Shown here: positions 1-64,000 of the stretch, piece by piece | Position numbering within the stretch: position 1 is the stretch's first letter | Layout: every line of letters begins with the position of its first letter | NCBI GenBank assembly: GCA_965240325.2 | Contig: OZ251228.1 | Span: 1,302,001-1,366,000 of the forward strand | Source of the DNA: Rebecca billardiae RCC1528 | Taxonomy: Eukaryota; Protista; Haptophyta | DNA length: 64,000 nucleotides | Reading direction: 5' to 3' | Position numbers and translations under genes: made by a program | Notes under the pieces: generated by a model | Database searches by the model: none | Told to the model about the DNA's origin: nothing | Seen by the model: only the letters and a program-made list of their open reading frames with translations

Positions 1-1348
1 ACGTCGCTCACCGCAGGAAATTCGGTACGCGACGAGAGCACGGCGCACGCGCACGGCGCGGCGTGGGAGGCGGGGCGGTGGTGTCCTCGAGCCATCCCGC
101 CCACGCCGCGGTGCGCCAGCCGCCACCTCGCCGCGCCGTGGCCCATGCCGCGCGGCAGGTGTCGACCAGACCGACCTTGCCGCCCAAAAGAGGGCCGCAC
201 CGGAAATTCTGTATTTGTTGAATACGGACTTACCCATGTGCCCGCGATGCGGCGGCGCCCGTGGCAGCGGCCTGGCGCGGCGGCGGCGGCGCGGGCAGCC
301 TGACGGGCCAGATAGGGCGCGCCAGGTCGGGGCGATCGTGATGGGATGGTTCCATACGCATCAGTGCGTGCTCCTGTGCATCTCAAGAGCGCGCTGGGCG
401 CCCTCTCTCGCGCCTATGCCCATCCCACGCGGTCTGAGAAGCCTCCCGGTTTGGCCATTGTCGTGCCGTGCTCGGTCGTGGCTGCCCGGCGGGTCGGAGA
501 GGTCGAGGCGAGCCGGGTCGTTCACGACGGACGATGCCTATGGGTCATGGCGAGTGCCAGCACGCAGCTCGGGCGCGCGCCCGGCGCCTCCTCGCCGCGC
601 TACATCCACACCAAGATCTGGCCCCAAAACGACAGGCTTCAAGAGCGAAACTCAGTCTGGGAGCTCCTCAGGCCGCTGTGTGCGGTTTGAAGGCGTACAA
701 ACTTGTGGAGCGGGTGCCCACATGGGTTGAGCACAATGCGACGTTGCGTTTTTCCGCGAAACACCACTTCATCGCCTCTCCGCGCGCGTGCCGCGCGGCT
801 CCCGTGAACTCATCTTAACAGGTCACGTGTGGCCGCCCGTGGGGCGAGGGTGGGCGAGGAGGGGCGGGCGAGGGTGACGCCGCCCCGGGGAACCGCCTTG
901 GCAAGCCGGCCGACGCCTCGCAGCCCCCCTCGCGACAGTCATGCGCGCACGCCCGCCGCTCGGAGCGCGCCATCGATTCGAATCGGCGTGCGCACGACCG
1001 ACCATGCCCAAACGGCTTCCGGCCCGATCTTTCTCCACTGTGGCGGCGCGAAGTGCCGCGAACGGGGCATGAAAAAAATTCCAGCGCATCCCCACTGGGC
1101 GGAAGTGCGGACGGGTTACGGTAACGCCGAAAATCGATTTCTTTACTGTGAATAATCTAAAGAGGATGCGCGTGCACGATTTTGGGTTTTTTGGTAGGTG
1201 GATTAATTTAGGTGTGAAGAGCGCATTTGAGAGGATATCGCTGCCAATGCTTGCGTTTGTACTGCCCCTTAATTTTTGGATAGTAAGTATGAGAAGAAAT
1301 CGAAATCAAATATAGGACAAAGGCGTCTGATGCACCTTATTTCTGATA

Positions 1349-1868
1349 CAGGCAATCGCGGGCAATAAGAAGTCAGAGATCTCACGGCTAGCCTCGGTTT
1401 CTTAGCCGTTCGGTAGCCCGAGCGCCTACGGAGTCTCAGTTTCTTAGCTAGGTCCGCCCGCCGCGCAGGCGCGGGGGGCGCAGGGGGGCAGAGCCCCCCG
1501 CTGAGTCTTCATAGGCCCGGCCGGCGAGGCCGACAGAAAATTTTGGGCCTTTTTGGAGCAAATCTGGCGCGCATGATGTTGCATGGATGCTGCGGTGCAC
1601 TGGCCAGGAGTCAGTCATCAGGAGAAGTCGGGACTTGGCCTGTAGTACTGTACTCGTAGTCGGGCCGCGCGCCGCGTCCCCGACGGGCCGACTGCGCCTC
1701 GCCCCTCGGCGGACCACTCGTCAGCCGGGACGACGTAGTCCCGGTTTCTTAGTGTGACTATGCGTATGGCGAACCAGCCAATCGCTAGCCTCAGTTTCTA
1801 GGCCAGATCCGCAGATAGCAAGCCCCAGTTTCTTAACGTGACAGCTCCTTATTGCCCGCGATTGCCTG
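1349..1868. mobile_element. MITE, Tc1/mariner-like (TA target duplication), copy 1
   Basis: Perfect 21-bp terminal inverted repeats CAGGCAATCGCGGGCAATAAG / CTTATTGCCCGCGATTGCCTG, with TA on both flanks (1347-1348, 1869-1870). No ORF. An internal GTTTCTTAG-like motif is repeated. A diverged inverted copy lies at 32555-33153. Confidence 0.9.
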
Positions 1869-2214
1869 TATGGTGGGCCGTAGTTCGTGATTCTCCTGCT
1901 AGTGCTGATATACTTTGGTTCACTGATTCGAAGTCAATGCGGGTGGCAATCCAATTCTTGTATTTCAGACGATGAACAACACAGCCTGAAGAATAATATC
2001 GAGTGAATCGACGAACATTCTCGCTCTCCGGACCGTCGGCGTCTGACTGAATCTGGGACAGCTTGATATGCATATGAGCATTTGTTGATGAGTTCTCAAT
2101 ATTCACTCATCAACGAATGATGGCCGGGACTTGAAAATCTAATGATGAGCATAAAAATTTCTACTACCGCTTCACGTACGATGATGACGCTTGATTCCCC
2201 GGCCATTGATTAAT

Positions 2215-2238
2215 AGAGAGAGAGAGAGAGAGAGAGAG
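2215..2238. repeat. (AG)12 microsatellite
   Basis: Directly visible. Confidence 0.95.
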
Positions 2239-2458
2239 TTGTCTGGGGACCTCCGCGCTCAATGCAGGCGGCGGTTGGGCCATAGTATGACATACAGCAG
2301 CTTTCAAAGCTGCTGAGCTAAGTTCCGAGTATTTTTCACGAAAATGTTCTATTCAGTGAATAGGAGAATTCATTCAGCAAGCTCACAAGCTGCCGCGGCC
2401 CGCGGTCCGCCCGAAGCCAGCGAGCCGCGAGGGGCCTTGAAGGGCTGGCGACGACTAC

Positions 2459-4220
2459 TTACTGCTGTGCGCCGGCGGCTCTCCCCACCTCCTGGCCGAA
2501 CCGATCGAGTGCGTCAGTCGTCGGCTCGCCCTGCTTTGCGCGCTGGCGCTCGAGAGCGCGCTTGGACAGCGCCTGCCTCACGCGCTCGCGCCGCTCGTCG
2601 TTGATATTGGCGCTCTTGCGCGCGAGCTTCTTCGCGGACTTGGAGCGGCCGCGCGTCTTCTTGCGCTCCTTGCGGTTGGCCTTGCGCGCCGCTTCGGCAG
2701 CGTCCTTCGCCGCCTTGATCTCCGCCTGGCGCTCGGCCGGCGAGCGGTCGACGGTTCCGACTGTGGACGCGTCGACGGCGATGGTGTCAGGCGCGAGCTT
2801 CTCCAGCAGGGCCGTCACCTCGGCCTCACGCCTGCACGCGCGCACAGGGGCGTGGGCGCGGTCGGCGGTACACGCGTGAGACGGCTGCGCCGCGCCGCGG
2901 ATCGGCCCGGCTGGCGTGTGCTCGAGCTGTGCGCCGCCACACGCGTGTGTCGCGCGCAACGCGAGCCGCTCGCCTCCTCCGCGGCGCGCGCGCGTCGCAC
3001 CTCTGCTTCTTGCTCGCGTACGGGTTCGCTTCGAAGGCATCGATGGCCGCCTCGCCCGCGCCCGGCACGAGCAGCGAGGCAAAGCCGAGGGCGTGGCCGA
3101 CGCCGAGCACGTCCTCGTGCGGGCAGAAGCCGAGCGTGGCGACGTCCGAGCCGGGGAGCAGGTGCGACATGTACGGCGCGCGCGCCTTGCTCTGCAGCGC
3201 ATCTCGCCAGATCTCGACGTGAGGGCCGTGACCGACAGCGAGGAGCCCGCGCGCCGACGTGGCGAGCGCATGCGCCGGCCGCACCGAGTGGTACGTGTGC
3301 AGCTCGCGGTACGTGCGCAGGTCCCACACCTTGATGCGCCCGTCGAGCGCGGCGGTGACCATGTGCCGCCCCGAGGGCTCCACCGCCAGCGCGCTCAGCG
3401 GCGACGAGTGGCACAGCATGCGCACGTGCGGCGTCGGCAGATTGGGCGACCAGAGCGTGACCACGCCGCTGCCATGGCCGAGGTGCACGATCGCGTTGGC
3501 CGGGTTGTGCGTCATCACCGAGCATGCGCCGAGCTTGGTGGGGTGCTCCGCGATCTGCGTACCTGTCGACACGTCCACGTACCGCAGGTGCCCCGTCTCG
3601 CCCACGGTGCACAGCAGCCAATGGTACGGCAGGTACGCGAGCCGGTTGACGCGCGGCCGGTGCGTGCGAAGGCAGTGCAGCTCGATGCCTGACGAGTCGT
3701 AGATGAAGAGGTCCTTCTTCTGCGCGACGGCGAACATGGCGTGGGAGTTGAGGAAGCACACGTCGCGGATCGTCTCGCCGAGCTGCACCTCGCACATGAT
3801 CTTCGAGCGCTGCCACTCGATCAGGGAGAGGTGGCCCTTCCGACCGCCCAGCAGCAAGAACGCACCGTCGCGCGTGTACGCGCTGCGGTACGGGCCGAGC
3901 TTGTCGAGGCGCAGGTCGAAGGCCTTGCGCGCGGATTGGACGTCCACGGCCGCCGCGATCTGCTCCTGGCGGAAGTGGTACGTGCGCTCGAGCGGCCCCT
4001 CCGCCTCAAGGTAGCCCACATCGGTCGTGAGCAGCAGCTCGGTGCGCGCGGCAGCGTCCGCCGCGGCGCGCACCTTCTTCTCCGAGCTCTTGAGCTTCCC
4101 CTTGAGCTTCAAATCGCTAACCGCCTTGAGATCGCGCCGCGTGATCCCCGGGCCGCGCTCATAGGCCTCGGACGCCTTGAGCCGCTTCGGTCGTGCAGGA
4201 CGTGGAGCGGCCGTCGCCAT
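2459..4220 (-). CDS. WDR46: WD40 small-subunit processome protein WDR46/Utp7 (BING4); 2 exons, intron 2832-3000
   Basis: Family-typical stretches: FDLRLDKLGPYR..YTRDG..LLLGGRKGH, FAVAQKK, HLGHGSGVVTLWSPN, FCPHEDVLGVGH and EANPY. Splicing GT(3000)..AG(2832) restores the C-terminal KQRREAEV..LLEKL motif. Confidence 0.93.
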
Positions 4221-4366
4221 GGCTCGCCCACGAACCAGCAGCCCCGGGCCCAGAAGCGCGCGTGGATGCGATCCGGGCGACGTGCCGGCCAACCTGCAAG
4301 CAAGTTGCTGCAACGGCACCCGCCGCCTTCTCTCGCTGGAGCGTCGGCGACGACGGCTGGGCGGCC

Positions 4367-6013
4367 ATGGCGTACGCCCTGCCGCCCGCTGTCGAACTGA
4401 CCGACCTGGACGACGAGACCAAGGCCGGCGACGAAGGCTTTGCCCTCTCACCCAAGCCGCGCGCGTGGTACATGCGCGCAGCGCTCGGCGGCGTGCTCAT
4501 TCTTGCCTGCGCATGCGTGGCCACGTGGCTCACGGTTGGGCGACCGCCACGCACGGGCGCGCTGGCGGCAACAGGCCCCGACGCGTCGATCACTTGCGAG
4601 CTTGGGCCGGACGCCCCAGCGATGGGCTTTGCGGCGCCGTTCTTCGAAGAGAATGCGGCCGCCTTCTCCCGCCACTTCTTCAGGAGAGGGGCCCGCGGCC
4701 AGGCTAACGGTGCCTCCGTCATGCGTGACGTGTATGCTGCACGGCAGCGCGCGCTGTGCGAGCGGCTGCGAACAAACGCGAGCGCGGCGACGCTCCTCCG
4801 CGAAGCGGCTTCACTCGGACTCGTCGTCGGCCCCCTGGGCGTCGACCCTGGTCCCGTGCTCGTGGCGGAGCGGGCGGCCGCGCTGGCGCGGACGGCTGGC
4901 AGCAGGCACGACGGGTTCGGGGCGGTGGCGGGGGCGATCGCGGATCTACCCGTGCTCCGCGCGGTGCGCGAGGCCCTGTTCCACGACGTGGACTGGGAGC
5001 AAGCCGTGCTCGACGCCGACGCGCACGTGCCCATGCTCGGGTACATCCACGGCCGCGACGTCTTCAAGATCCCGCGGCCGGCGCTCGCCCGGCGCTTCTG
5101 GGCGCTCGATGTGCCGGCGGCGCACCCTCCGCCGGTGGCGCTCAGCGCGGCGCTCGGGTCGGGGGCGGCGTCGCGAGGGGCGCGCGCGCTGTACGAGCCG
5201 CTCTCGCGCGACGGCTTTGCGCTTGTCGAGCGCTGGCGCGGGCTCGACGTCGAGGCGCTCACGGCAGCCGGGATGGCGGCGCTGGACGCGACGGCCGCGG
5301 AGCCGAGCGCTGGGCCCGTCGTGCGAGCGCACTCGGCGGAGCTCGAGGCGCTGCTGCGCCCGGTGCTCTCGGACGAGGGGCTGGTGCGCGCCGTGCGCGC
5401 GTACCTGAGCCCGACCCTCGAGCTGGCTGCGCGCGCCGACGGCCCTGCGCGCGCAGATCCGCGCGCGGCACCAGCTACGAACGCGAGCGCGGCTGGCGGC
5501 GGCGGCGGCGCGTGCGCGCTTGGGTATGTCGCCCTACGCCTGACCGACCGGCTAGACAACGTGCGGCGGTACATCTCGTCAATGTGGCACCACGACCGGG
5601 CGGGGCGGCGGCTCAAGCTGTTCATCTTCCTCAACGACGTCGACGCGGTCGAGGGCCGCCCCACCGTCGTCGCGCGCGGCACGCACACCAGCGTGTGGTA
5701 CTCCGCGGTGACGATGCTGGACAGTCGTTTCGAGGATCGCTGGGTGCGCGCCCGCCACGAGGCCGTGCCGATGGCGGGCAAGCGCGGCGGCGGCTTCCTC
5801 TTCGACACGAACGCGCTGCACAAGGGCACCCTGACCGGGGCGAACGCACGCAGCGTGATCATCGTCGAGATCGACCGCCCCGACCGATGCGAGGCGCTCA
5901 CCCGGCCCGCCGAGCCATCGGGCCCGGCGTTCGTGACGCCGTGTCCGTCCGCACCGCTCTACCCAGTTGAGGGCACGCCGCTCTCGTGCGACCGGGCTCC
6001 GCGCGCGCGCTGA
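4367..6013 (+). CDS. Membrane-anchored phytanoyl-CoA dioxygenase (PhyH)-like 2OG-Fe(II) oxygenase, copy 1
   Basis: WHHD..LKLFIFLNDVD..RGTH..G.RGGGFLFDTNALHKG..R gives an HxD..H facial triad. N-terminal TM helix. The ATG was chosen by alignment with copy 2. Confidence 0.75.
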   Translation: MAYALPPAVELTDLDDETKAGDEGFALSPKPRAWYMRAALGGVLILACACVATWLTVGRPPRTGALAATGPDASITCELGPDAPAMGFAAPFFEENAAAFSRHFFRRGARGQANGASVMRDVYAARQRALCERLRTNASAATLLREAASLGLVVGPLGVDPGPVLVAERAAALARTAGSRHDGFGAVAGAIADLPVLRAVREALFHDVDWEQAVLDADAHVPMLGYIHGRDVFKIPRPALARRFWALDVPAAHPPPVALSAALGSGAASRGARALYEPLSRDGFALVERWRGLDVEALTAAGMAALDATAAEPSAGPVVRAHSAELEALLRPVLSDEGLVRAVRAYLSPTLELAARADGPARADPRAAPATNASAAGGGGGACALGYVALRLTDRLDNVRRYISSMWHHDRAGRRLKLFIFLNDVDAVEGRPTVVARGTHTSVWYSAVTMLDSRFEDRWVRARHEAVPMAGKRGGGFLFDTNALHKGTLTGANARSVIIVEIDRPDRCEALTRPAEPSGPAFVTPCPSAPLYPVEGTPLSCDRAPRAR

Positions 6014-6362
6014 CTGAGGTGGGCCGTGCGGGCGACCACTCGGCGAGGCGAGCGGACCGCGGCCAACAGTGTGTGGCGGGTGTGTTAACTGTGTATGATG
6101 CCTGCTATGAAGCTGTCGAACGAACGGTGTCGCCCTGTCAAGAAGCAGACGACTCGTCACACCTTCTCTCGTATAACGACTAGTAGTTATAGCAGCAGTC
6201 GTAATTTGCGTATAACTATATACGACACCGCTTGGGCGGTGTCACGCGGCGGGCGCGGCCCGCCGCGGGTTATGCGCGCAGGCAAACATATTTACACGCG
6301 TGACGCGGGCCACCGCCGACTAATCAGATATAAGTAGTAGTGCTATACGGTATAGCTAGAAA

Positions 6363-6431
6363 CCGCCACAAAACAGACCGGCGCAGGCAGGCGTGGGGCG
6401 CGTTGCCGCACCTCATCGAGGCGGCCATTGC
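6363..6431. repeat. Dispersed repeat family R1, partial copy
   Basis: CAGACCGGCGCAGGCAGG..GTTGCCGCACCTCATCGAGGCGGCCATTGC is shared with 6620-6769 and 55325-55465. Confidence 0.85.
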
Positions 6432-6619
6432 GGCAAGAACGTTCGTACCGTATGCATAATACGATCCTCAATATTAATGACTCATCAATTCACACCGGTC
6501 GATATTGTAGGGCGGGGCGGAAGGGCTGCTCACCACCAGTCCTGCGGACGGACCACTGAGTTTTGTTCCCGGGAAATGCACAGCCGCCCGCGTCCACAGG
6601 CTACACTTAAATAAAGTTT

Positions 6620-6769
6620 ACTATGTTTTGAAATTATAACGTGCGCACACTTGGTTATCAGGCGTGATTGACGCCATCCAACATTGCACAAAGCTTGACG
6701 CCGCCACCGAACAGACCGGCGCAGGCAGGTGAGGGGCGCGTTGCCGCACCTCATCGAGGCGGCCATTGC
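6620..6769. repeat. Dispersed repeat family R1
   Basis: About 140 bp matching 55325-55465 (AGGCGTGATTGACGCCATCCAACA..GAGGCGGCCATTGC). Confidence 0.85.
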
Positions 6770-7217
6770 AGCAAGTGGCCCGGCCCCGCGCTCGGACTCG
6801 GAGGCACGCGCTCGAGAGCGCATGGCTCTGCCACCAACGCCGACTTCGTGTCGACGATCGGGCACTGCCGCCGACGAATCTGGAGACCTGCGTCGTCCTA
6901 CCTGCCGGTGCGGTCGTTAAATCATATCTAAAATGAGCTCAGGGGTCAGTACTACTACATAATGATAAATTCCCCTTTATGACGGGCTCCGGGTGATCAG
7001 ACTGGCGGCCGAAGCCTCCACTCTCCAGCCCTACCCTGGCCAGCCCCCAACCAACCACCACCCTCACCCAACCTCAAACCACTGACCCAGACACCTAGTG
7101 CCTTGACACCCAGGGGCGTTCCCCGCGCGGGCCATGCGCCAATAAAAACTCACGCGCGAAAACAAAGCGCGGAAAATGAAAACGCGCTTGGCGCCGAAGG
7201 CGCGCTGGCGTCGATGG

Positions 7218-8119
7218 GCGCTTGGCGCGCGCGCGGCGCGGCGCGCTGCGGCCGTCGAGTTGCCATGCGAAGGCGGCGCGTTGCGTGCGTGGCATCGGAA
7301 CGCTGCCGTGCTCCGCACTGCGCCCCGCAGCTCGCTCCTCGTCGACTTTGCTGCGCCTACGATCAGCGCGCACGCGAGCGTCGCCTCAGAATGAGCAGCC
7401 CGCGCCGGCCTCAGCCGTGAGCACCCGCCTGGCGCGCGATGCGATCAACTCGGGGCACGAGCTGTGGCTGAGCGAGGAAACATGTGCCTGCGCGCAAGCC
7501 GCGCCGCCTTGAGACATCGATCGTGCGCGTTGATGCAGCTTCAGACGGCTGTCGACGAATGCCCATCAGCCTGCACGAGCCTTGCATGCAGTGGAGATGA
7601 AACAACAGACCGTGAGCGCCCTGAAGCGATGAATAGGAGTCTTCGGGTTGCGTGTGCGCACAGCAACTCGTGTACATCTATGCATCGCATGCGCGCGTGG
7701 CTGCCATCATGCCTTGCTTAAGTAGTTGCTCTGATAAGGAGTCCTTTCAAGGACACCGCGACAATGCGCAAGGGCAAGAAGAATAGTTGCGTGCAAGGTG
7801 CGTGCCCTGCTCACGATCGGTGTCTCAAGGCGGCGCGGCTTGCGCGCAGGCACATGCTTCCTCGCCCAGCCGCAGCTCGTGCCCCGAGTTGATCGCATCG
7901 CGCGCCAGGCGGGCGCTCACGGCTGAGGCCGGCGCGGGCTGCTCATTCCGAGGCGACGCTGGCGTGCGCGCTGATCGTAGGCGCAGCAAAGTCGACGAGG
8001 AGCGAGCTGCGGGGCGCAGTGCGGAGCACGGCAGCGTTCAGATGCCACGCACGCAACGCGCCGCCTTCGCATGGCAACTCGACGGCCGCAGCGCGCCGCG
8101 CCGCGCGCGCGCCAAGCGC
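7218..8119. repeat. Long inverted repeat (foldback): arms 7218-7528 and 7809-8119, spacer about 280 bp
   Basis: The two ~310-bp arms are near-perfect reverse complements. The ORF track shows the same peptides on opposite strands. Confidence 0.93.
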
Positions 8120-8297
8120 TGGTGCGCCGCAGTCCGGGTTGGCGGCCGCCACTGCCGCAGCGCCAGTCCGGAAGGCAAAGCCCCCGCAGCGGGGGCTTTG
8201 CTTTTCAGGAGCGTGTGGCAGGATCCCGGGAACGCCCTTGCTCCACTGTGGACAGCCCGCCTCCAGAGGGGGCGAGGGTACGCCAATGCCAACAGCA

Positions 8298-9161
8298 CAG
8301 GGGTCTCAACAATTAGCTGTTTCTCTGTTTGTGCCACCTTACAGGCATGTGAGCACTTGATTGCCTGGCTAGATGTGGTCTAGCACAGCCCACTCCCTGG
8401 CCATTCTGACGAGTGGGTGGCTGCTTGGCCAGCTCTCCATGCTGGGCTGTGGTGCCATCCAGAGTGCGCATGTGCAGCAGGGCTCCCAGGTGGGTGCAGC
8501 GAGGGGTGCGGCAGGCAGCAGTGGGTGGTCAGCTTGAAAATCCATGCAGGCCAGCCACCAGCAGCTAGGCTGCAGAGCTCTTAGCTGCACCAGCCCCACT
8601 CCAGCCCCCTCAAGTCGGGTGGCTGGCCACCCTCTGGGTGTGTCAGCGGGTGCTGCTGCTGGCCTCCCAGTTAGGGGAGCTGACCCGACAGGTCCTTGCG
8701 CAGGTGGGGGTGCGGGATTGGGCACTGTGCCACAGCAGCTGCATCCCGCATGAGCTCCCCCCCAGGTGGCATGCAGCCCTCCCTAGGGGGTACCAGATCC
8801 ACTGCCAAGCACAATTTAGGCCTGGTCTGTGTGGGCACACGGCCCGCGACCAGTGACGGATCCACTGCCAAGCACAATATAAATTTAGGCCTGGTCTGTG
8901 TGGGCACACGGCCCGCGACCAGTGACGACAAGCCTGCGGCAGGATGAGTAGGATCTGGCCAGCTGCGACAGGCTGTACGCCTGCAGCCGTGTGACCTGCT
9001 GGTGTGCCCAACTCCAGCCCACGCGCGCTGGGGCTGACGCGCTGGGTCGAAACCGTCGTGCACGGGCCGTGGGGGCCGCCTGGATCAGCCCAGAGGGGCA
9101 GGGTGAGCAGTGCTGGCGTGCAGCTCAGTCAGAATGTGACGTTTAATTGTTGAGACCCCTG
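8298..9161. mobile_element. Non-autonomous TIR DNA transposon (864 bp)
   Basis: Perfect 18-bp TIR CAGGGGTCTCAACAATTA / TAATTGTTGAGACCCCTG. Right flank is TA, left flank is CA. Internal 63-bp tandem duplication at 8796-8927. The interior is CpG-poor. Confidence 0.85.
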
Positions 9162-9370
9162 TATACAAGCCCAACACTGTGGGGTGGTCCCAGGTACAAG
9201 CAGTGCACTGCCTTGCAATATTCGAGATCATCGAGTGTGAGCCGAGTCTACATGCTACGGCCCTTTGCCACTCTTGAGTAGCCGGTCGTAGACCCTTCTG
9301 CCGCACCAACGTTCCCCGCGCACGCCGCATTCTCGCTTCATCAGCATCGGCGACAACAGGCTGGGCGGCC

Positions 9371-11032
9371 ATGGCGTACGCCCTGCCGCCCGCTGTCGAA
9401 CTGACCGACCTGGACGACGAGACCAAGGCCGGCGACGAAGGCTTTGCCCTCTCGCCGAAGCCGCGCGCGTGGTACAAGCGTGCAGCGCTCGGCGCCGTGC
9501 TCATTCTTGCCTGCGCATGCGTGGCCACGTGGCTCGCGGTTGGGCGAACGACATGCTTGAAAGCGCTGGCGGCAACAGGCCCCGACGCGTCGATCACTTG
9601 CGAGCTTGGGTCGGACGCCCCAGCGATGGGCTTTGCGGCGCCGTTCTTCGAAGAGAATGCGGCCGCCTTCTCCCGCCACTTCTTCGGTCCCAGGGTGAGA
9701 GGGGCCCGCGGCCAGGCTAACGGTGCCTCCGTCATGCGTGACGTGTATGCTGCACGGCAGCGCGCGCTGTGCGAGCGGCTGCGAACAAACGAGAGCGCGG
9801 CGACGCTCCTCCGCGAAGCGGCCTCACTTGGACTCGTCGTCGGACCCCTGGGCATCGACCCTGGTCCCGTGCTCGTGGCGGAGCGGGCGGCCGCGCTGGC
9901 GCGGACGGCTGGCAGCAGGCACGACGGGTTCGGGGCGGTGGCGGGGGCGATCGCGGATCTACCCGTGCTCCGCGCGGTGCGCGAGGCCCTGTTCCACGAC
10001 GTGGACTGGGAGCAAGCCGTGCTCGACGCCGACGCGCACGTGCCCATGCTCGGGTACATCCACATCCACGGCCGCAACGCCTTCAAGATCCCGCGGCCGG
10101 CGCTCGCCTGGCGCTTCTGGGCGCTCGATGTGCCGGCGGCGCACCCTCCGCCGGTGGCGCTCAGCGCGGCGCTCGGGTCGGGGGCGGCGTCGCGGGGCGC
10201 GCGCGCTCTGTACGAGCCGCTCTCGCGCGACGGCTTTGCGCTTGTCGAGCGCTGGCGCGGGCTCGATGTCGAGGCGCTCACGGCAGCCGGGATGGCGGCG
10301 CTGGACGCGGCGGCCGCGGAGCCGAGCGCTGGGCCCGTCGTGCGAGCGCACTCGGCGGAGCTCGAGGCGCTGCTGCGCCCGGTGCTCTCGGACGAGGGGC
10401 TGGTGCGCGCGGTGCGCGCGTACCTGAGCCCGCCCCTCGAGCTGGCTGCGCGCGCCGACGGCCCTGCGCACGCAGATCCGCGCGCGGCACCAGCTACGAA
10501 CGCGAGCGCGGCTGGCGGCGGCGGCGGCGCGTGCGCGCTTGGGTATGTCGCCCTGCGCCTGACCGACCAGCTGGACAACGTGCGGCGGTACTTCTCGTCA
10601 ATGTGGCACCACGACCGGGCGGGGCGGCGGCTCAAGCTGTTCATCTTCCTCAACGACGTCGACGCGATCGAGGGCCGCCCCACCGTCGTCGCGCGCGGCA
10701 CGCACACCAGCGTGTGGTACTCCGCGGTGACGATGCTGGACAGTCGTTTCGAGGATCGCTGGGTGCGCGCCCGCCACGAGGCCGTGCCGATGGCGGGCAA
10801 GCGCGGCGGCGGCTTCCTCTTCGACACGAACGCGCTGCACAAGGGCACCCTGACCGGGGCGAACGCACGCAGCGTGATCATCGTTGAGATCGACCGCCCC
10901 GACCGATGCGAGGCGCTCACCCGGCCCGCCGAGCCATCGGGCCCGGCGTTCAAGACGCCTTGTCCGTCCGCGCCGCTCTACCCAGTTGAGGGCACGCCGC
11001 TCTCGTGCGACCGGGCTCCGCGCGCGCGCTGA
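9371..11032 (+). CDS. PhyH-like 2OG-Fe(II) oxygenase, copy 2 (recent tandem paralogue)
   Basis: Nearly identical to 4367-6013, with only in-frame indels. HxD..H triad intact. Confidence 0.75.
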   Translation: MAYALPPAVELTDLDDETKAGDEGFALSPKPRAWYKRAALGAVLILACACVATWLAVGRTTCLKALAATGPDASITCELGSDAPAMGFAAPFFEENAAAFSRHFFGPRVRGARGQANGASVMRDVYAARQRALCERLRTNESAATLLREAASLGLVVGPLGIDPGPVLVAERAAALARTAGSRHDGFGAVAGAIADLPVLRAVREALFHDVDWEQAVLDADAHVPMLGYIHIHGRNAFKIPRPALAWRFWALDVPAAHPPPVALSAALGSGAASRGARALYEPLSRDGFALVERWRGLDVEALTAAGMAALDAAAAEPSAGPVVRAHSAELEALLRPVLSDEGLVRAVRAYLSPPLELAARADGPAHADPRAAPATNASAAGGGGGACALGYVALRLTDQLDNVRRYFSSMWHHDRAGRRLKLFIFLNDVDAIEGRPTVVARGTHTSVWYSAVTMLDSRFEDRWVRARHEAVPMAGKRGGGFLFDTNALHKGTLTGANARSVIIVEIDRPDRCEALTRPAEPSGPAFKTPCPSAPLYPVEGTPLSCDRAPRAR

Positions 11033-11197
11033 CGGAAGCGGGCCGTGCGGGCGGCGGCCACTTGGCGAGGGAAGGAGCGCGGCCGACGCCGCGTGTATGC
11101 CTGCGGTGACTGTCGAACGGTGTCGCCCTGTCAAGAAGCCGACTCACACCTTCTCCCGTAGCAGTGCTTCTGCCTTCTGCTATACTAAGGCTTCACT

Positions 11198-11200
<3 letters not shown>

Positions 11201-11252
<52 letters not shown>
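11201..11252. repeat. (TA)n microsatellite
   Basis: Directly visible. Confidence 0.95.
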
Positions 11253-11255
<3 letters not shown>

Positions 11256-11664
11256 ATTTTTAAAATTGCTCTCCGAGCGAGGTCCCACCGGTGGCCTAGC
11301 GACGAACAACTAGTACTCCGACCAGGTCGCGGGTCCGAGACCGTCGCCGAGTCGCAGACCGAGGCGCGCTGCCACGGTCAGGAGACAGGAGCACTACTAG
11401 TGTAGACCGCGCCACTCTTTCGGCCCGCGGTCGCCCGCGGAGCCGCCGGCGTCTGGCGTTGCCAGCCGCCGGTGCGTCTCGTTCAATTGATCAGTTGAAT
11501 GTTGATGGCTCGGCGGCGGAGCAACCGAGCAGTGTCAACGGTCGTCATAAAGAGCCCGACTGACTCACCTGTCTCACACTGCTGCTGTATTCTGCAAAAT
11601 AGCTGCTGGCGGTAGTCAGGACTAGCTACGATCACTGCAAGTACAGCGGCATCTCTGGGCACTT

Positions 11665-12281
11665 GTGGAGCGCGCGGTGGAACTTGAGCCAGGAAGGAAC
11701 TTGAGCCGGCATTTCCCAGCGGCGTGCCCCATCTTGGCGTGGCTGGCACGATCGGCACACGCTCCTGAGCGCTCGTTTCGCGGTGCGGCAGGCCTTGGGC
11801 AGACCAGGCAGACATGCAGCGACCGAATTACCGGGCCATGCGCGCACCACATCTGCGCTACGTGGCCTGCGTGCTGGACGACTGGGAGTCAATGCCGACC
11901 CACTGCATTCCACCGACCCACTGCATTCCACTGCCCCGCATGCACCCCGAGTCACCTGCAGAGGGCGTCGACAAGCGCAGAGCGGGTGCGCGGAAGTTCG
12001 ACCAACTCGTGGACCTTCTTGCGAGCACCAGCAGCAAGGTCGCAAGCCCAACCTTGACCAGCCGTGGAACTTGAGCTGGTCGGCAGCAAAACACCGCAGG
12101 AGGAAGTTAGCAGCGTGCGCGGAGGAGGCGCGGTGCGCGTCCGTTGCTGGCGAGAGGCGTCCGGGCCGTGGCGTTCTCGGCCGCGTCCGCGCGCTTCCCG
12201 CCGCCGCGGGCCCCGTGTACGCCCGTCGTCGCCCTCGCCGCGTGGGCGCCAAACGGGCTCAAGTTCCAACGAGCGCTCCAC
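11665..12281. mobile_element. TIR-bounded element (617 bp), family unknown
   Basis: 26-bp inverted ends GTGGAGCGCGCGGTGGAACTTGAGCC / GGCTCAAGTTCCAACGAGCGCTCCAC (2 mismatches). The GGAACTTGAGC core is repeated internally. No clear TSD. Confidence 0.7.
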
Positions 12282-12464
12282 TACCAGTACCGCGCCGGAG
12301 AAGGACGGGGGCGCCGGAAGGCCAGGACTCTTGGCCGGATTTGGAAGGCGAGCTCGAGCGGCTGTGGCAGCTGCCCCCATATGATGGGCAGTGGCTCCAG
12401 TTCGCTGCGCCGCGGCGGGCACTCGCGGACGACCACGCCGCTGTGGGCGGTGTCGGCGCATGGG

Positions 12465-13283
12465 ATGGACGACCTGGAGTCGCCAACCACCATCCCAGGC
12501 GCAGCTGACTTCGCCATCGGGCGCGAGGGCGAGGTGGGTCTGAGCGAGCACTTGTCGATCATGGGCAACCGTCTGCTGCACTCGCGCGCGTACAACTCGC
12601 TGTATGCGCTCCTGATCGCGCTGAACATGGGCGCGTTGATGGTGGCACTAACAAGCTCGACCAACGAGTCGAGCATGCTGATGGTCGTTCTGGACCTGGT
12701 GATCACAGGCTCGCTGCTGATCGAGGTGGCGGTGCGGTTGCTCGTGCAGGGCCGGCGGCGCTTCTGGGCCGACCGCTCGAACCGCGTCGACTGCGCCGTG
12801 TGCGCGCTCTGCCTCGGCACGCTGATTTTCTACGTGTTCGAGGGGCCGTCCGTCTCGGAGAAGGTCGAGCAGGTCGTCACCATCACCGTTGTCGTTGTCC
12901 GCTACGTCATACAGCTCATGCGGCTCGCGGTTTTTGTGCGCAGCTACAAGCGCACCATCCCCTCGGCGCAGACGGAGATCAACCTGGCGGCTGTGGATGA
13001 GGAGGCGCCGCTCCTCCCACACGAGCCGATCGGACTGCCCGCGGGCGGGCTCCACCACATCAGCACGGGTGCGGAGAGCGCGAACGGCGTCGATGGCAGC
13101 TCGTCGGGTCGGCACCAGCACCACAGCTTGGCAATGTTCACCACTTCTATCCCGCCCTCTCCCGTGAGTGCGGTGGGCGCCAGCGCGGGCGATTTGGACG
13201 CGCTGAATCTGGGCTTCGCGGCAGCTGGGCACAGCCACAAGGATCGGATAAGCGTAGGTACCCCAGATGCGCCTTGGCAATGA
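12465..13283 (+). CDS. Voltage-sensor-domain-only (4-TM, Ion_trans-like) membrane protein
   Basis: Four hydrophobic helices. S2 has IEVAVRL, S3 has FW...NRVD and S4 has RYVIQLMRLAVFVR. No pore loop follows. Confidence 0.75.
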   Translation: MDDLESPTTIPGAADFAIGREGEVGLSEHLSIMGNRLLHSRAYNSLYALLIALNMGALMVALTSSTNESSMLMVVLDLVITGSLLIEVAVRLLVQGRRRFWADRSNRVDCAVCALCLGTLIFYVFEGPSVSEKVEQVVTITVVVVRYVIQLMRLAVFVRSYKRTIPSAQTEINLAAVDEEAPLLPHEPIGLPAGGLHHISTGAESANGVDGSSSGRHQHHSLAMFTTSIPPSPVSAVGASAGDLDALNLGFAAAGHSHKDRISVGTPDAPWQ

Positions 13284-13942
13284 TTTTCACTTCAAGTGGC
13301 AACTGGGCGCCCGGGCCCGGGGGTGCCATTGCCTGACGCCGGCGGGCGCGGGCCGTGCGGCCCGTGGCCCGCCACGCCGTCGGGCCGCGGACAGGTGCCA
13401 CAGGTGGTTCGCACTCAATAATGATATTTTATTTAAGAATGCTATCGTATAGCGACGACACTCGATCGACACGACGGTCGTCTCTGCCTCAGAGTGACAG
13501 AGTCCCTGCCGACCGATGTAATCCCGGCCGATGGCGCCTACCGATCATCAGTCCGTCCGAGCTGAGTCGTCTGAAAATATTAAGCTGGGCACAGCCACAA
13601 GGATCGGATAAGCGTAGGTACCCCAGATGCGCCTTGGCAATGATTTTCACTTCAAGTGGCAACTGGGCGCCCGGGCCCGGGGGTGCCATTGCCTGACGCC
13701 GGCGGGCGCGGGCCGTGCGGCCCGTGGCCCGCCACGCCGTCGGGCCGCGGACAGGTGCCACAGGTGGTTCGCACTCAATAATGATATTTTATTTAAGAAT
13801 GCTATCGTATAGCGACGACACTCGATCGACACGACGGTCGTCTCTGCCTCAGAGTGACAGAGTCCCTGCCGACCGATGTAATCCCGGCCGATGGCGCCTA
13901 CCGATCATCAGTCCGTCCGAGCTGAGTCGTCTGAAAATATTA
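13223..13942. repeat. Exact 360-bp tandem duplication (13223-13582, 13583-13942)
   Basis: Two identical units covering the last 20 codons and the 3' flank of the VSD gene. Confidence 0.95.
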
Positions 13943-15363
13943 TTAACTACTACTAATTAAGCATCACTACTCGGACAGTGGTATTACGGGCCATCACAGT
14001 TTATACGCCGCACAATCCGAGTATCGTGAATCGAGCCTTAGCAGTCAAGTTACGAGATGAGGACATGCACTCTGCTGGAGTCAGTCGGCTGCCCTAAGTC
14101 AGTGATGCTTCAGGGCACTGCTTGCCACAGGATCCACAGTAAGTAGACTAGCTAGGCTTCGTAGCTAGGCTACGACCCCGGGTCGAATACCGTCGTATAG
14201 GCGGCCTAGTTACTAGACGTACGGAGCTGACTAGCTACTGGCTGGCCGTACTCGAGAGTCGAGTAAGACTCAGTGACAGTCTGAGTCACTCACTCCGCCG
14301 CCTAGGCCAAGCGGGCGGGCAAGGGCCTATAGCCCTATAGGCGGGCTAAGTACTCAGTAGTCTAATACGTAGTCTGTCCGGTCTGAATTGTCAGTAGCCG
14401 AGTAGCTAGTTACGACGGGCGGCAGCCTAATAATAAGCAGCTACTCTGAATATAACTAGCTCGGAGTCACTCAGAGCCAGGCCCAGTGGGCTAGCTATAG
14501 ACGGCCAGCTCAGTCGCGGACGACTACCCGTACCGGACTGACGTCTGTCCGCCGCCGGTCACGACGTGACTCGTGAACGTCGTAGACTTCTGAACTCACT
14601 TCTGGCGCGCACTTACACTGACTACGGCACAATTACAGTAGGGCTTCAGTGCAGACTCCGTGTAGCCGTGCTAAGTTTATACTAAGTAGGCGGGATATTA
14701 TTTATTAGTCATCATCATTATTATAATAATCATAATGACCGATCCGAGCGGACTGTAACTGTTACCGAATGACCGAGCGAGACACTGATGTCACTCGAAC
14801 TGACAGTGACTGTCAGCCCGTACCGATACACTTCACTGCGGTAGTACTGTATGACACGGACTCACTACAGAGTACAGCGGCCAGAACGTCGCGTGGGGTG
14901 GCGCCGGCCGCGGTGGTGTCGGGCTTGGGGCATGATGCCGCTGTCAGCCCATGGCCATGGGAGCGCCGGTGCAACTGCAAGGTCACAGCCCTCGCCAGGC
15001 CGAGCCGCCGAGCGGCCGGGACCTGGCCGAGACAGGTAGTGACTACGCATGATGCCTGCGGGCAGACGGCCGCATGCGACTTGGGAGGTGGGTGCGCGGC
15101 GCGAGCCTTGGGCACAGCGGACTAGTGACAGCACTCAGCACACACACACGACGTGCGAGCATCATCTGCATCATGCCAGGAACACAGAGCCGAGGTCATG
15201 GCGTGGGGTAAGGTGGAGGAGGCCTCATCCGTCGCCCCGCGGCAGCGATGTGCAGCTGCGGACGGCCGGGGTGAGCGCGTGCGCTCCGGCCGACGCCGGG
15301 ATCAGGCCAGCTGGTGCGCAGCGGCTTCGCGACGGGGCGCGCGTGCGTGGCCGCCGCCCTCAC

Positions 15364-17655
15364 TCACCGGCCAAAGCAGCCGCATGTGCCACGCGCCGCG
15401 CGGTCGTCGGCGGCCTCGTCGGCGGCGGGCGCGCCGGCGGCCCCGTCCCCGAGCAGCGCGGTGAAGGCTTGCGCGTTCTCCATCACGTACGCGGTCGCGA
15501 GCTGCGAGGAGAGGTTCGCCTGCGCGGCGGTGAGGTGCATGTCCAGCCCGGTGAGCGACTTGTTCTGCCCGGTGACAAGGTAGTTGGGGAAATGCGCGAA
15601 CTCGCCCTCGCCGCTCGTCGCGCTCGTCTCGATGGCGTCGCGGATCTCGGCGGGCAGCTTGGCCTCCCACCTCGTCACCCGCTGCAGGAACGCCCAGCAC
15701 ACGCGCACCGAGTACCCGCCGCGGATGCCCCAGAATGCGTTGGGCAGCACCTGCGCCGCGCGCCACGCGCGGCCGGGGGGGCGCGGTGTGAGCCAGCCGC
15801 GCACGCCAGCGCAGCGCGGCGGCGATGCCACCTCTGGTGGCCCGCGCGCCGCCCACCCGCTCAGCCAGCCGCGAGCCCACGGCGCGCGCCCACGCCGTGC
15901 GCCCACCTGGTGGTCCATCGTGACGACGGGGAAGTCCCCGTCCACGAGCTTGGCGCGCACGCGCTTCATCAGCAGCCAAAAGTCGGCGGGCTGGAAGACC
16001 TGGATCTCGCGCAGCGAGTGCATCATGTGCTCGCAGCTCTTGGCACGGATGCCAAAGTACGCCGGCAGGTTGCCGTCGAGGTCGCCCTCCACGCCCTTCC
16101 ACTCCGTGCCGTCCGGCCCGCCGTCGAGCGGGAAGCCCGTCGCAATCGGCGTGCCGAGCGAGGAGAAGACCACCATCTTCCGCACCGAGCGCGTGAGCAG
16201 CGGGAGGATGGCAAGCAGGTCGTGCCCGCCAGCATCGGAGATGTACACGGACTGCGCGCTCGGCGGCGCGCCGCCGCCCTCCGCCGCGCCCGCCAGCTGC
16301 GCCGGCGCCCAGTACGCGAGGCGGGAGTACGCCGAGCCGATGTCGACGCCGAGCGACGAGAGCACCGCCTCGCGCGCGCCCGTGTTGTTCGTGATGCCGC
16401 AGTAGGCGTTGGAGGACGCGTCCAGCATCTTGGCGAGGGACATGACGCGCGCAGAGCGGCCAATGGCGCGCGCGCGCGCGCTCACCGGCTGCGAGCCGCC
16501 GCCGCCGCCGCCCGCCGCCGCCGGTGGCGGCGCGCTGCTCGGCGCGAGCGTCGCGCCGACGGCGAACGACTCGACAAAGCCCCCGACTGTGTACTCCCAC
16601 GTCGCGTCTGCCGGGATGGCATCGTCGCGCGCGCGCGCAAACGCTCGGTAGGTCTCGAGCGAGGCGACGCGCGAGATGGCCGAGCCGCAGTAGAGCGGCG
16701 TCATGTCGTACGGCACGAAGTCCTCCGTCTCCCACACCACCGCCTTCGCGTCGCCCGCCGGCCGCTTGACCGGCGGCGCGAGCGTGCCGGTGAAGATGTC
16801 GACAGGTCGGCCCTCGCGTCGCACGACGATGTCGGACTTGCGCAGATGCGGGTTGCGCTCCCGGATGCGCGCGGCGTGCGCGGCGCTCGCGGCGACGGGC
16901 GTGTGCTTGTCGCCCACGCCGTACGGCTCGAGGAAGATCGATGCCATCGTCGCCAGCCACGCCTCGTCCGCGTGCGAGCCGTCGAGGCACGAGGGCATCA
17001 CCAGCTCAGACGCAAAGCGCGACAGGATGGGGCGCGTGAGGCAGCGGATGAGCCCGCCCTCGGGGGCGTCCTGCAGCGCCTCGTGCGTGAGGTCCTGCGC
17101 GCGCTTGATCGGCCCGAGCAGCACGCGGTCGTCCTCGGCCCCCGTGCGGTAGTACTGGAAGGGCGCGAGCGTGTACGCGCCGCCCGAGCACGCGGTCGCG
17201 TAGTCCACGTTCTCCATCAGCCCGAGCTGGATGAGGCCGCGGAGGAAGCCGACGGCGGCGGCGGCGGCACGCGAGCCGCCGCCGGAGAGGCAGATCCCCG
17301 TCGTCCTGCCCGGCGGGTTCTTCAGCAGCTCGCGCTCGGGCAGCTCGTTCGGGTCGAGCTCGCCACTCGTGTACCACACGTCGAATGTGAGCGACTCGCC
17401 CTGGCCGCCCGCGTCGGTGGAGAGGTCGCCGATGGCCGACGCGCGGTTGGTCACGGCATTGTACAGGATCGCCGCCTGCAGTGTGCGGTTCACCTCGAGC
17501 TGCCCCCCTCTGGCGGTCGCCGAGCGGCCAATTTTGAGCGCGGTCGAGTTCACCTCCATGGCCGGTTCACCTTTCGGCGCTGGGCCAAGGTCGTGGGTCG
17601 CTCGGCGCACCGCCGCCGAGAAACTGCGCTGATGATTCTGAGTTTTTGGGCTCAT
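15364..17655 (-). CDS. cPLA2/lysophospholipase (patatin-like) lipase; in-frame intron 15751-15906
   Basis: GICLSGGGSRA oxyanion motif, ACSGG nucleophile and ISDAGG..LLAILPLL catalytic Asp. The true start may be the ATG at 17559. A possible extra intron at 15256-15367 would move the stop to 15225. Confidence 0.8.
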   Translation of the reverse strand: MSPKTQNHQRSFSAAVRRATHDLGPAPKGEPAMEVNSTALKIGRSATARGGQLEVNRTLQAAILYNAVTNRASAIGDLSTDAGGQGESLTFDVWYTSGELDPNELPERELLKNPPGRTTGICLSGGGSRAAAAAVGFLRGLIQLGLMENVDYATACSGGAYTLAPFQYYRTGAEDDRVLLGPIKRAQDLTHEALQDAPEGGLIRCLTRPILSRFASELVMPSCLDGSHADEAWLATMASIFLEPYGVGDKHTPVAASAAHAARIRERNPHLRKSDIVVRREGRPVDIFTGTLAPPVKRPAGDAKAVVWETEDFVPYDMTPLYCGSAISRVASLETYRAFARARDDAIPADATWEYTVGGFVESFAVGATLAPSSAPPPAAAGGGGGGSQPVSARARAIGRSARVMSLAKMLDASSNAYCGITNNTGAREAVLSSLGVDIGSAYSRLAYWAPAQLAGAAEGGGAPPSAQSVYISDAGGHDLLAILPLLTRSVRKMVVFSSLGTPIATGFPLDGGPDGTEWKGVEGDLDGNLPAYFGIRAKSCEHMMHSLREIQVFQPADFWLLMKRVRAKLVDGDFPVVTMDHQVGARRGRAPWARGWLSGWAARGPPEVASPPRCAGVRGWLTPRPPGRAWRAAQVLPNAFWGIRGGYSVRVCWAFLQRVTRWEAKLPAEIRDAIETSATSGEGEFAHFPNYLVTGQNKSLTGLDMHLTAAQANLSSQLATAYVMENAQAFTALLGDGAAGAPAADEAADDRAARGTCGCFGR

Positions 17656-17822
17656 CTAGAAAAGTGAACCGAGGTGTCCCCGCCGCCGCCCGGGCCGGCC
17701 GCCATTGTTGCGACCGACAGTGCTGCACACACCGTGGTGGCGGAGCCCCATCATCAGACCCACGCGGGAACCGGCCCAGCCCTCCTCCACACGCCCGCCC
17801 CGCGCGCGGCGCGCGCGGGAGC

Positions 17823-19088
17823 ATGATGGAGATGGCCACCTGCCGCGAGTGCAGCCGTCCGACGCCTCTCGAAGAGCTTGCCTCCGAAGAGAGGTGCACG
17901 GCCTGCTGCCAGCGTGCGTACGGCCTCACAGGGATCGACGCGGACTGGGACGCAGAGGCGGAGCGACTGTTCGCGCGGCTGCACATTGCCGCCGATGCCG
18001 CGGGGGGTCGTCGGCACAACGACCTGGACGCCGTGTGGCAGGACGAGACGACAGGCGCCCACGTGTACGTCGGCAACAGGCGGGCCGCGTCGTCGCGCAA
18101 GATCCTCGCCGCGCACGGCATCTCGGCTGTCGTCAACTGCCAGGGTGCTGACGCGGCCAACTTCTTCGAGTCCGGCGGCGTGATCCGGTACCTGCGCTTC
18201 GACGTGCAGCGCTGGTCTGACGTCGTGCGCGAGGATGGGAACGAGGCGGGCGATGGCGTCGTCGACTACTTCGCGCCGTGCTTTGGCTGGATCGACGCCG
18301 AGCTCGCGGCTGGCAAGAGCGTGCTGATCCATTGCTACGCGGGTGCGCACCGCGCGGGCACTGTCTGCGTCGCCTTCCTCATGCACGCGGCGGGGCTCGG
18401 CCTCGCAGACGCCATGCGCATGGCGCGGCGCTGCCGCCCGATCGTCAACCCCTTTGCGCGGCTACTCAAGCTGCTGCACATGCTCGACAGGGCACTCGTC
18501 GCTGAGCGCGCGGGCGATGAGACGCCGCGCGGCGATGCGCGCTCACACACGCCGGGCTACATTCGGCGCGTGTCCGAGGTGCAGCTGGGCTCGCCGACGC
18601 CGAGCAATCGTGGCTCCGCGGCGAGTGGCGGCACGCCCTCGCCCCCCGCGCCGCGAGCCAGCGTCGCGTGCGCCAGCTCCACCGACGTGTCTGCCAGCTC
18701 GGCCTCGTCTGCGAGCTCCATCACCCAGCCGGCGCGCGGGGGCCTGCCGCCCACGCCAGACTCGGACCGCGAGCACGAGCGCGCCGCGGCGGACGCGCGC
18801 GCGGATGTGCCCGCGCACACGGCGCAGTCAGCACGCCGTCCGCCGTCGGCTGCGAGTTCAGCCCGCGCGAGCGCACTCGCGCGCGCGCTCGACTCGTCGC
18901 TGGTCTCCTTCGACCTGGCGGCAGTCGACCATTCAGGCAGCGGCGCCCGGCCTGCGGCGGCGGCCGTGGGGCGTGCCCCGAGAGCACTGTTGCCAGCGGC
19001 ACATGCGCCTCCTGCGCATGGCGCGGCGGGGGGCGCCGCGCGTGCGCCAGCAGGCGGGTCTCCAGCTGTGACTGGCAGTCGCCGTTAG
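17823..19088 (+). CDS. Dual-specificity protein phosphatase
   Basis: VYVGN..GISAVVNC, VLIHCYAGAHRAG (HCx5R), AFLM..RP.VNP. N-terminal CxxC..CxxC and a low-complexity tail. Confidence 0.9.
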   Translation: MMEMATCRECSRPTPLEELASEERCTACCQRAYGLTGIDADWDAEAERLFARLHIAADAAGGRRHNDLDAVWQDETTGAHVYVGNRRAASSRKILAAHGISAVVNCQGADAANFFESGGVIRYLRFDVQRWSDVVREDGNEAGDGVVDYFAPCFGWIDAELAAGKSVLIHCYAGAHRAGTVCVAFLMHAAGLGLADAMRMARRCRPIVNPFARLLKLLHMLDRALVAERAGDETPRGDARSHTPGYIRRVSEVQLGSPTPSNRGSAASGGTPSPPAPRASVACASSTDVSASSASSASSITQPARGGLPPTPDSDREHERAAADARADVPAHTAQSARRPPSAASSARASALARALDSSLVSFDLAAVDHSGSGARPAAAAVGRAPRALLPAAHAPPAHGAAGGAARAPAGGSPAVTGSRR

Positions 19089-19522
19089 CAGGAGAGGGCG
19101 ATCGCCCCCTCCCCCCGCCCCCTACGGTAGCCCGCTTCGTGGACGCGGCCAAGCTGCACGCTCGGCGCCCTCCTCACTAAGCTCACTCATTGTCAGTGGG
19201 CGTGGCCCTCCTGCAAGTGCAGACCTGCTGAAGCCTGCTGACTGACAGTGACACCGCGTGCGGGGGCGGCCGCCATATATATGATGAAGAAATATGATGA
19301 TTCACTATCTACGTTGACCATGATACGCGCGCCTGCTGGTGATGTGGCTGTAACGGCGACTTGACCCGAGCCTCCTGGCAGTGCGTTACCAATACCACGG
19401 CGACTCACAGCGAGGCCGCATCCGACACCGACTGACGAGAACGATCCACAGTCACAGTGATTCCACGCCCGCCCGTCACCGTGCAGGCGCGTGCGCCCAT
19501 TGCCCACGGCAGCTCGACGACG

Positions 19523-21037
19523 CTATGCATCGGAATCGCTGGCGATGCCCGCGGCGATGCGGCCGACGCCAGCGAGCGCGTGCTCGAGCGCATCCCATGG
19601 GGCGTCTGGCTCGGCCTCGGCGCGCGCCGGGCGTGCGCCGCGCAGGCTGTACTGGCAGCGCGCAGCGGCGGCGACGGCTCCCGAGCGCAGCGCCGCGACG
19701 CGCTCGGGCTCGCGCTGCACGAGGCTCGCGAGCCACGGCAGCACGTCGTCCGCGTGCTCGGGCGGCACGAGGAGCGCCGCCTCCCACGGGCGCGGCAGGT
19801 GCAGCGGGTACTGCCCCTCGAGCGTGTCAGCGCTCCACACAACTGGCACGCATCCGCACACCACCGAGTCGAAGAGCCCGCTGCGCGTCGCCGTGTCACC
19901 GGGCGGCTGGAGGCAGAAGGTGGCGTTCGCGTACGCGCGGCGCAGGGAGAGCCGGTCGGTCTGCGGCTCGACCAAGCACGAGCCCTCCGCGCCGCGCTTG
20001 CCCCCTGCCCACTCGCGGCAGCTGCGCACCGCGGCCGTGCGCTGCTGCATAATCAGCCCGATGTTGCTCCGGTTCTCGGCGCCGGCGAACGCGGCGAGAA
20101 GCGGGCGCGGCGCCTGGCACGCGGCGGGGTCTGGATCGAGCCAAGGAGGGACCGGCTCGTCCCCCGGCGCCTCGCCTCGCCCCGCCTCCTCCGCGCCGGG
20201 CTCGTACGACGAGAGCGCGAGGTAGGGCACGCCGACGACGCGCGCGCGCGAGTAGCGAGGGGGCTTGGGGTGCTCGCGACGCACGCACGGGTGGCCGCCC
20301 GCGTGCAGGTGGCGGAGGAAGGCGTCCATCCGCATGGGCGGCACGTTCTCCGCGCGGCCGTGGAGCACGTCCACGGCGACCGTGCTCCGCACCGCCCCGC
20401 TCACCGTGCAGATCAGCTGCTCGCCGGGGTCAGCCTCGATGGAGAGTGCTTGCACTCCGGCCATCTCCCGACGGCGCAGCAGGGCGTTGCCGTACACCGC
20501 GTTGCCGAAGCCGAGGAACTCCGTGGCGGCCTTGCCCAGCGCGAGGACGTGGCGGTGCGGCTCGGAGGCGAGGAGAGGCGCGTGCTCGCGCAGCCATGCG
20601 AACGCGTCCTCCTCCAGCCGGCGGCCGGCTGCGCGGTCGTCGCGGTGCGCGATCGCGTTGAACATCGGCCAGTACGGCACCCACAGCAGCTCGGCCTCGT
20701 CGGGGTTGTGCACGCGCTTGGGGTAGTGGTGCATCAGCCGGTGCCAGTAGAGGTACTCGAGCGGGTACGCGTACCCGTCGAACGTGCCCGGCGCGAGCCG
20801 TGGCCCGAGGCCGCCATTCGCCTGCAGAGCGTCCACGTCCGGCAGCCACGGCTCCGTGAGCTTGCCGACGCGGATCTTGTGGAGGAGGTCCGTGTTGAAT
20901 TCCGAAGGCATCGGATAGACGTACACCGATGGAAGCCGCAGCACCTCTGACGGCGCCGGCTCGGTGACCCCCGACGTGCTGATGGAGAAGTGCAGGAGGA
21001 GGAGGGCAGCTGCCGCGGCGCAATGAGCGCGCGCCAT
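19523..21037 (-). CDS. Exostosin family (GT47) glycosyltransferase
   Basis: Signal/anchor sequence, VYVYPMPSEFN, RVHNPDEAELLWVP and ATFCLQPPGDTATRSGLFDSVVCGCVPVV. Confidence 0.92.
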   Translation of the reverse strand: MARAHCAAAAALLLLHFSISTSGVTEPAPSEVLRLPSVYVYPMPSEFNTDLLHKIRVGKLTEPWLPDVDALQANGGLGPRLAPGTFDGYAYPLEYLYWHRLMHHYPKRVHNPDEAELLWVPYWPMFNAIAHRDDRAAGRRLEEDAFAWLREHAPLLASEPHRHVLALGKAATEFLGFGNAVYGNALLRRREMAGVQALSIEADPGEQLICTVSGAVRSTVAVDVLHGRAENVPPMRMDAFLRHLHAGGHPCVRREHPKPPRYSRARVVGVPYLALSSYEPGAEEAGRGEAPGDEPVPPWLDPDPAACQAPRPLLAAFAGAENRSNIGLIMQQRTAAVRSCREWAGGKRGAEGSCLVEPQTDRLSLRRAYANATFCLQPPGDTATRSGLFDSVVCGCVPVVWSADTLEGQYPLHLPRPWEAALLVPPEHADDVLPWLASLVQREPERVAALRSGAVAAAARCQYSLRGARPARAEAEPDAPWDALEHALAGVGRIAAGIASDSDA

Positions 21038-21211
21038 CGTGCTCTACTCTCTGGTGCTGGGCTTGCTGGCGAATCCCGCCGCCCCGTTTGTCGATCCGCG
21101 TGAAAAGAATTGCGACTGCAAAAGTGAAAAGTTTGAACCGGCCGGGGCGGGGGCGGTGGCGAGCGGGATCGTCGCCGCCGGGCGGAGCTTGGCCGTTGCT
21201 CGAGGGCCTGC

Positions 21212-22933
21212 ATGGCGCGCGAGGAGCGGGCGAAGAAGCCGCCGAAAGAGGAGCGGCGGAAGGAGGAGAAGAAGCGGAGCAAGTCAGTGGAGCGTCCCCG
21301 CCGCACCAAGGACAAGGAGCCGGACGACGACCGCGCACGTCGGCGCGAGGAGCGTGCGCGTCGGCGCGAGGAGAAGCTGCACGCGCTCAAGGCCGCAGCC
21401 GCCGAGCCAGGCGCCGCCGTGCAGTTCATCGACAACGGCGCGGCAGCCGAGGCCGCCGCGCCGCGCCCGCCGCCCTCTGCGCCACCGACCACGGCCGGCG
21501 GCTTCACCGACGCGGGCCGCCCGCCGCTCCTTGAGATCGACGAGTACGCGTACAGCCGTGAGCTGGCCGCGCTGCACGGCGCGCTCAACGGCCCGATCGC
21601 GCTGAAGCGGCGCGAGCTCGCGAACGTGGCGCAGCGGGTGGAGGCGAACATCGAGCGCGTGCAAGCCGCGCGCGGCGCGATCGAGCGCGAGACACGCGCC
21701 GACGCCGACGGCATCCTGCAGCGGCTGCGCGTGCACGAGCGCTCGAAGCTCGCCGTCCTTCAGACCGAGCTCGCGCGCGCGCTGGCGCAGCTGCGGGACA
21801 TCGACGAGTTCTCGGGCGAGGTGCTGAGCAGCGCGATGGCGAGCACGCCGGTGGAGAAGCGGGCCGTCGCGCCGCGCCTCCAGGCGCTCGCCGACCAGGG
21901 CGCTCGGCTCGCGGCGATGGCGGTGGACCCGCCCTCACTGATTGACCACGACGACTTGCCTCAGGAAACGCGCGAGCGGCAGCGGCTGCTCAGCCGGCAC
22001 GAGGCGCTGGAGGGGGTGCTGCGCGTGAAGGACGCGATGTGCTGGACGCTGCTGCGCGAGCGGCAGGGCAACGCCGAGCGCGCCTCGCCCTCGCCCTCCC
22101 CGCGCACGGCCGACCTCGACGCACGCGCCGCGGACGAGATTGGTCGGCGCGCGGTGGCGGACGCGGAGCGCGCGGCTGTCGAGGCGGAGGTGGCGGCTGC
22201 CGAGGAGCGGGTCAGGGAGGAGGTGGCGGAGGAGTACGAGGCGGAGATGGCGGAGTGGAGCACGCTGGCGGAGGAGCAGGGGCGGCAGCTGCAGGCGAGC
22301 CACCAGGAGGTGCAGCGCCTGCGCTCGGAGAACGAGCGCCTGCGCGCGCTGCTCGGCGCGACCGCGTCGGGTCCGCCAGCCTGCGGCAGCAGCGGGGCGC
22401 TCGCAGCGGGCGCGTCACCGCCTGCGCCGCACACGCGAGCCAGCTTCCCCGCCCCGGCGCAGCCCGCTGAGCCGCCGTCCGGAGGTTCCACGTGGATGCC
22501 GACGCCGACGAGTGGTGCGGCATTCACCGCGCAGCACGCCGCCGATGAAGCCGCCGCTGCAGCCCTGGGCGCGTACGCGCAGCCAGCGCAAGGCGTCAGC
22601 GCAGCGCCCGGCCCCGCGCAGCTCGAGCACGGCCGGGCGCGGCCCGCCGACGCCGCATGCACACACTTCGTGCCGACGACGAGCACGATGGCGGCGGACT
22701 TTGGCGCGGGTTCGCCTCTTGGCCCGTGCGAGACCTACGCCGCCGCCGCCGCGCCGTACCCTGCCGCTGCCACGTATCATCCGACGCCCTCGACCACGCC
22801 GATGGCGGCTGTTGCCCAGGCCGCGTCGCTGCCAGCAGCGTCGATTCCGCTTCATCTCGCTTCCCTGGGTAGTCAACTACCCCAGCTGACCACGACACCA
22901 GCAGACCCAGCAGTCGTGGCGGCTCACTATTGA
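21212..22933 (+). CDS. Coiled-coil protein of unknown function
   Basis: 573-aa ORF with coding-type GC3 bias. Basic N-terminus, long heptad-rich centre, Ala/Pro tail. Confidence 0.8.
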   Translation: MAREERAKKPPKEERRKEEKKRSKSVERPRRTKDKEPDDDRARRREERARRREEKLHALKAAAAEPGAAVQFIDNGAAAEAAAPRPPPSAPPTTAGGFTDAGRPPLLEIDEYAYSRELAALHGALNGPIALKRRELANVAQRVEANIERVQAARGAIERETRADADGILQRLRVHERSKLAVLQTELARALAQLRDIDEFSGEVLSSAMASTPVEKRAVAPRLQALADQGARLAAMAVDPPSLIDHDDLPQETRERQRLLSRHEALEGVLRVKDAMCWTLLRERQGNAERASPSPSPRTADLDARAADEIGRRAVADAERAAVEAEVAAAEERVREEVAEEYEAEMAEWSTLAEEQGRQLQASHQEVQRLRSENERLRALLGATASGPPACGSSGALAAGASPPAPHTRASFPAPAQPAEPPSGGSTWMPTPTSGAAFTAQHAADEAAAAALGAYAQPAQGVSAAPGPAQLEHGRARPADAACTHFVPTTSTMAADFGAGSPLGPCETYAAAAAPYPAAATYHPTPSTTPMAAVAQAASLPAASIPLHLASLGSQLPQLTTTPADPAVVAAHY

Positions 22934-23161
22934 CGACGACTGGTCTGACGGAACGCGGTACTGTACGCACGGCGTACCCTGTCAACCCTGTGTTCTCAGA
23001 CAGCAGACAACTTGAGGCTTCGATCTCAACTAGTACATCAGTTGAGTGACGACCGTAAGCTACTGATAAAATCTGACGAATTACGACGACTGACTCGCGA
23101 GACTCACCGAGTTGACACTTGACTCATGACTGTCATCTCGCGTCGACAATATAAATATGTA

Positions 23162-24459
23162 ATGGCCCGCGGTGCAGGGCGGAGCGCGCAGCGTGGAGCC
23201 CGCACCAGCGGGCCCGAACCACGTTTCAAAAAGATCTTTGATCAAGAAAAAAGGGACGGGGGGCGGCGGAAAAAAAGGGACGGGGGGCGATTTTTAGGGC
23301 TGGCGGAGACCGAGTTTCGAGTTTTTGAGATCGCATTGAGAGGTCTATCAGGCCAAAAAAAACCGCGCCCAGCTGATTCCCTTAAGTAAAGTGCGATCTG
23401 GACGTCAGCTGGACGTGACATTAGTGTAACGGTTCGTTACGAGCGAATCGTACTCGTCTTCCCGGATCGCGTGACGTCCGGACTGGGCCACATCCGGATC
23501 GTCGGAGGTGACGTGCCCCGGCACGATGGGCGATGCGGCGGATATGCGGGACGGCGCCTGCACGTGCCTCCGGACCCGCCTCCCGCTTGCTGCTCACGCA
23601 GTCAGCTGCGACCGTGGCGCATGATCGCAGAAGTAGTGCCGGCAGTACGGCCTGCATCAGCTAGTGCCGCGCCGTCGTGGCGCGCGCGGTACGGTTGCGC
23701 GTTTGCAGCGCTCGCCGCTCGGCGTGACGGCACGCGCGTGCGGCTCAGGTGTGTCAAATGCGGTCTCGTCGGCGCGCTTTCGCCTGCCACCTCGTGCACC
23801 CGTGCCGCCAGTTTCATCGTCTTCATGAGGACTGCTGCTGCTGTCGCCATCCGCTCTCCATCACCCCGAGTCGCCGGTCGCGCGGCGCGCGCGGTAGGCA
23901 CTAGGCAGGGCGTACGGTCACTCACCCGTGCAACGGGTCAAGTGGCCAGAGTACGTCTGGTCGTTGGCTGGCACGGGCCGCAGCGCTAAAGCACCCTGCT
24001 GTCACACCCGACTCCTTCAGTACTCCGAGCTCCGCGGCACGACTACTCGGCACGATCGCGGACGGGTCGGATCCGAGCTGATCAGCCAGAGTTGGACACA
24101 GTAACAGTTTGGCAGCTACTAGTAGTAATTCCGATGCCGATGGCACGATCGCGGACGGGTCGGATCCGAGCTGATCAGCCAGTTGGACATTTGGCAGCTA
24201 GTTGTCAGACGGACGTCCGATTTGACGACCGGTGCCGGGTGCGGTCTCAGGTCCGCTGCTGTGATTGTGTGAAGTGTGAATGAGTCTCGCGGTCGCGCAG
24301 GCTGACAGGGCGACGGTCGGACTAATATAGCTTCAGTCATCTCAGAACCGACTTCAACTGGCGAACTGCCACTACGGCGGAGAGCCGCGATTGCACGGCC
24401 ACCGCGGGCCCCCAACTGCGTTGATTCTATGCAGAAAAGGACCGCGGAACGCGGTCATA
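23162..24459 (+). mobile_element. Non-autonomous Helitron2/Helentron-like element A
   Basis: The 5' end ATGGCCCGCGGTGCA folds into a 5' hairpin. A subterminal inverted copy CACCGCGGGCC lies at ~24400-24410, and a 3' hairpin GACCGCG-GAA-CGCGGTC at 24440-24456. Both ends are shared with element B. Confidence 0.75.
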
Positions 24460-25059
24460 TAATAATAATAAGTCTTACTAAATTTTCGGATTCTCGCCAT
24501 TCTCGGCTCGTCAACTATGGGTTCAAACCAGTTTCCAGGTCTCTCTTCGGAGAGCGTGCGATGAAGGATGGCGCGGCAACCTGCCACCGTGAGCCTTACG
24601 CACGTTGTTAAAAACAAATTGAAACTGTACTAGCTCAATCAGCAATGATGCCATATGATATTGCGATATTATTCTAGCTATATGCAGATTATGCTGACAA
24701 TGATCAGACTGATGTGTCAGTGATGTCAGCACTGCACAGTACTAACTGCACAGACTCTCAACTCATTACTCATAGCAACGTAACTAGGCAGCATTGATTG
24801 ACCGTGACGCGACTGTCCGGTGTCCCGTCGGTCCGCGTCGATCGACCCGCGACGCCGCGTCGTCGACAGACGACAGTCGACACGGACACGGCCTTAGTTC
24901 GTACTAGTAGTGACGACGCCTGACGCCCTGACGGCCTGACGGCGGTTGTTATAATTTAATTATATATATATAAATTTAATAAATTATTTCGACTCAACGG
25001 TGCTGCTAGCTACAGCTAGCTAGTACTTAGTAGTACTGCGACATCCATTTAAGCTAGTT

Positions 25060-27484
25060 ATGGCCCGCGGTGCAGGGCGGAGCGCGTAGCGTGGAGCCCC
25101 GCCGGGGGCCCTCACTACGTTGTCAAAAAGATCTTTTGATCAAAGAAAAGGGGATGGGGGACGATTTTGAGGGCTGTTGGAGGGCCGGCGGTGAGTTTTC
25201 GATTTTTCGAGGGGTACGTTGGCCCATAGTGCTCTGCATTAGCAACTACGCGCTTGACGAAATAAGCGCGCCCACGCCATTCCGCATAAGTCGATGGACG
25301 GACGTGGGATCAGATACCCCGGGGGTGAAACAAGTGAGTATTTTTGTCCTTCTTGTATGCTGGAGTACGAGTTTGCCGAGCGACGTTTGATTGTTTTGGG
25401 TCGAAAACAGCTATGAGGCCAGATTCTTTTGAATAGCGCTTGCGAAAAGAAGTTACCCGCCTGTCTCGATGGATGAACCGCCTCATGGTATTGAAGAGAT
25501 TCTTTTGAATAGCGCTTTTAAACCAAGTTACCCACCTGTCTCGTTGGATGAACCTCCTCATCATATTGAAGAGATTCTTTTGAATAGCGCTATTTAAAGC
25601 CAGTTACCCGCTTGCCTCGATGGATGAACCGCCTTGATAATATTGAAAGATATTCTTTTGAATAGCGCTTGTCACAACCAAGTTACCCGCCTGTCAGCTG
25701 TCTCGTGCTCGCGAGCGGCGCGACGACATCGGCCCGAGCGAGGATGCCGCCTTCAAAGGCGCGCGCACCGAGTGCGTGCGCGACGGGTGCCGGCCGGCCG
25801 CTGGTCTCGACCTATCGCCCTCGGCCCTCCCCGAGCGCGCCTGCAGGTACCTCCGGACGCGCATTCGGCTTGCTCACTCGATCAGCTCACTCACAGCTGC
25901 CGGTCACGCAGCCGCGCGGCGGCCCCGCCGCCCCGCGACCAGGTCCGCGGCCCAAAGTGTGTGTGCGCGCCGCGCCGGTGCCCTCGCGCCGGTGGCGTGG
26001 GCTGGCTGGCCGCTGGTCTCGCCCACGCGCCCCACTCGCCCCAAGCGCGCAACGCCTGCGGGAAGCGCCGGCACCATACCTACCTAACCTGCGCGTCGAC
26101 GCCCGTCCCGCCGCGGCCCGCGCCTCGATCGATCGTCGATCGGACCGCGTGCGTGCGACTCCGTCCGCGCCCGCGCGCAGGGTGGGAGGGGCTGGTGCAG
26201 GAGCAGATGCAGGACTACCTCGAAATTGCACGCGACGAGGAGGTGCCCAGCGCGCACTTTACGCTGCGCGCATCATCGAGTGGTCGCCCAGCGAGCGCGG
26301 CAGCTGGCCACCGGGCCGGCTGACGGCGGGCGCAGCTGCCAGCTGCGGACGCGCAGCGGGCGCGGAGTGGAAGCCGGCGCAGCGGCCGGGCAGCGGCGGC
26401 CGGCGCGGCAGCACGCTCGTATACATCGCGGCAGCTACCGCCGTCGTGCGGGGAAAGCACACGCTCTCGGCGGCTTCCAAGATGCCGACGGGCCACGGCG
26501 TGCACTCCGTGCAGGCTGCGTGCGCGCTGCAGTGGCTGTGTCGAGCTGCTGCGGCGTGTGCTCGAGGCGCGGCGCTCGCACGGGCTACGCGGGCGCAGCG
26601 GGTGCGCGCAGCTGGCGCACGCAGTGCCACGTCCTGCGGCGCCAGTTTGACGGCCGTCCGCCCCCCCGAGCTCGAGTTCTGCGCGCTTTGCGACGGCGCG
26701 GCCGGCAGCGCCCATCTGCCTGCTTGCTTGGGCACGCCAGCATGTCTGCCGCCGGGCCTGCTGCGCGCGCCGAAGCTGGAGGGCGGAGGAGGGCGCTGGG
26801 CTGCTCCTACGGCGTGCTGCAGCCCGGGCAGGCTCTACCGCGGCGCGGCGAGGCCGTCGCGCCTGCTCGCCGCCGTCGAGTCGCCCGTGCTGCGTGACCC
26901 TCGGCCGCACGTGCTCGCTCGGCGGCACCGCAGCAGGCGTCCCATACCACGGTATGCTCGAGCCGCTGTGCGCACCCAAGGCGCGAGCTGCTCGAGCGGG
27001 CCAGGTGGGCCCGCAGGGGGTGCGCGCAGCTGGCACACGCAGCCCCGCGTCATGGGGTGTCGGTTTGACGGTCGCCAGCCCCTGTGGGCTCGAGCGCTGT
27101 GCGCTTCACCACGGAGGTGCTGGCAGCGCCCCGCGGCGCGCAACGGCGGGGCAGCATGGCCGCCGCCGGCGCCGCCGCACATGCCGCCGCTTACGGGCAG
27201 TCGAGAGCTTGGGGCAGCACCTACGGCGCATGCTGCAGCCTCGGGGCGGGCTCTGCCAGCCTGCTGTGGCGTGATAATCGCGCATATTTTCCAGACCGTC
27301 GACTCGCCCGCGCTGCATAATATTCCATTATTCGTTTGCCGCGCGTGCTCGACGGCGCTCCGCGCTGCTGCTGCCGCTACGGCCGCGCGTTGGACGGACA
27401 GCATATGCCGACGGAGGGTGCACCGCGGGCCCCTAGCTACGTTGGTTCTACGGAACTCGGAAGGACCGCGGAACGCGGTCATAG
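25060..27484 (+). mobile_element. Non-autonomous Helitron2/Helentron-like element B with cargo
   Basis: Same ~120-bp 5' end as A. Perfect 13-bp asymmetric inverted repeat TGCACCGCGGGCC at 27419-27431. Identical 3' hairpin at 27464-27480. The interior is unrelated to A. Confidence 0.78.
25421..25695. repeat. AT-rich tandem repeat, ~76-bp unit x3.6
   Basis: Units start near 25421, 25497, 25572 and 25648. ATTCTTTTGAATAGCGCT and AGTTACCC are conserved. Confidence 0.92.
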
Positions 27485-27770
27485 TGTCAATGTCACGATG
27501 CAGACGACAGCTTAATGAGCAGCAGCTGCCACGTTACAATTTGCCGACGAATTACCGCCGAGTGCCCCGAGTCCGAGAGGGGGCTCGCCTTACCCGTGGG
27601 GCCCGGTGGTGACGTGGTGTAGCCCGCACTCGGCACTGATGATTCGTTCGCGTCACCGTCGTCGAATTCGCAAATTGATGAAAAGTCGTGCTGATTCGCC
27701 AGGACGAGCGCTCAGCCGGCCATGCTCACTCCGAGCTGGTGTCGCTGAGCCCAGCCAGGGCCGCGATAGC

Positions 27771-28403
27771 TCAATACAGGCCACTGGTTGGCGCAGGCCG
27801 CGCAGCCTCAGCTGGCTGGGTAAAGGCCTGCACTGTCGCCGTGCGACGCGGTCCAAGGGCCTCTCTTAGTCCGTACGTGCCCACGAGGAGGAGTGCAACG
27901 AGTGCGAAGAGCCCGGCCATGTCGAGCCACCTCGCGTGGATGTGCAGCACAAATTCTAAGTGTTGGCTCTCTGCGATAGACTTGGCCGCGATGCGGGTCG
28001 CGTTGGCCTCTGTTGGGTGCACCTCGCAATGGCGCGGCCGGCCGCATTGCCAGGCGCAACAGCCGCAGGAGCACCACCAGAGATAGCTTTTCAATGGGTG
28101 CTCGTAGCGATGTGTCTTGGCGCACTGGTGCAAGCGCATACACCGGCGCTTCAGGCAGCGCCCGCACGACCACCGCCAGTGATGGAGCTCGATCGTCGAT
28201 TCGTCGCTGCGCTCCTCAGGCGATGTATTGTTGCGGTTGCGGGATGGGGGCGGTGGCGATGGGGGCGGTGGACTCGGCGGGCTCGGAGGAGATGGTGGCT
28301 CAAGTGGCGCCGAGGGTGCGAGCGCCACCGCGGAGCACACAAGTGCCCAGCAGACCATCGTCGTTGGCGCCACGGGCGGGCAGCTGCGCGCGCGCCTGAG
28401 CAT
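27771..28403 (-). CDS. Small type-I membrane protein (signal peptide, Ser/Pro linker, Cys-rich domain, TM)
   Basis: MVCWALVCSAVALA leader (ATG 28358; upstream ATG 28403), SPPP repeats, nine Cys in ~50 aa and a hydrophobic AGLFALVALLLVGTY segment. Confidence 0.65.
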   Translation of the reverse strand: MLRRARSCPPVAPTTMVCWALVCSAVALAPSAPLEPPSPPSPPSPPPPSPPPPSRNRNNTSPEERSDESTIELHHWRWSCGRCLKRRCMRLHQCAKTHRYEHPLKSYLWWCSCGCCAWQCGRPRHCEVHPTEANATRIAAKSIAESQHLEFVLHIHARWLDMAGLFALVALLLVGTYGLREALGPRRTATVQAFTQPAEAARPAPTSGLY

Positions 28404-28480
28404 CGGATTCAAGTGACGAGTGGCTTGCTCAGTCAGGGATGCGAGCGAGCGCGCGGCACCGGCACTGTTCGCAAATCAGC

Positions 28481-29137
28481 ATGGCGACTTGGCCCGCCGT
28501 GCCCGCCCACTACCGCGATGCTGCGACCGGAGCTCTGCGTCCGCCGACCCCTCCCGAGCCGAACGCAAAGTACGCGGTGTACGGTGAGCAGTTTCCGCAA
28601 CCCCCGCCCAGCGCACCACCCGTCGCCGCTGACGCCTCCGCGGCCGAGGACGTGTGCAAGGGCATGCGCGACCTGAACGCAGCATTCACAGAGTCGTATG
28701 TCGACCTGCTCACGTGCATGGCCACGGCGCCGAGCAGCACCTACGAGCTGCAGCTCAAGGCTCAGCACATGGAGGAGGTGATGCGCTCCATCCAGCACGC
28801 TTTGGCGAATGAGGGGCGCGCGCAGCAAGCCCACGACGAAATCGTGTCCGCCCTGCGCGGGCAAGCGGCGCGCAAGCGTGAGCTCGTGCGTGCGCTGGAC
28901 GACGTGGTCGACTTGGCGGAGAGTCGGCTGCGCAACCTCGCAGATCGCGCGTCCACCTCCTCGGCAGCTCCAACAGAGCACGAAGCGCGTGCGGTCACGG
29001 ATGGTGACGCCAGGGGCAACGCATCAGACATGCCTGTCAACTGCGATGGTTGCATCCCGCCCGACCCCGCCGTCCGCGCACAATTGGCTCTGCAGGCAGT
29101 GGCCGACGGACTCCGCGCCGTCACTGGCCAGCCATGA
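28481..29137 (+). CDS. MED7: Mediator complex subunit 7
   Basis: WPAVPAHY..LRPPTPP..YAVYG N-terminus, then MRDLN....YVDLL..M...P and IQHAL.NE.RAQQAHDEI, which fit the Med7 pattern from memory. Confidence 0.75.
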   Translation: MATWPAVPAHYRDAATGALRPPTPPEPNAKYAVYGEQFPQPPPSAPPVAADASAAEDVCKGMRDLNAAFTESYVDLLTCMATAPSSTYELQLKAQHMEEVMRSIQHALANEGRAQQAHDEIVSALRGQAARKRELVRALDDVVDLAESRLRNLADRASTSSAAPTEHEARAVTDGDARGNASDMPVNCDGCIPPDPAVRAQLALQAVADGLRAVTGQP

Positions 29138-31109
29138 TGATGGTCTGCGGCGATAGGGCCTCTGGGCGGACCGTATGTAGATGGCCACTGCTGTACTCAA
29201 CCGTACTCAACGCCGGCGGCCGCGAGGGCCCGGCCCAGGCGCCAGTCCCGAGTCCGGACCACTTTCAACTTGTCCGACTTGAAGAACTTGTGGGGCGGCA
29301 GGCGGCGCCATCGTGCCAGCACCTCGTCATGGAGTACTTGTGCGGAGGTGCGCACCGCCACGTCCCCCGGGCCCGTGGTCGCACAGCCTTGGTCACCGCG
29401 CGCGTTCGAGCGCGTGGCGATGAACCCTTTCCCACGCGCCGCACCACCCGCCGCCGCGCCCCATCGCTTCAGAGTGCGGCCTTGTCAACGACATTCAACC
29501 AAACCATCCGATCCGCTGCCGGCAGTGCGGATACCGCATCCTGTACAAGCTGCGCACCAAGCGATGTATGCGCCGCGCTTTGCGCGTGCGCAGCTGCGCT
29601 GTTTTTGGCACCCTGCTCACGCGCGCATGCCGCGCGTGCTTCGTCATGCCCGTGTGTGCGCAGTGATCCAGTTTGAGGCGAGGTGACGCTCCTGCACCGT
29701 CGGCGAGCCCTAGGGGCTTTTTCAGCGGGGGCGCGCGGAGACCCACCAAAAGCCCTTCGGAGTGCTATCACTATCGTCGAGGACACGAGCTCGGGCTGGT
29801 CGCGCTTGTCACTGTCCATTCTTTCTTCGGCTCGTGGCTCACAGGCTCGCTCAGTCAGTCATGGCCATCACCAGTGGGAGTCCTGACGGAGTGACGGACC
29901 GCGACATGGTCATCGTGACGGACTGACGACTGGCACGTCGGAACGAACGACGAGAATGCTGTTGCCAAAGGTTGTCGTTACAAGAAGTACCGAGCCGGGC
30001 GAGCTGCGCGCCGCGGCGCCGTCGGAAGCCTGGCCGAATCGGACCGTCTAGCGGCACTGGCGCGGTCACTCCGCGCCCGGCCGGGCGGGTGGCCGAGACT
30101 CCGCGACTCCGCGGTATAGGCCAGCGGTAACTGAATCGGCACTGTGACTGAATGGCGGACTGACTGGCCCCGCCGGTCAGTGGCGGGCCGGTCACCGCGT
30201 GACCGTGGCCGGGCGGCGCGGTCAGTGCCGAGTGCGCTGACTCAGTCACCGCCGTGATCCAGTCACTCAGTCTCACACTGACTCGGGCCCGTGGCCGAGT
30301 GCCCCCCGCCCCCGGACGGTGGCACCGTCGGACTCGGACCGTCCGCGTCGCAGACTCTGAGCGCCGGTCACTCCGAGTGCGCGCGCTGCCATCCGGGAGA
30401 CGGTCCCGCCGTCCCGATCTGTCTGTATGACTGTATCATACTGTAGCTACGGTATTTATCGTCGATCTGATGATAGTCGATCTAATCTGAAGCCTTCGCC
30501 GTGCACGGATTCCCGGCGGGCTCACTCCCGACCGAGTCCAAGCAATCCCCGCGCGGCCAGGCCGCGCGGTGGCAGGCTCACTGTGACGGGCGTGGTGACG
30601 GGGCGCGGCCGGGCGGATACTCATATGCCGCCATTATGCGGTCCGTCGTCGCGGGTCCGCGAGTGCGACTGCTGCGCGAGTGCCGGCCACTGACACTGTC
30701 CTACTGACGGGCTACTGGCATCGTACTACTACTCGGCCACGTGACGCCCGGGGCCGGGCACGCGGCCACGAAGCTGTCGAAGCTCGGAAGCTCCTACGGC
30801 TCAGAGGTTACCATCAGCAATCAATTGCGCGCAGATTAAAGCTGCGCTACTAAGTTCTGTACATCATCAGCTGCTAATTAAGTATAAGTCTAGAGTAGTA
30901 CGTAGTAGTAGCAGTAGCAGTAGTAGTAGTACTATGATACGGAAATCTTTCTCATCTAAGATAGACTAATAAGTTACTATTCTAAGGCTAACCGTGAGTT
31001 CGATTACTGCTGCTAGCAGATAATTTCCGCGCGTCTTCATCGTCGTCCGACTAACGTCGAAAAGTCCTAGATGAAGCGCATAGGGCTGGCGTCAGTCAAG
31101 TGGCAAGTG

Positions 31110-32478
31110 CTAAGACTTCGAGTCTCCGCCCTCATCGGGACTCTGCCTCTCGTCCAGGGTCAGCTGATCATCGCCCCCGGCCCCGGCGGGCGCTCGAGAT
31201 AACCGCCGCCGGGCCCGTCGAGGACGAGGCAGCCTGTGGCTGCTAGCAGGCTGCTTTGTCGACGTCGGCGACGGCAGGCCACGATCACCAATGCGGGCAA
31301 AGGCGGTGCCATCGGCCGCTGGCGACTCGGCGAGCGCAGCGTCCATGAGGGCCACCGTGAACAGCTCGCCCCATCCCTTGCTGGGCCCCGAGCAGTGCAC
31401 CCAGCATGGCCAAGATGACTCCCGTGGCGCGTGCCACACCTGGCTGCGGAACGGGCCGCGCGTGGGCGCCAGCGCCTGGCTCAGGTTGAACTCGAGCCGC
31501 GTGCCGCGCACCACGCCACGGTGGGCCATCTTGGGGCACGTCATGAAGAGGTCAGCCATGTGGTCGAAGTGCACGTGCGGCCCTTTGGCGTCGCGGTGGT
31601 ACCCCGCGGCGACGTACGTGTGGATGCACCGCTGGTCGTTCCAGCAATCCGTCTCGTTCCGGTCGGGGCCGGCGTATTGCGGGTCGACGAAGCGCATGCC
31701 CAGCGGGCAGCACCATGTCCACGGCCGCGAGCCGCTCAGTGGCCCCTCCCACTCCGTGCGCATGCGCAGCAGGAAGCGGAGAACGTCGCGCGCGCGCCCG
31801 GCGTACTGCCCGGTGTTGCCGTATCGCAGTGGCGTGGGCGACGGCGGGTACGGGTTGGGCACGTGCTGCAGCGCGACCAGCCGCAGCAGCGAGTCGTAAG
31901 GCCACATGTGGAACTCGGCCGCATGCACGATGCCACCGCCAAGCGCGTTGAATTTGGCCGTGAGCTCAGCGCGGTCGCACATGAGGTAGGCGTCGGTGCA
32001 GTCGGCGAAGAAAACGAGCGAGTCCGGATGGATCGCCCCGGAAGACAAGACGTTGTACACCCTGGCGCACCGGGAGGAAAGACGGGAGGAGAGACGGCTG
32101 GCGGTGTCAGGGCAGCGCACAGCGGCGCAAGCGGACGCTCGACCGCCGGCGTCGGGCGGCGCACCAGATGTACTTGTCCATCAAGAAGAAGGAGTGGGAC
32201 GTGAGCTTCTGCGCGCAAAACGGGCTCCGCAGGCATTCCTTTTGCCGTCGAGACTGGCCGGGGAACTCGTCCTCTGCACTCAAGTGGCCGATCACATAGT
32301 CGAGCGATGCTCGCTCGAGCGAGAAGAGCAGCGGCGCGCACTGCTCCCGCCAGTCCGGCTTGTCGAAGTAGGTGAGAGTGACGATGGAAGGCTCGCGAGA
32401 GAGCGAGCGCGTGGAGTGCAGGATCACGCCCGTGGCGACACGCGCGAGCACGTCGACGACGAGCGCAAGCGTCGACAT
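31110..32478 (-). CDS. PLOD-type (procollagen glycosyltransferase domain-like) protein; intron 32062-32164
   Basis: LVFFADCTD, IVHAAEFHMWP, YP..PTPLRYGNTGQYAGRA and NDQ motifs resemble the PLOD GT domain. The splice joins KYIW to VYNV in frame. Confidence 0.75.
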
Positions 32479-32554
32479 GGTCAAGTTCAGGTCGGCCGGT
32501 GCCGCGCATCCGCCGCCATCGTTCTCCGTTGACTGTTACGACATATTGTAGCTA

Positions 32555-33153
32555 CAGGCAATCGCGGGCATTAATTAAGGCCAGCTGTCACGTTAAGAAA
32601 CTGGGGCTTACTATCTGCGGATCTGGCCTAGAAACTGAGACTAGCGATTGGCTGGTTCGCTATACGCACAGTCCCACTAAGAAAGCGAGACTACGCGTAC
32701 ATCCTCAACCGGCGGCCGGCGACCCAGGCCGGCACTGCCGCTCGCACGGTGCGGCGCGCACCTAGGCCTAGCCAGCTAGCCTGTGGACTCCACTAGTCAC
32801 GTCATCAGCGCCCTTCTGACCACTGGCAGTGCGCCGGCATCCTGCAACATACGTGTAATGCCATATTTGCTCCAAAGGTGGCCAACTGTTTTCTTCGTCG
32901 GCCTCGCCCGGGCCGGGCCTAAAGACTCAGCGGGGGGCTCTGCCGTCTGCCCCCCGCGCTGCGGCACTCGGCGCTGCGCCCCCGCCGCGCTGCTTATTGC
33001 CCCAGCCTGCTGCGAGGCGGGCGCGGACCCTGGGAAACTGAGACTCCGCCGCAGGCGCTCGGGCTAGGACCGAAACGCCTTAAGAAATAACCGAGAATAG
33101 CCGTGGGATCTCTCATCTCTATGACTTTTGTATTGCCCCTCGATTGTACTCTG
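32555..33153. mobile_element. MITE, diverged inverted copy of 1349-1868
   Basis: Left end is TA-CAGGCAATCGCGGGCA. The interior matches the reverse complement of copy 1. The right end TATTGCCCCTCGATTGTACTCTG-TA is degenerate. Confidence 0.85.
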
Positions 33154-33434
33154 TATGGTCTTTCCAATCGGGACCATGAAATTGTCCGAAGGAAAAAAAA
33201 GCCGTGCCGTGTCCGAAAGCTGTCGATCTAGAAGAACGGCCTTTATAATAATATATTTTATATTTAAAAACGCAATAATAGTAAATCGTCCCGACCAAGT
33301 TTCGTCATCCTGGCGGGGAGGCCTCCACGCCCCCCGCGTTCGCAATAGGTCCTCATACAACAATGTTCGGGCTCGGGCTGGGGGGAAAGCACGGGGGGCT
33401 CTCAAGACGGCGGGAACGGAACGATGACCCCGGT

Positions 33435-34819
33435 GAGCCAAGGTTTCGTCGCAGATCGATTTATAATGAGCGTGTGGCGTGACCTGCTGCGCCGGCGTCG
33501 CCACGGCGCCCGGGCAGCGTGATGACACTGGTAGCCGCTGCCGAGTCAAGACCGCATGCAGCCCGGGCACGCCGGGGTCATCGCGCTGCGCATCCCACCC
33601 AGCGGGCCGGCCCCCGGCCCGACGGCCGGCACACAGGTGCGGTGCCGAGCAGGCTGGAGACCTGGCCCCCGCAACCTGTGACACATGGCGTGGCGACTCA
33701 GTGATGACTGACAGGCGAGCCGGAGCACCCCTGACAGCGGCTGACAGCGAGCCGAGTGAGGGCCGCCAAGCGGAGCCGTCAGGCGCCAAGCTGCAGCGGG
33801 CCAGTAGGGCCGGAACGCGCGCTATGCCCCCAGGGCAGGGCAGTACCATTTGGTCCGGCCGCTCCGTGCACGAGCACAAGAGGTGTCGGCCTGCCCCCGC
33901 ATGCATCCGAGCTGCCGATGCAGCCCCTGCCTGCCGCCTTCGCCGCCTCAGCAACCTCCCTGGCCGCACGCTCAGCTGCTGGCTCATCACAGACCTCTCG
34001 CGCCCGAGCAGCCCAGGCCGCCTTGGCCGCCTCAGCGACGCGCTCCTCCATGAGCCGCATCTCGGCTTTGTGATGATTGTCGGACCACGCGTGCAAGATG
34101 ATTTGCAGCCAGGTACGTCTCGTGCGCCCTCATCGCCTCGCCATGCGCCAGCACACGCTCAGGCGCACCCAGCGGCGGCATCGGATACGAAGCATCCTCG
34201 TACGCCAGGCGCGCGGCCTCGCTGTCGTACTCGGCGACGACATAGGAGCACTCGCCGACCGGGTACGACTGGTATGACGCGTTCAGGTAGGAGGCATCTG
34301 CCAGCCGGCGCTCAGCGGAGACAGATTCGGCCGATGCAAGGCGCGTTCTTTGTGCTGCACGGCTGGCAGTGCTCAACGATGGCGGCGAGAGCCGGACCAC
34401 CGCGCCGACACGGCAGCCGGAGGCGCGCCCGCTCTGACCACCGAACGAGCGCGTCGCCACAGCCCCGGCGTCGAGCGGCTCGCGGTCCTAGACGACGAGC
34501 ACCTTCTCGCCGACGAGCTCGAGCGCGGCACAGGTGTGCTGCTCGCAGATGTAACACACATCAGCGTCCGCGACGCTGCCCGCAGTGGGGCTAGCCACCA
34601 CGAGACTCGCGTCGGCGCGGCATGCGAGAAGCCGACGAAGCTCAGCAGCGCGCGCGCCCTCGATCTTGTTCATCGGGCGCCCTCTGACGTACACGCCGGT
34701 CGGCACTGGATCCCAGTCGGGCGCGGTAGTATAGGAATCTGGGTCGTAACACACGCACTGCTATGGGCCTTGAGGCGTGCGCGGACCAATCGGCTTCGAG
34801 CCCAGGTTTCGTCGCAGAT
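33435..34819 (-). pseudogene. Fragmented coding-like segment between 22-bp direct repeats
   Basis: GAGCC(A/C)AGGTTTCGTCGCAGAT at 33435-33456 and 34798-34819. Minus-strand protein-like fragments are spread over several frames with stops. Confidence 0.45.
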
Positions 34820-35125
34820 GCGGTTTGAGCAAAGGACTATCAAATACCGTTTGAGAGCATCGATCCTGATACTATTATACATATATATGAGTGAGTAACC
34901 AGTAACCACTAGCTATGACTTCAGTCGAAAAATGTGTGACATTACTCACATGATATATATATATATATTTCCAGTTGCTCCTGGAATACGCTCGCGAATT
35001 CACGACAGAATCTGGTACACGTTACATTCCGCTCGCGGTCGCGGGTCGTCCTTGGCGGTTTCGATCGGGGTCAGGTGCGACGTTGTCGTCGGCGTTGCCC
35101 CCTTCTTTTCAAGCTGGTGCCTGCC

Positions 35126-36573
35126 ATGCGCACGATCACCTCCCTCGTCGCGGTCGTCCTCTCGTCTGCGGTGCTGTGCGAGGCCTTCCACTACTACGGT
35201 CCCGATGACAGCGTGGATCTGCCTGCCGGCGAGGATGCGACGTCTCTGCAACCCTATCCATCCCTCACCGAGAACTTCTACGCGGCGCCGGACGGTGCCG
35301 AACAGGTTCACGTGTTTGGCGGCAACTCCGGGCGAGGCTACGCCGGCTACGCCGGCGGAGACGTGGAGAACGTCATCTTCGGCAGCGCCGGCGACGATCG
35401 GCTGATAGGAGGAAGTGCTTGGGATGTGGATTATGACCGATATGTAGCAGCCGGCGACGTGGTGAACCGCCTCTACGGCGAGGCCGGCAACGACGACATA
35501 AGCGGCGGGGGTAATGGCGTGCTCGCGGGCGGGCCCGTGGTGGTGAAGAATTACCTGTATGGTGTGATGCGCGCATGTGCCACCCTGCGCCGCCCATGTG
35601 TGCCGCCTGCTGTCTGACTGGTTCTGAGCTGTTTTTCGCGCGACGTTCTCACTGCAGAATCAATGCACCCAACCAACCAGCAACTGATCTCCCTCACGCC
35701 CCTTATGCTGGTGCCTGGCAGGTGGTGACGGCGACGACACCCTGACGAGTGGTGAATCGTCTTCGTCCTCTGGGCTCGGAAACGGGGTCTACAACTACAT
35801 CTTCGGTGCGTACTGCTGCTATTGCCACCACCGGACTGCTATGTGTCCTGCACACTCGCCGCCTGTCTGTGCCTCCTGCGTATCCTGCTTAGCAGCAGTG
35901 GTGCTGCTGATGAATGAAGCGTGGCACGTGCATGGCATTCATTGACTCGCGTGTGCTGCGCGCGCGCTCGATCGGGACCATGGATGCCGCGCCGCCGCGC
36001 AGGTGGTAACGGCCAAGACTATGTGGACGCAACATTTTCGAATTATTGGTCTTACTCTTACAGTACTCTACTACTGGGGACCCGTCATTCGTGTACGTCG
36101 CTGGCGACGGTGAAGTGGATGTTGTGCGTGCGGATGACGGCTATTATGACTACATCCGCGCCGACCTGAACGACGTTATCTACCATGACATTGGTATTGA
36201 CACGCTTGTGCGGGTCTCTCCTACTCCCACTCCAAGTCCCACGCCAGAGCCCACGCCAGAGCCCACGCCAGAGCCCACGCCAGAGCCCACGCCAGAGCCC
36301 ACCACGCCAGAGCTCACGCCAGAGCCCACGCCAGAGCCCACCACGCCAGAGCCCACGCCAGAGCCCACGCCCAAGGACCACCATGTCTGTCCAGAGGGAT
36401 GTGTGCCGACACCCCATGAAGCTTCTGGCCGGCGCCTGCGTGCTCAAGGCCCCGGCGACGACGCTCACGCTCGACGGGCACTTCTCTTCGGGTCGTTCAA
36501 CATCAAGAGCCCTTCAGATTCGCAGGCGCCGATCAGCTGCCCTGCTGGGTGCCAACCGGTCGCGCAGCAGTGA
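35126..36573 (+). pseudogene. Secreted RTX-like Ca-binding repeat protein with PTPE stalk; introns 35562-35721 and 35806-36002; frameshift at ~36060
   Basis: Signal peptide, then GSAGDDRL, GEAGNDDI, GGDGDDTL and GGNGQDYV nonapeptide-like repeats across three exons. Exon 3 changes frame at TACAGTA (36059-36065). Confidence 0.72.
36238..36372 (+). repeat. Coding 12-bp tandem repeat (CCCACGCCAGAG, PTPE)
   Basis: Directly visible. Confidence 0.92.
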
Positions 36574-37087
36574 CAGCCACACTGTCGATCGATGCAGCGG
36601 GGATGCCGCGACTCCCCGGCAGCCCCAGAATAGTCTCGGGCCCACTGAGCGGCCGGTGTGCGGCCCCGAGTAGTAGTCACACTCCCGCACGGCACGGCGA
36701 CTGACGCCACCGTCCCGGACCGGCTCCGCGGGCTCCGGGAGGCGGCCGGCCGGGCCCGCGGGACCGCGGCGGGACCAGTGTCCAGTGCACCGGCCGTCAC
36801 GGTACTGAGTCTGAGTCACTGGTCCGAGACATAATACCGTAACCGGGCGCCGCACCGCAGCACGCGCCGCAGCCGGCCGCCGAGTCTTAATTCAGATTCA
36901 GAGTCCGAGCAGATGATCGCGCATTCATTCTGCCGCCTGCCGATAGTCATAGTATGATATCAGGCGCGTCAGTAGTAGTCGACCATATATTTTCGGATCT
37001 ACTCGACAGAATAATGACGACGATGATGCGCTGGCATCACGGCAACGGGCGACCTGCTGGTACTTAGACTATATATACCGGCCTACG

Positions 37088-40000
37088 CTACTTGACGGCG
37101 TCGGTGCTGCCGTCGGCCATCGAGCTGTCGGAACGTGAAGCCTGCTGCGCCTGTGGGGCACGCGCGTGCACGCGCGCAAGAGCTCACAGTCAGCGTCTAA
37201 ACAGCCACACACCCTGCTGCTCGGCGGGCGGACACGTCACGAGCGCGCGCACAGCGCAGGCCGCGGCGCAGGGCGCTGGTGCGAGCGAGGGGCAAGGCGG
37301 CGGCGGCGAGGCGCGAGGCGGCGCGCAAGGGGCGGTGCGCGGCGCGGCGCGCACCTGGGCGAGCTGGACCTCCAGGCTCGTCAGGTGGCGCGCGAGGCTG
37401 AGCGTGCGCTCGCGCCCGCGCTGCTGCTCCTTGTGCCGCTCCTTCAGGCTGCGCCGCATCGCCTCCGCCTCGCGCTCGGCGGCCGCGCGCGCCTCCGCGG
37501 CCGTGCGCGCCTGCGCCTCGCATCGAGCGAGCTCGGTGCTGAGGCAGTGCGCCACGGCGGTGGCCACGGCGCTCGAGCGCAGCTCGCCGAACACGTCGAC
37601 GGCCGCGCCGAGGCCGGCGTCCCCCGACGCAGCGGCCACGTGCCTGCGCGCGCGCACGCCCACGCACGCCGACGGTAGGCGGCGTCGACGGCACGCGGCG
37701 GTGGTCGCGGCGCGGCGCGGTGTGAGCGCGCGGCCGGTGGCGCGCGCGCGTGCGCGGGCGGAGGCGGGCGCGGTGGCGCGGCGGCAGCGCAGGCGAGGCG
37801 CGGGCGCACGGCCGCGCCGGTGCGCCGCGCGCGCACCTGCGCAGCTGCGCGTTCTCGCCCATCAGCGCCGCGTGCATGGCTCGCAAGGCGCTCGCGTCCG
37901 CCGCGCCGTCCGCGCCCGCCGCGCCGCCAGCCGGCGGCAGCGAAGCAGGCAGCGGCGGCAGCGATGCCGCCGAGCCTTCGGGGCCCGCGAGCAGCGCGGC
38001 CGCGGAGGCGCGCAGCGCGTCGATGGCCGCGAGCGCCTCCGCCTGCTTGCGCTCGGCCATCGCCACCTCCTTCTCACTCGGCAACTCCGCGCCAGCGCCG
38101 CCGCCGCCGCCGGAGCCCGCGCCGCCGCCCGCCGCGCGCGCGCGCACGAAAGTGTATGAGCCAAGTGCCACGCGCGCGCCGCCGACCGTTTTGAGCCGCA
38201 TGTTCGCGCCCGAGAGGAGGCGCGCGACGGAGGGCGCGAGGAGGTACGCCGCGGTGAAGTACGCCGCGGCGAGCTCGAAGTGCCCGTGCGAGTTCGCCAC
38301 CTTCGCCTCCGCGTGCAGCTCGTCGGCCGCGTGCGCGAGCGCGGCGGCGCGCGCGGCGGCCTCGCCGCTCCGGCCGACTCCAGCGCTCGCCGCCGCCTCC
38401 ATCGCCACCTCCGCCATCGCCGCATCCGTCCGCTCGGCGGCGCGCTCGACGAGGAAGGCGAGCGCGGGCGGCGGCGCGCCCGCGCCCCCGCCGTCCCCAC
38501 CGAGCTGCGCCTCGCCCACCCAGTCCGCGCCGAACGTGTGCAGCAGCCCGAGAGTCGCTGAGAGCTGCGAGCGCACGCGCGACAGCGCGCGCGTCGCGTC
38601 GGCCGCGCGCGCCCGCTCGGCCGCGGCGCGCGCCTCCGAGTCGGCCTCGCGCACCGCCGCGTCGGCGCGCGCGGCGCGGAGGGCGGCGAGCTCGGCGGCG
38701 AGCTGCTCGCACCGCGCGGCCAGCGCGTCCGCCGAGCGCTGCCGCTCCTCCTCCTCCTCACGCAGACGGTCGCCGGCCGCGGCAACGCCCGCAGCGGCCG
38801 CGTGCGCGCGCGCGGCCGCGCCGCCGGCCGCGTGCGCGCCCGCCTCGGCCGCGCGCGCGCGGGCGAGCGCGCTTTCGAGCGAGGTCTCGGCGGCGCGCAG
38901 CTTGGCGCTCAGCGCGGCGACCTGCTCGGCGGCGGAGGCCGCGCCGTCGGCCTCGGCGCCCGCCGCCTCCGCCGCCGCCCGCTCCACAGCCGACGCGCGC
39001 GCCTCCGCGGTCGCGGCGCGCGCCTCCGCCGCGCCCGCGCGTGCCTCGGCCGCAGCCGCGCGCTCGTCCGAGCCGGCCGCCCAGCGCTCGGCGGCGTCAC
39101 GGGCCTCGACGGCGGCGCGCGCCTCCGCGCGCGCCGCCTCGAGCGCCGAGGACGCCTCGGCGAGCTGCCGCCGCGTGCCCTCGAGCTGTGAGGCCATTCT
39201 CTCGGCCGCCTGCGCCCGCCCGGACTCCCCGGACTCGGAGCCCTCGCGCGCGGCGGCGTCACGCGCGGCCGCGGCCGCGGCGGAGGCGGCCGCCGCTGTC
39301 TCCCGCAGCGTTCGCGCCTCCTCCATCGCCTCGTCGCGCTCGGCGGCGGCGCGGCGCACGCGCTCCGTCGTCTGCGCACGCTCGGACGCAAGCTGAGCCT
39401 GCACCGCAGACAACTGCTCGCGCGCCGCGCGCGCCTCGGCCGCCGCCTCGTCCCGCTCCGCCGCGGCCGCGGCCGCGAAGGCGGCAGCGCCGGTCGACGT
39501 CTGCGTGTCCGTGCCGCTGGGCGCGGCGGAGCCGGGCTTCGCCGCCGCCGAGGGCGCGGCGGCGGGATCAGCCGCGGCCGCGGCGCTCGGCTCGGCGCGC
39601 CGCGTCGCGCCGCGCCTGCCAAATGACGCCGCGCGCGCCAGCGCGCCGAGCACGCCGCCGGCGGCGGCCCCCTGCGCCCCGGCTGTCGCCGCCCCGCTTG
39701 CCAGCGCGCCGCCCCGCGCCGCGCCAGCCGAGGGCGTGGGGCTGCTGCCTGCGTCGGATGGCACCGAGCGGTTGTCAGACTCACGCGGCGTGCGCTTTCC
39801 AGACTGGCGCGGCGTGCGGCCCGAGCCGGACCAGTCCTGGAGGGACGAGCTCGAGCCGAGCGACGCGAGCGACGCGTCCGAGCCGTACCCGCTGAGCGCG
39901 CCGCTGCCGCCGCCGCCGCCGCCCCGCGCGCTCGCCGAGCCGCCCTCCGCTGAGCCCTGGCCGTCAAGTGGCGCGGCGTAATTCTGAAGCCAGCGCGAGG

Positions 40001-40664
40001 AGAGCGTGGCGCGCAGCGTGCCCACGGGCGCCATCGCGCCAGCCTCGCGCATGAGCGGCAGCTCCACCTCGTCCGTGCTCGGCGTCACGCGCGCGTGCGC
40101 CGCCAGGTCGAGCGTCGCGCGGCAGAGCGGCACGAGCTTGCGCCGGCCGCCGGCGACCTGCGCGATGGCGATCGTGATCGTGGCCTCCTTGCCCTCGAAG
40201 GCGGCGTGGCGGTCGGCGTCGCGGTAGAGCGTGCACAGCATCTGCATCGGGGAGCCATCCAGCTTCGTCTCGCCCCCTGCGCACGCGAACTCGCGCGACT
40301 GCGCGCGCGCGCAGCCACACGCAGCGCGTGTGCGCGCCTCAGCCGCGGGTCCCGCCGCTGCCGCGCGCGCGGGCGCGCACGCACCTCGGCCACCTTGCTC
40401 CCGCGCTTCCAGATGATTTGGAGCGAGGCGTTCGCGGGCAGCGTGTGCAGCACCTCACGCTCGAACGAGAGCGACATCGGCCGCAGGCAGTATTGGTACT
40501 TGAATGCTCTGCGCGCGCGCGGCGCACGCCGACGCAAACGCGCCGCGGCGGCCTCGGTTGGCGGTGGCGGTGCAGCGCGGCTCGGGCGGTGGTAGGGCGC
40601 GCGCGCACGCGGAGCACGCGCACGGCGCGCACCCTTTGCCGCCCTTCTTCACCCATTTGTGCAT
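37088..40664 (-). CDS. NT-C2 (EEIG1/EHBP1-type) domain plus long Ala-rich coiled-coil protein; introns 40509-40632, 40299-40384, 37644-37836, 37151-37354
   Basis: The spliced N-terminus reads MHKWVKKGGKGAFKY..LQIIWKRGSK..MLCTLYRD..FEGKEATI..LCRATLDLA, typical of NT-C2. Four GT-AG introns join the ORF pieces in frame. The last intron is the least certain. Confidence 0.8.
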
Positions 40665-41253
40665 CGCGCGCCGAAAGCTGCTCCCAGCGCGCGGCGGCGG
40701 CCGGTGGATGCCCGCTGAACACGGGGCGATGCGCGCGTTCGGGTTGCCAGTTCGGCGCCACAATGGGCTTATTTTCGGCCGGTGCTTAGCAAAGTCTCGC
40801 ACACAGCCGGGCGCCATCTTTAGATTTACTCTATTGATTGCAATACGTAATATACGATTATTCCTTCAATGATTACATCCCGCCGTTGCCTCGCCCGCGC
40901 AGCGCGGGCGGATGGCAGGTTGGGCCAGGTAGAAGAGGGGGACAACGCGAACGTGGAACGAGCGGAGCGGCGGCCGAATTCCTGATTCATCATTTCATGT
41001 GCGCGGCGCGCCACGCGCCACACGCGTCTGACGCGTCCACACTCGGCGGCCTCGGGGTCTGACGCCGGCACCGGGTGTCAGCGGTGGGCACGCTGCACGG
41101 CAGCGCTTGACGCGACTCCAGTCCGGCCCGCCCTAGCTCAGCCGGGCGGCCGTCCACTACTCTGTGAGTACGATTCTCATAGTCATTCTGTGTCACTGCG
41201 TCGGCGGCAGTCCACGGCATTAGGCTTAGCATGGCACCCGACCGAGTCACTAG

Positions 41254-43209
41254 TCAGTGCGCGCGCAGGCCCGCCCTGCGCACCAGCCACTCGTACAGCC
41301 CCCAAACCACGCCAAGCTCGACCAGCACAGTGGCCAGCTCGTACCGGCCAAGGGGCGCCTCGGGAGGCGCTGGCGGCGGCTCGGCGCCTGCGCCGGCGGG
41401 CGCGGTGGAGCGCTCAGCCTGTGGCGCGGGCGGCGCGCGCTCGCGCCCCGCCTCTGGCGCTCGCTCCGTGGGCTCGATGCCCTCCGCTCCCGTGCTCGCC
41501 CGTGCGCCGGCGGTGGGGGCGTCGCGCCGCGCGCCTGGCACGGCGGCGCGGACGGGCGCGCTCACGCTCTCAGCAGCCCCTGGGCTGCGCTCCGCTGGCC
41601 CGCTGCCCACGCGCTCGGCCGCGGCGGCGGCGGCGCGCGGCGTGGCGGCTGCCGCCGCGGCCGCGCCCACCGCCGCGCCCCGCCGCGCCCGCGCGCGTTG
41701 AGCTGGCGTCAGCACGCCCGCCGCCGCGCTCGCCTCCGCCAGCCGCGTCACCTTGTCCCTCCAGGCGGCCGAGCTCACGTCGGGCTCCCCCGGCACGCTC
41801 ACGTATTTCCCCGTGAATTCAGAAATGATCTGAGGCGAGTACGGCCGGCCGCGGTTGAGGTGCACGCAGTCGGCGACCTCCTCGAGGAAGTGCGTCGCGG
41901 CGGCGTGGCCGCCGACGGGCTGCAGCAGGATCTGCGCGCGGTACCGCCGCAGCGCCGCCTGCCGCCGCCCGACCTCGTCCGCGCTCATCGCGCGCAGGTG
42001 CTCGACAACGCTCGCCGGCCGCCTCAAAAAGGCGCCAGTGGGGAACTTGACCCAGAAATCTTCGTAGGGGACCGGCCGGAGCCAGGGGCCCTCCTTGTGG
42101 CTGTACGGGCCGTACAGCTCGTCGCATAGCACGACGGGGATGCACCCCGCCGCGATCGCCGAGACGAAGCGGCTGCTCGTGCAGATGTCGCCCGCGGGGC
42201 ACAGGCAGAAAACCGAGCGCGCCATCGTGCGCCCCATGCGCGTGTACTTGGAGGCGTTCGGGTCGTCGAGTGAGGTGCTGCGCAGCTCGTCGACGAGGGC
42301 GGGGACGGAGATGGCGCGCTCGGCGGCGAGCGCGTCGAGCGCCTTCGCCGTGCACGGCGGCACGCTCGCCGCGCCGCCGAACCGCCGGATCGCCGCCTCT
42401 CTCAGGCCGATCTCGATGCGAACGTCCGGCGCTCGGCCCAGCAGCAGCTGGCCGACCTCGCACCGGATGCGCTGGCCCGTGCAGCACACGTCGAGGCCGC
42501 CGGCGAAGTAGAGCAGCAGCGGCCGGCGCGAGTCGTCGGGCGGGAACGCGCGCAGCGCCTCCTGGTTCGGCTGGTGCCCCATGTCGAACGTGCACCGGCC
42601 GACGACCGACGACTCTCGCATGCTCTCGTCCGCCGGGTGCCGGCCGTACGGTTTCGGCCGGCCGACAGAGGTCTCGCCGAGCACGCGGTTGAAGGGGATG
42701 AGGCGCTGGCGCATGTCGACGCGGCGCCAGTGCATCCCCGCGCCGCCCGCCGCGTACTTGTCCGTGTACCCCGTGATCCGCCCCTTGTCGTCCTTTGCGT
42801 TCGTGTGCTCCATCGTCTTGGAAGACGCCCAGAAGTGGTCGCGGCCCAGCCGGCGCTGGAAGTGGACGGAGGCCTTGAGCGCCTTGTGCGCGCGCACCAT
42901 GCGGCGCTCGTGGCTCACGCCCTCGCACTCGCCCAGCCGGAAGCTCGCGTACTCCCACACCGGGATGTAGAAGAGCGCCGCCTCGCTCGCGTTCGCCGTG
43001 CGGTACGGGTGCGAGACCAGCGCGTCGAAAAGGTTCGCCTCCTGCATGCCCTCCGCGTTCGCGGAGTTCTTGAGCTGCTCGTAGCCGTCGCAGCGCGCGA
43101 GCCAGGAGAAGTCGAGCTCGCGCTCGGTGTACATGTAGAAGCGCAGCGACGGCGGCGCGTACGCCGCCGCCGCCAGCACGCACAGCGCGAGCGCGTGGCC
43201 CGCCGCCAT
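41254..43209 (-). CDS. Exostosin family (GT47) glycosyltransferase
   Basis: HPYRTANASEAALFYIP, GRDHFW, RPLLLYFAG and MARSVFCLCPAGD..SSRFVSAIAAGCIPVV. N-terminal signal and C-terminal hydrophobic segment. Confidence 0.92.
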   Translation of the reverse strand: MAAGHALALCVLAAAAYAPPSLRFYMYTERELDFSWLARCDGYEQLKNSANAEGMQEANLFDALVSHPYRTANASEAALFYIPVWEYASFRLGECEGVSHERRMVRAHKALKASVHFQRRLGRDHFWASSKTMEHTNAKDDKGRITGYTDKYAAGGAGMHWRRVDMRQRLIPFNRVLGETSVGRPKPYGRHPADESMRESSVVGRCTFDMGHQPNQEALRAFPPDDSRRPLLLYFAGGLDVCCTGQRIRCEVGQLLLGRAPDVRIEIGLREAAIRRFGGAASVPPCTAKALDALAAERAISVPALVDELRSTSLDDPNASKYTRMGRTMARSVFCLCPAGDICTSSRFVSAIAAGCIPVVLCDELYGPYSHKEGPWLRPVPYEDFWVKFPTGAFLRRPASVVEHLRAMSADEVGRRQAALRRYRAQILLQPVGGHAAATHFLEEVADCVHLNRGRPYSPQIISEFTGKYVSVPGEPDVSSAAWRDKVTRLAEASAAAGVLTPAQRARARRGAAVGAAAAAAATPRAAAAAAERVGSGPAERSPGAAESVSAPVRAAVPGARRDAPTAGARASTGAEGIEPTERAPEAGRERAPPAPQAERSTAPAGAGAEPPPAPPEAPLGRYELATVLVELGVVWGLYEWLVRRAGLRAH

Positions 43210-43613
43210 TGCTGCAGCAGCAAGTGCGGCCCAGTGGCCAACGGGCAACGGCGTTTTTATGGCGAATACGACCGATATGATGACGACGAGTCGAAGTCAC
43301 GAAGACCATGGGAGGTCAGTCAGGTCACAGACGCAGTGTCCCGGAGGGTGTCGGTGCTGCTCAGCGGACTGCTACTGGTATACAGAGGCAGCTAGACGTG
43401 CAACTGGAGTGAGCCACTGAGCCAGACTGTGGGCCAGCGCCGAAAACGGTAGTGCAGTAGAGATATCCTTGATGATGTGTCGTGATGCATGACTGATTGT
43501 GTGACATGCGTCACACGCGTCGTCGGCGTCGTGCTCGTGGCCCCCGACCATTGCCGCTCCGCGCGCGCGGCGCGCGCATGCTCACCGTCCGTGCGCCAGT
43601 GCCTGTGAAAATG

Positions 43614-44813
43614 TCAGCGCACGCCATTCTTGCTGAAGAAGCGGTAGATGGCATGCATATCCGCCCGACCCTCCGACGTGAGCCATGGCATGCGCCGCAG
43701 CCAGCCGTGGCCGACGCGCGCGCGCACGAGGCGCAGCACGCTCACGCCCGCGCCCTCCATGCGCTCCGCCAGCGCGGCCGCCTGGTCGGCGAGCAGCTCG
43801 GCCTCGTCCCAAGCGAGCAGCGTCGGCGGCATCGTGCCCAGCTCCTGCCCGGCCGGCGAGAGTCGGCGGAGCGTCGCCGCGGTCGGCGCGGGCGCGGTCG
43901 AGCCGGGCGCGCGCCCGAGGATGCGCTGCACGAGCAGCTTGAGCACGTCCGCGCTCATCGGATCGGCCGGGGTGCGCTCCCGCCGGAAGCTCTCGAACGA
44001 CTCGACGTCGAGGTCCGAGAGGGGCGAAGCGAGCGCGAGCGCGGCCGGCAGCTCGGCGCTCGACTTGCCGAGCCGCAGCGCGCTCATCAGTGAGATGTAC
44101 GCAGCATCGGCGGAGGTGGCGAGGAGCGCCGTGCGCCCGACGCCGATCTCGGCGCCGATGCGTCGGTGCGCGCGGTGCAGCTGCATCACCACCTGGCTCG
44201 TCGAGAGCTCGTCCGTCGGCACATCCGGCGCGACGATGCGCATGCCGAGCGCGGCCGACCAGTGGCAGGCGAGCCGTGCGGGCGGGCGGCGCGTGTACAG
44301 GCCGTCGAGCCAGACGACGGCCGGCGCGGCCGGCGCGGAGTGTGCGCGCACGTCCCACCACGCCACGCCCGAGCGCGTCGAGCGCTCCACCGCGCACCAG
44401 CCCGGAGTGCCCACCCACCACCACGAGCTGTTCTCGAATCGGTCCAGTGAAATCAGGTTGCCAGTGTCCGTGGCGTCGGGCGAGACCTCAGGCGTGCCGA
44501 GCAGCCGCGAGACGGCCGCGAGCGACGCGCTCGCGCCTTGAGGCGCCACGCCGCTTCGCAGCCCCAGCGAGGCGGCCGCGCGCTCTGCAGCGAGCGCGAA
44601 GGTGAGCAGCGCGTGGCCGCCCACGAAAGCGCGCCGGAGCCAGAGGCACAGCGCGAGCACGACGAACACGAGCGCGAGAGCCCAGGCGCGCCGCCGGCGG
44701 CGCTGCGCGCGCGCCAGTCGCTCATACTCGTGGTAGTCGCGCGCGTTCGGCGGTGGTCGGTACCATGGGTCGTCCTCGCCGCCGAACGACAGGGGCTGGT
44801 TGCGCTGCCGCAT
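43614..44813 (-). CDS. Membrane-anchored alpha/beta hydrolase, HSL (Abhydrolase_3)-like, with degenerate motifs
   Basis: LALASPLSD and PPTLL..DEAELLADQAAALAERMEGAGVSV..VGHGW. The nucleophile elbow reads ATSAD. N-terminal TM helix. Confidence 0.72.
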   Translation of the reverse strand: MRQRNQPLSFGGEDDPWYRPPPNARDYHEYERLARAQRRRRRAWALALVFVVLALCLWLRRAFVGGHALLTFALAAERAAASLGLRSGVAPQGASASLAAVSRLLGTPEVSPDATDTGNLISLDRFENSSWWWVGTPGWCAVERSTRSGVAWWDVRAHSAPAAPAVVWLDGLYTRRPPARLACHWSAALGMRIVAPDVPTDELSTSQVVMQLHRAHRRIGAEIGVGRTALLATSADAAYISLMSALRLGKSSAELPAALALASPLSDLDVESFESFRRERTPADPMSADVLKLLVQRILGRAPGSTAPAPTAATLRRLSPAGQELGTMPPTLLAWDEAELLADQAAALAERMEGAGVSVLRLVRARVGHGWLRRMPWLTSEGRADMHAIYRFFSKNGVR

Positions 44814-45520
44814 CCGCGCCTGGCGGTCCCGGTGCGTGCGGGACTGCGGGTGCGCCCGCACGGGCAAGACCAAGGTGCAGTCCGGATTTCGTCGTCGACA
44901 TTATTTTCGTGCGCATCCTTGAAGTCCGGAGTTCGGAGTGGCCCCTCAGGCCTTAGCACTCAGGCTCAGTCTCAGACTGTCCCTGATGGCTGATCCGCGT
45001 GCGGGTGGACTTCTTGACCCGGCGGTCGACTGCCAGCCGCTTAGGAGTTACCAGACTTATGTCTAGTGAGAGTCGAGTTGAGAATCGTAGTCTGTAGAGC
45101 TAGTCATGACTGATCAACTACGGTACCAGTCCGCAGTAACTCTCACTCTCACTGCCAGTTCCGGCTGACGAGTGACGGATGCTCATGCTGGGCCGAGCTC
45201 GGGCAGCAATGCCAGCATCACTCACTCATGCATGCTGCAATGATGAAGTAAGTTAGTCCATGAGTACTCCATGACGACCATGACCATATGCGCGGCGGAA
45301 TTCAGCGCTTATTGAATTCCGCGGCCGAAGCTAGCTAGTCAAGTCCAATTTCAGCAACTATGAGTGTTCTAGTCCAAGATGAAGTTACGACACGCGTCAG
45401 TCGAGTCACGACGCACACCGCCGGCGTCATCATCACGGCCGGCGACCGGCGGCAGAATACGGCCGCGTGGCGGGAGCCGCGCCGCCAGGCGCCGCGCCGG
45501 GCGGCGCCGGCGACCGGCAG

Positions 45521-47083
45521 TCAGTCACTGCCCTTGGCGGCGTGCATGTAGGTTGACAAGGGCAGTGAACCAGCCGGCTCATCGACAGAATGTCTGCCCG
45601 GGCCGTGCACCGCAAGGAGAAGCAGTGCGCCCACCGTTGAGAGGCGTTGGCAGAAGAAGTAGCGCTCATGATCTGAGCACAGGGCGAGACAGGAGGGCAG
45701 GAGGGCGGGCGCAGGCAGCAGCCCACAGCGGGATGTCAGCGCGTGCGCATTTCCTGCGCTCCAGCGAGGGGCAGGGCGCGGGCAGCATACCAGATACGGA
45801 GATGAGCACGCGCGGCTTTTTCTTCGCGCTGCTCGCGCGCTGCAGCCCCTGCAGCGCAATGGGGAGCAGCTTTGATTGTGTGTCCAGCGTGGGCAGCTGC
45901 GCTTCGTTGGCGCTGTTCACGTCCACGTCGATGGAGAGATGACCGTGCTCGCGGCTGAGCTTCCCCATGCCGTAGCCCCAGTGCATCCAGAAGGGGTGCC
46001 AGTACAGATTGGTCCCGAACATGATGGCCGCAAGCACGATCGCGATTCGCCTGCGCCGTCCCACGCGCGGCGGGCGCACGTGGGCGCGAGCGGCATGAGC
46101 GCAGCGCGAAAGCAGGCGGCTGCACCGTGATGCGAACGCAGCACGGCACGCGCGGCGATCGGTACCGTGATTTGGCGCCGATGATGACGAGCACGGACAC
46201 GTAGAAGAGGACGACCATCATGGCCCCTTGCAACAGGCCTGCGTGCATGTCGATGATGGTGAGCGATGGCGACGCGAACGCCGCCTGGAGCTTGTGAAAT
46301 GCCTACGGTAGACGCGAGCGCGGCGGCGCGGCGCACACGCGGCGATCAGAGTGAGCCCACCCATGTCCGTGAGCCCTGGCTGCACAGCAGCCACGACGGG
46401 TGGGTGGTCGCAGGCGGAGCGATGGGCGCGTGAGCACTCACGTAGTACACAAAATAGCACGTGACGCACGTACGCCCAGCCAGCTCGAGATAGCTCGTGA
46501 TCAGATCGTCCCCGTGTCGACTGAGAGCAGCTCGCCGCGCGGGGTGGGAGGAGAGGTGACCTCCGGCTCCGCTGCTCTGCCGGAAGTCCGCCATGAGGAT
46601 GAGCAGGCCGCCCATCACTGTGACGGTCTCGCTCATGAACATGTAGTTGCGCTGCTGCCCGTACACAAACGGGTGCAGCGCGCACCAGCACAAGAGAACG
46701 ATGCAGCCCGTGATCGGCCGGCGATTGCTGACGACCGCAACGACGCCGCCAAGTTGCAGGGCCGCGGACAAGGCTGGCATGAGCTGTGTGAGCGACGCGG
46801 GCACAAAGTTCGTGTTGTGCTCGACAAGCTCGTGCATGGTCCGCACCTGCACCGAGTAGTCAGTGAGCATGCGCAGCGCATCCTCAAAAAACGTGATCGT
46901 AACGAGGACACGCGCAAGCGTGACGAGTTTGCGGTGGACGAGCTTCACGTTCACGTGCTCAGCGATGCGTGAGAGAAGCGTCGACTGTGGACGAGCTGCC
47001 GCGAGGCTGAAAACCGCGTCGTCGTTCTGATATCGTGAGCGCGGTGCGGGTGGCTCGTCGTCGCCGGAGTCGGCGGCCGCCAT
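45521..47083 (-). CDS. SURF4: SURF4/Erv29 family ER cargo receptor; introns 46303-46441, 46051-46165, 45673-45790
   Basis: LARVLVTITFFEDALRM, ETVTVMGGLLILMAD, YLELAGR and final exon ERYFFCQRLSTVGALLLLAVHGPGRHSVDE. All three splices keep the frame. Confidence 0.85.
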
Positions 47084-47541
47084 CGCTGGCGGCGGGCCGG
47101 CCGCCGGACGGAATTACACTCAATTACTGAGCCTCGCGTATTTTGAATTTGGATCCAGATGCCCAGTCCTGCTCTGCTCCGTGCTCCCGTGATCAACACT
47201 GAAGAATGTCATCATGCAGCTGCCAGCTGTGACACTGCGCGGCGTGGTCGTGACATTGTCACGGTGGTCGTGACATTGTCACGTTGACAACATGAAATGC
47301 ACACCCTCGGAAGTACTGCCCAGTGCTGCCGCAGGACGCTAGCTAGTAGGCACCGTTATTGGCTCTGGCACTGTGCCATCACTAGGTCTGCAGGTCGCGG
47401 TGGGGCCACGCAGATCTATGGCGGTGCCTCGCGGCTGGCGCCGGAGTCAAAACATCAAACAAGACGGTGTGGCCGCCGTGACAGTGCACTTGAGAGCGAG
47501 GTCTCGACCTCTTCGGTAGTAAGCTCCGTCCGGCGTTTCCA

Positions 47542-48174
47542 TCAGCCCTCCTGCTGACCGCCTCCCTCCCGGCGCTTGCGGAAGAAGGAGAGCAGCAGTG
47601 CGGCACACTCGTCTGCAAGCACGCCGCCTCGGGCCTCGAGTGCCTCATGGAACGGATGTGCATGCTGCGAGCGCATGGAGCCGTCGATGGCGCCCAGGCG
47701 CTCGCTCGACGCGCCGTAGACGATGCGGTCGACGCGAAACGCGCGTATCGCCGCGGCGCACATCGGACACGGTTCGAGAGTGGTGTACAGGGAGAGGCCA
47801 CTGAGGCGCCAATTGCCGCGCTCCTGCGCGCCGCGCCGCATGCACTGAATCTCGGCGTGCGCTGTCGCATCCTGTGAGGATTCGACGGCGTTGCGAGCGC
47901 TCGCAATCACCGTGCGCTGCGCCGTGTCGACCAGAACGGCGCCCACGGGAACCTCTCCGGCGCTAAACGCCTCGTGCGCCTCGTCCAGCGCCAAGCGCAT
48001 GAAGTCCTCGTCTGTGGCATCGCGACACGGCTGCAGCGTCGTGTGTGTCGCCGCACAGGGAGGCATGACCAGCCGGGGGGCTCGTCTGAGCGAGCGCCAC
48101 GCGCGCTGTCTCGCGGGGACGGCGAGCGATGGCGCCATGGAGACGACGAGCAGCCCCGCGAGGTGATAACTCAT
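47542..48174 (-). CDS. tadA: tRNA adenosine(34) deaminase, bacterial TadA type, probably plastid-targeted
   Basis: FMRLALDEA..GEVPVGAVLV, DATAHAEI, NWRL..LYTTLEPCPMC. N-terminal signal plus Arg-rich transit-like leader. Confidence 0.92.
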   Translation of the reverse strand: MSYHLAGLLVVSMAPSLAVPARQRAWRSLRRAPRLVMPPCAATHTTLQPCRDATDEDFMRLALDEAHEAFSAGEVPVGAVLVDTAQRTVIASARNAVESSQDATAHAEIQCMRRGAQERGNWRLSGLSLYTTLEPCPMCAAAIRAFRVDRIVYGASSERLGAIDGSMRSQHAHPFHEALEARGGVLADECAALLLSFFRKRREGGGQQEG

Positions 48175-48272
48175 GCCGCCGTCGCGTCGGCGAGGCGGCG
48201 ACGATGGCCGATGCGCGCGACGTTGCGGACCGGAAGCTTTCACTTTTCAGCAGACAGTTCAGTTATTTACAG

Positions 48273-48510
48273 TTTACTAATTATAAGAGACGCACACAGC
48301 TCAGGCAGGCGAGATACAGTACTAAGAATAAGAGACGCACACAGCTCAGGCAGGCGAGATTGACGCCCGCCAAGGCGCCAACTGTTGATCACCGCCCAAA
48401 TGAAGCCGTCGCCGGCCGCGTACACAACAATACATACGTACTACACAATTACTGCTCGATCTCGCCTGCCTGAGGCTGGGTGCGTCTCTTTATTCTTAAA
48501 TCTTAGTAAA
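48273..48510. mobile_element. Small MITE with ~40-bp TIRs and a tandemly duplicated left arm
   Basis: AAGAGACGCACACAGCTCAGGCAGGCGAGAT occurs twice (ending 48315 and 48360). Its inverse is at 48459-48490, and the ends are TTTACTAA / TTAGTAAA. Confidence 0.8.
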
Positions 48511-49149
48511 CCGTAGGGCCGGATTGTAATAAGACCATGATACTGCATGTACATAACTGCGTCGAGCTTCCGCTCGGCGATGGAGTGATGGGCGGCTACG
48601 ACTTACGAGGGGGGCGGGGGGGACGACGGCGTGAAGCGCTGATCCTGCTGGTGTTTGTCTCTGCTGCTCGATCTGCTGCTACAGCTTGCTGACTCGGCTA
48701 CGCTGCCAGTGCCAACGCCTGCCGACACAGTTCGGCATATCGGTACCACTACGTCGTTAACATAACTGCCACTGGTCCGGGCTGGCCGCAGGGTAGGGCT
48801 GGAGGCTTCGGCCGCCAGTATCAGTATGGATACACTCACGACTGCTATATTACACTGTAAATCATGCATTGAATAACGGTGATGGCTCACAGCCCACTCA
48901 GATCGACAGCAGAGGCAGCAGTGATCGCGGAGACTCACAGACACTGACAAGTGACAGGCCAGTCAGTCGGGCCTACTCAGTAAATAACCGCCGGCGTGTC
49001 ACCGCAGTCGGGTCTAGTACGACGACGTCCGCGATGCTGCCGACAGCGCCGTCCGGCGGCCGCTGGCCATGCGTGTGATCGGCCCATGCAGCTTATCGGA
49101 TGGCGGCGCGCCAGAGACTTTAATCGGGTGGAAGGAGTACAGTTTAGTA

Positions 49150-50266
49150 CTAAGCTCTGATGCCGCCTGGCGTCCCGGAGGTCCCGCGCACGGCTGGTTG
49201 GCGCGGCGGCCATCGTCCGTCCTCCACGACGGGATCGTCCTCCACCGCCTCTCGCGCCGCGCGCAACACCTGCGCGCCACACGCACGTGCGTCGCACGCG
49301 CAATCCGCTCGCGACGGTTAGCCTGGACGTTGCGTGCGTGCGCTCGCTCGCGCAGCGTGCCATGTCGGCGCGGTGGTGGGCGCTTCGACGTGCGCAACGC
49401 ACCGTGCTAGGTGGAGGCGAGTCCTCCTCCACCACGGAGAAGGTGACCACGTCGTCGTCTGCCGCATCCCCGCCCTCCTCGTCAGCGGGCGTGCGTGACA
49501 TGTGCCGAGCGCTCGCGTCGAGCGGCGAGCGCTCGCGGAACTCACGGATGGTATTCTCCACCCACGAGACGCCCTTGCGCTGGTTGTTCGGCCGACGCTT
49601 CGCGTGCTTGGGTGCGCCGAGTAGCCTCTGCGGCTTCGACCCGTCCACCATCGCCGTCGGTGAGGCGTCGGCGGGGTCGGCCATGCGCGGCGCGCCCAGC
49701 GGCGGGTTGCCACTCAGCGGCTGAAGTGGGGCGCGTGCCTTTGGGGCCTGCGCGCGCGCGTGTGCCGCAGGCAAAGGCGGGCGTGAGCCCCGAGGCGCGC
49801 ATGCATCGGGCCAGGCATGTGCACGCGCGCGCGCGCGTACCTTCAGCGGCGGCAGCGCCGTTGGCGCGGCGGGCGGCGGGGCCGCGTGCGAGTCGGCCAT
49901 GCCGGCGCCGACCTTGGTACGGAAGGAGGCGTCTGGCAGCAGCGCGCGGGTCTCGCGTCTCCCATCGTCGCTGGTGAGCAGGGTGGGCGGCAGCGGCGCG
50001 AGCACTTCGCGTGGTGCCAGGGCGTCCGCGCTCTCCTCCTGCGCGGGGGCAGTCGGTGTGCCGGGTCCACACTCGCCGGGCGAAGGCACCTCCACGCGGT
50101 CCACCTCGCCCATCACTTCCTTCGGCGGCGCGGCGGAGACGGTGTCGAGCTCCTTCGAGGGCGACTCCGAGTTGATTTGGGGTGGCCTCGTCTTAGAGGC
50201 GCTCGTGGGCGTGGGGGCCTTTGGCTCGCTCACATCCGCAGTCCGGCACAGGGCGAAGAGCTTCAT
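49150..50266 (-). CDS. Hypothetical low-complexity protein; introns 49748-49840 and 49270-49402
   Basis: Pro/Ser/Glu-rich ORF with two well-formed GT-AG introns and a KGVSW (RVxF-like) motif. The start is uncertain. Confidence 0.55.
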
Positions 50267-50538
50267 CGCGCCCGGGGACGACGACAGCAACGGCCGTGCT
50301 CACTTACGTCCGCGCTATCCCGCGGACGTACCGGTCTTGTCGATGAAACGCCCCTGTTACTGGCCGGACAGACCCTGCCGGTACGCTTGCTCACGACCGA
50401 TCTCAGATCGTTCTGACAGGGCACTCAGCAGGCTGGCTCCCTTCACAGTCCGGAAGCAAAGGGACTGCTTCAACGGGGAGTCGGGGACACGGGCACCACG
50501 GGCGGACGGACGTGAGGCAAGGCGGGCGGGCGCTCGTG

Positions 50539-52032
50539 ATGGCATCGACGGTGTCGGATACCGAGCGGCTGGACTACCTGCCGCCCGAGCTCATAGAGCG
50601 CATACTCGGCTTCGTCACGTGTGCGCGTGACCTGGCTGCTGCCAGCGCCGCCGCTCGCCTCTTTCGCGGAGCCCCTCTCGAGAACGTGCTGCGCGAGCGC
50701 GCGCGGGCACGTGGGCACGAGTGCGCGGGGGCGGCAGCCCTGCCCGTGGGCGTCCGCACGTCCGCGGAGGAACTCTTGGTGCGCGAGCGCATATACCAGC
50801 TGGCTCGTGCGCACGCTCAAGCCCTGGCCGCTGGGGGCGACCCCTTTCATCGAATATTCAGCGCATTGATTGACTCAGACGGCGGCGTGCACACATGTGG
50901 CCATCATCTCGTCCACCGCCACCAGAGATGGCGCGACCGGTGCCCGGCGGCGCTCGGTCACCCCGATCAGATCGAGCCCTCTATCTCCGTCCCAACACGT
51001 GTCCGCTCGCTCTCGGCCGTGCGCGTGTGCGCGCTGGCCGCCGGCGAGGCCCACCTGCTCGCGCTGAGCGAGGCGGGCGCCGTATACGCGTGCGGTGGCA
51101 ACGAGCACGGCCAGCTGGGCGTGGGTGACCACGACGAGCGACGGGCCTTCGCGCTCGTTCCGGCGCTGGGCGCTGAGCTCGTCGTCGGCATCGCTGTCGG
51201 CAGCGACCACAGCCTCGCGCTCAGTGCCGCAGGGAGCGCGTTCAGCTGGGGCTGGAACTTCTCGGGCCAGCTCGGCCTCGGCTCCACCGAGGACCAGCCG
51301 GAGCCGCGGCGCATCGAGGCGCTGCGCGACGTGCGCGTGGGCGGCGCGGCCGCGGGCTACTTCCACACGCTGCTGCTCTCGGCGTGTGGCGACGTGTACT
51401 CGTGCGGCGACGGCGACGAGGGCCGTCTCGGGCACGGCGACGAGAGGCAGCAGCACACGCCGATGCGCATCGCAGCACTCGCAGGCGTGCGTGCCGTGCA
51501 TGTGAGCGCGGGCAGCATGCACAGCCTGGTGGTCGACACTGGGGGCGGCGTGTACTCCTTTGGCTGTGATACTCGGAGCGGCGGCGCTCTTGGCCACGGC
51601 GATCAGATAAGCAGGCATCTTCCCGCGCGCGTCGAAGCGTTGGCTGGCGTGCACGCTCTGCGCGCCCGCGCGGGCAAGTCGAACAGCGCGGTTGTGTGCG
51701 CAGGCGGCAGTGTGCACACGTTCGGGACTAATCTCGATGGCCAGCTGGGCCTTGGGCACGTCAAGAGCTGCGCGCTACCCGAGCGCGTGAGCGCCCTCGC
51801 GCATACGCGCGTGCTCGACTGCGCGCTTTCCCACCGCCACGCACTCTTTGCGACGGAGGACGGGGCGGTGCACTCGTGCGGCATGCGCTGCGCTGCGCTC
51901 GGCCTCGGCATCGCGCCTGATGATGATCGCACCCGTCGCCAGATTTGGTCACCGCAGCGTTTCATGTGCAAGGAGCACCGGGTCCCGCTGCAAAGGCCCA
52001 TCGTCGAGCCCGTCATCAGACAAGACTACTGA
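50539..52032 (+). CDS. F-box-like plus RCC1/BLIP-II repeat protein
   Basis: LDYLPPELIERILGFV N-terminus and repeated AG..H.L.L...G.VY..G.N..GQLG units. Confidence 0.9.
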   Translation: MASTVSDTERLDYLPPELIERILGFVTCARDLAAASAAARLFRGAPLENVLRERARARGHECAGAAALPVGVRTSAEELLVRERIYQLARAHAQALAAGGDPFHRIFSALIDSDGGVHTCGHHLVHRHQRWRDRCPAALGHPDQIEPSISVPTRVRSLSAVRVCALAAGEAHLLALSEAGAVYACGGNEHGQLGVGDHDERRAFALVPALGAELVVGIAVGSDHSLALSAAGSAFSWGWNFSGQLGLGSTEDQPEPRRIEALRDVRVGGAAAGYFHTLLLSACGDVYSCGDGDEGRLGHGDERQQHTPMRIAALAGVRAVHVSAGSMHSLVVDTGGGVYSFGCDTRSGGALGHGDQISRHLPARVEALAGVHALRARAGKSNSAVVCAGGSVHTFGTNLDGQLGLGHVKSCALPERVSALAHTRVLDCALSHRHALFATEDGAVHSCGMRCAALGLGIAPDDDRTRRQIWSPQRFMCKEHRVPLQRPIVEPVIRQDY

Positions 52033-52560
52033 TGACTCTTAGATGAGTCACACTGATTCTGATGACGCCGATTCAGATGATTATTGGCATCATCATCTTG
52101 ATCTGTCAGATCAGAATCGTATATTTAATATATAATATATGCGCGCATATCATCATCATCGAATCGTCGGAGTCATCGAGTAAGTCAGTTATACAGCGCA
52201 GTACGTAAGACGAGTAACTAGTGCTGTCATATATCTCACTTAGTCACTTAGACTTAGTCATAGTGACTTAGTAGTCTGTCAGGTCCTAACTAATTGAATA
52301 ACTCGCGGACAGTGTCAGTGACTCTAAGTCTAACTCTAACTAGTGTCTAGTCCGTGGCTACTGTGTAGTCCGATTCGATTGCTACTGTTGTCCGTTGGTT
52401 GCTCGGATGGTTTTCCGCGGAAAGGTCGCCGACGTCTCGGCGTTTGGCGGCAACAGACTGCAGTCGCATTGATGTCAAATAGCATCGCCGCTGACACTGT
52501 TGCCAATGTCATCAGAATGATGACGAGGAGCGAGTACAGCGAGTATCCGCGGATCACGTC

Positions 52561-54419
52561 TTATTCACGATCGATGCGAGGCGGTTGATGCAGACGATGA
52601 GGCTGCTCAGTATGACTGGGCGAGGATGGGGTGGCCGAAGTCTCAGCCATCATGCTCGAGACCGCAGTATTGAAGGCGGCGACCCCGCCGGGGTAGGCCT
52701 CGATCACGGTGAGGAGCAGCTGCCGGTCCTCGCTGTACATGCAATCCGCTTGGCGCGCGTCAAAGCTCCGAAAGATGAGGGCGGACGAGGTGGTCGACAT
52801 GCTCGCGAGCCGCAGCACGTCCGTCTTGCTCTTGCGCTCGGCCCCAATCGCGAGGTGGATGAAAAGCTCGACCACGCACCAGCTGCACGCCGTCGGCGGC
52901 GTGGCGAGAGGCGCGCAGGCAGCGGGGAGGGCGGCGGCCGCGGATGCGTGAGGAAGGCGCGAGCGCAAGCGGCGCGCGGGGAGGCGTGTGGGTGGTAGGC
53001 GGGATCGCGCTCGCGCAACGAGCGTGCGCACGCGCGCGCGCGCACAGGCGCTGATGGAGGCTGGCGCCGAGGAGGACGAGAACGCGGTCGCAGCCCGCCA
53101 GGAACACGGGCAGGTTCGCCAAGCCCGCCTCGGGCGTCGAATTCACGAGGCAGTACTGATCGATCCACAGCCGGGGCGCGCGCCCGTGCACGCGCGCAAA
53201 GTCGGCCGCCCACAGCCGCAGCTGCTCGGCCTTCTCCACGCCGCTGTCGTGGTGCGAGTGGCACACGAAGGCGTCCACGCTGCCGATCGTCGCGGGCTGC
53301 GACTTGGCGATGCACTCCTCGTCGGAGAGCATGCCCGACATCCCCGCGGCACATACCGCGTCCCCGTTCACCGATCGGAAGGCCGCCTGCCCCAGCTGCA
53401 GCGCGTCGTCGGGCGATCGGCCGTTGAGCAGCGCGCTGAGCAGCGTCGCCGAGCTGATGTTCTCGCCGTGCGAAGCAAGCCAGGTCTGCACGACCTCGCG
53501 CAGCCGACCGGAAGCCGCCGCAACGCCGGTCAGCAGGAACACCGACGCGTCGATGAACACCGGGCCTGACTTCGGTTGGATGCCCAGCACCGCTCGCAAG
53601 TCTGACGGGAGGATGGCCAGGCCCATCACAATCTGCGTGACCGCGTACACTCGCCATACCGAGTCGAGCTGCGCGCGGGCCGGCGTGTGCCCGGTGAGCA
53701 GCGCGACGAGGAGGACCACGAAGCCCACCACGTGCGCGATCATGATGGCGATCGCTCGCGCCAAGCGCAAGGCCTCAGCTGTGCACGCGACGGACGCCGA
53801 TGCGATGATGCACTCGCTGGTTCCGTCCGCGAGCGCGCGCGCGGACGGGAGGAATACCAAGACGAGGAATGCGCAGACGGTGTAGACGATGAAGAGCATG
53901 TACAGCACCAGACCGATCCGCACCACGCGAGGTTGAGTCGGCAAGAGCGCGAGGAGCAGGCTGAGCGCGCCAAGGCTGTAGGTGACGTTGATCGCCGCGG
54001 CGCGGACGTGCTGCAGCGCTCGAATCGGCACGAGGCCAAACACCAGGGCGAGCAGGAACAGGGTCAGCCCGAGCGCCACGGCGGGGATCTGGATGATTCT
54101 CTGGCGCCGGCGGCCCTGCGGTCGCGCGGGAGGGGTGGGACGCGATGAAGGGCTCAGTGCGCGTCGCGGGAGGACGCGTCCCCGGCCGCGGCTCCTGACC
54201 GGAGCCGCGCGGCGGCAGGCGGGCACGCACCGCGCTGCGAGAGCGCTCGAGCGCGTCGCGGATGGCGAGTGCAGCGGGTCGATAGCCCTCCGGGGGTGAC
54301 ACGCGCGACCCTGGCATGGTTCTCGAGGGTGCCGTCGACGTGGCGCTCCCCTGGGGAGGCGCCTCATCGTCTTGGACGTCGTCCTCTGCTACGATCGTGT
54401 GCGGCTCGACGGGCGCCAT
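52561..54419 (-). CDS. Multi-pass membrane protein with C-terminal TIR-like domain; introns 54116-54230 and 52883-53045
   Basis: About 6 TM helices, then DAFVCHS..D, LWIDQYCL, LPVFLAGCDRVLVL and the spliced RLWCVVELF motif. Confidence 0.75.
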
Positions 54420-55324
54420 AGAGTGCGGCGACTCAGGGTGCGTGCGAGAAGGGCGCATCACGCCGGCGAGTCACGAGAGCGCTCGGTCTCGGCGCCCGCC
54501 CGCCCTCGCCCGAGCGTGGGGGGGCTTGGGTAAGTCACGAGAAACACCTCCCAAGTTCTGGTTGCGGAGGTGTAGAGTGCTGATGCAGGGGAGATCGTAT
54601 CCAGATTTGTTTATTGTGGGTTCCACGGATCCCGTCCGGGCCGTTCGTCGTGAAGTACCCGGACGCGTAGCTAAACCCCCGAAGGTTCCGGGGTTATGAA
54701 CCAGGATTCCAGAGGCGGCGCCCACGTCGCGGCGGCGTCATCGCTGGATCGTCCGTCGGGGTGGATGGCGCGCAAGTAGACATCGATTGGAAGGGCATGC
54801 CGCATGCGATGCATTGCCATGCATTCATCCGTCGTCTCTGCCACCTTGTCCCCGACGCGCGATCTGCACGGCAGTGAAACGCGACGGCTTGCCCTTTGCG
54901 GCGCCCCGTTAAAATAGGCGTGAGTGCGGCCGCGCTGTCGGCCACCGGAGCCGGCAACATGCAGCGTGGTGACCCTGGTAGAGACGAGCCGAGCGGCTGA
55001 TGCGTCCTGTAGCTGCTCTCATTTCTGTTTTGAACCGTGCAAGTGAAGACAATCGGCATCCGATGGTACGATCAGCTGCGACGTCAGAAGTTGCTGTCGA
55101 CAGGGTCCGGCCTCACTCGGTGGCTCACTAGGGCCGCCAGGCTGACAGGCCGTCACGCGAGAGGCATGAGAGGGCTACTCGGCCACATGGTGGGTATATG
55201 GGGCGCCCCACGAGCGGCGCACAGGCCCGACAGCGGCGCGTGGCGTCGCGCACATTGCTATTCCAAGCGGCCGGCGGCCACGGTCGGCCGGCCGCTCGAG
55301 TCGACAGCCCTTTACAGTTCGAGT

Positions 55325-55465
55325 ACTATGTTGTTTGTAACGTGCACACTTTATGGTTAAGGCGTGATTGACGCCATCCAACACTGCACAAAGACACCGC
55401 CACAAAGCAGACCGGCGCAGGCAGGTGAGGGGCGTGTTGCCGCATCTCATCGAGGCGGCCATTGC
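55325..55465. repeat. Dispersed repeat family R1
   Basis: Matches 6620-6769 and 6363-6431. Confidence 0.85.
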
Positions 55466-55608
55466 GCAATTATTGATATGACAGTTTTTCACTGATGTAT
55501 GCTTTTTCTCGCGCGTGGGAATAATTCACCGGCCGGGGAATTGGCAGCGCGCGAAAAAAATACAAGGCCTGCAAGCTGCTGTTATCAAACGGCCATCAAG
55601 CTGCCAAC

Positions 55609-55990
55609 CGGCGAGTCCAACTACTACTAACTTCGGCAAGTCCAACTACTACTAACTTCGGCGAGTCCAACTACTACTAACTTCGGCGAGTCCAACTACT
55701 ACTAACTTCGGGGAGTCCAACTACTACTACTAACTTCGGCGAGTCCAACTACTACTAACTTCGGCGAGTCCAACCACTACTAACTTCGGCGAGTCCAACT
55801 ACTACTAACTTCGGCGAGTCCAACTACTACTAACTTCGGCGAGTCCAACTACTACTAACTTCGGCGAGTCCAACTACTACTAACTCAGGCGAGTCCAACT
55901 ACTACTAACTTCGGCGAGTCCAACTACTACCAACTTCGGCGAGTCCAACTACTACTAACTCAGGCGAGTCCAACTACTACTAACTTCGGC
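55609..55990. repeat. Minisatellite, 25-bp unit CGGCGAGTCCAACTACTACTAACTT x15
   Basis: 15 head-to-tail units with few variants and no spacers. Confidence 0.97.
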
Positions 55991-56328
55991 CACAACATCA
56001 TCCACCAGCTGCTGACCAAGAACAGGCTACACCATCGTCCACCATGACCTGCCACTGACCAAGTAGGCGACGACATCATCCGCACCAGCTGCTGACCAAG
56101 TAGGGGACGGCCTGGCCGACGCCAACATGCTCACTCGCCTTTGATTTCGTACCCATGCACTTCCTGGTGGGCCTGACGACGTCCGGACGACGACAACAAC
56201 GACATCCGCCATGGGGACCAACATCAACGCGCTCACACCACTGCCACTGCTGCAAGCTTCGACCAGTACCACTACAGACGAATCAGGAGAGCTGCGCCCT
56301 CGTGCCTGTGTCTTTAAATCATAGAATT

Positions 56329-57065
56329 GGTCCAGACCTCAGGATTTGGGGAACTCGGAAATTCAAAACCCGCCGCGTGCGCCGCGAGCGCCTCCACAGC
56401 CATCCGCCGCGAGGCGCCGCCGGCTGCCGCGCCGCCGCGGTCGTAGACGTGCACGCGGCGATGGCGCACGCCGTCGGGCAGAGGCATAGAGCCTTTCTGC
56501 GCCGCCCTGCGCCGGGCGACTCGCGTCTGCCCATCTTCTCCGCGCCTTGAGCCCGCACGGACGTGTGCGCCGCCTCTCACTTCAGCCGTGCTGTCATCCC
56601 CGCAAAGTATGCGCGCGCTGAGAGCAACCCGAGGCGCGCATCCCAGGAAGGCGTGAGCCATGTTACAGTACGATCGTAGGCGCGCGCCATGGTGCCCAGC
56701 GGCTTCCCGCGCGTGCGTGCCTCTCTGCTGCCTCGGCAGGCAAGGCGCCCATATCTCTGGCTGAACGTGGCGGCGGCGCAAGCTCGCGCTCGCGCGGGCC
56801 TCAAGCTGACCTTCCAGGTGCGAGGGCGCGAAGCGCTGCGCCACGCGCAAGCTACAGTAGTTCACCGCCTCGCTACCGCCCCGCTGCGTCCCATCGGAAG
56901 CTCTACTGGACATCGCGCGGCCTCGCCCTGGCGGCGGTAGGCGCGAGCGAGGTGGCGGCGGCGGCGGCGTTCAGCTGAGTCCGGGAGCGCGGCGCCCAGA
57001 TTTCCACCCGGAAACCCACCTGGGGTGGGTTTTGGTTTTGGCTGGCAAATCCCGAGGTCTGGACC
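56329..57065. mobile_element. TIR-bounded element (~740 bp) just upstream of the dynein gene
   Basis: GGTCCAGACCTCAGGATTTG / CAAATCCCGAGGTCTGGACC (19/20), with further internal CAAAACCC / GGGTTTTG symmetry. Confidence 0.75.
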
Positions 57066-57191
57066 GGTTGGAAGCATGGCAGCCGGCCGGGCCGCCATCG
57101 TTTGCCTGGCGGTCAGTTATTGGTTAGTGATTCGACTGGTGGGCCCAGGCCAAGCCGCTCAGCGCGCTGCGGCAGGCGCGCGCGGCTCGCG

Positions 57192-60100
57192 ATGGGCGAA
57201 CCTCACGCCGACGCGCGTGTGGTGTGGGTGGAGGAGGCCGTCGTGCCCGCGCTCAAGATCAAAACCGAGCGCTTCCGCAAGCTCTGCACGTCAGAGCCCG
57301 ATTTCGCCGTCCTGAAGGACTTCCTGGACGCGACTGAGCAGCGCGTCGTCTACTTCACGGACGGCGCGAAGGAGCTGGCGATCGCCGCGCAGCCGCCCGC
57401 GAGCGTGAAGAAGAAGGTCGTCTACCTCCTGCGCGACGAGGGCGACCCGCTCACCGCCGAGACCATCCGCTCGCGCGTGATGTTTGGCGACCTGCACCCG
57501 AAGCCGCTCGACGGGCTGCTCGCGGCGTGCTCGGACGTGTACCTGCCGATCATCTCGAGCCCGGCGAACCAGCAGGGCTGGCCCGACGTGGTGGCGAACG
57601 AGGTGACGGAGATCTTCCACCGCACGGTCGCCGCCATCTACGTCGCCCTCGGCCAGGCGCAGGGCAAGACGCTGCTGCCGCTCCCGCCCGCGCAGATGCT
57701 CGCGCCCGACGCGCCCGGCAGCGCGGGCTCAAAGGACCGGATCCACGTGCTCGAGACGGCGGTGGTGACGTGGACGATGCAGATCAAGAACGTGCTCAAG
57801 CTCGACCCCGAGGAGGTGCTGCACGTGGGCAACCCCGGCCCGCTCGCCGGCCTCGAGTTCTGGTCGGCCAAGGCGGCCAACCTGCAGTCGATGCAGCAGC
57901 AGCTGCACGGCGAGAAGATCCGCAAGGTGATGCGCGTGCTCAACCTGACCAAGTCGCCGTACTACGACGCGTTCGCGCTGCTGATCAAGGAGGTGGACCT
58001 GGCGTGCGCCGAGGCCGTCGACAACACCAAGTTCCTCCGCACGCTGCGCGTCTCCTTCGAGAAGCTCAACGGCGGCGACGACTTCCTCGAGCTGCCCGCG
58101 CTCTTCACGCCGATCATGCACCTCGCGCTGCTCGTGTGGCGCGACTCGAAGCACTTCAACACGCCGGCGGGGCTGGCGGTGCTGCTGCGCCAGATCTGCA
58201 ACGACCTGATCGCGCGCGCGCGCGCGTACGTCGAGCCCGACGAGGTCTTCAACATCGAGGCGAGCGAGGCCGTCGAGCGGCTCGTGCTCACGCTCAAGGT
58301 GTGCGGCCACTTCAAGTCGTGCTATTTCACGTACAAGCTCAAGTCGGCGAAGGAGATCCCGCAGAACCCGTGGAAGGTGCAGAACTCGGCGCTGTTCCCG
58401 CGGCTCGACGCGTTCCTCGAGCGGTGCATGGACCTGCTCGACCTCTTCAAAACCGTCACGCAGTTCGAGAAGCTCGAGCGCGTCGAGATTGGCGGCAACA
58501 AGGGCGCGCACCTCACGCTGTGCGTCGCGCAGATCTACGCCGACTTCGAGGCGCTGTTCACGGGGTTCAAGCAGGTGGGGTACGACGTGCTCGACGTGGA
58601 CATCGCGCGGTTCGAGGCGGACTACTACGCCTTCCGCCAGCGCATCCAGGAGCTCGAGGCGCGCCTCGCCACCGTGCTCAACGACGGCTTCGACGACTGC
58701 GCGACGCTGTACGACGCGTTCAAGCTGACCGACTCGTTCGGCGAGCTGCTCGAGCGCGACTTCATCCAGGCGGACCTCGAGCTGCGGCACATCCGCGTGA
58801 TCAAGGCGTTCGGCACCGACCTGGCCGACGTGCGCCGCGCCTTCCTCCGCGACCACGAGCGCTCGCTCGTCGGCAAGTTCTACGAGCGCGAGGGCGCGCC
58901 GCTGTACGCCAACATGCCGCCGGTCGCGGGCGCGCTCTACTGGGTGCGCGGGCTGATCGAGCGGATCGAGCAGCCGATGGGGCACCTGGAGCGGGTGATG
59001 GCGCTGTGCGCGGAGTTCGACGAGACGCGCGACACGCTCGCGCTGCACCAGGACGTGCTCGCCCAGCTCAAGGAGTTCGAGGGCGCGACGTACGACGACT
59101 GGGCGCTCTCGGTCGACTCGGTCTCGTCTGAGAAGCTGCAGATGCCGCTGCTCGTGCGCGACCGCGACACGGGCGAGCTCGCGGTCAACTTCGACTCGGC
59201 GCTGGTGCGGCTGCTGCGCGAGGTGAAGTACCTGCACATGCTCGCGCTCAAGACGCCCGACATCGCCGAGGAGCTCTTCGCCAAGCACGAGGTCTTCCGC
59301 GTGCAGATCGGCAAGCTCAACCAGGTGACGCACAAGTACAACCACATGGTGCGCACGATGCTGGACGTCGAGAAGCCGCTGCTCAAGGGGCAGATGAAGT
59401 CGATCGACAAGCTGATCGAGCGCGGCGTGCGCGACCTCACCTGGTCCGCCGGCGGGATCAACGAGTTCATCGACCAGGCGATGGTCCTCGTCTCGGAGGC
59501 GCACGCCACGCTCGCCGAGATGAAGTCGAACATGCACGCGATCGAGAAGCTGCTGGACGAGTGGGCGGTGCAGCCGCTCATGCGGCGCAAGGAGGGCAAG
59601 ACGTACACGCCCGCGTCGTTCGTCGAGGAGCACGAGCAGTACCTCGAGACGCGGTACAAGAACATCACCGAGTCCGCCAAGCAGATCCACAAGCTGCTCG
59701 CCAACTCGAACCTCACGCTCAAGGTGTCGAAGGGCGCGCCCGCGTGGCGCGCGTACGTCGAGTTCATCAACGACATCGTGCTCGCCGGGCTGTCGCGCAC
59801 CGTCGTCACGTCGCTGCGCTACCTGCTGCAGCAGGTCGACCCGACGCTCGCCAAGCCGCCGAAGAACGGCGCGCCGCTCGACCTCACGCCGATGCTCGAG
59901 GTCGAGCTGCTGCTCGAGGGCGGAGACGTGCGCTTCAGCCCAGAGCTCGGCGTCGCGCTCGCCGGCACGGGCACGGGCGTGCTCGACCGGATCTACGCGC
60001 TGATCGCCGACTTCTACGAGTGCGTGCGGCTCGTCTCGCGGCTCGAGCGGCAGGACGGCGACTTCCTCAAGGAGATCGAGGAGAACGAGGACGTGCGCTT

Positions 60101-63100
60101 CGCCGTGCACCGCATCATCACCGAGTGTGAGGAGAACACAGCGCAGTGCAACGAGTTCCGCAAGCCCTTCCTCGAGCACCGCCACCTGTGGACGAAGGAG
60201 ATCGACTCGCAGCTCGGCCGCTTCAACTCGACGCGCCGCGCCGCCGACGCCGACGCGGACGCGCCGCCGCCCACGCCGCTCACGCCGGTGACCGCGGTCG
60301 CGGACGCAATGTTTGGCGAGCACCGAGACGGCACCGCCGAGCTCGCCGACATCAACCTGCAGGACTTCGACGAGCAGATCGCGCAGTTCAAGTCGGAGCA
60401 GGCGCAGGTGGAGCACCTGCCCGCGGGCGCGACCTCGCGCTTCATCCGGATCAACTCCAAGCCGGTCAAGAACGCGCTCTCCGTGTGGGCGTCCAAGTGG
60501 GTGTACGCGCACACGCACCTGCTCGAGAAGCGCATCGCGCTCGCGCTCGATGACCTCATGTCGTTCGTCTCCAAGGTGCAGGGCGGGCTGAGCACGGACA
60601 TCGACCCGGAGGACACGGAGCAGCTGATCACGGCGATGACGTACATCCGCGACGTGCGCCGCCGCACCGACGAGATCGACCACATGTGGGCGCCGCTCAA
60701 CGGCACGGTCGCGCTGCTGCGCAAGTACGGGATCGCCGTGCCCGAGGCGACGATGGAGCTGATCGAGAGCGCGCCGCAAAAGTGGGAGAACGCGCGCAAG
60801 GCGACGGTGAACGCGCGCGAGGCGCTCGGCCCGCTGCAGGCGCTGCAGGCGGAGAAGATCAAGGAGGAGGTCGAGGACTTCGGCGAGCGCGTCGAGGAGT
60901 TCGTCGCCGCGTTCGACGAGGAGGCGCCGTTCAAGTTTGGCGTCGGCATCGAGCTCGCGTACCAGCGGCTCGACGAGTGGAACCAGAAGCTGGTCGAGAT
61001 GGAGCAGGAGGCGGCGACGCTCGCCGAGTCGGAGGAGCTCTTCGAGGTGTACGTGCACACGTACAAGGAGATGCACGAGTGCCGCGCCAAGCTGCTGCTG
61101 CTCAAGCACTCGTGGGACGTCGCGTCGCTCGTGATCGAGGTCTTCGCCGACTGGCGCAACACGCTCTGGTCGTCGGTGGACGTCGACGAGATGATCGAGG
61201 AGTCGAAGCGGCTGATGAAGGAGGTCAAGTCGCTGCCCAAGGCGGCGAAGGCGTGGGACGTGTTCGCCGGGCTCTCGGCGCTCGTGCAGGAGATGACGAT
61301 CTCGCTCCCGCTCGTGCAGGACCTGGGCGACGACTCGATGCGCGAGCGGCACTGGAAGAAGCTGATGCGCACGTGCGGCAAGACGTTCGTGATGGACTCC
61401 AAGTTCAAGCTCGACCACCTGCTCGCGCTCAACCTGCACGAGTTCCAGGACGCGGTGGGCGACATCGTCGAGCAGGCGCGGCAGGAGCTCAAGATCGACA
61501 ACCAGCTCTCCAAGATCATCGCCACGTGGTCGCAGCTCGAGCTGCAGTACGAGCCGTTCAAGCAGACGGGCGTGCACGTGCTGCGCCCGGCCGACATGGT
61601 GATCGAGGCGCTGGACGAGCACGAGAACTCGCTGCAGAACATGATGGGCAACCGCTTCATGGGCTTCTTCGAGCTGCAGATCACCGACTGGAAGACCAAG
61701 CTCGCCAAGGTGCGCACCGTGCTCGACATCTGGTCCGAGGTGCAGCGCGCGTGGTGCTCGCTCGAGTCCATCTTCCTCGGCTCGGAGGACATCCGCGAGC
61801 AGCTGCCCGAGGACGCGAAGCGCTTCGACCAGATCGACGCGGACTTCCGCGAGCAGATGGCGGGGGCGAAGGAGACGAAGAACCCCGTCGACGCGTGCAC
61901 CGCCGACGGGCGCGAGGACGCCTTCACCAAGTGCCAGACCAACCTCGACCTGTGCCAGAAGTCGCTCGCCGAGTACCTTGAGGTGAAGAAGAAGAAGTTC
62001 CCGCGCTTCTACTTCGTCTCGCCCGCCGACCTGGTGGACATCCTGTCGAAGGGGCGGAACCCGCCGCTCATCCAGGAGCACTTCTCCAAGTTCACCGACA
62101 ACACCGCCAAGATCGACTGGGCCGTCGACGAGGAGACCGGCGCGCAGCTCCCGGTCGCGCGCGGCATGTTCTCGGGCGAGGGCGAGCACGTGCCGTACAC
62201 GGAGGAGTACCGGTGCGAGGGGCAGGTGGAGGAGTGGCTGACGGGGCTGATGAACCACTCGCAGCACGAGATCAAGCAGGCGCTCGTCGAGTCGGTCAAC
62301 GCCTTCGTCGAGCTGCCGCGCAACGAGTGGCTCTTCAAGTACAGCGCGCAGCTCTCGATCACCACCTCGCAGATCTGGTGGACGCTCGAGGTCTACTCTG
62401 CGTTCGACCGGCTCGAGACCGGCAACGAGAACGCGCTCAAGGACTACCTGGGCGTGGCGATCGCCGGGCTGGCGACGCTGACGCAGCTCGTGGCGACCAA
62501 GCTCTCCCGCGGCGACCGCGTCAAGATGATCACGATGATCACCATCGAGGTGCACGCGCGCGACATCGTGCAGCGGCTCATCACCAACCGCATCGACTCG
62601 TCGTCCGAGTTTGCGTGGCAGTCGCAGCTCAAGTACCGCTGGGACGAGGAGCGCAAGGACTGCATGATCAACATCGCGGACGCGGAGATGAGCTACTCGT
62701 ACGAGTACACGGGCAACACCGGCCGCCTCGTCATCACCGCGCTCACCGACCGCTGCTACATCACGCTCACGCAGGCGCTGCGGCTCATCCTCGGCGGCGC
62801 GCCCGCCGGCCCGGCCGGCACGGGCAAGACGGAGACGACCAAGGACCTCGGCCGCGGGCTGGCGATCTGGGTGATCGTGCAGAACTGCTCGGACCAGATG
62901 AACAACAAGGTGATGGCCAACTTCTTCTCCGGCCTCGCGCAGACCGGCGCGTGGGGCTGCTTCGACGAGTTCAACCGGATCGCGGTCGAGGTGCTCTCGG
63001 TCGTCGCCGGCCAGTACATGTCAATCCTCGAGGCGATCCGCTCCAACAAGCGGCAGTTCCTCTTCGAGGAGGACGAGATCGCGCTCAACCCGACGGTGGG

Positions 63101-64000
63101 CGCGTTCATCACGATGAACCCCGGCTACGCCGGCCGCACCGAGCTGCCCGAGAACCTCAAGGCCCTCTTCCGCCCGTGCGCGATGGTCGTGCCCGACTTT
63201 GGGAACATCGCCGAGATCTCGCTCGCCGCCGAGGGCTTTCTCGAGGCCAAGCCGCTCGCGCACAAGTTCGTCACGCTGTTCGCGCTGTGCAAGGAGCTGC
63301 TCTCGAAGCAGGACCACTACGACTGGGGGCTGCGCGCGATGAAGGGCATCCTGCGCATCGCCGGCGACATGAAGCGCACCGAGCCGACCAAGACCGAGTT
63401 TCAGATCCTGATGCGCGCGCTGCGCGACACCAACCTGCCCAAGTTTGTGCTCGCCGACTTCGGCATCTTCCTCGGGCTGATCAACGACCTGTTCCCGCGC
63501 GTGGAGGAGGCGGCGAAGACGGACCCGCGGCTGATGCAGGCGTGCAAGGAGGTGATCGCGAAGCCCGACTCGGCGCTCCAGCCCGAGGAGCTCTTCATCA
63601 CCAAGATCTGCAACCTGGCGGAGATGCTCGGCGTGCGCCACTGCTGCTTTGTGCTCGGCGCGGCCGGCGCGGCCAAGACCAAGCTGTGGGAGACGCTCGC
63701 GGCGGCGCAGACGCACCTGCAGCTCGGCGGGGCGGCGACGATGTACCAGGCGCTCAACCCCAAGGCGGTCACCACCAACGAGCTCTACGGCTACGTCCAC
63801 CCCGTCACCAAGGAGCCGTACGACGGCATCATCTCCAAAATGATGCGCGACTACTCGCGCATGGAGAACGACGTGCCCAAGTGGATCATCCTCGACGGCG
63901 ACATCGACGCGGAGTGGATCGAGTCGATGAACACGGTGATGGACGACAACAAGGTGCTCACGCTCGTCTCGAACGAGCGCATCCCGCTCACCGCGTCGAT
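57192..64000 (+). CDS. Axonemal dynein heavy chain, outer-arm beta-like (DNAH9/11/17, ODA4 class); runs off the window
   Basis: Frame opens at ATG 57192 and is in phase with the AAA1 P-loop GPAGTGKT (62808), NCSDQM, WGCFDEFNRI, FITMNPGYAGRTELPENLKALFRP, QDHYDWGLR and DGDIDAEWIESMNTVMDDNK. Tail and linker (FPRFYFVS) are present. Confidence 0.96.
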   Translation, partial: MGEPHADARVVWVEEAVVPALKIKTERFRKLCTSEPDFAVLKDFLDATEQRVVYFTDGAKELAIAAQPPASVKKKVVYLLRDEGDPLTAETIRSRVMFGDLHPKPLDGLLAACSDVYLPIISSPANQQGWPDVVANEVTEIFHRTVAAIYVALGQAQGKTLLPLPPAQMLAPDAPGSAGSKDRIHVLETAVVTWTMQIKNVLKLDPEEVLHVGNPGPLAGLEFWSAKAANLQSMQQQLHGEKIRKVMRVLNLTKSPYYDAFALLIKEVDLACAEAVDNTKFLRTLRVSFEKLNGGDDFLELPALFTPIMHLALLVWRDSKHFNTPAGLAVLLRQICNDLIARARAYVEPDEVFNIEASEAVERLVLTLKVCGHFKSCYFTYKLKSAKEIPQNPWKVQNSALFPRLDAFLERCMDLLDLFKTVTQFEKLERVEIGGNKGAHLTLCVAQIYADFEALFTGFKQVGYDVLDVDIARFEADYYAFRQRIQELEARLATVLNDGFDDCATLYDAFKLTDSFGELLERDFIQADLELRHIRVIKAFGTDLADVRRAFLRDHERSLVGKFYEREGAPLYANMPPVAGALYWVRGLIERIEQPMGHLERVMALCAEFDETRDTLALHQDVLAQLKEFEGATYDDWALSVDSVSSEKLQMPLLVRDRDTGELAVNFDSALVRLLREVKYLHMLALKTPDIAEELFAKHEVFRVQIGKLNQVTHKYNHMVRTMLDVEKPLLKGQMKSIDKLIERGVRDLTWSAGGINEFIDQAMVLVSEAHATLAEMKSNMHAIEKLLDEWAVQPLMRRKEGKTYTPASFVEEHEQYLETRYKNITESAKQIHKLLANSNLTLKVSKGAPAWRAYVEFINDIVLAGLSRTVVTSLRYLLQQVDPTLAKPPKNGAPLDLTPMLEVELLLEGGDVRFSPELGVALAGTGTGVLDRIYALIADFYECVRLVSRLERQDGDFLKEIEENEDVRFAVHRIITECEENTAQCNEFRKPFLEHRHLWTKEIDSQLGRFNSTRRAADADADAPPPTPLTPVTAVADAMFGEHRDGTAELADINLQDFDEQIAQFKSEQAQVEHLPAGATSRFIRINSKPVKNALSVWASKWVYAHTHLLEKRIALALDDLMSFVSKVQGGLSTDIDPEDTEQLITAMTYIRDVRRRTDEIDHMWAPLNGTVALLRKYGIAVPEATMELIESAPQKWENARKATVNAREALGPLQALQAEKIKEEVEDFGERVEEFVAAFDEEAPFKFGVGIELAYQRLDEWNQKLVEMEQEAATLAESEELFEVYVHTYKEMHECRAKLLLLKHSWDVASLVIEVFADWRNTLWSSVDVDEMIEESKRLMKEVKSLPKAAKAWDVFAGLSALVQEMTISLPLVQDLGDDSMRERHWKKLMRTCGKTFVMDSKFKLDHLLALNLHEFQDAVGDIVEQARQELKIDNQLSKIIATWSQLELQYEPFKQTGVHVLRPADMVIEALDEHENSLQNMMGNRFMGFFELQITDWKTKLAKVRTVLDIWSEVQRAWCSLESIFLGSEDIREQLPEDAKRFDQIDADFREQMAGAKETKNPVDACTADGREDAFTKCQTNLDLCQKSLAEYLEVKKKKFPRFYFVSPADLVDILSKGRNPPLIQEHFSKFTDNTAKIDWAVDEETGAQLPVARGMFSGEGEHVPYTEEYRCEGQVEEWLTGLMNHSQHEIKQALVESVNAFVELPRNEWLFKYSAQLSITTSQIWWTLEVYSAFDRLETGNENALKDYLGVAIAGLATLTQLVATKLSRGDRVKMITMITIEVHARDIVQRLITNRIDSSSEFAWQSQLKYRWDEERKDCMINIADAEMSYSYEYTGNTGRLVITALTDRCYITLTQALRLILGGAPAGPAGTGKTETTKDLGRGLAIWVIVQNCSDQMNNKVMANFFSGLAQTGAWGCFDEFNRIAVEVLSVVAGQYMSILEAIRSNKRQFLFEEDEIALNPTVGAFITMNPGYAGRTELPENLKALFRPCAMVVPDFGNIAEISLAAEGFLEAKPLAHKFVTLFALCKELLSKQDHYDWGLRAMKGILRIAGDMKRTEPTKTEFQILMRALRDTNLPKFVLADFGIFLGLINDLFPRVEEAAKTDPRLMQACKEVIAKPDSALQPEELFITKICNLAEMLGVRHCCFVLGAAGAAKTKLWETLAAAQTHLQLGGAATMYQALNPKAVTTNELYGYVHPVTKEPYDGIISKMMRDYSRMENDVPKWIILDGDIDAEWIESMNTVMDDNKVLTLVSNERIPLTAS

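Follow-up and report, generated by a model that had tools for sequence, protein, structure and literature searches.

The window analysed here is a 64-kb stretch of the genome of the haptophyte alga Rebecca billardiae RCC1528 (GCA_965240325.2, OZ251228.1), in which single-exon genes are many and the genome appears intron-poor. Thirteen predicted introns make up the sample, four of them from one gene, whose product would begin with an NT-C2-like domain and continue as a long coiled coil rich in Ala, Glu and Arg. The gene, read by hand, runs from an ATG at 40665 to a TAG stop at 37088-37090, and its exon pieces match those of an orthologue in a second species (L005) exon by exon, with 49-55% protein identity where aligned. 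The name NT-C2 is given solely for the appearance of the sequence; Pfam detected no domain in the scanned N-terminal reading frame, and metagenome scans returned no relatives of the protein. The features are as follows, with stem lengths in register counted from positions +2 and -2.

37088..40665, minus strand: NT-C2-like gene, five exons (40633-40665, 40385-40508, 37837-40298, 37355-37643 and 37088-37150)
40509..40632, minus strand: NT-C2 intron 1, 124 nt, start GTGCGCGCCGTG, end CGCGCGCGCGCAG, 7 bp in register
40299..40384, minus strand: NT-C2 intron 2, 86 nt, start GTGCGTGCGCGC, end GCGCGCGCGCGCAG
37644..37836, minus strand: NT-C2 intron 3, 193 nt, start GTGCGCGCGCGG, end GTGCGCGCGCGCAG
37151..37354, minus strand: NT-C2 intron 4, 204 nt, start GTGCGCGCCGCG, end GCGCGTGCCCCACAG
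2832..3000, minus strand: 169-nt intron, the sole one detected in the UTP7/BING4 gene, start GTGCGACGCGCGCGCG, end GTGCGCGCGTGCAG, placed by homology to UTP7/BING4 proteins
52883..53045, minus strand: intron, 163 nt, start GTGCGCGCGCGCGCG, end GACGGCGTGCAG, placed solely by a frame change and a drop in coding score
49748..49840, minus strand: probable in-frame intron, 93 nt, start GTACGCGCGCGCGCGCG, end CACGCGCGCGCGCAG, uncertain, placed solely by a drop in coding score
45673..46441, minus strand: three SURF4 introns lacking CG clamps, as given in the next three lines
46303..46441, minus strand: SURF4 intron, GTGAGT..CCGTAG, acceptor uncertain
46051..46165, minus strand: SURF4 intron, GTACCG..GGCGCAG
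45673..45943, minus strand: SURF4 intron, GTCATC..CTGTGCTCAG, with a long pyrimidine tract, donor uncertain
32062..32164, minus strand: intron of a PLOD-type glycosyltransferase-like gene, 103 nt, start GTGCGCCGCC, with reading frame and a coding-score drop as its sole support

The introns were curated by hand, and introns with unusual ends may be absent from the list. A self-written Viterbi gene finder, which had at first no splice models and later small splice matrices, served as a pointer only: it fused adjacent genes, ran through introns that contain no stop codon and put boundaries in the wrong place. Its boundary at 40277-40380 was dropped in favour of the curated intron at 40299-40384, and an intron that it called in an F-box/RCC1 gene is false, as Pfam coordinates refute it. 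Support for the four NT-C2 introns comes from the reading frame that their removal restores and from their orthologues in L005; the SURF4 introns were placed from Pfam SURF4 coordinates, a three-frame reading against a human SURF4 sequence, and end statistics. For 49748-49840 an in-frame alternative acceptor lies at 49721. All predicted junctions in the set have GT-AG borders, and the donor is GTGCG in 9 of the 13 introns, the other four being GTGAGT, GTACCG, GTCATC and GTACGC. The end sequences stated in the initial annotation are present in all seven introns that it named, every one of them on the minus strand.

About half of the introns found start GTGCGCGC.. and end ..GCGCGCAG with no pyrimidine tract, and the remainder, including the SURF4 introns, 32062-32164 and 54089-54230, have no such pattern, in keeping with the earlier remark that the arrangement is not universal. 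Alternating C/G runs of at least 10 nt occur at 16.8 per kb in the terminal 16 nt of the 13 introns, compared with 2.0 per kb in intron interiors (termini 8 times denser, p=0.0016) and 0.40 per kb elsewhere in the window (40 times denser, p=2e-9), so the runs are denser at the ends than inside the introns, as the initial annotation had supposed. Within the terminal 16 nt, tracts of (CG)3 or longer cover 34% of the sequence at the 5' end and 32% at the 3' end, compared with 8% of intron interiors. CG runs lie at both ends of seven introns and at neither end of four, one further intron having a run at the 5' end only and one at the 3' end only (n=13); the co-occurrence gives Fisher p=0.03, though four of the seven both-end introns share one gene. 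The enriched feature is a CG tract at each terminus, rather than a matched pair of ends.

The acceptors of the CG-type introns differ from the others in a second respect. Their longest pyrimidine run is 2-6 nt, with a pyrimidine fraction of 0.47-0.62, which bears out the claim that clamped acceptors have no U-rich tract, and runs of 7-11 nt are found in the non-CG introns and in some orthologues. Intron 32062-32164, for instance, has an 11-nt pyrimidine run followed by GGTGCGCCAG at its 3' end, and no CG run. The introns tend to carry one of the two, a CG tract or a pyrimidine tract, and this tendency suggests that one signal was substituted for the other.

The either/or tendency bears on the possibility that the tracts are neutral, with CG microsatellites growing by slippage or GC-biased processes beside a splice consensus that itself alternates G and C, and with no role in splicing. 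Several properties of the window are what such growth would leave behind. CpG and GpC are both in excess (observed/expected 1.24 and 1.27), and C/G runs of at least 10 nt number 35 against 9.2 expected from dinucleotide content, some of them exonic or intergenic and the two longest (16 nt) exonic; moreover, interruptions of the terminal runs resemble single substitutions inside longer runs, and the clamps are lineage-specific. However, the 8-fold excess at the termini exists despite abundant GCGC seeds in the interiors of the same introns, and neutral repeat growth alone is hard to credit because these short seeds are common there too. Regional GC content, considered as a cause, explains little (Spearman 0.43, p=0.14, a weak and non-significant correlation); introns 2832-3000 and 52883-53045 sit in flanks of 61-63% GC. 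We therefore regard a purely neutral origin as rather unlikely.

Recomputing the pairing in register reproduced the 7 bp first reported for 40509-40632, the 11 bp with one G-U for 40299-40384, the 10 bp for 37644-37836, and the 7 bp with one G-U for 52883-53045. Two other matches stood in part. At 2832-3000 the pairing amounts to 4 bp in register, or to about 11 bp with one bulged G, and at 49748-49840, where a 13-bp match had been described, there is no in-register stem, the complementarity surviving as an off-register end duplex of -34.5 kcal/mol. NT-C2 intron 4 has a CG run near its acceptor, yet only 2 bp in register. The complementarity itself is generic, which is what a self-complementary repeat such as (CG)n would give: the reverse complement of a CG repeat is again a CG repeat, and for this reason alone the two ends of an intron match, as do the ends of different introns.

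One question raised by these matches is whether a stem could define which donor is joined to which acceptor, as the initial annotation proposed. The ends show no partner specificity. True partners form 4.70 bp in register compared with 4.29 bp for shuffled partners (p=0.32), the corresponding duplex energies are -22.2 and -20.9 kcal/mol (p=0.17), and end duplexes are no more stable than those of dinucleotide-shuffled ends (P=0.12), so that true pairs did not surpass either of the controls suggested for them. When partners were permuted within the six CG-type introns, the real combination did not outperform the rest (p=1.0 and 0.8). In the NT-C2 gene the ends flanking exons 2 and 3 are complementary just as the intron end pairs are, and the duplex across exon 2 (-34.1 vs -32.3 kcal/mol for the donor's own intron) and that across exon 3 (-33.8 vs -32.7 kcal/mol) are as stable as the intronic ones or more so. 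Because any donor end pairs equally well with any acceptor end, a stem does not set the partnership between them.

A weaker form of the idea is a generic intron-bridging helix, in which CG tracts would pair in the pre-mRNA and join the splice sites, making both the pyrimidine tract and U2AF2 dispensable. This part of the original proposal agrees with the CG runs concentrated and co-occurring at both termini, with the missing or weak pyrimidine tracts of the acceptors, and with the high stability of the possible end duplexes (-23 to -35 kcal/mol); indeed, the two-end enrichment, the co-occurrence and the stems found in 4 of 13 introns are equally expected from such a helix. Those predicted end-to-end stems, in 37644-37836, 40299-40384, 49748-49840 and 32062-32164, dominate the predicted ensemble, and in 40299-40384 (NT-C2 intron 2) folding forms 10 of the 12 expected pairs of the terminal stem. 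The mean number of end-to-end pairs (3.35) also exceeds that of GC- and length-matched random genomic segments (2.02, p=0.03). Set against this, for the other nine introns the predicted fold either joins the ends to interior CG runs or does not bring them together: in NT-C2 intron 1 the whole-intron fold pairs the ends with the interior and not with each other, and in 52883-53045 the CG tract is present only at the 5' end and the two ends are not predicted to pair. A helix starting at +2 would, in addition, hide the donor positions to which U1 and U6 must bind, and a stem that sequesters a 5' splice site usually inhibits splicing. Together with the missing partner specificity and the conservation data below, these points make a bridging helix unlikely, with an appreciable chance nonetheless of being correct, and the narrower proposal of a haptophyte intron class in which (CG)n arms zip the splice sites together, replacing the pyrimidine tract and U2AF2 dependence, with an origin independent of vertebrates, appears doubtful.

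Orthologous introns provide a second view of the clamps. The UTP7/BING4 intron position is occupied in six taxa (this alga plus L001, L002, L006, L007 and L008), and across the six introns only positions +2..+5 and -2..-5 pair consistently, because GUGCG and YGCAG fix those positions; changes are one-sided, with no pair altered on both sides. L005 keeps all four NT-C2 intron positions, with GTGGGC, GTATGT, GTACGC and GTGCGG as donors; at three of the four acceptors there is no CG run beside the AG and the 3' end is richer in C/U. The L005 counterpart of intron 1 lies in the same codon phase, starts GTGGGC, and has a pyrimidine-rich 3' end and no clamp; that of intron 2 starts GTATGT and ends CGCGCGCGCAG; that of intron 3 starts GTACGCAC and ends CACCCTGCCGCAG, with 1 bp in register; and that of intron 4 again has a pyrimidine-rich 3' end. 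The long clamps are thus not conserved among orthologous introns, several of which have pyrimidine tracts, and the covariation for which relatives were to be searched is missing, with no compensatory change in the UTP7/BING4 or NT-C2 introns, which counts against a bridging helix.

The age of the introns is also relevant to their origin. Inverted-repeat-like ends lying exactly at intron boundaries led to the suggestion that these are old Introner-like transposon relics whose terminal inverted repeats survive as CG ends. Five of the introns, however, occupy positions conserved in other taxa, their ends differ in orthologues, and lengths vary from 86 to 204 nt. An all-against-all blastn comparison found only 14-16 nt CG-run matches between introns and no further copies in the 64 kb, confirming the statement that the interiors share no obvious similarity. 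The conserved positions and the lack of similarity between introns argue against Introners, and for the introns tested we hold this origin to be very improbable.

The explanation that we favour, with a probability of about 0.5, is that these are old U2-type GT-AG introns whose splice-site-proximal sequence has been remodelled to CG tracts, with complementarity of the ends as a by-product. In this lineage the 5' tract would serve as an extended donor, GUGCGC(GC)n, and at the acceptor (GC)nGCAG would have replaced the C/U-rich tract seen in relatives, the 3' tract substituting for the absent pyrimidine tract. The tracts would act, if at all, as generic, position-dependent signals recognised by their sequence, presumably through snRNAs or proteins, and the two together may help to separate real sites from exonic GTGCGC and GCGCAG strings. 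The sense-strand exons (21.5 kb) contain 42 GTGCGC and 37 GCGCAG, yet only 2 pairs at the 8-mer level, and for that reason the extended tracts carry discriminating information. To our knowledge, no canonical factor reads an alternating-CG 3' tract. Neither the Rfam nor the tRNA scans, which covered the window and six related loci, gave any hit; no snRNA gene was thus obtained, and hence no U1 to set against GUGCGCGC.

No description of CG-flanked introns in haptophytes was found in the literature, and the closest known systems lie elsewhere. In the (AC)m-(GT)n introns of zebrafish and other teleosts, repeats at opposite boundaries support structure-dependent splicing with no need for U2AF2 (Lin et al. 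2016, PMC4691745), a precedent of the same anatomy for a bridging helix. As in those introns, the boundary repeats of the alga obscure the branch point and pyrimidine tract, tend to co-occur within an intron and are predicted to form a very stable bridging duplex. Unlike the teleost repeats, those of the alga are CG at both ends, self-complementary and devoid of polarity, and they abut the GT and AG, whereas the teleost repeats lie further inside. The ends in the alga, moreover, pair equally well across exons, and their duplexes are no more stable than those of dinucleotide-shuffled ends.

The extended donor has a different parallel. Entamoeba uses the donor GUUUGU, and Mastigamoeba balamuthi is reported to prefer GUGCGC, with a matching change in U1 (Roy and Bowser 2022, bioRxiv 10.1101/2022.06.08.495308). 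The alga shares the atypical hexamer GUGCGC with M. balamuthi and, as in these transformed-donor lineages, its splice signals seem more uniform than those of a relative. It departs from that model in that the tract often reaches far beyond +6 and is matched by a tract at the acceptor. Diacronema lutheri, a related alga with a public genome annotated with RNA-seq evidence, has 45% single-exon genes (PMC8379373), and the present genome resembles it in being apparently intron-poor.

Other systems are more distant. For the nonconventional and intermediate introns of euglenids, the latter with canonical borders, an RNA secondary structure has been proposed to join the ends (PMC4770533, PMC3935182), as was proposed here; unlike those intron-specific structures, the alga has plain GT-AG borders, a generic repeat and a predicted stem in a minority of introns only. 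Introner elements, known from Micromonas, Aureococcus and others (review PMC11282704), likewise present inverted-repeat-like ends at intron boundaries in a marine alga, but the introns described here form no sequence family, occupy old, conserved positions and vary in length.

Short GC-rich vertebrate introns carry G-triplet splicing enhancers near both ends, read by hnRNP F/H. These are similar in placing a short GC-rich motif near both splice sites where consensus signals are weak, although the motif of the alga differs.

If the CG tracts work in splicing, either by pairing or by sequence, they would be a second, independent case, besides teleosts, in which simple boundary repeats do what canonical 3' signals do elsewhere, and they would show how splice signals can change in a very GC-rich, intron-poor genome. 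If they are only a by-product, the lesson is that CG-rich introns have complementary ends automatically, and such complementarity should not count as evidence for structure or for a transposon origin. The GUGCG donor also matches the 5' motif GUGYG that group II introns carry; since the introns described here, with GT-AG borders, are nuclear and belong to nuclear genes, we consider the match coincidental.

The gene finder that we wrote for this window proved unreliable, and introns were curated by hand, giving 10 confident and 3 uncertain predicted introns whose spliced models were searched or compared exon by exon. The predicted intron of the UTP7/BING4 gene is backed by protein homology, those of a gene named NT-C2 from its sequence appearance by the restored reading frame and by orthologous introns in a relative, and the remaining ones by frame and coding-score drops. 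About half of the 13 are CG-type, with an alternating C/G tract directly inside GT and/or AG. The four introns of the NT-C2 gene, the region singled out by the initial annotation, and the three others that it named carry exactly the ends described.

The NT-C2 gene and the CG-type introns, with terminal pairing counted in register from positions +2/-2
37088-40665, minus strand: NT-C2 gene, five exons; N-terminal NT-C2-like domain, then a long Ala/Glu/Arg-rich coiled coil
40509-40632, minus strand: NT-C2 intron 1, 7 bp
40299-40384, minus strand: NT-C2 intron 2, 11 bp with one G-U
37644-37836, minus strand: NT-C2 intron 3, 10 bp
37151-37354, minus strand: NT-C2 intron 4, partly CG-type, 2 bp
2832-3000, minus strand: UTP7/BING4 intron, 4 bp, rising to about 11 bp if one bulge is allowed
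49748-49840: a duplex of -34.5 kcal/mol out of register, with no stem in register
52883-53045: CG tract at the 5' end only, 7 bp with one G-U

Introns 32062-32164, 32209-32295 and 54089-54230 are not CG-type, and neither are the three SURF4 introns (donors GTGAGT, GTACCG and GTCATC, one intron with a long pyrimidine tract), which had correctly been set apart as exceptions. The last SURF4 intron (45673-45943, minus strand), for which GTCATC is the sole frame-compatible donor, includes an open, partly coding-looking stretch of ~45 codons, presumably absent from human SURF4, and could be an alternative or retained segment.

The concentration of CG runs at intron termini is real. The window is 66.7% G+C, with CpG and GpC in excess (observed/expected 1.24 and 1.27) and CC and GG depleted, and it holds 35 alternating C/G runs of at least 10 nt against 9.2 expected from dinucleotide content; long runs occur also in exons and intergenic DNA, the two longest (16 nt) being exonic. 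Runs of (CG)3 or longer account for 34% of the first 16 nt and 32% of the last 16 nt of introns, compared with 8% of intron interiors and 3.8% of the window. For runs of at least 10 nt, the density is 16.8/kb at termini versus 2.0/kb in interiors (p=0.0016) and 0.40/kb elsewhere (p=2e-9), an excess of ends over interiors that the initial annotation had presupposed. Little of this pattern is explained by regional GC content. Seven introns have CG runs at both ends, four at neither, and one each at a single end (Fisher p=0.03, with four of the seven in one gene). The lack of a U-rich tract at CG-type acceptors is likewise confirmed, as their longest pyrimidine runs are merely 2-6 nt, versus 7-11 nt in non-CG introns and some orthologues. 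Growth of CG microsatellites could plausibly occur in a genome rich in CpG, but such a purely neutral origin of the tracts is hard to reconcile with an eight-fold terminal excess, given that interiors match the termini in GC-richness and abound in GCGC seeds, and we regard it as improbable.

The distinctive feature of these introns is the CG tract at each terminus, and the complementarity of the ends is not specific. Since (CG)n is its own reverse complement, such complementarity arises automatically. True donor and acceptor ends pair over 4.70 bp in register versus 4.29 bp for swapped ends (p=0.32), with energies of -22.2 versus -20.9 kcal/mol (p=0.17), and within the set of six CG-type introns, permuted assignments do at least as well as the true one (p=1.0 and 0.8). 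In the NT-C2 gene, pairing the acceptor of intron 1 with the donor of intron 2, across exon 2, gives -34.1 kcal/mol, against -32.3 when the same donor pairs within its own intron; the corresponding values for exon 3 are -33.8 versus -32.7 kcal/mol. With swapped partners pairing equally and cross-exon duplexes as stable, the donor/acceptor-specific stem proposed earlier was not borne out. Duplex energies of the 20-nt ends were the same as those of dinucleotide-preserving shuffles (P=0.12), and so in energy the pairing does not exceed a composition-matched null; register alone is somewhat better than in the shuffles (P=0.023) because the CG runs abut GT and AG. Overall, the earlier interpretation is partly supported.

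Partition-function folds of whole introns, scored for pairing between the first and last 12 nt, predict that the ends pair mutually in four introns (37644-37836, 40299-40384, 49748-49840 and, unexpectedly, 32062-32164) and partially in 2832-3000; in the others, the ends are predicted to pair with interior CG-rich stretches. The mean of 3.35 end-to-end pairs, versus 2.02 in GC- and length-matched random genomic segments (p=0.03), owes its excess to the four introns with end-to-end stems. A generic helix bridging the two ends, of the zebrafish kind, would be consistent with the enrichment and co-occurrence of the tracts at the two ends and with the loss of the pyrimidine tract, and is in our judgement a doubtful explanation. 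A helix starting at +2 would cover the donor nucleotides needed by U1 and later by U6, and use of a 5' splice site buried in a stem is usually inhibited.

The closest known system is the (AC)m-(GT)n introns of teleosts (PMC4691745), which, like those described here, have a repeat at each boundary, masked 3' signals and a bridge predicted between the ends. Unlike the fish repeats, however, the repeat here is palindromic, equally complementary across exons, and immediately adjacent to GT and AG; the model simulation for zebrafish set its repeats 20 nt in from the splice sites (PMC4691745). Fish introns also passed the dinucleotide-shuffle test that was failed here. Euglenid intermediate introns (PMC4770533) have in common with the present ones solely the proposed juxtaposition of their ends, and a literature search found no description of CG-flanked introns in haptophytes. 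The GUGCG donor consensus of the nuclear CG-type introns coincides with the GUGYG motif at the 5' end of group II introns, a resemblance ascribed to chance.

The nearest relatives of the UTP7/BING4 protein are metagenome and Logan sequences (71-81% identity), with a Prymnesium protein among named matches. Six taxa (the window and loci L001, L002-L004, L006, L007 and L008) share the position of the UTP7/BING4 intron to the codon, with donors that are all GT[GA]CG and acceptors that all end in [CT]GCAG. Positions +2/-2, +4/-4 and +5/-5 pair in 6/6 taxa and +3/-3 in 5/6; across the six, no consistent pairing extends beyond position 5, and each change affects one side alone (G-C becoming G-U, or the pair being lost), compensatory double changes being absent. 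The orthologous introns of L001 and L002 contain 11-nt pyrimidine runs. All four NT-C2 introns are at identical positions in L005, a locus from the same sample as L007 whose protein is 49-55% identical to that of the window; its donors are GTGGGC, GTATGT, GTACGC and GTGCGG, and three of its four 3' ends are C/U-richer and without a CG run at the AG, with a CG-rich acceptor in intron 2 only. Sequence comparison shows these introns to be old and their CG ends to have arisen within the lineage of the window, with long clamps that are not conserved. A second L001 gene, LSM, also has an intron of the form GTGCGCGC...TTGCGCAG, and therefore a short complementary core, UGCGC/GCGCA, is part of the splice consensus in several of these algae.

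Derivation of the CG-type introns from Introners, transposon-like elements that create introns, was the alternative offered by the initial annotation and did not hold up: five of the introns are position-conserved across taxa, lengths vary from 86 to 204 nt, and the window contains no intron family and no other copies. Similarity among the introns is limited to CG runs of 14-16 nt, in agreement with the earlier remark that interiors share no obvious similarity. This origin is rejected for these introns as highly improbable.

Database proteins P0003 and P0002, from related algae, were called straight through a stop-free, GC-rich intron (L001 5260-5437 and L002 3488-3628), and so contain translated intron or a false C-terminus. 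Homology-based analyses of these genomes are generally exposed to such read-through.

A hexamer consensus cannot define the introns. Sense-strand exons (21.5 kb) contain 42 GTGCGC, frequent because GTG-CGC encodes Val-Arg, and 37 GCGCAG; 17 exonic GTGCGC have a GCGCAG 40-400 nt downstream, with merely two such pairs at the 8-mer level. Extended CG tracts would add the information missing from the hexamers. We favor, at a probability of about 0.5, the reading that the terminal tracts arose in this lineage as extended signals at the splice sites and are read as sequence, with complementarity as a by-product. GUGCGC is also the preferred donor of Mastigamoeba balamuthi, whose U1 snRNA has a matching change (bioRxiv 10.1101/2022.06.08.495308). 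A perfect donor-like GTGCGCGCGCGCGCG lies in frame (Phe-Val-Arg-Ala-Arg-Ala) at 38133-38147 (minus strand) in the large NT-C2 exon, and GCGCAG strings resembling acceptors follow downstream; should it never be spliced, genuine donors are marked by something more than the CG tract.

The window is gene-dense and intron-poor, and a patatin-like gene, two exostosin-like genes and an F-box/RCC1 gene also read as single exons, in line with the reported share of 45% single-exon genes in Diacronema lutheri (PMC8379373).

Further genes of the window
57192-64000, plus strand: dynein heavy-chain ORF, a single exon of >2,260 codons, continuing past the window's edge
47542-48243, minus strand: TadA/CMP-deaminase-like ORF
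4367-6013 and 9371-11032, plus strand: paralogous neighbor genes with a weak PhyH-like match

The dynein ORF is far more extreme in composition (GC3 0.98, GC2 0.38) than other window genes, and holds a 16-nt (CG)8 run at 58211-58226 and many GTGCGC strings, evidently unused as donors. A deaminase gene adjoins UTP7/BING4 in relatives (L001 3225-3800, L002 1487-1981), whereas the deaminase-like ORF of the window lies 43 kb from it, reflecting either changed gene order or paralogues. The PhyH-like paralogues are near-identical in their first 35 residues and C-termini, and the second has an extra ~264 nt (9497-9760) called as an intron by the gene finder (GTGCTC..GGCAG), which may be an insertion instead. 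Contrary to the situation in most eukaryotes, introns exceed their 1-kb flanks in GC content, with 0.72-0.87 in most introns against 0.61-0.75 in the flanks.
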